Source of the DNA: Catajapyx aquilonaris
Lineage: Eukaryota
Assembly (NCBI GenBank): GCA_000934665.2
Contig: KZ538757.1
Coordinates: 1-54,503, forward strand
Direction: 5' to 3'
DNA length: 54,503 nt
Below, piece by piece: positions 1 through 54,503 of this stretch. Each line of letters opens with the position of its first letter. Position 1 is the first letter of the stretch. The position numbers were made by a program, and so were the translations under genes. Below the pieces are notes generated by a model. The model worked only from the letters and a program-made list of their open reading frames with translations, made no database searches and was not told the DNA's origin.

Positions 1-128
1 TATTAGTTCATATGTTGGGTTAGCTTGCATCTCCCTTCATCGCTGACTACCCCTCATAGGGAAATGTCGTGATGTTGTTGTTGTTGTTGTTGTTGTTGCC
101 AATATTACGCACCTCATTATACCGCAAA

Positions 129-600
129 TACGAGGGTTGGATAAAAAGTATTGGCAACCCTGTTCCCCTGGCGCACGGAAACTGGGCTGTGGCTTCTGCG
201 CAAGAAGGGAGATCCAGACAGAGGTGGGGCTTGTTCATGTCAAGTTTGGACCCGATTGTGCTACTGGTGACGGTGACAGGGTAGTTCAAAAGGACGTAAG
301 GACCGCATCCTCGTGCACCGCCCTAAGCCATGCCATCGAAGTTAGAACAGAGCTTTTGGTTGAAGATCGAGGTAGCGAGATGCCGACAATGCCCAGTACT
401 ACCAAGACTTGGAACACCATATGAGACCAGCGATACGACGACGCAAGCGACCGAATTTCCTGAACACCAGCCCCATGACCAGCCCTATCGTGTTGCCATG
501 TCGCAGCTGCAGTGACAGAATATTATTTTTCTCTCATTGGCAATGGGAAACACTGCAGCACCACCCCTACTCTCCAGACATGACCCGTTGCGATTTTGAT
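129..600 (+). mobile_element. Mariner transposon remnant
   Basis: TA-CGAGGG terminus and WETLQHHPYSPDMTRCDFD, matching the mariner YSPDL motif. Confidence 0.8.
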
Positions 601-1181
601 TTTTTTTTTTTTTTCCACATCAGTCTGAGGCTAGCTGTCCTTGAGGGTGGACGCAAGTCTGGTGGCTCCTAACTATATTTACATCCTGGGGTCAACACCA
701 TTTCCTGGAGACGATCGTCAACTAGCACCTTTGGGTGAGATGTCGTCTTCCATGGTGATAGCTGTTTACATCGCCCATCGAACACACCATTTCGTGCTGG
801 ACAGTTTACAATGTTTTTGCATAGTTTTAATATGAATTTTTGTATGTTTATATGTGTACATTGTGCGAGTGTTTATATGTCTGTATGTATATTCATATCA
901 TCCTTTTCATTATCATCCTATCCATTATATCCTTTGCGTGGCCTGACCAGTCACCAAGGGATTCATTAAACTGGTCGTTCGAGATGGTCAGGTGGATTGT
1001 ACCTGGTCATCGCTGGTAACCCCATCTTGGGAATATGCCGTGAGTGTAGTGAGTGTAGTGAATGAATGAATGAATGAATGAATGAATGAATGAAAAATGA
1101 AGGAACCAGTGCGAGAAACGTATCCAGGGTAATGAAGCGATGGTATACACGCTCTTTAATAGGGGGGGGGGGGGGGGGGGT

Positions 1182-1379
1182 NNNNNNNNNNNNNNNNNNN
1201 NNNNNNNNNNNNNNNNNNNNNNNNNNNNNNNNNNNNNNNNNNNNNNNNNNNNNNNNNNNNNNNNNNNNNNNNNNNNNNNNNNNNNNNNNNNNNNNNNNNN
1301 NNNNNNNNNNNNNNNNNNNNNNNNNNNNNNNNNNNNNNNNNNNNNNNNNNNNNNNNNNNNNNNNNNNNNNNNNNNNNNN

Positions 1380-1428
<49 letters not shown>

Positions 1429-1436
1429 CCTCTCTC
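1182..1436. other. Assembly gap (N, 1182-1379) flanked by poly-G and (CT)n
   Basis: Visible directly in the sequence. Confidence 0.98.
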
Positions 1437-1529
1437 TCCCCTCCTCCCCTCCCCTCTGCAGTTATTTCTAGCCGTTTAGCATATAAAGATGTCGCAGCTA
1501 CAGTGTTTTATGCTCGATTTTATTTTATG

Positions 1530-1745
1530 TATCGCGCATGATCGCGCACGCACGTGACGCACGAGGGTCCCGCAGAATCCCATCTCCCATTGATATGCTG
1601 TAAGGTAGTATTTGCCTGCTTATTTTCGAACACCTCATATATCATTTAAAAACTTCAAAATGCCCTATAACATAATTATGTTGCTGAAAAGTGCGCATGA
1701 GCAAGAGCACTACACTGGTAGGCGCCAGTGCGCATGCGCATTTTG
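1530..1745. promoter_or_regulatory. CpG-rich promoter-like patch (NRF1-type TGCGCATGCGCA, CACGTGAC E-box)
   Basis: Motifs at about 1551 and 1729-1740, with a GTGAGT donor downstream at about 2059. Confidence 0.4.
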
Positions 1746-3029
1746 CTATATGATGTGATTGAAACGGATTGAAACGCTTGATCAGCAGAGGGGAGTGGGT
1801 GGGGTGGGCACGGTGGCGTGGGGAAGATCAGGCAAGCCTTGGATCACAGGGGAGACGGGAGAGCAGGGGGAGAGAAGCGCAGGGGAGAGGGAGGACAACC
1901 GTTGGGCCTTGCCGTTGGGCTACCGTTTGTTCGGATTGGGCTCCTTGTTCTCGGCTACGGGGAGCGACAGCTATAGTTCCCTGCTTGGTTCCCTGCCTGC
2001 TGGAAGGACCCGGAGGTTGTCGCCCGTAGTGCAGAGCTGGGCTTCTTCGGTGACGAAGGTGAGTAAGGCGGCTGTTCTCTGGATTATAGACATCCCCCCC
2101 CCCCCCTTTCTGAGAAAATGCTCGGTTATGGGGAGAGGGGTGGGGAGAAAAGGGGAGGGGGAGAGGGGCCATGAACGGAACCCAGAGTTTTACCTTAATT
2201 ATTGACAACATCCTAAGCAACAATGAATAAGGCAAAATTCTGGGTTTTTGTTTTACCCAGTTTGGTGCAGGTGACGATGTGGTGAAGGCCGAACTTCTAC
2301 TGCAGTCGTGGGGTAGGCCTACACAGAATAAAGAGTGATTATGGATGATTTTCAGTTTGTTGCACAAAATAATCAAGAACTACCTTAGTAAAATAATATG
2401 ACTGGAGGTGTGATCCCAAATTTGCAAAAGTATAGGTTGTAGCCTCAGTGAGAGTGAGAAGCCAGTTCTAGAACTGCATTCGTCCATTATTGCCTTATTC
2501 TCTCTAAAAGGTCTCTCATTCACCAGTGGCGGATCTACTATGAAACTGCCTTAATCCCAGATAGGCCCCTGAAGCAACTATTTTTTTTCAACATAATCTA
2601 TAGAGTTTTTAAAAAGTGAATGTTATTAAAATATTGCTCTTCTAGTGATAGAATCATTATGCATAACACTCACTTCTTGTGGTCTCAAAATGTCCATGTA
2701 ATGAAGTGGTTCCCAACGTTTTCGGGCCTTCGTACCCCTTTGAGAGCAGCTGGTCATTCTTGTAATACCCCCTACTAGGATGAAAAATTGACAAAATCCT
2801 TTAGCTAATCCGTGATACTACAACAATAACATCACCATCACGACATTTCCCTATAAGGGGTAGTCAGCGATTACGGGAGCCGCAAGCTAACCCAAAATAT
2901 GAACTAAATTAAAACTTGTAAAAAAAACCCTACACACAACCCTTCCCGCCCCCACCACTGCCCATCTCAGACAACAAACACTCAATATTAAATTTAAATA
3001 TTACACTATGGAACGCGGTACTATGCAAC

Positions 3030-3265
3030 TGTTAAATTCCTCCAATTGACTTGAAAATTATTTTACCGGTTAGTGAGGAATGCCAGTATTTGTTAAATTC
3101 CTCCAGTTGCCTAGAAAATTTACAGGTTAGTGAGGAATAACAGTATTTGTTGAATTCCTCCAGTTGAATAGAATATTCACAGGTTTGTGAGAAATAACAG
3201 TATCCATTAAATTCTTCCAAATGATTAGAATATTAACAGGTTAGTGAGAAGAATCAGCATCTGGA
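3030..3265. repeat. 57-bp minisatellite, about 4 diverged copies
   Basis: ggttagtgag-type anchors at 3068, 3125, 3182 and 3239. Confidence 0.9.
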
Positions 3266-3456
3266 AATTCATACTCGAACTCTAAGTGCTGTGCAGGACA
3301 GAACAATCCGTGATAATTGTGATAACTACCTTATAATCAATATTTTGGGACCAGGCAAAGATACTATGAAAGAGGAAGATTGGAAATAAGCAGGGAATGC
3401 TATGTTTTATGGTGGGTTCAGCCTCCGGACCCTTATACTACATTCTGATGTTATCG

Positions 3457-3747
3457 CCTGCCGAGGCATTTTGCAGGGGGTGCTCACCTGAGAGCGCCAT
3501 GAGACATTTCAGAGCCCAGGTATGTGGCGACCCTACCGGACTAATCTGAACTTTATAGGTACAAAAGGGAAGCGCTACATTGGGGGACCCAACATGGTCG
3601 CCGGCGGCCATTTTGGACCTGCATGTAGCGCTTCCCTTTTGTACCTATAAAGTTCAGCGTAGTCCGGTAGGGTCGCCACTTACCTGGGCTCTGAAATGTC
3701 TCATGGCGCTCTCAAGTGAGCACCTTCAGCAAAACGCCCCGGCAGGG
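3457..3747. mobile_element. Palindromic (hairpin) MITE
   Basis: Arms 3457-3580 and 3622-3747 are near-perfect reverse complements. Confidence 0.85.
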
Positions 3748-4333
3748 GGTGGGTGGGGTGACCAGACCTGAGTATTCTTAGATCGTGGGTGGGTTCAATC
3801 CTCAGTCAATGCTGCCCACTACTGAGCCAGCTACAAAGCAAATACTGTATCACCAGTTACAGTAATAGTGCTGAAAATATGGGCATGTAGGGTTGGAATA
3901 TTGCGATATACTTCTGAAGTTTCTCATACTATCTCCCTCAAATTTCTCAGGACAAATATATACTAACAATAAGTTACTACTTCAGTAGTACTACTAAGAT
4001 AGTAGTAGTGTATTTGGCTAAGGCCGTACCACATTCCATGGAGATGAAATACAACTACAGAAAGCAGGTAAAAAGCAGGGCAGGGTAACGGTAAATCTGA
4101 AAATCCTAGCATATTGGCTGTGGAAAAATGCACATTAACCACACTTGAAAGTATACACATGTGCAATGTAAATATCGGTAAATATATCTTTATTTGATAT
4201 GTATCAGCTCAGCTCTGATCATTTGTGTAACACAGTTGCCCATTTTCGCTTTACATTAGAGCTCCTTGACACATATGGCACAACTCAAGGGCCTCATTCA
4301 TTCTAAACCTGAGGAAATAGTGCATTCTCATGT

Positions 4334-5420
4334 TTAGAATATGTTCAGAATATGTTCAGGAAGGTCTTCACAATAGTTGCCTTTCCCGAGGAGACCACCA
4401 TTTCGACACTTAAGTTTGGAAACAAGATCCATAATTTTTCCCTGTGCTGTTGCAACTAACCCCAACACATGTACATTGCCATTTATAAATGGGTTCAATT
4501 TCGAATTACACAGGCGGATAAACATAGCTGTAGAAGGCAAGTGAAATGAACCAAAGTCATTGTTATCAGACTGGTTCTGTAGGAACTGGTATATTTTGGA
4601 CCTGGTGAATTCTTGATAGAATTTCTCTGCTTTTCTCACATGATTAAGTAATGCAGCCCTACATTTCTTACAATCATGACATTTTCAGCACCCTTTTTGC
4701 ATACCCAACCAGCAATGTAATAGTCAGCATTCTGGCTGCATATTGCATTGACATCATCTTCATGTATTGGAAGCTCTTCCTCTTCCAGGAATTCATCATT
4801 ATCATCTTGCACCAAGTCTGAGGTCAAATTATTTTGTGGTACTCTCGTACTTGCCAGTGCGTGAGCCTTCAAGAGAAACTCTCCCAGGTCGTCGCCCTCA
4901 CATTTTTGCCCAACCCAAAAACAAAGTTGACGTGGAAATTCTTTCCAAGCTGCACTGAAATTCTGATAATCTGGGATTGAACATGAACCCCCCCCCCTCC
5001 CCGACCCCGAATCTTGTCAAATAAATTCTCTAGGCAGTCTTGGTTACTATTTCTTGTGCACAAGTATCACACATTCTGGTTTGTTTTTAAATCCTCCCAT
5101 AACATGAGTAGGGAGTTAATGGTGAGCTTCAACCCCCCAAGAGTGGGTATGTGTATCTTGTCAAGGAATTTCCAACTTGACATTTTTTCAAGGAAGGAAG
5201 TCACATGATATGTGGAATCAGACCAAGCTCGTCTGTACACTTTCGTCTCATTACCACTTGTGCAGTTAAAACAATCAAACATGTTATCTATCCACTTCAA
5301 AAATCCACCTACTTGTGGCTGTCGCACCTTCAAGTACATTGAATTTAGCCAGGACACCTAGGGCAACTCCAACTGAATGGCTAAATACCTGGGCTGCATA
5401 TTTCACCAGCATGTTAGAAG
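4334..5420 (-). mobile_element. P-element/THAP9-type transposase pseudogene
   Basis: MLVKYAAQVFSHSV, IDNMFDCFN, TINSLLMLWEDL, NQDCLENLFDKIRGRGG and YIAGWV in shifted frames. Confidence 0.85.
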
Positions 5421-5949
5421 AATCTGGTAGGAGGGTCATTTTCATTTTCTTGCACAAATCCAGATATTTGTTTGTGAAATATGAAACCTAAACCTCATGG
5501 TTTTTACTTATACCACATGATTTGAAATCATCTGTATTATTTTAATCCCATGTTGGACATGATATGGTGGGAGAAGTTTAATTGATATTGCAGAGTTAAC
5601 AGTGCTTAGTGGCTTCCTTTGTCACTTCTGTTACCATCTTGTGGATGTTTTTAAAAACCACTGTGTATGTAATCTTGAAGTTTTAATGCTCCCATGCAGC
5701 GGAGAGCACCACTCTCGTGAGAGTATTATTTTTTATTTACAGGAAATAGGATATTAGGCTCATTTGTTGTGGATAGGAATGGCTGGTAACTAGAATTATT
5801 AAATTTTCACAAAGTTTCACTTACGACTCAGAGTTATGAAGCTCATGCACATAGATGTATATTTTTAAATGTGTAAGGCATCTGGGAGGCTTTCATTTAC
5901 TATACTTTAATTAACAGTACCTCATACCACTCTAATGCTGTGGTAAAGA

Positions 5950-7440
5950 CTCACCTGGGTAACAGATGTGACATTGAGTAACAGATGTGACAACACCTCA
6001 TTTCAAGAAATGATAATAGCAATATGATGAATCGTACCAAAGAACTTGAATCACATTTTCTATACGTATATGTTGGGCATATCATGTATCATCTGAGGCT
6101 GACAAGGGACAACCAAGAAAATATAATCCAGGCTTATAACAATCACAAAATCCTTATTTTCCTTCACAGAAGCATGACAAGTCTCTGAAACCTAACTGTC
6201 CCAGTGTTTTGCACATAACTTGGTGGACAGCCGTGGTACCTTTCAGAGTTGGAATACATGATGGCACATTCTTTGACACAGAGTCTACTTCATTCTCAGT
6301 AACGTAAAACATATTTCACATTAGTGGCATTCTTCAAATGATCATAGAATGCTTTAGCATCAGATATATCTTTTCCAAGGGCTACTTCTGCATCAGCTGT
6401 GTGCTTCAGACACCCCCCTACCCCATCGGCAGCCCCATTCCTATGTCCTGCCTCAAAAAACGACCACGTTCCGTTTTGAAATCCCTCTCCCAGCAATTTG
6501 TTGAAGAGAAAGAAGTTTTTCTTCTGCCTGTATTGTGTGGAAGGTCCATCAGAAAAAAAAAATGCTGTGTATTCACCTCTGGTGCAATCTCTTTTAAGTA
6601 GTGGATCACAGGGGACATGTGTGCTCATATGGCTCGTGGGCTATGGTCATGACAGGCAGATATCGATGCGAAAGAAAGTGGCCTCTGTCCTGCAAGGTAC
6701 AGGACCCCTGTGTGCAATGGTGCCTGTGAACGCAATCCTCCAAAATGGTAGGATTGGACTTCCTGGCTTAGTTTACACGAATAGTTCTCTGAGAAGCCTA
6801 TATGAATATGATCTAAATACAATATTATAGGCTGAACAGCCTAACTTCTGTTTGATGTCATCATAGCAGCTATTGGAAAACCATACTCACATACATGGGC
6901 CACGACTTTGGCGTATTATTAACCATCATAACATCCATCAAAACCATAACTGTCGCTTATTGTTGGTGACAATAATAGGCAACAGTCATGGGTGCTTACG
7001 AATATGCATTCCCAACGGCTGCGATGATGAAATCAAACAGATGTTAGGCTGTTCTGCCTTATAGCATAATAGGTTTCATCATTCACATTTGTTACCAAGC
7101 CTGTCACATATGTTACTCTATGGTAGGGAACATGTGACAGTAACAGACAGTGACAAATTGAATGTAGTAATTTTTCCTGCAAGACTATTTGTTTTCATGA
7201 AAAGTTATTAGTACCTGAAGTGGTGGGACCTTAGTATGCAACAAGCTCAATTCAACCGTGACAATTACATGCAGTGGAATAGGATTTAAAAAGGTAACAT
7301 ACGTGACAGGCAGAAAAAATACGCAGCAACCTTGAGAGAAAACATGGCCTGCCTCCTCCTAGTCCAGCACTCAACTCCCAACTGACAAAGAATTCCCTCG
7401 GGACTGAATCTATGCTACACTTGGGCATTTTGCTGGCCTA
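5950..7440 (-). mobile_element. DDE transposase remnant, Sola2-like
   Basis: HI(G)FSENY...EVQSYHFGG...HTGVLY; FSDGPSTQYRQKKNF; WSFFEAGH..GAADGVGGCLK. Subterminal gtaacagatgtgaca repeats. Boundaries approximate. Confidence 0.65.
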
Positions 7441-7559
7441 TTTTTAGCGATTTCAGAAGTTCCAGCAAGGGTGCCAGTCAGATGGTAAAAGAGTGTGACA
7501 GTGTCACGCTTCACATCCTTAAATGATTTGTAAAATTTAGTTATATGTTAAATGACAGT

Positions 7560-9197
7560 GATATGTATCAACTTTGGGGTATCCAATGATAACAAGCGTA
7601 AAAAAATTTGGTTCCAAAATCCGGGTACTGACACAGCTGTATGAAATTCACAAAGAGCTAATCTTGCTATCGGCTTCACCTCATTTCCACACACTTTTCA
7701 TCATTTTTTATTTATATATATGACTGAATGGATTCTAATCCATGTTTTTGATATCAAATGAGCACATATGAATGTCTCTTTCACGTAACTGTAAAATGAC
7801 TTGCAGGATTGGTCACAGTTATTAATTGATTTTTTTTCTACATTGACACAGCAAATGCGCAAAAAAAATGAAAATGACCCAGGAACACGTGAAGGTAACT
7901 TAACTTTGGACACATGCGTGATTCTAGTGCGTGATACAATTTCTTAATAAACTCGAAAGAGATGACTTCATCACCCACTTTCACATCATACTTCTTTAAA
8001 TTGTTCCAGGCAATTAATATGGGCCCTCAGCACCACCCTCAACGGATGAGGCCACCCCTTCTTCAGTATGCCCAGCAATCTATGATGGGTATGCATCCTC
8101 GTCAAGGGTCGCCTAATGGGAACCCTTCAGGAGCAAAGAGAGCTGCAGTGCCAAATACGACCGGACCACCACCCAAGCAAAGGAATGTTGACTTGGGCTC
8201 CTTGACCCTGAGTGTGTGTTCGACTCCAGAGAAGGAAGCTCAGCAAAGGTTGCAGCTGAGCACGGATAACAACAATGCTTTGGTCTCGTTGCTAGCTACC
8301 AGAGGTATTACTGTCACCCCCTATGCTTCAAAGGAAGGTGTGCATGACAGCAACATTCAGGTATCACAGGGTCACAGGTCACCTCTGACTATGGCATCAG
8401 TGCCAGAGAGACTACCCAGACCCCCAACTGTGGACCTGACTGGTGAGAGATCTCCAGAGCCTCCCAATGCTCCACAAGCACAAGCTCCAGCCAGAAGATA
8501 TCAAATGCAGCAAGGTCGAGGTGTCCCATCACAAGGACAACATCAATTGTGCCAGTTCTGTGACAGACAGTTCCCAAGTGCTGAGACCCTCCAGGAGCAT
8601 GTTGTGGCAATGCATCACACCCCTCAAACATCTGCAGTTGCAGCTGCAAGGCTGCCATACAAGTGCAATCTATGCAACGCTGCATATCCGAACATCCAAC
8701 TGTTGCTGTTCCATTTTAATGCAAAGTAAAAATACACGTAGGTGGAGCCTGGGAGGCTCCAAGCACTATTTAAACACATGTAACTTTTTCATTGAATTTT
8801 ATTTTCCCCTGTCATTCCGTGACTTTGTCAGAAAAACCTTCCTAAGCATGGAAAGGAAAGAAAAAAATTTTTAGTCCCTATTCTTTGGTTTAAAAAAATT
8901 CGTAACGAGGAACAGGTCCCTCCTGGAACCGCTCAGGCTCTATATCTCGTAGGTGAAGCCTGAGCGGCTCAAGCATGATGTAACCTTTTCATTAAGAATT
9001 TTTCCCTGTCGGAATATGCTGACTCAGCGAGTGATTTTTACGTTTTCGGAAGCCTAATGATCTGAACTGCACTTTCTGTATGTGAAAAGTCCAATATAAC
9101 AATTTAGTTGATAAGCAGAAATTTAAATATACCGTTGGAGCCTCTCAGGCTCCACCTACGTAGTTAAAGGTGTTTCGCCCACCTACGTAGTTAAGGG
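7560..9197 (-). mobile_element. piggyBac-type non-autonomous element (one terminus at 9197)
   Basis: ...cctacgtagttaaggg|TTAA terminus and subterminal cgtaggtggagcc repeats (8737, 8948, 9136-9190). Degenerate transposase C-terminus-like peptides on the minus strand at 7580-7960. Left boundary not found. Confidence 0.55.
8010..8729 (+). pseudogene. Isolated C2H2 zinc-finger gene fragment (Q/P-rich region, one complete and one truncated finger)
   Basis: Open frame 7962..8729 with ttccag acceptor at 8008-8009. First finger CQFCDRQFPSAETLQEHVVAMH. Second finger CNLCNAAYPNIQ...FH lacks the second His. No partner exons found. Confidence 0.6.
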
Positions 9198-9633
9198 TTA
9201 AATATGGATTGTGAAATCATTAAATAGCTAAGTGATGTTTACAATGAACAATAAATTGAGCCCAGCAACATTTCAAATGCTCATCTACAACACTTTCCCC
9301 TTTCAGCAGTATCGCAAAGTTGACACTATATGCTGGTATAAAAGATGAGTTTAAAAGTTTCACTGGAAAATGTGGCATTTCTTTTTGGAGGAGACGTTAG
9401 GATGGGGTAGAAAAAAAAAACAACAACAACAACGAAAATTTATGTTGTTGCAGATGACCCATTTGTTGGTAGGTATTGCACTTGCACCTATGTTCCCTCC
9501 CCAAAAATCCCTATCCTTACTCATTGTCCTTGACTTCCCTGCACCGGAGTTTGAAGAAACAGAAAATTCTCAGAAAATCCAAATGGTGGTAATCCACCCC
9601 CTTAAAAGGGCTCAGCCCCCGCTAATGGGGTAA

Positions 9634-9637
<4 letters not shown>

Positions 9638-9707
<70 letters not shown>

Positions 9708-9761
9708 GTAATAATAATAATAATAATAATAATATTTAATAATAATAATAATAATAATAAA
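9638..9761. repeat. (AAT)n microsatellite forming a SINE tail; similar arrays at 20280-20330, 31849-31907, 33803-33882 and 34232-34301
   Basis: Visible directly in the sequence. Confidence 0.97.
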
Positions 9762-10411
9762 TGTTGTTTGGTGTCACATAATTATGAGGAATTTTAAAAT
9801 CCTACATTTGATTTGATCAAAAACTATCTGGCAGTTTTGCTGTCATTATAACCACTTCAATTTTTTGGTTGTGCAAAACTGATCAGTAGTAGGATTAATA
9901 TGCCTACTACCAATCCATCCATAAATAACAAAGAGTGCAACTGTACTTATAAAGTCAGTGTTTCGTCCTATACTGCTAGTTAGCAGTACCAATGTCAACA
10001 ACTAGTATCCATGGCAACCCATGAGAAAGCTTATGGGATAATATCCTGGCTAGCAGAGACTTAGCAGTAGGACGAAAAACTCATCCCTAGTGTTTAAAAT
10101 TGAACAAAAACTTGCTTATAGATTTCAATCTTTCAATAGACGGTACAGTTCTCGGGCTAAAGCAGTCACTGGCATGCTTTGGGTCTGAAGGATACACTTG
10201 CAGAACCCACACTACTGACTTCAATATTTAACAACAAAGTCACCTTGATTCAGTTATGGTAAATGACATCTTGATGAGAGGGAAAAGCTCTTATAGAGTA
10301 GAGCGGGGCAAGTGCGTCATTGCTTCTAGTGTATGACACAAGGTGGCAATGTAAATGTTCACGATGACCTTTGCCCACTCTGCTAAAAGCGGCACGATCT
10401 TCTCTCTTTCG

Positions 10412-10654
10412 CAGGGGCATAACAAGATTCTTGGGGGCCCTCGTGCCAAAAGGTACAGTACGCGGGGCCCCTCCATTTCATCCTTTGTCCTGCACACATC
10501 ACTTTTCGTATAGGCCTACAGGTTATACTACAGAAATATTATGGACTTGTGGGTGTCTTCCAATTTTTCTAAAACTCGTTGGAGAATTCGGGGGGCCCCT
10601 TTGCGGGGCCTTTGTGGAGTCGCACAACCTGAACTTAAGATAGTTACGTCCATG
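10412..10654. mobile_element. hAT-type MITE
   Basis: CAGGGGC...GTCCATG ends with 8-bp TSD CTCTTTCG on both sides. Confidence 0.75.
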
Positions 10655-11630
10655 CTCTTTCGTCACATTGGTCAAAAATTGCCACCAAGCTCAAGATAGC
10701 GTTTTAACTTTTCTGATGAGTATGAGTATGTGAGTATCTTTTGCAGAATTTTTGACGAGCCTGGTATTTCATGCCGCGTAACCGCTCCGGCAGTGGTACA
10801 TAAGAGGGTAAGGTGCACAGCACTATCACGCTGTTATTGTTCCGTTTTGGTGGCATAATCAGGCTGATATTTAAAAGGGGTGATGCACTTCCCCCTTGCT
10901 AGACATGGTCAGGAACAAGTGCATACCCAATTAATACGAGTACATGGATCAAAATGCAATATTTAAGGAATAAAGCTAGCGGTCGCCAATAGAGGTGACA
11001 AGACATCTTGATGTGGTCACCAATGGATATTCCGCAACTGGCGACAGGCTAATTTCACATACTGGTGTAAAAACACTTCCACATAATGCATTTTAATCAG
11101 ATAATCCCAGTACTGTTAGCCAACCTGTTGCGGAGCAGTGAATAAAAGTTCGTCCTGTAAAAACTTCTTGGGATGTTTTTGTCCGGGGAAATATAGACTG
11201 GCAGCTCCCTCCCTGAGTCTGATGCAGGGAGGTAAAATAAAAATTGATTGAATTGAATTGATTGATAGACTGGCAGAGGAAGTTTGTGTCTTTGTGGCAC
11301 TAGTCCTGTGCAACCCAAGCAATGTTTATTACTCTAAGTGAATTTCACAATCGCACTTACCCCATATCGTGGGGCAAGGGGGGCACTGTGCACCACATCT
11401 GCCATCCTGCTGAACCGTTAGTCGACTTTCCAGTGCTCTAGCACTGGAAAGTCGACTCGCCCGGTTTTGCAGATACGGCTTTTTTCTGCGGGACGGCAGA
11501 CATGCACATTTTAATTATTTTTTGGAGCACCCACATAAATGAATGTTGTGCAATAGCCCACTTTGAAAGTCAATGAGTTAAAGTATATTGTCCATTACTT
11601 TTTCTCTCACTTGCTAATTACTGAGGAAGT

Positions 11631-11994
11631 GGGGAGGTGTGGTGGCTGAGATGGTAACGTCTCGTCTTGCTGAGTGAAAGGTCTCAGGTTCGACCCCCGC
11701 CTGGGAGTTCCCTTTCACCTGCGTCGGCGAGGGTCTCTGTCCCGCGCCTTGGAGGTGTCTGGCAACCTAACCTCCTGGGGGACTGCACATGGCCTGACGC
11801 AACAACATTGCACCTACACCTGTGTCCCCTACCCAGAAATGCCCATCCCTACCCTATATCCTTTCATCCTTGCACCGGATACTGAAGAAAAAATTGTATA
11901 CAGAAAACTGATGGTGGTGTGCCACCCCCCTATAAGGGCTTATAGCTCTATCGCTGGGTAAAATAAATTAAAAAGTAACAAAATAATTAAAAAG
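11631..11994 (+). mobile_element. tRNA-derived SINE family B
   Basis: A box TGGCTGAGATGG, B box GGTTCGACCCC, TSD TACTGAGGAAGT (11619-11630 and 11995-12006). Confidence 0.9.
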
Positions 11995-12328
11995 TACTGA
12001 GGAAGTAGCATGCCACTAAATTGCACCTAATCAAAATCTGTCAGCACATGCCCCGCTTTAACCTATCTCTTATATCGTGGGAATACAAGAGAAATGTGCT
12101 AAGTCCCATTTTGGCAGTTTTGAGTTATTTACATCTCTAAGTGGCATTTTAAATGTTCTATTGCCTATTACCTGGTAAAAGCCATTCATAAAGGTCAGGT
12201 ATCCCTCATTTTCTGCCTTCACTAGCATGTAACCAAGTCCAAGGTCACATCTTTGCTTTGGATTATCACAAAACACAATTTTTTGACTAACTGGATTTCT
12301 CTTGCATGCCCATGATATGTATGATGTA

Positions 12329-12431
12329 CTATCGGGTTCAAATACTTTTGGCAACTTTATCCTGGTCTTGAAGCAACCCTTCGCACAGACCCCACATTGT
12401 GTGAGTGGCCAAAAGTATTTGAACCCGATAG
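12329..12431. mobile_element. 103-bp Tc1/mariner-type mini-MITE
   Basis: TA|ctatcgggttcaaatacttttggc...gccaaaagtatttgaacccgatag|TA. Confidence 0.88.
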
Positions 12432-14330
12432 TACATGTAACTGAGGAGTACCAGGATGAGGTAAACTTGATGAAAATGAAACTATGATGCTTAAATTGGA
12501 AGTTACAATAATGTGCCACATTGGTAAGTTTTGAGCATGCACTCATTTAGGTTACATGCAGCATTCTGTACCTTTTTTATTGCATTCCTTGGCTTTTATA
12601 CCTTTGTCACTGTGACGTGAGCAGTGACCTGCCACAGCCGTATTCATCTACCCTTATGTGATGTATAGCTATAGTGGGTCTAATCCATACATGATGAAAA
12701 TATGTTTTTAAGATAAGGAAGCAACAAAGTGATTCATGACTGTCCTCTACCCTCCATGCTGTTAGGGTACACACTATATAATATATTTCAATGCTGTATT
12801 CACTGCCTATATTTCCTGTGCTGCAGGAAGAGTTAGAAGGAAAGGTGACATATGAGAATTTAGACGATGACCTCCAGTGGTTTGGGACACTAGCTTGGAA
12901 CATATCACTACACAGGTGGGGCTCAAAGTACAGCCACCACCGTCTCTGCTCTTTTGCATTTGAATTCTACAGATTCGTAGCGAATGTAAGCCGACTTGTG
13001 GATTGTAACTTGACTAGCATTGCTTGCAAGTGTCCTGCAGGATGGAAGTAACCCATTCATCATGCAGGACAACAAAATATTTCAAAAATATTTTCTGACT
13101 GGCTACATTTTTGCAGGGAAGCAGCAAGTATAAGGAGATGGCACTTACCTTGTTCATGAGCATATTTCTGATGGATGGGAATATATTGTTCAACTCCCTA
13201 TCAGAAGAACAGAGGTTAGAGGTAGCCCAGAGTTGCTTGTCCATGGTGTGAACTTGCTGTGGCATCTGTGAGAGCAGCAACTTCTGGCCCCATAATATGA
13301 GTGAAAAGGTTCTTGTATCTTGTCCTAGAGCAATGAGTTCAGATGCTGTGTGAGTATTACCATTTGATTTTCAGAGCCATGGTACTGTGCATTAAGCATT
13401 ATTCCCTTGGTCACAAATAACCATTTCGTGCATGAAGTCTTACGAAATTAACCTTTTTGCTCTGACAAGTCATCACATTGTGTTTTGCTCACCTGGAATG
13501 AGAATTTTTTCACTGTTGTTATCATATCAGCTCCCATGATCTAGCTTTTGTGACCTGAATCACCACTACCACTGCATTACTTCCCAGAGTCCATTTTAAG
13601 GCTGTCTTGCTTGGTACTTGTTTCTACCAGGTTATTTGGTTTAAGAAGTTGCTCATCTCTGATGTATGTAGCAATATCAATAGTCATGTCTTGAACAGCT
13701 CCAGAGATTAGTAAGGGCTCTCCAAATGTATACTCTTGCATGTAAGAGAAAAAAAGATACAAGCCAGAATGAAAAGGTTAATGCCAGCAAGATATGATAT
13801 ATTTTTTTACATATCATGAAGTTACGTACAAGTGACAAGTTTCTGTGAAACTCTGGCCTATGACTACCCCACCTGTTTCACCAGTGTCCTGGGCTCTGGA
13901 ATGCCGAAGATATTGCCCTGGAAGCCTTAAAGTAAGGCTCCACAGTCACTGCACTGGATGTCCAGACCCTGCGGGTCCTCACTGCCCTAGCCTGCAGCTA
14001 TGCAAAACACAAGTTGGCCGGAGTGGCACTACCCTCAGTCTTGACTAAAATGGAGAGTATGTGCGGTTACGGACACTGAGTGAAGGGCGCAATACAGCTC
14101 TGCATAGCCTCCTAACAGTCCTAAGTCTGCTCACATGGGACCTGGCTGGTAACTTTGACAATGAAGATGAGACGTTACAGGCCTTCACTATTGCTGCTAA
14201 TTACATAAAAAAGGTAAAGGATTTTCCACATCTAGAGGCAAGTCACATGCATTTTTCAATTACTACATACATAAATGATAAGTGGTTAAAGAATATAGGT
14301 GGAATTTTCGTCCCTACTGCTAACTTAGCA

Positions 14331-14620
14331 GGGAGACGGAGTGGCACTGCGGTAACGTATGCTGCCACAGATGTTAAGGTCCCGGGTTCGATCCCAGCCC
14401 GGGGTTCCCCCCTTCATCTCGTGCAGAGTTGGGCCATCTCTGGCTTCGTCTCGGGTGGAATCTCCTCTAGACTAATCCACCCGGGGGAGTTCACAAAATG
14501 ACCAAGCAATGACATTGCACTTGCACTTTGCACATCCCCTCCCAGTCACCCTATGGTGGTATTCCACACCCCCCCCCCAAGAGGGCCTTGGGCCCTATCA
14601 CGGGGTACACTTTTAAAAAA
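14331..14620 (+). mobile_element. tRNA-derived SINE family A inserted in a MITE
   Basis: B box GGTTCGATCCC and 16-bp TSD TACTGCTAACTTAGCA. Confidence 0.9.
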
Positions 14621-15720
14621 TACTGCTAACTTAGCAGTACCAGTGTTGGAACGGGCATTGCTACATTAGCAGTAACTAGCAGTGGGATGAAAATTCCACC
14701 CTGTGTTTAGGCTTGCAGTAATATGTGAAACTTTTCAAAGGAGCCTGCCAGTTTGTTGCTTTGTTTCTTCTGCATCTGCCACTTGGATTCTAGAAACAAC
14801 ATTATGAACATGGAAAATACCCAGGTTAACCAAAAGACAGTAACAATTTGTACTGAATTTGCCCAATCAGTAATAGTGTTCACATATGCATTGTTGTGAC
14901 GTAAAGTAATAAAGTGGATTAATGTTAGAAGGCTCCAGCACCATTGTATTCCCCATCCCAAGAAACTTCTGTGTACCAAGAATTTCACTGGTAGCACTTA
15001 TAACAGCTTCCTCAGGACCTTTCAAAAGTGTTGAATTTTTAAACTTTGGACCCCCATATCTCAAAAACCCTCAAGAGATCGAGGGTTTTCTGGAAGGGTG
15101 TTTTCTTTCTAGCAGATGAGGACCCCGACAAAATAATTTGAACATGAACTTCACACAGCACCTTGTAGGGTTCCCTTGTAAGTCTTGAGAGTAGCTTTAG
15201 TTTTATTAGTGTTTCAGTAAATCTTCTCAGTTTCCACCATATTATAAAACAATTTTTTTTTTCATAATTGCATTAGTAACCTATGTTTACCCAATTTAGG
15301 AGTCAATTCCATAACCATCTCCCAGTAAATTAGCCACAGTACCTTGTGTCTAAGATTGATAACATTGTGAATTCTATCCATCTTCCAGGTGGATGAAGTT
15401 GGCTTTCTCCATTCATAAGACCATTCCTGACCTGAATGCTTGGTATGGAGAGCATATGCAGCTGTGTTACAACACTCAATTTGGCAATTAAGTGAAGGTT
15501 GCTTCTGGTGACTCACAGCTGCAGGCACAGGGAGGTGACATGATTCATGAGCTGATTCACCATTCATTTAGAGTGTGTGCACATGTGCCCATTCATATTT
15601 GGATTGATTGTTATTAAAGAATTTATTCTGTTCAGAATTCACAGAATGCACGACTGCACATAAAATGCAGCATCTGGAAGGTTATTATAAGATGCAATAT
15701 ATGCAACCTCTGTGCTAATA

Positions 15721-16298
15721 TACAGGGTGTTTCAGAGTCACGGGTCAAGCGCGTGCGAGGGGGTGGGGAAAAATCGTAGGTGGCGACAACCCCGGTCGGT
15801 TTTATAAAACAATTAGAAATACGGAGTAATCAATTATTTTATTACGGCGTGACGTCACATCCTTTCTGTTCGAATTGACTGGCGCGGACTGGCAGGTGCA
15901 CTAGTGGGTTGAACCTGGTTGAATGGCTTTTTAGCCTTGCGGGTTGCACTGAAAAAGGTGTTCTCCTGCTATACCGGCAGGGTACTGTGCACACTACTGT
16001 AGAGTAGTACACTACTTTGTACAGTACCCTACCAGTATAGCATGAGAGCGCCTTTTTCAGTGCAACCCGCAAGGCTAAAAAGCCGTTCAACCAGGTTCAA
16101 CTCACTAGTGCACCTGCCAGTCTGCGCCAGTCAATTCGAACAGAAAGGATGCGACATATTATGCCTTACTGCCGTAATAAATAAATATTGATTACTGCCG
16201 TATTTCTAATTGTTTTATAACACCGACCGGGGTTGTCGCCACCTACGATTTTCCCCACCCCCTCGCGCGCTTGACCCGTGACTCTGAAACACCCTGTA
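15721..16298. mobile_element. Fully palindromic Tc1/mariner-type MITE
   Basis: TA-CAGGGTG...CACCCTG-TA, with arms pairing almost to the centre (about 16003). Confidence 0.92.
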
Positions 16299-16700
16299 TT
16301 GTGTGAAATCTTTTAGCAGGCAGTCATACATTCTTTTGGGAGTTTAAAATTCTTTCTTGAGGGGGAAAAAATACCTTCTGGTCGTCTTTTTAAATGATAG
16401 TTTTAAAATTTCACATATGGCTGATACAATAAAGACAAGCAAGTGTTCCTTGGCATTTGCACGAAGACATACGAGGGCGGATCAAATGAACCCGAATATG
16501 GTGTCTGGACTGGATACTACTTAAGGCATGGATTTGAAACTTCCGGCACAGGCAGATGGTATAGATACCTCCTATTGGCATGAGTCAGAATCTTCGCGCG
16601 CATACCACAGGCATTCCAAGATGGCATGCTCCCTATCTCACATGTCCAAAAGGGATCAACACATTGCCGTTCAATTTATCGGAGGATGCTTCCCGTATAC

Positions 16701-17596
16701 CCTCCTGAGACCTGAGAAGAATTGAGTAATGCAATGTCAGTTCCTATTGCATTTTCTGCACATTTTCCCAATAAGAAACGAGAAAAAATTATAATTCTAA
16801 AATATTGAAATAAATAACGACACACAACCAATGAGAAGATTAGGACTCAATTGCTGCTACAAAAGCAGAACAGATAAATGTTGAAAAGTTACATGCCACT
16901 AAATTGATCACTCACATGGTGCTCTAACCTCCAAACAATGTTGTTTTTTTTTACATTCATTTGTGGAATTCATGGTAGCAAATCCTCTTGGCAGAAGACA
17001 ATTAAAGATAAATATGAAATTATATGAAAGGCCACCACTCCAGGCATGGGCCTTGCTCCTTCCCTTCTGACCTCATAGCATGGTACTTCGCTGTTCTAGA
17101 TTTTAAAACTGAACTCTAGTGCAAAGAACACTTCCTTATGGGTGTATAGGTACAGGCACTTAAAGAAAAGTCACAGCCCATTCAGCTAAAAAAAACTTTT
17201 TTCGGATGTCCATGGGCATTTGGTCTCAGGAAGAAAAGAAAATCACCAGTTCTCTACAGCAACAAAGATCGTCACAAACACATCTTTTCGTATTTCCTAA
17301 TGCACATTCCTTGTGAATCCCAAGACATTCGCTGCATTGACCAAAATCGCACTCTAAATATGAGTATAAAAATAAAACTTATCAGATGAGTGTCTAGCTT
17401 CACCAGCGGCCCCTCATTTTTTCCGCGATTTAATTTTCGCGGCCCTCGTCAGATATTCGACACTAGGTGGCTACACCTATTCGGGCCAGATTGTAATCAT
17501 GGGATACCAACAGATTACAGTTCCGTTGGCATCACTAGTTGGCGCCAAAAAAACTTTTCCAGATGTCCAATATATTGGACGTCAGGTCTCAGGAGG
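16701..17596. mobile_element. Non-autonomous TIR element with CC..GG ends and 4-bp TSD
   Basis: ATAC|cctcctgagacctga...tcaggtctcaggagg|ATAC. Confidence 0.8.
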
Positions 17597-17630
17597 ATAC
17601 GGCAGCAACTGCCTGGGAAAGACAACCGTG

Positions 17631-18082
17631 TGTTGTATTATGTATCCAGGGTAATGATTGTTGATTAAAGTTATTAGATGACATTCTAAAGCCTAGTCCA
17701 GCCTTTGAGTAGCTCCCCCCATAACACAACATGGTGGCAGCGGTACAAGTGGTACAAGGTTTCCGGGTCATCGTGAGTAACGTCACGAGGACTTCGCTCC
17801 ATTAGACGTTGAAGTTGCAAGTGACTGGCGGGGGACAGTGCAAATCCTGTTGCTGGAGTTCCAGGCATTTTGAATATGGCAGCCTATTATCAAGTTCCTC
17901 CCCCAGAGCCCTTCGCATTTTCTGCACAGTCGGAGTGGCCAAGGTGGCGCCGACGTTTTGAACGGTTCCGACTCGCCGCAGGTCTTCATCAGAAGACGGG
18001 AGAGGAGCAGGTAAACACATTGATATACTCCATGGGGGATGCAGCGGATGACATATTACTGTCATTCGGGCTCACTACTGAC
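17631..18082 (+). mobile_element. Ty3/Gypsy 5' end: 101-bp LTR, PBS and truncated gag
   Basis: LTR TGTTGT...ACAACA at 17631-17731. PBS TGGTGGCAGCGGT (tRNA-Leu-like) at 17732-17744. gag PPPEPFAFS...WPRWRRRFERFRLAAGL...QVNTLIYSMG. Confidence 0.88.
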
Positions 18083-19618
18083 TACCAGATCAAATGTATC
18101 GGAGGATGCTTCCCGTATACGTCAGCAACTGCATGGGAAAGACAACCGTATGGGAATAGTTCAGGAAATTCCGAAATGGCAGAGTATCCATGGACGATCC
18201 TCCCTTATCAGCTTGTCCACACGCGCAATGATGGCAGGTGTGATTGCACGCCAAGCCTGGCCTGGTCGGGGAAGGTCGTCCGTGGATTCTCTGCCATTTC
18301 GGAATTTCCTGAACTATTCCCATACGGTTGTCTTTCCCATGCAGTTGCTGACGTATACGGGAAGCATCCTCCGATACATTTGATCTGGTGTATTGCCTTC
18401 GGCCAGAAAAATTGAACGACAAATCGTTGATCCCTCTTGGACATGTGAGATAGGGAGCACACCATCTTGGAATGCCTGTGGCTGTGGCTGTGGCTGTGGT
18501 ATGCGCGCGAAGATTCTGACTCATGCCAATAGGAGGTACTGATACCATCTTCCTATGCCGGCAGTTTCAAATCCATGCCTTAAGTAGTATCCGGTCCAGA
18601 CACTATATTCGGGTTTCATTTGATCCGCCTTCGTACTAGAACACCCAGCAGATTCTTTCAGCTTGATCATGAATTGAGTTTGATGAAAACTTCTATCCCA
18701 CCTCTGCAAAACTTAACCCCAATACATAATTAACAGTGTGGTTTAATATGTGCTTCTCTAGAACAAGTCAAATCAGAATTTAGGCCAAGTTTCACCTTCA
18801 TTTTGACCATGGCAATGTTTTGTACCAATAAATGTCAACATCTTCCAATACTTGATAATATACAATTTTATGTCATCCTGTACAAACAGTAGCTTTGAAC
18901 AAAAATCATAAAATTAAGTAGGTTCTGATGCAACTCATTACATCTATGAGAGCCACTATACTCAACAATGTCAACAACTCACATATTGTCAGCAAAACAA
19001 CATACCCGGTCATAAAGAAAATTGCAATGGAATGCATAAAATAAGATGAGGTAAGTGCACATAGTTTTTAGCACTAGATGGACTGCAGGTTTGGGGCGTT
19101 AGCAAAAAGAGCTGCTCTCTTATTAATGACCTAATGCCAAGTTTCCCAGGAAGAATAACATTGTACACCTCCTCATGCTGTCCCTGTCTCTCAGAAGCAT
19201 ACCATTCAACTGTACCATACCTGGTGATAAGGGAGTTACAAAAGATCATTCCAACTTGACTCTACCTGCTCTTTTTAGTAGGGTCTCACCCCCCACTGGC
19301 AGGGTCAACCTTAGTCAATGAGCAAGGTTGAGAAGCCCCCCCCCCCCCTAACCCAGATATGCCTGAAAAAGTTTTTGTTGCATTTTTAAGCTTTTTTTTT
19401 TCTATTAGTTCATATTAGTTCCCAAAACACAAAAATTGAGATAAAACATTTTTCTGACTGCTTGTTTGCGAGAAAATGGCCGTTTCCTATAATTATGGGA
19501 TGCTAGGAAAATGTAACCTAGTATGGCCACGTGGTATGGCTATAACAGTTGTTGATTACATCACCATGGCAACAGTGACATTCAGCAATATCCATAGTTT
19601 CATAATATCATCAATGAT

Positions 19619-19955
19619 AATAATTGTTGTGGGGGTAGTGCTTCACCTTTCGGCGTTCGGCACGGACCTTTATTATTTGATCGTACACAGTATACAAGTT
19701 GGAACCATTGAGAAGCGCCCGGGCCCACGGGCAGGATGACAGGAGGGGATGTGCAAGTGCAGTGCATCTGACGTGGTGGCCATTTTTAGTGAACTCCCCC
19801 GGGTGGTTTAGTCTGTGGAAATACCACCCGAGACGAAGCCAGAGGTGACCCTGAACTCTGCACGAGATGAAGGGGGTGTCCCCGGGTTGGGATCGAACCC
19901 GGGACCTTAACATCCGTGGGCGCGAACGTTACCGTTGCGCCACTCCGCCTCCCCT
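19619..19955 (-). mobile_element. SINE family A
   Basis: 17-bp TSD ATAATATCATCAATGAT (19602-19618 and 19956-19972). Confidence 0.9.
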
Positions 19956-19993
19956 ATAATATCATCAATGATTGATTGTTGTCGATTGCATTA

Positions 19994-20279
19994 GGGAGAC
20001 GGAGTGGCGCCGCGGATGTTAAGGTCCCGGGGACACCCCCTTCATCTCGTGCAGAGTTCTGGGACCGTCTCTGGCTGCGTCTCAGGTGGTATATCCACAG
20101 ACTAAACCACCCGGGAGAGTTCACAAAACGACCAAGCACCGTTACCGCACTGCACTTGTACATCTCCTCCTGTCATCCTGCCCGTGGGCCCGGGCACTTC
20201 GAATATGGTTCCATGTGTACGTTCGATTGAAAAAATAAAGGCCCGTGCAAATACCCTCTGGGTGAGAACTAACCCAACA

Positions 20280-20328
<49 letters not shown>
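19994..20328 (+). mobile_element. SINE family A with the B-box segment deleted
   Basis: 15-bp TSD TTGTCGATTGCATTA and (TTA)n tail. Confidence 0.88.
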
Positions 20329-20330
<2 letters not shown>

Positions 20331-21424
20331 GTCGATTGCATTACCATTGGAAACAGGCTGTGCAAAGAATGGGTTGTAATTGAGTAACAATCAACAACAA
20401 TCAAGGATTGTTGCAACGGTCGCCATGTTAACCAATTGGCATGTAATCTCGTTTTAATTGTATGGATTTATTAAAATACAGTTCAACAAATCATACAAAA
20501 TCCACACACATACTTTACTTGTCCAAATGTGGGTTCATTTGCCTCTTGTGTTCCCCCGAAGGGACGCCAGATTTCAGCACTACTCTCAGACAAGGAGAGT
20601 AAAAAATATTCCTATATTTCCACATCGACATCATCATTCATAAGTTTTCTAAGTATTACAAACAAAAAATAACTCAATGCTAATCAACATTCCAGAATTA
20701 ATTACTAATCGTCTTCGGAACGTGGAGGTGCAGCCATTATTTCCTGAGTTAAAATTCAAACACCTGTATCTTAAATATCTGAAGCAATATTGAGCAGGTT
20801 TGAACTTGTATCGTTAGCTGGGACTCTCCTGAAGCCCCCGTCACTACTGCCTGCTCTTTAGCAGCAGAAGAACCTGTGCAAAAAAATTAAAATGTAACAA
20901 CTGTGCAGGTGTCCCCTATAGGGGACACTCTGCATATCTGGGTTAAGTTTTACAAACAGAGAGTCAACCTCTTATCAACCCTTACGCCCATCCAAAAATC
21001 CATTGCATATTGGTCACATTCTGCTCTTTCACCGCCGGGATGCATGAAGCACGGACAAATGCTTTGAAATTTTTGTGCAAAAATTCTATAAATTGTAAAT
21101 GAATGCGGTTTTCAGCATATTCACAAGAAAAACACGCAGAATTCACTACAAAATTTACATGTTCAAGTGCTTTGTCAGACTTTTTGTATGACGTCATCTT
21201 CTGGCGGGAATAATGGAAAAAGTTCTATGCACAATGATAGAGATTGTATGAAGCCCAGCTCAATTCTGGTGATTTAGCAATTAATTATATTGGTTTATAA
21301 GCAATACTTTGCAAAGAATAGTTTTTTGAACCCGTATACTTCCTCGCTACATTTTTTCTCACCCCAGAGTATCTATAGAAATAGTTATAGCAGTTATGCT
21401 ACACATGGCCAAGAGTCCCTGGAC

Positions 21425-21902
21425 CAGTGGTTCCCAACCTGGGGGTTGCACGTTGGCCGCAGTAATTTTTACTTGCAATAAATTTTATAGTAAATTTCAC
21501 CACGAAGGGAGGGGGGTGTCGCAGGTTACTTGACTTTAGTGGGGGCTTAACGTCAGCCTATTTCTGGCACTAGGCTCAACACTGACACCAGGGTGTGGTC
21601 CACCTCCTGGAAATTTGGCCACTCTGGGGATCTGGAACGTGCACTCGCGCCACCAGCGCCGGCAAGGTTACTTGACTAGGTCAGATGGTTTTAAGGCAGA
21701 TTAACTAGCCCATAAGAGCTCTTAAACCCTCTGTACTGGCCATGGTCATCATCTCCCACCCCTATCTAACCACAGTCCATAGGAAGAAGGACGCGCACAG
21801 TGTACTAACCCCCGAAGAGAGGCCGAGGTGTGCCCCCTAGTCTGAAGGTTACTTGACTATCATAAAAGGGGGTCGTGACCTGAAAAAGATTGGGAACCAC
21901 TG
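21425..21902. mobile_element. hAT MITE with internal retro-insertions
   Basis: CAGTGGTTCCCAA TIRs, TSD CCCTGGAC/CCCTAGAC. Confidence 0.88.
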
Positions 21903-22115
21903 CCCTAGACTGTGGGATTAGCGCAGTAGAGTTGGCGGGAGCAGCCATTCAACATGGTTCGAATTATATAGGCGACGTGGGGCTAACACGTCGCGTTAGC
22001 AACATATGGAATTTTTCCCCCTATGATTGCATCATCCATTGATCTATTGATTGGTCATGTGGGAGGACGAGTGAGAGCCGGTTAAAAATATTCAAATGAA
22101 ACAGTGCTCACCTCA

Positions 22116-22812
22116 AGGCCTGTTTACGCCCTCACGATATGAGCGTCGATCGCGCGGTCAGACGCTTTGCGACCGACGAAAGGGGGTTCCACTAGGTCCT
22201 GTCGCAACGACCATGGCATATGCGACCGTATCTATTCGAAGGAGATTTTGTTGGCTTGGAGCCGTGCGACGTCGCGCTCTTGCTGCCCCGCTTTCCACCT
22301 CTTCCCTCGTCATGTGACCCGGTTCCCGCCCGGATCTGACCAATCCGAGCCTTTCCCCACTTCCAAGTCTCCCTCAACAGCCCGTCGCACGAGCGGAACC
22401 AATCAGCAATCATGAGGAGCGGGAGGGGGGCAGGGTCTACCTGGCCGGTGGAGCCTTTCCTCCGCCCCATTCTCATGATGGCTGCAACTAGAAGGAGCCA
22501 GAAGGAGCTCAGACCCAGAAGAAACCCACAACCTCCCCAACCGGTTTTCCCCCATCTGCCTGTTGACCCCAGGGGTGAGGCACTCTGGGTGAGGGGTGGA
22601 GGTGGTTGTGGGGGGGGGGGGGGNGGGGGGGGGGGGGTGACAGCGCGCGGCCCTATACCGGGGACTCACATTCAAGTTTCTGGCTGTGCAACGTAGCACA
22701 TGTGTAACATGCTTTTCGACGGTATGCCGTAAACGCCCTGTGCGATTTGTGTGACTGACGGAAACGTCGGTTGCGCGATCAAGGCTCATATCGTGAGGGC
22801 GTAAACACGCCT
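22116..22812. mobile_element. PIF/Harbinger-type MITE
   Basis: TIR aggc(c/g)tgtttacgccctcacgatatgagc, 3-bp TSD TCA. Confidence 0.85.
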
Positions 22813-23139
22813 TCAGTTGGCCTAAAATTTCCAATTATAACTGATACCCAATGCACAGTTGACCTATTAGATCAACGTCTCATTTCCTGACTTGATCAAT
22901 CACTTTGTCGTTGATGGAGCTTATGAGAGGAGGAAACAGAAGAACTCAGACCCAGGCATATATGGACAGAACCCATTAATTTTGTACTATCAGCATGACA
23001 ATTCCAGTTTGGCTAGTGATAAAGTGTTTGCATAACTCCAAGCAGCAAGCAGGCAAATCTTTGGCTGCTGGGGTAGGTGGGAGGCAACTGAGAGGCAAGG
23101 CATATTGTGGTACACAACTTGGTAAGAAGGAAAGAGTTC

Positions 23140-23681
23140 TACAGGGTGATTCTCTCGAATGGAAACCCAAACATTCCTCAATAACTTTTTAACTATGGTA
23201 TGGTTCCCGATGAAAATTAACATATACTTACCTTGTGTCATGCCAAACAAGGTCTGACTAAAGAATATACCAAAAGTGGTCCCCTCCAGCATCCAAGAAT
23301 TTTTTAATGCGAGTCTGCATATTGCCGAAGACTCCTGCTGATTCCCGGCGGGGATTGCACTCATCCCCGCCGGCCAGCCTACTTGGCGGGCGGGCATCTC
23401 AAGGCAACGGGCCTGTTGCCTTGAGATGCTCTCTCCCCAAGCAGGCGGGCGGGTGGGAATGGATGGGATCGCCGCCTTCAACCTGCAGGAGTCTTCGGAA
23501 ATATGCAGACTCAGATTAAAACATTGTTGGATGCTGGAGGGGACCACTTTTGGTATATTCTTTAGTCAGACCTTGTTTGGCATGATACAAGGTAAGTATG
23601 TTAATTTTCATTGGGAACCATACCATAGTTAAAAAGTTATTGAGGAATGTTTGGGTTTCCATTCTAGAGAATCACCCTGTA
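23140..23681. mobile_element. Fully palindromic Tc1/mariner-type MITE
   Basis: TA-CAGGGTGATTCTCT...AGAGAATCACCCTG-TA, apex gcatctcaaggcaac-gggcct-gttgccttgagatgc. Confidence 0.93.
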
Positions 23682-23881
23682 TATTATTTGTGAGGTACCA
23701 ATATTATTTTTTGTATTTCATTTAGTAAGGAAGATAAAACAACTTTTGCAAAAAGTTAAAATCGAAGAAAAGAAACTGCCACAGAGCAAAATTTTTAAAA
23801 ATTCAGAAAAACTGAAGATGAGAATTTAACTATTCACTTTTGCTGTACGTAGTTTCCTAAATGAGCAATCACCACTTCGAC

Positions 23882-24120
23882 CAGTGCTTCCCAAACTGTG
23901 AGTAGCAGCCCCAAATGAGGTGGCGAACATAATATTTGGGGTCACAAGGAGAGGGCAACAAATTATTGTTACACACACACACACATGATGATTCTATAGC
24001 TCTGGAAAAATATGCCTGTAAACGAGATGTGCTAATTTAGTGATTATATTGGAAGTGGGGGTTGCGAATTTTATGAGACGATTTTCTGGGATTGCCAACG
24101 AAAAAGATTGGGAAGCACTG
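23882..24120. mobile_element. hAT-type MITE
   Basis: CAGTGCTTCCCAA...TTGGGAAGCACTG. Confidence 0.8.
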
Positions 24121-24417
24121 ACTTAAGACTATCAGGATGCTCCATGGGGGGGAATGATCTTAGATTAGGTAAGATAGTATGTCTCCAGTAAAAGCATGCT
24201 CATTTCCAGTCTTGCCTCCAGTTTTCCCACCATGTTTACTTCAGAGTTTCCCTATCCTCGATCTTAATTTCTGGTGAAAATTCTAGGAAAATTCACTCTT
24301 CATCCTTCGCCACCGAAACAAACAATTCTAGTAGAAAACCAAATGACAAAAATTCCTCTATCAGCTGACAACATTAAAATGAAAATCTTTACAGGTTCTC
24401 AAAGTGAATGTTTAAAC

Positions 24418-25073
24418 CAGTGGTTCCCAAACTTTTTGTCCCATGGAGCCCTTTTTGCGAAAAAATTTGACAGTGGAGCCCCTGACATCCCTCCCTCTCT
24501 TCTATGTGGGCTTTAGGTAGGGCCTACATCGCAGGGGCGTAGAAAGAGGATTAGGGACCCGGGGCAATGGGGAAGAGGGATGAGGCGAGTGCAAACAAGC
24601 CCGGCGCAGGCGAAATTTATTGTTGTTCAAGGTCACACAAGCATAGGTGAATGTAACTGACTGAGTCTATCCCCGTCACCTTCATTCTCAATCATTCTGA
24701 ACCAGCTACAACACTAATTTCGCGTCCCGACATTTTTATGTAGTCTAGAAAAGTGTTCTGGTCTTTTAAAAAGGAGCATTTCGGGGTCTGCTCGATCGAA
24801 AACAAGCAATCCGCGAAATGCTCGTTTTTTTTCACTCAATTGCTGTTTTCGGTGTTTGAGCCAAACACATTACATTGAAGCAGTTGTTCCATGAAAAAAT
24901 GTCCAATAAACTAAAAATTTAGCCGCTGTTGTGTTCAAGGCCAGGTGGACAAGCGATTTTTTATTTTATTTTTTTTGCAAAAGTGCCATGTTATTCTCAA
25001 AGCTTCCGTGGAGCCATTTGTGGAGCTTTGCAGAGCCCCAAGGGCTCCGCGGAGCACAGTTTGGGAACCACTG
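24418..25073. mobile_element. hAT-type MITE
   Basis: CAGTGGTTCCCAAAC TIRs, TSD GTTTAAAC/GGTTAAAC. Confidence 0.85.
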
Positions 25074-25112
25074 GGTTAAACTATTGTGGTGGCTTACAAA
25101 TACCCCTTGCAC

Positions 25113-25392
25113 CGAAGTAAGTTAGTGTGGTGGTTAAGGAGCCCGACTGCTAATCAGGTGGTCCTGGGTTCGAATCCCAGGGACGGAAACCCTGACCGTG
25201 GTTTTCTGTGGTTTTCCACGGTCCCCCCAGGATAATTCCGGGGTTGGTTCCGTATAATAGGCCACAGCCGCTTCATTCCTTCCCTATCCTTGGCCCCATC
25301 CAATGGTGGTACTCCACCCCCCTAATGGAGCGCCGATTCTCCCAATGGGGTATAAATAATAATAATTAAAATTAAACATTTAATAAAAATTT
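25113..25392 (+). mobile_element. tRNA(Ser-GCT-like)-derived SINE family C; other copies at 27311-27611(+) and 34302-34574(-)
   Basis: gactgctaatc anticodon-like arm, GGTTCGAATCCC B box, TSD aatacccc(t/c)tgcac. Confidence 0.88.
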
Positions 25393-25887
25393 AATACCCC
25401 CTGCACGTGGACCCATTTGCAGTTACAAGAGTCCCTAATCCATTTACTTGTGCACCAATGTAAGCAAAAGATTGTTTTATTGCCATACAGGAACTTCCAG
25501 AAAGGCAGAGTTGAAAAATTGCAAATACGCGAATTTCAAACCCTAATTTTCACAACTCAGGAAAGAGAAATAAATTAGTTTCACTTGTATTTGTGTCATT
25601 ATTAGCTGAAATTTCCACAAAAAAAAAAAATCCCTGCAGTGACAAAAATTGATCTTTTGCCCTTCCAACTATACCTACTGGAAAATTGTCAAAGTGTATG
25701 TTATGTTACATCCTTTCAGGTTGTCAATCTCATTGGTACATTTTGTTTGCTATAACATAGCCTCTTCTAGGTACAGGGCCTGACAACAAGTGATCCTTCC
25801 CAGGTTTGGCCCTTTGTGGATACTAGTTCAGACTGGAAACTCAACATAAACATGTATTTGTAAACATCACCTATAGATACATTTTCT

Positions 25888-25998
25888 TTATGCAGCAGCT
25901 TCAACCTTACTCCAGCTGACACCCTTGAAGAATGGATGACTCTTGATAACATGGGCTCCATCACAGCCCATGCGCTCTGTTGGCTCATAGCACAGCAG
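25888..25998 (-). CDS. RPS6KC1: RPS6KC1-like exon 10 (terminal)
   Basis: ttacag|LLCYEPTERMGCDGAHVIKSHPFFKGVSWSKVEAAA*. Candidate AATAAA (minus strand) at 25476-25481. Confidence 0.88.
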   Translation of the reverse strand: MLCYEPTERMGCDGAHVIKSHPFFKGVSWSKVEAAA

Positions 25999-28900
25999 CT
26001 GTAATGGGTACAGTTATTTAAGTTGTGGGTTTAGTGAATCAAGGATGTGTCCTAGGATTGATTTTGATCATTTTTAGTGAGGTTGTTTCCCAATAATATT
26101 AGATTTATTTTTTTCATTACCCCTGTGGGCTTTACAGAGCCTTTGGGGGGCCAATAATATTAGATGAAAAAGTGAAACTCAGTGTTTTGCCTAATTAGAT
26201 CCACAACTGAGAAAACTGCGCTGAAAGTCACAATTTTGCAGTACTTATCAAACTTCATATAGCCACAGGATTAGTTAAAAGTATTTGGGTTTTATTTAAC
26301 TTTCCCAGCAAAACTATAAAATTAGTTAATTTTCAGCGTCACACAGTGATTGCTAAAGTTTGCATTGATTTAATTTTTGTGCCTTACAGCTCTCCCACTG
26401 TACTGTCCCATTTTACGAGTTGCTAAGTTGCTGCCTTGCTGCAAGCAGCATTTCAAAATGATTTATTTTATGAAATATCACTTTTCATGAACAATAAGCA
26501 ACTCTAAAAGTTGAGCATGTTCCAACATTGCCATTAAAAAATATAAGTATTCTCCTATGCTCTTTCTGTGGCCATGTGAAGATGCATAAATTGCTCGTTG
26601 TGACTGTCAGATCTTGAATTATAATATTAGTTGGGCATTTAATTAGGAAAAACTCAGCTCCACGTTTTCATCTAATATTATTAGGAACAACCCTACTAAA
26701 AATTATGGCAATATGAGCTGAAACCTTCCTGCAACCAAGCCTGCAACACATCCTCAGTCCATTACAAACTAGAGTACTTCAGCAAGACTTTTAAAACCTC
26801 TTTAATTAATATTAAGTAAAGAATAGTTATATGCATTCTCTTCATTGCATATAATCAAAAAGTAAATGAAATACAGAGTAAGCATTGCTAATGCGTGATC
26901 CATACTTTTGTTATGTGATAAATGGTGTTCTGCAATAACACAAACAAACTAATCTTGTGCTGCAAATTCTTATGAACTGCAGGATCACTTTATGCAAGGC
27001 TGTCATTTGTCCTTGCCTTAGCAATTGATTGTGTAGTATACAATATCCTGAAGGTTTGCATCTCACCACACATTAAACACGTCTAAAACTATGCATCATC
27101 CACAGATGATGTATCCACAGAGCAAGCAGAGGGTTAGGAGAAGGATGCAGGTAATTTGGATACCAAGGGTAGACCAAAGTGGCAGGTGCAGACACCCAAT
27201 TTCCAATGGGAACCAGTCCGATCTGGTTGCTCTTTCAAACAGGAAGTGCATAATTATGTGAGGGGGCACTCCCGAACTTACTATCCGTTTATTTAATATA
27301 GAGCCCTGTGACCGAAGCAGTAGTGTTGGAGTGGATATGGTGTCCGACTGCTAATCGGGAGGTCCTGGGTTCGAATCCCGGAGGCCGGCGATCCTGACCT
27401 TGGTTTTCTGTGGTTTCCCAACGTCGCCCCAGGAAAAATTTCCGGGATCGTACCGCAAAACAGGCCACAGCCGCTTCCTTCCTTTCCCTGCCCTGGAGGC
27501 GGTGCGGGTCAGTGGGGGTTTCTGACTCGCATCCAGGGGGTCATCTTGGCGAACGGGTCCCCTGAGGGACTGCACACGACCCCCAACTTGATGACATTGC
27601 CCCTCACAACACAATTTTATTCGGTCAAGAAAGCCATTAAGAATAAATGTGTCCTCTACATAAAATGACCGAAATTGTTATTTTAAAAATGGCTATTTGC
27701 TCCACGCTATATATATCTTACATTGTGAACGGTCGCCATTTTTAAAATAACATTTTCCCGTCGTTTCATGTAGAGGACACATTCGTTTTGAATAACTTCC
27801 TAGACCAAACAAAATTGACTTGGAATGATTTGGGTTGCATGTTTTATTAAGGCTCTCCATACATATATTGGATTCACGGCCTCCATTTTTAAAATAACAA
27901 TTTTCGGTCATTTTATGTAGAGGACACATTTATTCTCAATGGCTTTCTTGACCGAATAAAATTGTCTTGGGATGATTTAGGCTGTATGTTTTACTATGGT
28001 TCTCTATACATATATGGGATTCACTGCTGCCATGTTCTTCCAATGACTCATTCACATGCACATTCTATCAAAATGTGCTCCTTGAATGAAAATTTTGAAA
28101 ATTCATGCACTTCCCAGGTCACAATTGAACTGGGGACTTCTGACCCGCTTTTTCCGATTCTGCCGAACTGTGCAGTGGTGCCAATTCCATGGACGTTTAC
28201 AACAAAGTAAAATAATTTCAGGTTTTTAAATGAGACCCTTACTGGCACCCCTGCGCCCCTTGCGGGAAGAGTTGGTGAGAAGAATGGGGGATGGCAAATT
28301 TCAACACTGAGACCGGGGATAATGGGCCAAGTACGTCAGACGAAAGGGTCAGGAAGAATGAAACCAATATGTTTTCATCATCTGCTACTACAGACACTGC
28401 AGAGTTCTATGGACGTTTGTAACGACGGGGGGCATTATGCACAGATAGAAAGACCTGGTCAAAACTTGAGCTAGTAATTTACACACATATGCGAGTGCAT
28501 GCGAGTAAAGGATGTACGTTGGGAATAGGCCTTTTCGGAAGATGTTGGTTTGTAAACCGATCGCTGAAGGCAGCACAATTTTTTAGTTTAAGGTCATAAA
28601 ATAAGAGATCAAAATGCATGCCATTTATTGCCGGATGTTTGGGGATGTGTTGTTAGATAAGCAGCACGGTGAGGCAGCCAAAATTATTGCGGGACTATCG
28701 CAGGGGATATGCTTTTTCTTCTGTTAGGGGAAAATACTGTCGTGACACAGTGTGCACCACAAATGAGGAAACTACGATAAATGCAGCCCACCATAATTGT
28801 TACGTTTCTCTTCATCACATATTGTGGTCGAATTTTGAACGGCTTCTAATACGAAATCAGGGATATGTCAATGCACTTTTAAACGTAGGAACAGGTGGAA

Positions 28901-31849
28901 GTGGGGAGTGGTACATATGATTGGGGGATGGGCATCATCATTGGCTATAAGTCCAAATCGTTTAAAAATAAGGTGTCACCGCAGGCCACGGGCCTAGGAA
29001 AATGCGAGCGAAGTGAGGATTTTTCTAGTTTCCATTTACAGTAAACTGCTTGCACTAAATTATTTATTACTACATATCTACTGCCACACTAGTAGTTTTA
29101 CGGGAGGTCAAAAATATTAGTACCTGAGGATACCTTGAATGCAGTCTAGTGGAACATAATGGCATGCAGTACAAGCTGCCCAGTGGCTACCTTGATGCAT
29201 TCATTATAAGCAGCTATTGTGCACAGTGACTCTCAGTTGATATCAATGGTATTTGATATTGACCTCATGTAGGCCCTGATTTGAAATAGATTCTCAAGAT
29301 TATGCCATTGGGAATGACCCAATTGTACACTGTACAGTAATCACTGATATCAAAGATCAGTGGTTGAACCCATTCTTTTTCAGGCTGGAACATCCTGCAG
29401 CAATTAAGAAGAATGCCTCACTCAAACAAAGCAACTGATATTTTTGATAATCCATAAGAGCAACTGTTTGAAAATACAGTCTGCTTGATAATATGGTGCT
29501 AGAGGTCTAAAAGTAGCTAAAGGCCTGACTCCAAGCAAGCTGGAAGCGATATAAAACCAGGCTGGCAAGCTCAGTCCACAGGTTGAGCATGCTAGAGCCA
29601 AGCAGGTAAACAGCTGTGTTGATAGAAAAAAGCAGCTGGGAGAAGGTGCGGGCTCGCAAATATGTGCTTAGAAGTCTGGGGGATGAAGGAGCCAGTATTT
29701 GGACCTTTAGGGGGCACAGTGTCTCTGTCAGGTAGCTGTTGGTGTGGCAGCATGGATGGGGGTTGAGCCCACTATGCATGACTGGTGGCCAGGAATAAAA
29801 GCTGATTGGCCAGCCCGAGGGTGGATAAAACAAGTGAGACTGATGCTCAGCATAAGCAAACATTAAATGTAACACACATGTGCACTCCCCTTCTGGGCTG
29901 TACAGGGGGAATACTTCCTGCCCACTTTTAATCAGATCTTAACTACTATGGTTAATTTAGTTGGACTGCACTGTATACATTTTACACCTTTAGAAAAAAG
30001 TTTACGAGGCTACCCTCTGGTCTTTCTCCAGCTACAATCACTATTAAATGTTTATCCTACCTTCCGAAGAAATGAATAAGCCTCTTCTGAAACTTTTGAT
30101 GGCACATTTAGCACTGTGTGAGCGTGGATCCCTCCAGGATGGCATGATGCAAGGCTCCTGCCAGTGAGTAGCTCAAATAAAAGGGCACCCAGGCTCCACC
30201 AATCACACACGAAGTCCACAACCATTCCAGGTCGACTCACTTCGGGAGCAGCATACAGCTGTTCCACCGACTTCCTATCTATAGGTGTATCCACACAGCA
30301 CCACTGGCTCATGTAGGACAGGAGAAGCTGCCCATGATCTCCAAGGAGGAGGTTTGCAGGTTTAAGGTCCCTGTAGAACAATGACATTTATCATCACTAT
30401 TCCTGCTCTCACCCAATGTATCCCTCCTGCTCTCTCCATCCATCTCTCTCTCCTGCATGTAATACACATAAAAATTAACAAGCAATCACAATTCCATATG
30501 AGGGATCACAGAAGTCCCTTCTCAAATTTTCTTAGAGGAGGATGGGTACAGAGGGACATGTAGTCACGAAACAAAGTGAACATATTTTGAGAGCGTACTC
30601 AAGTGGTATTCATGGAATGTAATTTTGAATATGCATGAGAAAATGTTTCAGCACTTCTTTTGGATCTCCTAAAGTAAAATTATTTTTAATATGCTAGTTC
30701 AGCAGTTCCCAAAATGTGGGGCGCGCCCCACTAGTGGGGCGCGAGACGATTTCTGGTGGGGCGTGGAAGGTTTTGAAATTTGAAAATTTTGCATTATAAG
30801 TATGAAGACCTGAAATGATCACCATAATTATGGCATATGCTAAGTTCTAGGGACAGGCGTGGTTGACTCGAAATTATATTCCATTTATACAGGGTGTTTC
30901 AACTTTTTTGTCCTAACAGTTATCGGAAAATTGCATGTAGCTGCTACTTTTTAAGCAGTGACTTGCAACCGGTGATTTGTCGGAGGAATGGGGAAAAAGA
31001 GGGTCACACATCCCATGGCATGTGTGACCCTCATTTTTCCAGGCTTGACCCTCAATTTTCAGCGGGCCGCACGTATGCCACTTCAACCTACGATTCACAG
31101 GGAATATTCCCCTTTCCTCCGAAACATCAAGGTTTGCAAATCACTGCTTACAAAGTAGCAGCTACGTGCAATTTTCCAATAACTGTTTGGACAAAAAAGT
31201 TGAAACACCCTGTATATTTTAAAACGTAGTAGGCCTAATAATGATGATGATAAGAGTCATACATACTCCCCCCCCCCCACCCACCCCCCCATAAAAGTTC
31301 GGTGGGTCGCGAAAATTTGTAGTTGTAAATAGTGGGTCGCGGTTCAGAAAAGTTTGGGAACCGCTGTGCTAGTTGATACACTCAGATTATCAAATATCTG
31401 ATGATATACAGTTGAATCCGGATATTACAGTGTCGGCTATAACAGACTCAAAAGGTCGATCCCGACAAACCTCCACATATGGCTTTTGTATTTGGCTATA
31501 ACAGACCTTGGTTATAACAGACTGATTTCTGCAGGCCCCTGATGTCTGTTACACCCAGATTCAACTGTGTTATTCATTGTGCATGGATAAAGTTCCGATT
31601 AATGTGAAAAGCTACAGAGGCAGTATGGAATGCTCTCTAACCATAACTCTCTAGTTCTAATCACTGGTTTTCTGTATCCTGTATTGGTTGGAGTAAATAA
31701 TCCATACTTTCTTCACTCCCACTACCACCAATCCCAGTGGTTCAAGGATTCTGGTTAGCAAGTGTTCCCTTTCCCTTGGTATCAAGATCTAGAGTATTCT
31801 AGATCTTGCTTGGTATAGACAATCTTGCAGCTAGAACTGTATTACTTTA

Positions 31850-31909
<60 letters not shown>

Positions 31910-33802
31910 CCAGTGATAGGGCGGAGCCCTTTTAGGGGGGAAGGGGAGGTTCCCGAGGGAGGACGCTGTAATTATAGTCATTTCTGACTTTCTGAAATAC
32001 ACCAGACCTTTTCTCCTGGCCCTGGGCAGAGTAGGGAGTGCAATTCTGCCCCGGCATGTCGGGTGAAAAGCGGAAAAAGACCCGGCCAAGTAGAGGTGAC
32101 GGAGAAGGGATTTGAACCTCGGCCTCCCGCTTGGCTGGCCAGTGGCGTAACCACCAGATCCACCATGCCTCCCAGAACTGTATTACTTTTCATAGAGTCA
32201 ACATATTACCTGCTATCTGATAGAGAAAAACTTAAACACACATGGTAGATCTTGTAGGGCGGTTTGTAATTTTATCACATTTATCCTAACCTGCTATTCT
32301 ATGGGCCAAAAGAATTTCAAAATTTAAAAGACCCACATGTGGTCCAGAGCTCTGCGTGTGAATTAATCAGTCCCATTTTTAAATTTTTTTTATTTACCCC
32401 GTGATACAACTTTTCTAAGTCATTATAGGGGGGGGGGGGGNGGTGTGGCATACCACCATCAGTTTTCTGGGATTTTTCTACTTCGCTCACCATGCAAGGA
32501 CTTCAGGATGTAGGGTAGCGATAGGGATTGTTGGGGAGGGGACACTTGTGCAGGTGCAATGTCTTAAAACATTTGGGCCATGTGCAGTCCCCCAGGAGGT
32601 TAGGTTGCCAGACACCTCCTTTGGTGCAGGTCAGAGACCCTCCTGACGCAGGTGAAAGGAAAGTTCCCCAGGCGGGGATCGAACCTGGGACCTTTCACTC
32701 AGCAAGTCAAGACGTTACCATCTCGGCCACACCTCCCCCAGTCCCATTATTAATCATTGAATACAGTAAAACCTTGATACAGTGAAACCTGCCCATTACG
32801 GACCCTGGGTATAACGGAAACCTATCCACTGCGAAATAATTTCTGGGAACGAGCATGTGCATAGGCAGGGATGGAAAAAGAACTGCAACCTTCCTATCAG
32901 AACCGCTTCTTACGGCTTTCACTACCGACAACCACTTCGCAAAATGTGGAAGCGCTTAAATACCACTACCGCTTTCAGAAGCTATTCAACAATATTCTGT
33001 TGCAACCGGGATCCGGACATCTGGCCCCCGCAGTTTCGCCCCAGGTCTTCTGGCCCCCGGCATACTGGCCCCCGTGACCGTTTCGCCCCCCGGCGTATTC
33101 GCCCCCGTGACATATTCCACTTTGAAGCAATCTACTGGGCATTTCTAGAAAAGTGACCTAGACGTGTGTGTAGCCTGGCAACGGCGGGGGTGGGCGCTGA
33201 TTGGCTCGCTGAATGTTATTGTGGAAGGGATGGAGTTGCCCTTTGTCTTGGTGATGCTGTATGGCTTTTTGTTACCGCAACAGTACTGTCCATTCTTGTG
33301 GCCCTGCCAGGCACGGTACGTTGCCTGTGCATGATATTTTTAGTGGGCGCTTATTGTGGGTTTCTGTATACGCAACATTTACTGTCCGTCTTGTGGCGCC
33401 GCAGGCCAACAAATGTTACTGTGGCTTTGCCCACCACGACACACTGAGGGATGGAGTTGCCCTTTGTCTTGGTGATGCTTATTATGGGTTTTGTCCTTGA
33501 GCATTCCATCAATAGTAATTGTTGTCCATTCGAACAATTAGAGGAATTATTTTTATGCACGAGGATGCGTCTCCCCTTAATAACCCCCTTAATAACAGGA
33601 GTACCAATGCCAACAAAGCTGATTTCTTGTACCCTGGCAACGGAAGTTCCGAACATAAGAAATAGTCGACAATATGCCGGGGGCCAGAAGACCAGGGGCG
33701 AAACGCCGGGGGCCAGATGTCCAAGACCCGTTGCAACCGGTTCTCACTCAGTTGCAAATCTACAAATCGCTGCGAGAAGCGCTTCTGTGGGTTTGCTAGA
33801 AC

Positions 33803-33882
<80 letters not shown>

Positions 33883-34230
33883 GGGGGAGACGGAGTGGCG
33901 CCGCGGTAACGTGTGCGCCCACGGATGTTAAGGTCCCGGGATCAAATCCCGCCCGGGGACACCCCCTTCATCTCGTGCAGAGTGTGGGTCGTCTCTGGCT
34001 TCGTTTCTGGGTGGAATATCCTACAGACAAATCCACCCGGGGGAGTTCACAAAATGACCTCGTACAGCATTGCACTGCACTGCACTTGCACATCCCCTCC
34101 AGTCATCCCCTATCGCTCGCGGTACCCGGGCGTTACGGAAAAAGGACCAAAAATGTAGCTGTACACTTAAAAAGCAAATAAAGGTACCGTGCCAGATGCC
34201 CATCAATGGGCGGTGCACTAACCCAATTAT

Positions 34231-34301
<71 letters not shown>

Positions 34302-37300
34302 TCATACCCCATTATCAGCCGGCAGCTCTTTCGGGGGGAAATTTTTGTTTTGACTGGAACTCTTTGCTTTCATTTTACTTTGCTTTTTGGGATAGGATAG
34401 GGACGGAAGGAAGCGGCTGTGGCCTGTTGTTACGGAAACGACCCCAGAATTATCCTGGAAGGACCGTGGGAAACCACAGAAAACCACGGTCAGGGTCGCC
34501 GTCTCCGGGATTCGAACCCAGGACCTCCCGATTAGCAGGCGGACTCCATATCCACTACACCAACCTGCTTCGGTCTACTATGCCTAATGGAAAATCCGGC
34601 GCTGGTCGTATTGGATGTAATGCTCCCGTCGGGAATGAGCCACGAAGCCGAGCGCCCCCAACCGAACTCATTTCTACCGATCTCGTGACTACGCTCCCTG
34701 CGATTGGTTTCGGCATGACCAGTATACAGGTCCTGGCCTCTCCGGGACCCCCGCGTCCGGACCGGGTGCCACCCACGGCCCACGGCCGATCTTGCAGGCT
34801 GACGAGTTGGATGCCTTGTTGTCAGCGCCGGATTTCCCATTAGGCACAGTAGGCACTAGCATAGGGGTGGCCGCGAGTTTCAATAAATAATATTTCTCAA
34901 ATACAATAATAGGAAATGAAGGCGAGATCACAAAGTTGTAAGGGGCCAGATGACAAGTCATTAGCCCTAGACCCAAGGGACCCCCTCACCCCTAATCCTG
35001 ACCCAGAATAGACTGCTTTTAACATATGTAGCGAAAGCCGGATGGGGCAGATGACTAGTCCGTACTGTGTACAATCAAGAGCTCTTGATACAATTAATGA
35101 AATAATAAGCTCAGGTTCCATGTCGAGTGGGGCCAGAGCCAGCCCTAGGGGAGGGCAACAGGGGCCCCTGCCCCAGGCCCCACGATTCGGAAGACCATGG
35201 GTAATACCGTAAATGTCCAAAACTGAGAAAGCCCCACACATTGTGATTCCTTTATTGGCCCACTTAAGAAACCATACTTTCTTGCATCATAATGAAAGGT
35301 TTTTGAAACTAACACACATGAAGACCTACTTTGGTTATTTTTAAGAACTTTCATTATACACGATTAGTAGAAGGAAATTTCCTGGGCCCTTCGTTCAGCA
35401 CTTCGGCTTCGATAAGAGAAGCTAGGCACCCTTGATCATCTCTGTGGGATTTCCCCCACTAATTACTGCCAGGCCCTGCACTGCCAAATGTCAATTATTT
35501 TGAAATTTTTAGTTATACTGAATATCCACTTTTTCATTTTTTGCTACGTATCCGAATTCAGCCATGCCAATTATCTACCTGATGTGTGTATTTTATCAGC
35601 GAAACTTCGACAATTTCATATCACAAAGGGAAAAAATATTTCAACATGTCCTGCCTATAGATAGGTCCTTGACCCTTTCTGCATACGTTTTCACTTCTAA
35701 GAAATGACCCTTGCTTGAAAGGACCCCCTGTTGATCGTAGGAAATGGTTAGGCTACTATATGGGATCACTTTACTGGCCCACTATACTGGGAACCGACGG
35801 AAAATATCAGCCGCATTTCCTTTCTCTCATTCTTCCCATATTTTGGTTTTACACTGGGGCCTCACAGAGATCTTGGTGCAGATAGCAAGGCAGATAGTCG
35901 CGGATTTTCCAAGTGATCAGTTGCTTGTGTCATGTGTGTCGAAAGGGTAGTTTGGAGAACCAGTGCATATATCTGTGATGGCTGTAGTGACAAGAGGAGG
36001 AGAAAAGTGGATGCAGAGGACACGACCTAAAATTAACCCTCACCAGATTTAGTGAAGTTGGCTGCGCGAAAAGTGCAACTTTTTGCACGGAAGTGTTTCG
36101 TGAAGAGCGCAGGGATTAGCACACTTGCTCTAGGCCTCTTTCAAAAGGTTTTGTGAATGGAATGAGCACAGTGAGTAATTAGACACTTACTGGCAGTTAT
36201 GTCAAGCTGGGAAAGAGACAGATGCAGAAAATATGTGTCAGGCTAGGAAAGTGGCCTTTATGTACAGCCCAGCATTTGAGCATCCACCATAAGCAGATAA
36301 GAGCACAAAACCGTCAATAATAATAATTCAAGATCTGAATAAAAATAATTTATCTTCACTTTCAACAGCTTTGAGCTAATCTAGGAAAACGATGGAATCT
36401 TGCAATGGTTTCTTATAGGAATCAAGATTTTAGAAACCAAATCAAATCCAATAACCATTTTTGGAGCATATTCAGCACCATTCAATGAGGCTCTCTTTGC
36501 TTTTTCATAATTGCTAATAACTCAAAATCTATTTTTTTTAAAGAATCGCATCTTCCATTTTGCTATTCTATGTAAAAACTGCTAATAATTATTATTATTA
36601 GAAGTTTTTCGCATATAAATATCCGAGTTTTTACATAGAAAAGCAAAATGGAAGACTCGATTATTTTTAAAAAAATTAGGATTTGATTTTGAGTTATTAG
36701 CAATGCAGTTTTTCGCATATAAAACCACGTTTATATACAAAGGACCTGGTGCAGAACTAATGAATTATGCTGTAAGTTAATAAGTCCGCCAACAAAATTA
36801 CCTGGTTACGTAACTCGAATTGCACAGAAATTTACTCATTGAGAAATAGGCCCCACATTTCGTTCTTGCCCTAGCCCCCCCGTGGGGGCCTTCTAGTACA
36901 AGTTTCTCCAGGGCCCCAACACCCCTCAATCCGGGCTTGCCTCTATTTACAATGCCCTGCAAGATGGGTGCTCCGGAAGTTAATTGTCTCTAGCGGTCAA
37001 GGTGGCAGGTGGTGGCAGCTAGCTTTGGTTCTTCCCAGTCATGAGATCCTCCCGCTTTTTAGAGGCTGTAAATTTAAAAATCTGCATTTATCTGAAATTT
37101 TGAAGGTCTGAATTTAGTGGAAAATTGACTGAAATGACCCCTTTTCAATAACCTTCATTTATAGGCTTACGTTAGTAAATTTTTATAGAGGGTCACATTA
37201 TGACTCCTTATACATATGCATTTGCATGACAATGTGGTGCAGCTCAAATTGCTGTTTTTTTTATTTATTTATTTTTTAATTGTTACCCCGTGCTCGAGCC

Positions 37301-40300
37301 ATTGCGGCTCGTTTTGGGGGGAGGGGAAAGGTTCCCAAGGGGGGGGCATCCACGGTTTATAGTCACTCACGACTCTCTCAGATCACCAGACCTTTTCTCT
37401 GGCCCCAGGCAGCTAAGGGAGTGCAATGCTGCCCCGGCGTGTCGGGTGAAAAGCGGAAAAAGACCCGGCCAAGCAGAGGTGACGGGGACGGGATTTGAAC
37501 CCCGGCCTCCCGCTTGGCTAGTCAGTGGCGTAACCACTAGACTACCACGCCTCCCTTAAAATGGCTGTGTTACATCCAGGGAACTCGATAAAAATATATT
37601 GTCAAAATCAACACTCTCAGGCGAAATGACCGAATTAATTTCCCCAGAATTTCCTCTTATTTCAGTCTCTGTTTTCGTGGCTTTATGGGTACTTATGTGC
37701 CAAGAAATAATGTGTCTCTGATGACCCCAATGTCTAACAGTAATGCAAAATAATATAATGTAGGTATTTGCAAGTTGGAAAAACCACCTATGGCAGCGTT
37801 TGAAAAATTCATCCCTACTCCGACAACCAGTTGTCTGACCAGTTGTCTGAGAATTTATTTTGATGTAATCATATAATATCAAGTGGTCTATTCTTTTAAT
37901 TTCAAATGGGACCGCGTCTGTGGTACTGATGAACTTCCTTGTCTTTCACTGACAGAGATATTTTTTTTACTTACAAGCCAAATTGTAATTTGCTGTTATA
38001 AATTTTTGAATAAACATTTATTAAAATGTTTTTCCCTCTAGTTCAGGGGTGGGCAACCTTTTTTCTCCGTGGGCCGCACAGAGATTTTTAAAAATTTGAC
38101 AGGCCGCATCTAAAAAAAGAAATTTCAACTTATAAAAAGTTTACAATAATTATATATCCATCGTTTTAAATGAACTTCCATTAATTGCATAAATTATCAT
38201 TAAATTCTCTGAAAATCGATAAAATTAGCTAAATATATCAATGAAAATGGCCAGTACAAATAAAAAAACAATGTTTTTGTGGATTTAAAAGAATATAAAA
38301 GGCACAGGCTTAAAATTTTGCAACATCAATTCTTCAAAATTTTCAGAAATTCCGAAATTTTTGCACGGGTCGCACAAATTGTCTTTGCGGGCCGTAGGTT
38401 GCCCACCCCTGCTCTAGTCAGTTCATAACTTCATTGATGTGTCTGTGTCAGTCTGGTCCCCAAAGACTGGTGTGTAGGCAGACAGGACCCTTTTCACACT
38501 GGGTTACATCCAACATACACAGTCATCACGGCGTAGTCCCATGATGAGGTATAGTCAGTGAGCTGCGTTACATGGACAGTTGCGTCGCTTCTATTTCAAT
38601 ACGAATCGGAAAGGTGCCCCTTCGGCAATGTGTTACATGTCTGGCCTCTGAAAGCAGTGGAGTCCCCTTAACCCGGCTTCCCCTCCCGCTGCTGATCCTC
38701 ACCCACTTCGAAAACCAGTAATTTAGGAAATTTTGGAGTTGGAGAAAAGAAGGGCATCAAACCTTTTGGTGCGCAGGTAAATGGTTGTTCAACTGGCTGC
38801 GGCTCAGTTGATGCGCATTTTCACATGTTACATGCCCAAGATGCTGCTCTGTAAGCTGCGCACCTTTCCGAACCGCCTCGAAGCGGCGTCATGTAACGTG
38901 CCTCAGTCATATGACCCAACCATCTCAATCGACCAATACATAAACATGAGAATTCTCTGACAACTGGTCAGTTACCAGATGTGTCTCGTTTTAATTATGT
39001 ACGCCCTGAAGTGGTAAAACAGCTCACAAATACTACCTGTGAAAAGGTTCTGAATGGCGGAAAATTGCACGCCTTGGTTCGTTACTTTTTTTGTGGTTCA
39101 TTACCGAGAGTTTTGTAGCGCTACGATGCAAAGAAAAGCAGATACCGGTACGGCAAGGTGACCAATGGATTTCTCACACTTTTCTTCTCCAGAGCATCTC
39201 TATACAGGGTGGACCAACTTCAAGTGTCGTTTTATAACTGCCATTAATAGAAGCGCTTTACGATTGCCGTAGCAGCGACGTGTAAAATGGCCCACTTCAG
39301 TGCCATCGAAAATATTAGCTGTGTTTCGTTTGCAGGCTTCTCCCTTGCATTACCGGTCCATCTGGTGCCTTGGGCGTCACCCATTTCACCCAGGCGCATC
39401 GCAGGTCATGTGTGCACCTCCTTTTTTCCAGGTCAACCCAGCAGCAGGGTTGATTACATGTGTGCTGCTATTGGCAGCTAATATTTTCGATGGCGCCGAA
39501 GTGAGACATTTTACATGTCGCTGCTACGCCATCGCAAAATCACTGCTATTAATCGCTGTTATAAAACGACACTTGAAGTTGGTCCACCCTGTATTGCCAT
39601 CACAACCACTTAGAATTCGCCGAGTTATTAACAGTGTAACCCGGTGCAGAATTGCGTGTCCTCAAAACTTTGGTTCGTTACCGTGTTTGTTTTCGCTCCT
39701 CTGGCACTATCAAATGATATATTTGTGTCGGATTTGAGGCAAAATGCAGCCCTCTGTACGTGGAACTCGATAGAAAAAAACAGAATCACCAAAGGTTTTC
39801 CACAAGCATGGAAAATCGCAATGAAAGTTTTTTTAAATCGTCCGAACCTTGGTTCGTTACCGCAAAAATGCCCATATATGGTACGGGTACTCTATTAGGA
39901 AAATGTGACTTTTCGATAGCCGTTACATGAATTTTGATTACCAGGCAAATGACAAGTTCGGAAAGGATAATGTAACTTATAAATGTGAAAACCTCGCCTT
40001 ACACCGGCATGCCGGTATAGCCACAAGATCATGCATTTCTAAAAACTGGTCGACCTCAACTACACCGGCATGCCGCTTTATGAGAGGTAATACAACATAC
40101 AGTCGAATCCCTCTATAACGAAGCAGGATATAACGAAAACCCGCTTATAACGAAAGAAAATTTCTGACCGTCAGAGGCCCCATATAAACCTACGTTAAAA
40201 ATATCTGCTTTTACCGAAAAGATTTTTGGTTTCGGTTCGCATATAATGAAAAAATTTCGCTCCTCCAGTCCCACCTCGGCCGATGAAGGGCGGAAGTTGG

Positions 40301-43300
40301 CAAATCAGGCCATAAATCACCATCTGTGTATTTGGGATTCAACCTTTTTTCACAAATTTCGGCCAAAAGTTGATAATTTGGGGTCCTAATGGAAGGGAAA
40401 GGATTCTCTGGGGGGGGGGGGGGGGGGGNNNNNNNNNNNNNNNNNNNNNNNNNNNNNNNNNNNNNNNNNNNNNNNNNNNNNNNNNNNNNNNNCCCCCCCC
40501 CCCCCCCCCCAGGGAAGGAGGTAGGTGGTTGAAACCTGGGAAAATTCATCGGAAATTTGAGCAGCAAAACAAATCATATCTGGAAAGGAATTCCCTGACA
40601 AGGACTTATCATATGCTGCCTAAATGGTGGGATGAGGGCGCGAACGGAAAAGGATAAGGGCCTGGCCTGCATCTGGTGCAGTCCTCTGGTGTTTGCTGTA
40701 ACTTATTGTTGTCGCGTTTGCGCCGTGCTTTGTGAGATAATCTAATTTAGCGCGGAAGAATTTTTTAACTATTTTTCCCGCTACCAGGGCTTAATATAAC
40801 ACCTAAATATCCAAAAAAGTGAGGTTTAAATGCGTTTTTTTTATATAGCGAAATTCGCATATAACGTAAGAAAATTTTGTTCCCTTCAATTTCGTTATAG
40901 TAGTGCAGGTCCTAAGCGTCTTAACCTTGCACTTTGTGATAAGAAGGTGCCACTTGGCACATATGTTCCTTAGGCCTGTAGGAGCAATTCCAGAGTTGCA
41001 GGCAACTGATCGGCCCATTAGGTCACGAGTTATGCGGTGTTGCCAACATGTCCGGGGATGACCTGAGCGTTTTTAACGTTGAATTTTGTGATAAGAAGGT
41101 ACCGCTTGGCACATATGTTCCCTAGGTCTGTAGGAGTCGTTTGAGACATGGCGGAACTTGATCGGCTCCTTAGGTCAGGAGTTATGCGGTGTTGCCAACC
41201 TGGTCCTGGACCTAAGGGTTTTGAACCATTTTTAACTTTGCATTTTGGCAAGCATGCTCCCCAGGCCTAGAGGTTCCATTTGAGAGTTGGTGGCACCTGA
41301 TCTGCCCCTTAGGTCACGAGTTATGCGGTTATGCTTAGGTTCCGGACCAGGTTGGCAACACCGCATAACTCCTGACCTAAGGAGCGGATCAAGTGCCGCC
41401 ATCTCTCAAATGGATCCTATACACTTAGGGAACATGTCTGCCAAGTGGCACCTTCTCATCACAAAGTGCCGAGATAAAACGCTTAGTTCACTGATCAGGT
41501 TGGCAACACCGCATAACTCGTGACCTAAGGGGTCGATCAGTTGCCTGCAACTCTGAAATTGCTCATACAGGCCTAAGGAACATATGTACCAAGTGGCACC
41601 TTATTCTTATCCCAAAATGCAAAGCTAAAAATGGTTCAAAACGCTTAGGTCCAGGACCAGGTTGGCAACACCGCATAACTCCTGACCTAAGGAGCTGATC
41701 AAGTGCCGCCATGTCTCAAACGACTCCTATGTGCCTATGTGCCAAGCGGTACCTTCTTATCACAAAATGCAACGTTAAAAACGGTCAGGTCATCCCCGGC
41801 CATGTTGGCAACACCGCATAACTCGTGACCTAAGGGGCTGATCAGTTGCCTGCAACTCTGGAATTGCTCCTACAGGCCTAAGGAACATATGTGCCAAGTG
41901 GCACCTTCTTATCACAGGTTAGGCCTGATTTTTGCGCTTAGGGCCCGGACTATAGAGGGATTCGACTGTAATTACACTAATCTTGACCTAATACAGGAAA
42001 TGGGCATGCGCACCTGCAAATTATGCCACACCGATGTAGTGCCTCCACAGCAACAACCAGTTCAGCTGCCCACACCCTCACACAGGATTCAGGCAATCGA
42101 GCACATGTGCTGTGACGCAGTTCTCCATCCAGTTGCTCAAAGAGTGTAGATACATTGCAACGCCGCTGCAATAAGCTGAAGCTGTCAGACCGAGGTCGCA
42201 TTGCCTCCTCTTCTTTCTCACAAGACCGTCCCAGACCTGCTGATGAATTCTTGCGACTGCCCAGGCTCTTCGCAGACATTTGTCGTCGCCGCAAAGGCCG
42301 AGATGGTCTCTCACTCTTCCGTTTTACTTCCTCTTTCCTCACAGTTTCAGTTGAAGCAGCCAGAGTCACCTTGTCACTGCACTTAAGCGTTTCATCCACT
42401 TCTTCTAGCAACTGTTGAGCCTTACGTATTAGCTCTGATGTGTCAATGTTTTGCAAATCCTTAAATGACACATTATCCATATCACCAATCCTCTCAGTAC
42501 AGCTATCATCACTGGATTCTGCAAAATCGTCAGGGCTCTCCTCTTTTTCACTCACAGCCAGTGGTAGGGAAGGAACATCACCTGCCCCATCATACTGATT
42601 AATTGAAAAGCGGCACTTAGCCAAACCAATGCAATCGCTGTCAGAAGCACGAGAATATTCATGAAATAGCTCCACATAACTTGGAGGACAGTCAGGAGCA
42701 GCCATGAGGTCCGAATCTGCATTTGGTATGTCAGCTGGAGAATTGAACTTCTTCCCTGAGTAAATGTTCCCAACTGCAGGTGTGGAACATTCTCTGGCAG
42801 GAGATGGTGGTGTTGACTGAAGGTAGGACTCAACAAAATCCCAAAGTCGACCACCCCTACAAAAACAAATATGAAGCTTGTTTTTGGTCACATAATGCAA
42901 GCAATAACCTACCGTGCATGCTGCAGTAGTAAAATTATACTGTAGGTAGTCTCATAATATCTGTGCAATTCTACCACATATGGGATTTTTCCAGGTACAA
43001 CTGAAGGCTTCACCAATTCAGAATGGCGTGGAGCTTTGTACAAAACCTGGGAAACAAAAGGGTTACCAGAAATTCATACCCTCTTTGGTGAAATACAATA
43101 CCTTCAGGACATAAACATTATCTCTGGGCATCCTCGTGTCCATCACTAGCATGAGCTTCCCTATGATCCCAATGACCCTAAAGTACTGCAGGCTAGAAAG
43201 ATCACCTTTCGGAACCTCCACGCATGATCGGCTCATGATATTCTCAACATAAGAGTCATGATCACCAGAAAGTTGCTTGCCATAAATTTCTTCTGCATGG

Positions 43301-46300
43301 GATATATATTTCAGAATCTTGTGCCTCACAAGGTCCTTCTGTTTATTGTCACTTTCACCTAAAAAGAAGTAATTAGAAACAGTCATTTCCAATCTTCAAT
43401 AATAGCTAAGAACTTACTTTGAACTCCATTCATCAGGACACCTATTCCCTTCTTGTAGAAAGTCAAGGCTGCACTGTAATCTGAATTACACTCAAGATCT
43501 TGTGCTTGACTTATGCTCTGAGCTGCCTCAAACAAGTAGTCTGCTACTTGCAGATCACTCCGAGCACCCTGCGCCTCATTCTTCCCAAGCAGAGTGTCAT
43601 TCTGTTCACGTTCAAACCATGTCCTAGCAAACTCATCCAGAAGGTCGTCTGATTCATCATCAGCTTTGTCATCAACAGAGGACCAAGTCGATTCATCGTC
43701 AAAAAACGGATCAAAAAACCTCAAGTCCGAGGCTGGAAGAGGGGTGCTTAACACAGACTCATCAGTGTCAGTAAAAGTCGTATGATCATCATCATCTGAA
43801 CCATCCGAGCTCAATGAAATGGTCTCTGTCTGTTGCAGAAACCGCCAGGTTCCCCCCAACGTTGGCGCCACTGCTTCAGATTCTGGAAGTTTCACAGACG
43901 GGTCCATTGGTCTGCAAGGCTCAATTCGAGTAGAAGGAATGTGCTTCGGAGCAATTGGTGATGGTAACTTATCACTGTGAGTCAGTGATTCCTCAATAGT
44001 ATACCCCACCTGTCAAATTAAAATTGAAATCATGTATATGGGTTAAACTCAAAGTGTATAAACAGCCCCCTCAAGATTCATAAATTCTCACCTCAAAGAA
44101 CTTCTGAAATAAGTGACTAGTGAAGAGTGGTGGGTGCTCTGCCGCAAACTCCAGCAGCTTGAGGGCACATAACCTTCTTTCTTCAATAACCTCTGCTTCA
44201 TATCTGAGTTTAAAAAGAATCACCACAAGAATTTCAATCATATACAGTGTGTTACAATTTATATGTTGGCAGTTGTCAGTGATGTATTGGCACTGCTTTC
44301 TTAGGAACTGCTCCTAATATAGAACTCCAAGATACCTGTCATCAAAATCTGAGAAGTCAGGGACAAAAATTAATGGGAGGTATTTTGAGTCAATTACAGC
44401 AGTTTAGTGCAGTGCCTAGGACTGCACTAATTTACATGACCTTCATTTGCAATTTACAAAGTTGTATACAGTAGCATTTTAGGTGTGTACTAAACCAAGG
44501 AGTTGACTTCAAGTAGGGGGACACCCCCCCCCCCCTTTTGTAATTAATTTTAATACTATCGTCGGGTTTGTGTGCCCCCTTCGGTTAATTATTAAAATTA
44601 ATGTCCTGCTAAGTAACATATAAATGTAGTGGCAACAATTTTTACCATCCCCCACAGGAATCCACAGTTCAAGGTGTAATCATATTTATTTCAGTTGTTA
44701 ACTATCAAATCAACTTAAACTTTGGTGTCCACCTAACTCCATTGTTACGCTTCATTATTATATCTTCTAAAGTCCAGATAATCTTAACGGTGATTTTTAT
44801 CACATTTTGTTTATTACCCCACCACTCCATTTTTTGGAGGTGGGCGAACTACACTGGGGATGAGCAAGTAATCCTGCTCTATGCCATACATTTGACCATC
44901 CTGGTCTCATTTATTTTGTCCTCAACTACTGCAATGTTGGCCACAACCAGCAGCTCCACCTCCCTTCTAAACCTCTTCCCTCAGCATGTGATAACTCTTA
45001 CCCAGCTCAGCCATCCTTCCGCCCAGTATCTGTCACATTATCAAAATTATGAACCTGAACTCAGTGTGCTGGATTCCTCTTGACCTTATCTGAACCATTC
45101 AAACCAAAGTGGTGCTGACATCTTTCTTATGTTTTCCCACCCTCCCCATCCCCAAGTCTGGCAGATGCTTCCTAAATCCATAATTACTAATTGTTTAATA
45201 ACTTAAATGTATTTTTTATACATAAAAACACAATTAATGTGCCCAAAAACCTGGCCCTGCAAATATGACAACACTGCTAGTCTAAAGAGTAGTGCACTAA
45301 TGTGGTGGACTCCTGAGCAGTAACCCAGAATGAGATAAATCAGAGCAGAATTGGGGCCCTAGTAATCTACTAAAGCATGCATGGTTTAATGTACATTTAG
45401 TTCACGCAGAATACCACCCATTATTTCCTGACTGAATTTTGCCTGCATTTGACCTATCTTGCAGAGTATCTTTGGTCGAGATGGTGAGGTGAGACACAAG
45501 TCATAAACTTGCATTTTCTTCACCATCACAGACTGTCCCATCAAGGGAAACGTCATGAAATGATTTCATGTGAACTGACCCAAATTGAGCACTTAAAAAG
45601 CTGAAGTACCTTCCAAAAAATCTTGACTTAGCAAAGGCTGGAAATTTCCCTTTCAAGTGTAGCTTTCCATGAAGGTCCTGCAATTCCTTGTGTAACTTCT
45701 TAAAGTCATTGTAGCGTTTCCACACCACAACCTAGGCAAGAGAAAATAAATATGCAAGTTAAATACAAGTAGAAAAGTTCTTACATCAGTGGCACTTATG
45801 ACTCATAAGTTTCAACACCACAATCATGAGTTTCTGAGTACAGGCTGGTTATCCAGAGAGACTAACATGACAGAGTATGGCACATTTATTTGAAGAAGCC
45901 TATTTTGACGTGTGTGTGTGTGTGCACATGTGTTTTATTTGGATAAATCAGATCTTCTGATAAGCAATGGTTGGGTACGTGGGACTCGATTGTATTTATT
46001 TTCCTCAGTTATCATGGAGAAGATAATGGAATTCAGGTCACAAATCAGCAACACGAGCATGGCGATAAATATTATGCAAACACCTAATTCATGTCCTTAA
46101 CTGTAAGATTCAAGGTGCCTACTTTATGACAAACACCAATTACTGATCCAAATCCACAGGGAATTGGACTTGATTGGACCTAAGTAGTCTTACACTCAAA
46201 CAACTGGCTCACTAACGCTTATGTTTCCCATCTCCAGTCTGACCCCACAATTCATACCACAGAATTAATAAAACGCCTAAATTCTCACCTTGGTAACCGC

Positions 46301-46528
46301 TTCCGGGGAATGTTTCGGGAATACCTGCAACGAGATAATTTGCGGTGATCAATGAATGACATTACAGGACACTTGGCCGCACTTTTCCACACTTCGATCA
46401 AATATGTGCCGCCAACGTAACTCGCTGATACGTACTGTTGATGTAACTTTATATACGGTGAATCCCTTTTTGTGCTCAGTCGGATTAGACACCTGAAAGA
46501 GCCTTATCCATGGGTCCTTCGGCGCCAT
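25888..46528 (-). CDS. RPS6KC1: Ribosomal protein S6 kinase delta-1-like (PX domain, MIT domain, split pseudokinase), 10 coding exons, 869 aa
   Basis: Exons 46436-46528, 46289-46324, 45610-45731, 44092-44203, 43418-44009, 43102-43358, 42913-43046, 42014-42856, 30061-30370 and 25888-25998. All introns are GT-AG with consistent phases, total 2610 nt. PX motifs (GFTVYKV, WKRYNDFKKLH, IEERR), MIT (YKKGIGVLMNGVQ...YISHAEEIY), kinase halves (GGRLW; CRDLKPANLLL; YAAPE; DWWSLGALLFELLTG; IKSHPFF). Confidence 0.93.
27284..29028 (+). mobile_element. Non-autonomous Helitron in the last RPS6KC1 intron
   Basis: A|TC start at 27284, 3' end gcgagcgaagtgag...CTAG|T at 29025-29029, internal units of about 147 bp in tandem and inverted orientation at 27612-28031. 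Confidence 0.65.
30061..30370 (-). CDS. RPS6KC1: RPS6KC1-like exon 9 (kinase C-lobe)
   Basis: DLKPANLLL...YAAPEV...DWWSLGALLFELLTG, ctacag acceptor and gtagga donor. Confidence 0.93.
30700..31366. mobile_element. hAT MITE containing a palindromic Tc1-type MITE (30888-31214)
   Basis: Perfect TSD TGCTAGTT, inner TA-CAGGGTGTTTCAAC...GTTGAAACACCCTG-TA. Confidence 0.9.
31849..32173 (-). mobile_element. tRNA-derived SINE family D; second copy at 37256-37555(-)
   Basis: B box GGTTCAAATCCC, 16-bp TSD AGAACTGTATTACTTT. Confidence 0.88.
32378..32738 (-). mobile_element. SINE family B
   Basis: Homologous to the 11631 copy, TSD CAGTCCCATT. Confidence 0.88.
33008..33729. mobile_element. Mutator (MULE)-type MITE
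   Basis: GGG...CCC TIRs with repeated (T/C)GGCCCCC submotifs and perfect 9-bp TSD GTTGCAACC. Confidence 0.85.
33883..34231 (+). mobile_element. SINE family A flanked by (AAT)n
   Basis: Same head and body as the 14331 copy. Confidence 0.88.
34576..34851. mobile_element. TA-flanked MITE
   Basis: tactatgcctaatggaaaatccggcgctg / cagcgccggatttcccattaggcacagta. Confidence 0.8.
38044..38411. mobile_element. hAT MITE
   Basis: CAGGGGTGGGCAACC TIRs, TSD CTCTAGTT/CTCTAGTC. Confidence 0.88.
39203..39593. mobile_element. Palindromic Tc1/mariner-type MITE
   Basis: TA-CAGGGTGGACCAACTTCAAG...CTTGAAGTTGGTCCACCCTG-TA. Confidence 0.9.
40097..41970. mobile_element. pogo/Tigger-type MITE containing an N gap (40429-40491) and a foldback insertion
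   Basis: TACAGTCGAATCCCTCTATA ... TATAGAGGGATTCGACTGTA. Confidence 0.82.
40901..41952. mobile_element. Foldback-type element built of ~150-bp units, TAGT..ACTA ends, 3-bp TSD; related copy at 49323-49981
   Basis: TSD TAG. Unit anchor gttggcaacaccgcataact on + at about 41351, 41499, 41661 and 41804, and on - at about 41028, 41180 and 41319. Confidence 0.82.
42014..42856 (-). CDS. RPS6KC1: RPS6KC1-like exon 8 (kinase insert)
   Basis: GGRLWDFV...LPESCVRVWAAELVVAVEALHRCGIICR within ORF 41977..42900. Confidence 0.92.
42913..43046 (-). CDS. RPS6KC1: RPS6KC1-like exon 7
   Basis: VLYKAPRHSELVKPSVVPGKIPYVVELHRYYETTYSIILLLQHA, cccag acceptor and gtaggt donor. Confidence 0.88.
43102..43358 (-). CDS. 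RPS6KC1: RPS6KC1-like exon 6 (MIT end, start of kinase N-lobe)
   Basis: KILKYISHAEEIY...FRVIGIIGKLMLV...YVLK. Confidence 0.9.
43418..44009 (-). CDS. RPS6KC1: RPS6KC1-like exon 5 (linker and start of MIT)
   Basis: Lies within ORF 43383..44009, gacag acceptor, gtaagt donor. Confidence 0.9.
44092..44203 (-). CDS. RPS6KC1: RPS6KC1-like exon 4 (PX end)
   Basis: YEAEVIEERRLCALKLLEFAAEHPPLFTSHLFQKFFE, ctcag acceptor and gtgaga donor. Confidence 0.9.
45610..45731 (-). CDS. RPS6KC1: RPS6KC1-like exon 3 (PX core)
   Basis: VVVWKRYNDFKKLHKEL...FPAFAKSRFFG, with AG/GT boundaries. Confidence 0.92.
46289..46324 (-). CDS. RPS6KC1: RPS6KC1-like exon 2 (VFPKHSPEAVTK)
   Basis: ttgcag acceptor, gtgaga donor, 36 nt, phase 0/0. 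Confidence 0.85.
46436..46528 (-). CDS. RPS6KC1: RPS6KC1-like exon 1 (MAPKDPWIRLFQVSNPTEHKKGFTVYKVTST)
   Basis: ATG at 46528, 31 codons, GTACGT donor, start of the PX domain. Confidence 0.88.
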
Positions 46529-46875
46529 GTTTGCCTCCTACAGCAACTAATGGACCGATCTACTGTATTTCACATACTGTCTCTCAGTTTTATGTTAGCT
46601 AGTAACCATTTATTCATACATGATTAATTAAGTGATATTAAAAATTATAGCTAATGATATATTGCAGCTTAGATAAAATTTTGTAAGACGGCAACGCCAT
46701 CCGGCGGCTACAGCGGGAAGGTACGTCATAGTGGGCAGCGAAGGTGGGCAGACCGCGGACCGTGGGCAGAAAAACCACAGAATCAGGAGTGGGCAGAATG
46801 CTGAAATGGTGCGAGTCAGTTGCCAAGGAACCGCCCAGTAAATAGTGATTGTCAGTAGAACAGGACGAGGACGCA
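46529..46875. promoter_or_regulatory. Bidirectional promoter and 5' UTR region shared by RPS6KC1 and ARL2
   Basis: Divergent ATGs 347 bp apart, CpG-containing core, X-box-like motifs at 46594-46606 and 46819-46831. Confidence 0.7.
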
Positions 46876-46940
46876 ATGGGTTTACTCACGATTTTACGCA
46901 AACTAAGGAAGAAGGAAAAGGAAGTCCGAGTGCTGATGTT
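46876..46940 (+). CDS. ARL2: ARL2 exon 1
   Basis: [22 protein letters not shown] followed by a GTATCCTTT donor. Confidence 0.92.
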
Positions 46941-49900
46941 GTATCCTTTCAGTGTGTGTTCATAGCTCTACTTGACATGTCATGATTTGAGCTCACAATA
47001 CTTCAACTGAGGATTACAATAAGTGCGTGAGAACGTATGGTTAATTCACCAGTTCTTTTTCAGGGTTTGAGTGCTCAGCATTATGGGTTTTGCCTAATTT
47101 ATGTACAGTGTAAGGTCAAAAGTTGCAGCCCTCCTCGTAGGGACATGACATAAGGATGTTCTCTCAAGCCAAATTAGGCTACAATATTATCGCTGTGATT
47201 GCACTCTGATATAGGGAAATGTATAGTTCTATTTGTCACATTTTTCATTTGTTCCATGTACTTGTTGCCTGCAGAAAGTCATTTGCCTGCAAAAAAAAGG
47301 GGGTGGGGTTATGTAGTTGGTCAAACTGGGAGTTTATTGCATTTAGAGCTCGGATGGATGAGTCAATTAGCAGCCAATAGTTTTTATAACCACCAAGAGT
47401 CACTTGCAAAGTAATTGCTTAAAAATAAGCAGATTATGGTGTAAAATTGCTAACTGAAGCAGACATCATAATTGGAACACACATGTGCTTACATTGCCTT
47501 ATGTTGTGGTCTCTGATCCTATTATCATGTAACTTCAGAATGTGTTACATCCATTTGTGCTTCATATTGTAAGAACCCATTAGAAATATGGTATGAGTAA
47601 GTAGACAAACTCAAACAAGTCATGAAGTCATCCTTAACACTTTACCAGAGGTTTGGATAATGCAGGCAAAACTACCCTGTTGAAGCGATTCATTGGTGAT
47701 GACATATCTACCATCTCACCCACCCTAGGGTTCAACATAAAGACATTGGAGCACTTGGGGTAAGTTGTACAGGGTGTTTCACTAGGTAGTCCCCCCAAAG
47801 AACTGGATATAATTTTCTTGCCACTCTACCTAGAAACATGATGTTTGGTTTAAAAGTTACCTTAGTTCATGGGAATGTAGCACCATTCACAATAAGTGCT
47901 GGAGTTGACCTCCACAGACATACAGACAAACTCGAACACCATGCCACGCGACACTCCTTATTATCGCAGGTCCTCCACAGCATATCAACATCAATAGTCT
48001 GGATAGCTGCACTGAGTGTTTTGAACCAATACAGTGACAGATGACCTCCCTTAGAGGAAGAAAAAAATTACACAGGCTCTGGCATCACCAAAAAAAGTCA
48101 ATACGACATTTGTCACAAGAAACTGTGATTTATGTTTCCATCTGCCAAAGAGCCCCTTCATCTCGTGCAGAGTTGGGTCGTGTCTGGCTTCGTCTCAAGT
48201 GGAATCTCCGCTAGACTAATCCACCCGGGGGAGTTCACAAAATGTACCGTTTGAGGCATTGCACTTGCACTTTGCACATCCCCTCCCAGTCACCCTGCCG
48301 TTGGACCAGGGTGATTCGTGAAAAGGTTTCCCCAAAAGGGCCAAAGATAGTCCAGTGGGGTTATTTGGAGTTGTGCTTACAAAAAGAAGCCTTGACATTA
48401 GAAGACTTGGAAAGCAACATCAGTGCAGCTGTCCCAACCATTGATGAGGATATGCTGCAGAAGAACTAAGATAATATGGAGTGTCAAGTCATGTTGCTTT
48501 CAAGTGTGTCCGTATGTTGGTGGAGGACAACTCCAGCACTTATTGTGAATGGTGCTATGTTTCCATGAATTTAAACTAAACTTCATGTTTCTAGGTAGAG
48601 TGGGAAGAAAAATATAGCCAGTTCTTTGGGGGATGACCTAGTGAAACACACTGTATAATTGGCTTCAGTGCAGGAAAAAAAAACTAACTGCCCTGTCTCC
48701 AGGTACAAGTTGAACATATGGGATGTTGGAGGCCAGAAGTCCATTAGGTCATACTGGCGGAACTATTTTGAATCCACTGATGGACTCATTTGGGTTGTTG
48801 ATAGTGCAGACAAGCGCAGACTGCATGACTGCAGGGTTGAACTGCACAACCTCCTGCAGGAGGAGGTAATTATGGTCTATGTTTTCTCTTCTTAAGCTTT
48901 ACACCTAAGCAAGTTACTTTCAAGAGGAAATAAGGCCCTGGTCACACTAGACGGAAATTCTGTCGCCGAATGATTTTGCAACTTTTTTCCACGCGGAATT
49001 TCCGTCGACCGTGCTGCCACCTTGCTGCCCTTTCAGCTACCAATCCCCTGGTTTCCATGCCGGAAAAGCCCCTTTTTCCATTGGTAGTGTGGCCTTCCCC
49101 CGGCGGAATCAATGTATTGCAATGGGATTATTGTCCCCGACCGAATCGGCGGCCGATCCGTCGTGTCTTTGGCTGGTGCTCGACGGAAGGACGGAAAATC
49201 CGTCGTGTGGGTCTCATCCCGACGGAATCCCGTTTACTTCCATGTGTTTGACATTTTTGACTGAAAATGACGGAATGTCCGTCGCGGAAATTCCGTCTAG
49301 TGTGGCCGGGGCCTAAGACTTCTAGTCCGGACCCGAAACGTTTTCACTCTGCACTTTGTAATAAGAAGGTGCCACTTGGCAGACATGTTCTCTAGGCCTA
49401 TAGGAGCCATTTGAGAGATGGCACCACCTGATCAGCTCCTTAGGTCAAAAAGAAAAAAAGAAACATTGCATGTCCTCTGCATATACCCCAGTTTCCAGGA
49501 AATTCTGCAGTTGACAGTTATTCGCTATAGTCAGGGTCCATTGTGGACAGGTGTCACCTCATGGCTTTTTAATACAGCGGCAGAGTGAATCTGCATCATT
49601 TTCTGCGATTCTCATGTGGTTTTATCCTACTTTTATGGCATTTCCATGTTTTGAGCCTCATGGGTTGGCATTCTTGGCAACACCGCATAACTCGGGACCT
49701 AAGGGGCCGATCAGGTGGCTACATCTCTCAAGTGGCTCCTATAGGCCTAGGAAACATGTGTGCCAAGTGGCACATTCTTATCACAAAGTGCAAAGTTAAA
49801 AACACTCAGGTCATCCTGGACCAGGTTGGCAACACCACATAAATCACGACCTAAGGGGCCGATCAGGTGTCACCAACTCTGAAATGGCTCTTATAGGCCT

Positions 49901-51524
49901 AGGGAACATATGTGCCAAGTGGCACCTTCGTATCACAAAGTGCAGAGTTAGGTCTGATTTTTGCGCTTAGGTCCCGTACTAAGCTATCACCTATTGTGTA
50001 ATCTTACCATACTACCTCGCCTAAAAGGGCATGCCTATGTAGATGAGGTTGACCAGTTTTTAGAAATTCATGATCTGATGGCTTTACCATGGCATGCTAT
50101 CAAAATCATTACAAAAAACTTGACAAGGATCAAAATTATGGAAATCATCCTTGGTTTTTGCAACAAGCCGGCCACCCTCAGGTTATACCGGCATGTGGGT
50201 ATGCCGCTTTGAGGTAATACGGTTATTATATTGTGGATTTTGTTTCTCGTGAACAAGAGTAGACGTTAGGTGAGGCGCTGCAGGTATAATTAACATAAAT
50301 CTGAAGGAATCTGCCAAAGTATGTAGTATTTGCCAGATCTAGAAATGTTCCATTGTTTAGTCAGCCTGGCTGATTTTGAGTACCTGTTTTTTTCTCTTCC
50401 TCTTGAACGCAGTATTTTCTATGGCTAATAAGAAAGGCTTCAAGATAATTGTTGAATACACCAAACATTATCATACTGCCTGATGTTAAATAATGCTTCT
50501 GCCGAGGCTTCTGCAGTCCATAGATGGAAGGACCTAGCATTTCATAGTTGCAAAATGTATAGAAAGAATAATGTAGCTGTGAAATATGCTGTTGTGGGTC
50601 ACTGCTCTGCTAAGTGAAACTGAAATTGATGAGAATTTTTGATCAGATTGTCTGCAATAAAATTAAACAATGCACATTTTGTTTAACAGAGGCTGGTAGG
50701 GGCTTCTCTCCTGGTGCTGGCCAACAAACGGGACATTATAGGCTCCTACTCCGAGGAAGAAGTTGCTCAGGTTAGTTTCATAGTGTCACATGTGGTACCA
50801 GCCCCCTGACACAGCCCACCTACATGTATGGTGACGGTAGGTTAACACCTGTGTCCTGGCCAGACGGCGCTGATGGCGAATGTCCCTCCATTCTCTGCTG
50901 CCATCTTGAAGACCCATTCCGGTTGGCTTGCAAGTCAATCTGCCTACGGGTGGGTGCCAAAAAAAATATGCCGAAAAATAAGTACGGTACTGCTCGGTAC
51001 TGGTAGCTATCTTTAGTCATGTCTAAATAAAATAAATAGTACACTTACAATGCTCTTTTACAATCACCTCCTGCTCGCTTGACATTTTTGGTGTGTCCAG
51101 AATGCCTTCTGCACATTTACCGAGCATTGTAAGTGTACTATTTATTTCATTTAGACATGACTAAAGATAGCTAGCAGTACCGAGCAATACCGTACTTATT
51201 TTTCGGCATTTTTTTTTTTGGCACCCACCCGTAGGCAGATTGACTTGCCAGCCAACCGGAATGGGTCTTCAAGATGGCGGCAGAGAATGGAGGGACATTC
51301 GCCATCAGCGCCGTCTGGCCAGGACACAGGTGTTAACCTACCGTATTCGAGGAGTGTCATAGGCCTATTTAATAACTACTCTGTTTCAGGCCCTGGGTCT
51401 CAAGGATATCAAGACTCACCATTGGGCCATCATGTCATGCAGTGCTGCAACAGGGGAAAACATTCTGCCTGGTGTGGACTGGCTTGTTGAGGACATGGTT
51501 AGGCGAGTGTTCACTCTAGACTGA
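46876..51524 (+). CDS. ARL2: ADP-ribosylation factor-like protein 2, 5 coding exons, 184 aa
   Basis: Exons 46876-46940, 47649-47759, 48703-48865, 50690-50770 and 51390-51524 total 555 nt. Motifs MGLLTILRK...GLDNAGKTT...PTLGFNIKT...[31 protein letters not shown]...NKRD...CSA...RVFTLD*. AATAAA at 51840-51845. Confidence 0.95.
46941..47648 (+). other. U12-type (minor spliceosome) GT-AG intron, ARL2 intron 1
   Basis: 5' site GTATCCTTT. Branch site TCCTTAAC at 47631-47638, ending 10 nt before the intron end at 47648. No long polypyrimidine tract. Confidence 0.9.
47649..47759 (+). CDS. ARL2: ARL2 exon 2 (P-loop, switch I)
   Basis: [37 protein letters not shown], gtaagt donor. Confidence 0.95.
47768..48655 (+). 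mobile_element. Deleted Tc1/mariner-superfamily element with a truncated SINE A (about 48152-48340) in ARL2 intron 2
   Basis: TA-CAGGGTGTTTCACTAGG TIRs of about 70 bp and transposase C-terminal remnant WGYL...[22 protein letters not shown]. Confidence 0.85.
48703..48865 (+). CDS. ARL2: ARL2 exon 3 (switch II)
   Basis: [40 protein letters not shown]...LLQEE. Confidence 0.96.
48934..49313. mobile_element. PIF/Harbinger MITE
   Basis: TAA|GGCCCTGGTCACACTAGACGGAA...TTCCGTCTAGTGTGGCCGGGGCC|TAA. Confidence 0.88.
50690..50770 (+). CDS. ARL2: ARL2 exon 4 (NKxD)
   Basis: [27 protein letters not shown], aacag acceptor and gttagt donor. Confidence 0.93.
50834..51344. mobile_element. Palindromic MITE in ARL2 intron 4
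   Basis: Near-perfect arms of about 220 bp (acggtaggttaacacc... / ...ggtgttaacctaccgt) around a loop of about 65 nt. Confidence 0.92.
51390..51524 (+). CDS. ARL2: ARL2 exon 5
   Basis: [44 protein letters not shown]. Confidence 0.93.
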   Translation, partial: ALGLKDIKTHHWAIMSCSAATGENILPGVDWLVEDMVRRVFTLD

Positions 51525-51736
51525 AGAAACCCAGCATTCAATGATAAATTGAGGAGCAGATCACAGGTAAATTTTACACGAGTGTTCACTCTAAACTGAA
51601 GAAACCCAGCATTCAATGATAAATTGAGGAGCAGATCACAGGTAAATTTTACACGAGTGTTCACTCTAAACTGAAGAAACCCAGCATTCAATGATAAATT
51701 GAGGAGCGGATCACAGGTAAATTTTCCACGAGTGTT
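51504..51736 (+). repeat. 75-bp tandem triplication across the ARL2 stop codon
   Basis: cgagtgtt anchors at 51504, 51579, 51654 and 51729. Confidence 0.95.
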
Positions 51737-53083
51737 TGGAGATAATTTTTTATGGAATGATAGCAATCTGTAAAAAGTATTAAGGATGATCTAAAGAATT
51801 TTGTCAGTGCGCATTACAATCCTTATAACATGGATCATAAATAAACATTGTATGAGGCTCTGAATAGTGTTATTACTAAATCAGTGTGAAGACTTGGTGA
51901 AGATATGAAAATATGCTTTGCTGCAATAGCTATAACAACCTAACTTGCAACCAAGAATCAACAATGGCACCTACAGAACTTGCCTGCTCCTTCTGCTCTG
52001 GTAGCTTCATTGTCATCAGGATTACTCACTTTCCAGCTACTAATGAGGATATATCAGGTAATGGAAAGGGGAGTTGGCAGGTGGTGGGAAGAGTGGCAAC
52101 TGTTGCTCGTATGAGTGACTTTTCTTAATGCATAATGTATCAGAATTGTTGTGGAGATTGCACATTAACCTTGTTATATGAAGAGGCATGTTCAGTGCAT
52201 GTCAATAGCAACAGCGTTAGGGAATTCAATGTCCCAATAATGATTATAGTACACCATATTCCCGATTATCCAGGTGCAGATTATCCGTGTTTTGGATTAT
52301 CAGTGCATGGCTAAAACAATGTCCGAGAAAATTGCAATTTTTCTCACGAAGAAATGTAACGTACTTTTTCCAGAAGACAACTACAAATCGACAGAAATTT
52401 GTCTAATGTTGATTAAATCTTATTTCAAGCATAATACGGTATGTAGAGTCGTTCATTTAAAACCTGTGAATAGCTGTTTTACGGTATCTAGGACCATTTT
52501 ACGATTATCCTTGTTTTCCGATTATCAGGCGACACCCGTGCAGCCATTCTCCAGATTATGGGAAGTACAGCATATGTAGAACTGGATAATTTCATTCTGC
52601 CTTCCTCTGCACATCTCACTGCCACTGTGGTTTGAAGCATTATTATATCTGTCTTACCATCATGCCATAAGAGGATCATTGCAGAACTGAGAAAATGGAA
52701 TCAGGAATGTAAAGAACTGCCTTTATTTTTCATGATGATATTTCAACTGCTGCTCACTTGTCACAGTAGTACAAAAACTGCATGTGAATATCTTCTTTTA
52801 TTGCTTCTGTAGATGTAGGTTGATCCCAGACTCTATCAAGAATGCCATAATTCCCTCTGAGTATTCCCCCCTCCCCTCTCATTTAAATTCAGTTAATGCT
52901 AGCCGCAACTCTTATCATCATGGGTTTATTAATGCAGTCAACTCCGGATATATCAGACTTCAAGGGACCATGAAAATCAGTATCTTACAACCAAGGTTTC
53001 GTATACATCCAAATAACCACTTTTGCAATGAATACACGAAGTTCCCTGCCTGCTGTATGCCTTTAATGCACACTAACTTACTG

Positions 53084-53432
53084 TACAGGTAGTCCCTAGT
53101 CTATGAACGGGGTTACGTTCCTGAAAATGTCCATAAGTCGGATTTGTACGTAACTCAGATCCCTGAGGAACAGCGCATATATGCAGAATCAAAATTCTGA
53201 TCCAACGAACCGCTAACGTCGCATGTGTCTGTTTTCATGAGTGAAGAACGTAGTTTCCGAATTATTTATTAATTACGCAGTATTTATGTTGAACTTGGTG
53301 TAGGTCAAAGTACGTAGAGGTGATTAAAAGTGGAAGAATAATTTTAACATTTCCTTCTGTGGAGCCTTGGGAGCCAGTTCGTAAGTATGGATCGCCGTAA
53401 GTCGGGTTGTTCGTAAACCGGGGAATACCTGT
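53084..53432. mobile_element. pogo/Tigger-type MITE
   Basis: TACAGGTAGTCCC...GGGGAATACCTGTA. Confidence 0.75.
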
Positions 53433-53782
53433 ATATGGATTAATGAAACTATTCACAAAAGTGCAAAATTAGCTCGCCTGGTAAATTACGCAAGACCAAA
53501 AAATTCTATTATTTTCTTCTGCCTTCTTGTTGCCAAATACACCACCTCAATGTCACGCTCCAGTTGGCTGATCCCTGTCCATGACTTTGTCTGCTGCATC
53601 TTCATATTCAAAAAATTGGGAGATAACTTTTACTGTCTGTAAAGCTTCACTATTGTTGGCAGGCAGATGTCTTCGAAGTCAGCAATGTCTTCATCCTCAT
53701 CAATTGTTAGAAGGCCTAACTCCTGCCGAGTCTTATTCACTTCCATTACAATGTCCGTTTCAGTCAGGAACTCTGTTGTAAT

Positions 53783-54112
53783 TGTAATTTTTATATTTAT
53801 ATTTTTTATTTTACCCCCCACCATCAGTTTTCTAGTGTTTGTGCAACTTTTTCTTCATTCTCTGGTGCAAGGAAACAAGTACATTGGGTAAGGATAGGGA
53901 TTTTTCGGGGAGGGGACACTTGTGCAGGTACAATGTCTTAAACGTTTAGGTCATGTGCAGTCCCCCAGGAGGTTAGGTTGCCAGACACCTCCAAGGTGCA
54001 GGACAGAGACCCTCCTGACGCAGGTGAAAGGGAACTCCCCAGGCGGGGATCGAACCTGGGACCTTTCACTCAGCAAGCCGAGACGTTACCATCTCGGCCA
54101 CCACACCTCCCC
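53783..54112 (-). mobile_element. SINE family B
   Basis: 14-bp TSD AACTCTGTTGTAAT. Confidence 0.9.
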
Positions 54113-54503
54113 AACTCTGTTGTAATGAGCTCTTGGTCCATTGTCTCAAAAGCATTGGGTTTGGAAACATCTTGAAAATTTTTAAAGCCATGCCCACTCA
54201 GTAAGGGAATGATCATCGTTATCTTCTTCACCAGGCTTATTGACTGACAATGATGGAAAAGCTCTGGCAATCGTGGTTCTCGTCACTTTCCCATGCTTTC
54301 AGCAGCATCTGGACAACGCATTAATGCTAAACTACAGGGTGTCCCTAAATGATTGTCAACTTTTGAAAGCTGCTTAATTTCTATTAGTTGCGGTGTGCAA
54401 TGACAAGACATATACAGGGTGTATCTGAACTCAGTGCCCCGACGTATATGACTGCCTTCCTAGCCACCAGAGGATCGATTTAAGTATAGGAGTCATTATG
54501 TTT

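Follow-up and report, generated by a model that had tools for sequence, protein, structure and literature searches.

The window analysed here, the whole stretch of 54,503 nt from position 1 to 54,503 of contig KZ538757.1 of Catajapyx aquilonaris (assembly GCA_000934665.2), contains an unprocessed, intron-keeping TEX11/ZIP4 pseudogene that lies in situ. TEX11 is amplified in this genome, not lost: two further copies, designated A and B, keep intact frames elsewhere, and the window very probably holds the dead member of a three-copy family.

Structure of the TEX11/ZIP4 pseudogene

The window copy spans approximately 1393-15583, with the following features (strand in brackets; "." denotes none assigned):

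1393..2702 (+), 5′ region, counterpart of the upstream/promoter region and non-coding first exon of copy A (blastn to C3393:24457-23015)
3457..7892 (.), interspersed repeats at the expected place of coding exons 2-6 (copies on many contigs at 87-93 %)
3457-3746 (.), palindromic element (genome DNA search)
3935-5095 (.), repeat (genome DNA search)
5432-7892 (.), multi-copy element (genome DNA search)
8019..8726 (+), isolated open stretch of 236 codons belonging to a C2H2 zinc-finger gene rather than to TEX11 (Pfam zf-C2H2_4, E 2e-6)
8736..9200 (.), young high-copy repeat (94-97 % identical copies in at least 14 other places)
9198..10242 (+), copy of DNA from 3-4 kb downstream of copy A (C3393:5714-4977, 94 % ungapped identity)
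10251..12826 (+), TEX11 intron 6 remnant, in pieces 10251-10289, 12064-12323 and 12437-12826 (alignment to copy A)
10293-12066, 1.77-kb inverted-repeat element interrupting intron 6 and holding the 11193-11276 tail
12324-12436, MITE interrupting intron 6 (33-nt inverted repeats)
12827..12985 (+), exon 7 remnant, open, 159 nt, bounded by AG/GT (HMM E 2.8e-16; 133/159 nt identical to A, 110/159 to B)
13117..13349 (+), exon 8 remnant, broken (TGG->TGA at 13249; +3, +2, +4 and +11 nt; 233 vs 213 nt)
13885..14237 (+), exon 9 remnant, broken (TCA->TAA at 13933; -2, -1, -1 and +9 nt; 353 vs 348 nt)
14238..15388 (+), remnants of introns 9 and 10 (blastn blocks 14803-14938, 14940-15000 and 14999-15208)
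15389..15491 (+), remnant of the last coding exon, exon 11, with an open frame up to its TAA (genome search; HMM E 1.3e-6; 79/103 nt identical to A)

Four of the ten coding exons are detectable. When each of the 10 exons of A and B was aligned locally to positions 1-17000 of the window, exons 7, 8, 9 and 11 scored 103-338, versus maxima of 33-41 for shuffled sequences, and exons 2-6 and 10 reached shuffle-level scores only. A protein HMM likewise recovered these four exons alone, and the best nhmmer match in the window for the other six had an E value of 0.16. A preliminary description made from the window's letters, which placed about 10 segments of the gene at 3891..14840, thus overcounted the coding exons and missed the open last one; the open, splice-bounded segment that it singled out matches exon 7 of an intact paralog. 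Since a tblastn search of the window with four outside TEX11-type proteins gave a best E value of only 0.07, the remnants are identified by way of copies A and B, whose exons they match, bearing out the TEX11/ZIP4 identity first proposed.

The ungapped identity of the 5′ region to A is 87.5 % (1393-2059) and 92.2 % (2073-2656), and from its position we infer putative promoter and UTR roles for the corresponding sequences. The DNA at 3891-12400 consists mostly of transposons and contains no TEX11 exon, TEX11 alignment covering 303 of its 8510 bases, all of them intron; within 3457..7892 there was no TEX11 signal, nor a Pfam match for the six frames tested. The zinc-finger piece is 64-78 % identical to a 1041-aa frame on contig C956. 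The block at 9198..10242, which recurs at full length in just one other place in the genome, joins the intron 6 remnant through 8 nt and is divided near 9475 by roughly 310 nt of inserted sequence, extra relative to the paralog; this is the insertion called a SINE in the preliminary description, from which the class label stems. Transposable elements had been described as sitting inside exon remnants near 9475, at 11193-11276 (with 12-nt direct repeats) and at 12324-12436; the insertions exist, although all three lie in intron 6 or in DNA that is not TEX11, and none interrupts an exon remnant.

The frame of the window copy is disabled, with six of the ten exons undetectable and, in exons 8 and 9, two stops and about six frameshifting indels. 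Two of the four stops originally reported (TGA 13249 and TAA 13933) are real and in frame, whereas the TGA triplets at 12659 and 12730 sit in intron 6, letter-for-letter identical in intact copy A, and are not stops. Nor did the real ones arise by CpG decay (CGA->TGA), as had been suggested, but as TGG->TGA and TCA->TAA. Exon 10, which carries the C-terminal WN motif, was undetectable in 14238..15388 (shuffle-level score, no HMM match). Having lost both its SPO22 domain and its WN site at the C-terminus, the copy cannot encode the TPR scaffold. By blastn, the 5′ region and introns 6-10 can be aligned with those of A, and the GC donor of exon 9 is common to all three copies; the retention of introns shows that the copy was not retroposed, so the original call of an in-situ pseudogene holds. 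In four sequencing runs of one sample, a fraction of 0.90-0.94 of 342 31-mers sampled from 12400-15600 was present, a figure for the region as a whole. Reads were aligned to A rather than to the window copy, and the DNA runs represent one sample, probably the assembly's own source.

Unprocessed (duplicated) pseudogenes occur in the birth-and-death evolution of gene families. The window copy resembles them in its retained introns and upstream region, its deletions, stops, frameshifts and transposon insertions, and its living paralogs, and does not differ from them in kind, the junction with DNA from downstream of A and its mosaic divergence being local details. The pseudogene itself is ordinary, and the interest lies in the surrounding family.

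Two intact copies elsewhere in the genome

An intact copy elsewhere, which the preliminary description itself held to speak against gene loss, was found twice in a whole-genome search. Copy A (889 aa) is on contig C3393, and copy B (917 aa) was pieced together from three contigs, the first join being a 44-nt exact overlap inside a repeat and the second relying on matching repeat ends and phase continuity. Neither has internal stops, and all introns in both gene models are GT-AG save one GC-AG. Exons 7 and 11 were each found in three places in the genome and exon 9 at three loci; exon 2 was found in two, neither of them in the window. Read contigs match A in exons 2-6 and part of exon 8 with no differences.

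Both copies resemble TEX11/Zip4/Spo22 in their SPO22 domain, length of about 900 aa, TPR-type helices and WN motif. The Pfam SPO22 model (PF08631) matched A above its cut-off of 27.5 (27.6 bits, E 2.5e-6) and B below it (23.4 bits, E 4.6e-5). All six hits obtained among 1.84 billion proteins carry SPO22; the best Atlas clusters for the copies are SPO22/ZIP4, with low recognition value. A word-index protein search with exon 2 of A, covering longer proteins only, gave no match among 5592 candidates, an uninformative outcome. A and B are collinear with two full-length SPO22 proteins of the animal TEX11 type, about 900-950 aa long (P0002 and P0005), over 741-779 columns (E 1e-28 to 6e-38), from which they differ in being only 22-24 % identical; they also differ from the known systems in that a pseudogene accompanies the two intact copies, and this pseudogene has neither the SPO22 exon nor the WN exon. 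An AlphaFold model of exon 2 of A alone (268 aa) is all-helical, with 13 helices and a pLDDT of 75.7, and its top PDB matches were the TPR domains of KLC2 and LGN (best E 9e-4, TM about 0.45). The C-terminal WN motif, at A838 in one copy and B852 in the other, aligns with the last WN in both P0002 and P0005, and A keeps all four aromatic-Asn motifs. As described in PMC8763056 (Pyatnitskaya et al. 2022), the C-terminal aromatic-Asn motif is W918-N919 in Zip4 and occupies residues 857-858 in mouse; it binds a central-element protein in yeast and lies within a TEX12-binding fragment in mouse.

The copies are on unlinked contigs of a fragmented assembly (20,583 contigs), as would be expected if A and B were alleles left uncollapsed, or homoeologues in a genome of hybrid or polyploid origin. 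This is highly improbable, however, given a protein identity of 57 % between them and equal, single-copy-like depth: in run X1, depth was 25-33 for the A contigs, 32 for the window-type contig and 32-33 for B-type contigs, values that fit three loci and not alleles. Moreover, there is no common flanking DNA within roughly 20 kb either side of B, a neighbouring kinase exon gave one match among 35 scored candidates, and no MutS-family locus is doubled among the five found.

The preliminary description went on to suggest that the lineage had lost a core crossover gene, with asexuality, achiasmate meiosis or pathway rewiring as what this might reflect. By its own condition, the window copy would then have to be the only TEX11; it is truly broken, and loss of ZMM genes is known from Lachancea yeasts, as reported in PMC9851511, a case that it resembles in being a broken ZMM gene. 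Nevertheless, here the loss is not unitary, since intact paralogs and genes of the partner families (five MutS-family loci and a SHOC1-family match) are present, and two full open frames, one of them confirmed in part by the read contigs of A, refute loss of the class-I crossover scaffold. With that premise gone, asexuality, achiasmy and rewiring are unsupported; a single broken window does not justify calling a gene lost.

Divergence, constraint and history of the three copies

Between A and B, dN is 0.29 and dS 0.58, a ratio of 0.50 (bootstrap 0.42-0.61, 887 codons). Constraint on both copies is weak, their dN being close to their intron distance of 0.35. Over the four shared exons, the branch dN/dS was 0.67 (0.37-1.27) for A and 0.78 (0.51-1.24) for B, both intervals including 1, and neither ratio is lower than that of the window-copy branch (0.55, 0.34-0.96). 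This failure to separate A from a pseudogene would fit a single working copy, most likely B, the other being a redundant duplicate, still unbroken, whose likely fate the window shows. B also has housekeeping genes around it, a POLD2-like one being arranged head-to-head with it, and its neighbours carry DNA_pol_D_N and CNOT11 domains, which suggests the ancestral site. Run X5, whose library type is not on record, has next to none of the window's words and no cover on the unique parts of A, a blank that tells neither way; two of its contigs show exactly as many differences from A as B does, which hints weakly at B. However, A is free of lesions over 2670 nt and nine introns, where about 26 would be expected at the pseudogene's density, whereas 8 have accumulated within 826 nt of its sister, from which six exons are also gone; this and the four aromatic-Asn motifs kept in A make a single working copy rather unlikely. 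We regard it as probable that A and B are both functional.

In all likelihood the window copy is a duplicate of A that has since died, as suggested by intron 8, where identity is 470/532 between A and the window copy, 338/478 between A and B, and 327/472 between the window copy and B. In exon 9, each copy is at much the same distance from the other two (256, 263 and 264 identical of 344-348), so a description of the window copy as sister of A fails there, and a breakpoint is placed near 13870 (permutation p 0.0005). Exons 9 and 11 have diverged more between A and the window copy than the introns near them. This patchiness along the copy (75-97 %), together with a 5′ region kept at up to 96-97 % in 2224-2555 and a 39-nt tract identical to A, could point to a remaining role for the window copy, either in the form of a non-coding transcript or as a donor in gene conversion, with A as recipient. 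Past conversion or a higher exon mutation rate can, however, produce patchiness with no present role, and we consider such a role improbable.

Returning to a dead duplicate of A, the following history is plausible. TEX11 would have duplicated once, giving B and an A-type copy, and the latter would have duplicated again. The resulting window copy was probably under some constraint for a time, in line with its branch ratio of 0.55; a rearrangement would then have removed its middle and introduced DNA from downstream of A, after which transposons would have filled it.

The meiotic pathway

The five MutS-family loci are accompanied by one SHOC1-like locus, so the families of SHOC1 and MSH4/5, two of the items asked about in the preliminary description, are represented, although the labels MSH4 and MSH5 were not confirmed: a PDB search with the MutS loci returned no MSH4/5 chain, and the Atlas clusters named for them are MutS/MSH3-type. 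Going by Walker-A motifs only, the loci on C275 and C470 would fit the names MSH4 and MSH5. A RING search for RNF212/HEI10 gave 64 matches, from which copy number is unreadable.

If functional, A and B would still act as the scaffold of the ZZS complex (TEX11-SHOC1-SPO16), linking class-I crossover intermediates to the synaptonemal complex, and the ZMM pathway would thus be kept in the organism. Retention of two copies might most readily be explained, as a conjecture, by a split of expression or of partner binding. A more speculative extension, which we put forward only tentatively, is that the animal runs meiosis with two specialised TEX11 proteins, formerly three, which might for example serve different sexes or divide crossover and synapsis between them. 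If so, the stronger divergence of exons 9 and 11 from A would reflect C-terminal surfaces that selection kept different in the face of gene conversion, and the pair would be an animal counterpart of wheat ZIP4-B2 without polyploidy.

Comparison with other duplicated ZIP4 genes

Two retained, divergent TEX11 copies are the unusual part of this family. We found no duplicated TEX11 in an animal in the literature searched, although supplementary gene-inventory tables could list such copies, and the nearest precedent is wheat TaZIP4-B2 (Ph1), a duplicated ZIP4 with a demonstrated role: as described in PMC8065865, this diverged duplicate promotes homologous and suppresses homoeologous crossover. Both cases involve an extra, diverged ZIP4 retained alongside the original. 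The wheat copy, however, arose with polyploidy (PMC8065865; 10.1101/695759), whereas the present host is an animal in which genome doubling is not seen in the small set of genes examined, and the copies are known from sequence alone. Plant meiotic duplicates are said to revert to single copy faster than average (cited in 10.1101/695759), but the wheat data presented in that source show no such loss.

According to PMC12100477, the evolutionary rate of TEX11 tracks recombination rate in mammals, and TEX11 phenotypes have been studied in mammals only. A diverged invertebrate pair could be used to ask if the jobs of the scaffold (crossover, synapsis, male vs female meiosis) are divisible between copies.

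Structure of the TEX11 remnant

The preliminary description saw a decayed TEX11/ZIP4 gene in the window, and this identification holds: the sequence is a partial pseudogene that keeps its introns and aligns by blastn to an intact copy situated on another contig (copy A), as follows (exons are numbered after the intact copies, coding exons 2–11).

Window 1393-2702, 10251-10289, 12064-12327, 12437-14276 and 14803-15583: window copy aligned to copy A

The anatomy of the gene had nevertheless been misjudged, since out of 10 coding exons only 7, 8, 9 and 11 are detectable, amounting to 826 of 2670 coding bases. Alignment scores of exons 2–6 and 10 in the window did not exceed those of shuffled sequence, nor did protein or DNA profiles find them there. 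Exons 7 and 11 retain open frames. In exon 8, which exceeds its proper length by 20 nt, TGG has become a TGA stop at 13249; exon 9 carries 5 nt in excess and a stop at 13933 (TCA to TAA). There are about six frame-shifting indels, with two pairs mutually compensating, although their placement depends on the alignment. Four in-frame stops had been proposed, and besides these two, the TGA triplets at 12659 and 12730 turned out to be intron letters common to copy A. The three insertions reported earlier as transposable elements exist, but all lie outside exons. This anatomy shows that the window copy encodes nothing able to act as TEX11; a duplicate pseudogene is, as such, ordinary.

TEX11 is amplified in the genome

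Loss of a core crossover gene had been put forward in case this was the sole copy, pending a genome search for an intact one. We searched the 286-Mb assembly (20,583 contigs, the window being C1431), whose gene content is that of an animal. The Pfam SPO22 search identified one place, inside a 286-codon open frame on C3393, and the open exon 7 of the window identified three: the window itself, C3393 (74%) and C12942 (40%). The C3393 SPO22 exon as query matched C3393 and C278 (58%), with no match in the window, and the last exon matched C3393, C233 and position 15390 of the window; exon 9 gave the same three loci. There are at least three copies of TEX11, the searches having scored the best candidates only. 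Splice models gave two intact frames, copy A and a copy B pieced from three contigs:

C3393:21798-8830, minus strand: copy A, coding exons 2-11 (10 exons)
End of C278: copy B, exons 2-6
C12942 (1735 bases): copy B, exons 7-9
C233: copy B, exons 10-11

The 10 exons of copy A code for 889 aa and the copy B model for 917 aa, both with no internal stops, and intron positions and phases are the same in the two. The existence of two further copies with intact frames therefore indicates that TEX11 is amplified, not lost. Positions 14-57 of C12942 are identical to the final 44 bases of C278, an overlap within an inverted-repeat element, and we infer the join of C12942 to C233 from the agreement of their repeat ends and from the homology to intron 9 that C233 carries. 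Contigs from sequencing run X1 showed no differences from copy A in exons 2–6 and part of exon 8, among the matches listed. An upstream donor site suggests a non-coding first exon in copy A, whose introns are GT-AG throughout, save for a GC-AG intron following exon 9. The GC donor is common to the three copies (window 14238-14239; 683-682 in L002 and 1598-1599 in L007, two stretches of other contigs).

Copies A, B and the window copy are three loci, not alleles. Depth in run X1 was 25-33 for copy A contigs, 32-33 for B-type contigs and 32 for a 1075-base contig that is as divergent as the window copy. Sampled window words were present at 0.90-0.94 in four runs; these share one sample, probably the assembly's own source, and therefore their recovery is not independent support. 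Genome doubling left no sign in the few genes checked: the neighbouring kinase exon had one match among 35 candidates, and genome searches gave five loci for MutS_V and one for the SHOC1 family.

Kinase and MIT exons occupy window 30052-44012 (minus strand), the kinase exon being single-copy, and small-GTPase motifs occur at 47650-48800 (plus strand); these fit the RPS6KC1 and ARL2, respectively, of the preliminary description.

Family membership and selection

Over 892 columns, the products of copies A and B share 57% identity. A comparison of exon 2 of copy A with 1.84 billion proteins identified six matches, all containing SPO22, and two of these (929-931 aa) aligned with A and B over 741-779 columns with 22-24% identity (E 1e-28 to 6e-38). 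The AlphaFold model of this exon has 13 helices (pLDDT 75.7), its top PDB matches being the TPR domains of KLC2 and LGN. Four aligned aromatic-Asn motifs are kept in both copies, including WN at A838 and B852; as described in PMC8763056, the yeast equivalent of this WN motif binds the central-element protein Ecm11 and that of mouse lies within a TEX12-binding fragment. Judging from family membership, A and B most likely provide the ZZS scaffold in class-I crossover formation and in the assembly of the synaptonemal complex; that they are specialised rather than redundant seems less likely than not.

Two short contigs from run X5, a different sample, showed 19 mismatches and 2 gaps to exon 8 of copy A, and 19 mismatches to its exon 5. 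These are exactly the A-B differences over both intervals (each count under different gap scoring), and the contigs are probably B sequence; if the X5 library is RNA, copy B would be transcribed.

Between A and B, dN was 0.29 and dS 0.58, with a ratio of 0.50 (0.42-0.61; Nei-Gojobori, 887 codons); values of 0.22 to 0.85 are given for vertebrate TEX11 in PMC12100477. The intron distance is only 0.35 (five introns, in an alignment favouring identity), which, set against dN, counts against strong constraint. Branch ratios over the 263 codons common to the three copies were 0.67 for A, 0.78 for B and 0.55 for the pseudogene, the intervals for A and B including 1. At the pseudogene's lesion density, and presuming similar exposure times, copy A would have accumulated about 26 lesions; neither A nor B shows any. 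Frame integrity is a firmer argument for constraint on both copies than dN/dS.

Listings of the open-licence literature showed no animal with a pair of intact, divergent TEX11 paralogs, and the available part of a TEX gene review (PMC8061069) shows no TEX11 paralog. The nearest case to this pair is wheat TaZIP4-B2 (PMC8065865).

History and surroundings of the copies

The introns and exons 7–8 ally the window copy to A (88% identity in intron 8, versus 69-71% to B), whereas in exon 9 no two copies are closer to each other than to the third. The breakpoint lies near 13870: there were 60 A-only versus 216 B-only sites before it and 41 versus 39 after it (permutation p 0.0005). Exons 9 and 11 likewise show more divergence between A and the pseudogene than intron 8 does (Fisher p 2e-7 and 0.003). 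The likeliest cause is gene conversion between copies; we consider an elevated mutation rate or positive selection acting on these exons less likely.

The start of a POLD2-like gene (domain match E 1e-4, below the cut-off) lies head-to-head with copy B, with a CNOT11 gene nearby, and this position suggests the ancestral TEX11 site. The two starts are within ca. 1 kb (8784-9800 in L010, a stretch of C278; about 108800-109800 in the contig) and possibly share a promoter. A zinc-finger gene adjoins the pair, beside CNOT11.

Window 3457-9200 consists mostly of interspersed repeats, plus a zinc-finger fragment:

8019-8726, plus strand: zinc-finger fragment, open, 236 codons, two C2H2 fingers

This fragment, which matches a portion of a 1041-aa frame on C956 with 64-78% identity, is a displaced gene piece within the pseudogene's gap, truncated by a young repeat at 8736. 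The DNA of 9198-10242 is a copy, at 94% identity, of sequence situated 3-4 kb downstream of A and is linked by 8 nt to the TEX11 intron 6 remnant, whose first 39 nt past the junction (to 10289) are identical to A. The junction within 9198-10289 could derive from a circle or from tandem duplication at A. An inverted-repeat element with 24-nt arms in intron 6 (12072-12318) is also present in copy A and is therefore older than the split of the two. Window 2224-2555 has 96-97% identity to the region upstream of A, as compared with 85-93% for neighbouring 5′ blocks, and may represent either a UTR or regulatory element under constraint or the trace of recent conversion. A run of N (assembly gap) at 1182-1379 sits directly upstream of the 5′ homology and may hide the true left boundary of the duplicated stretch.
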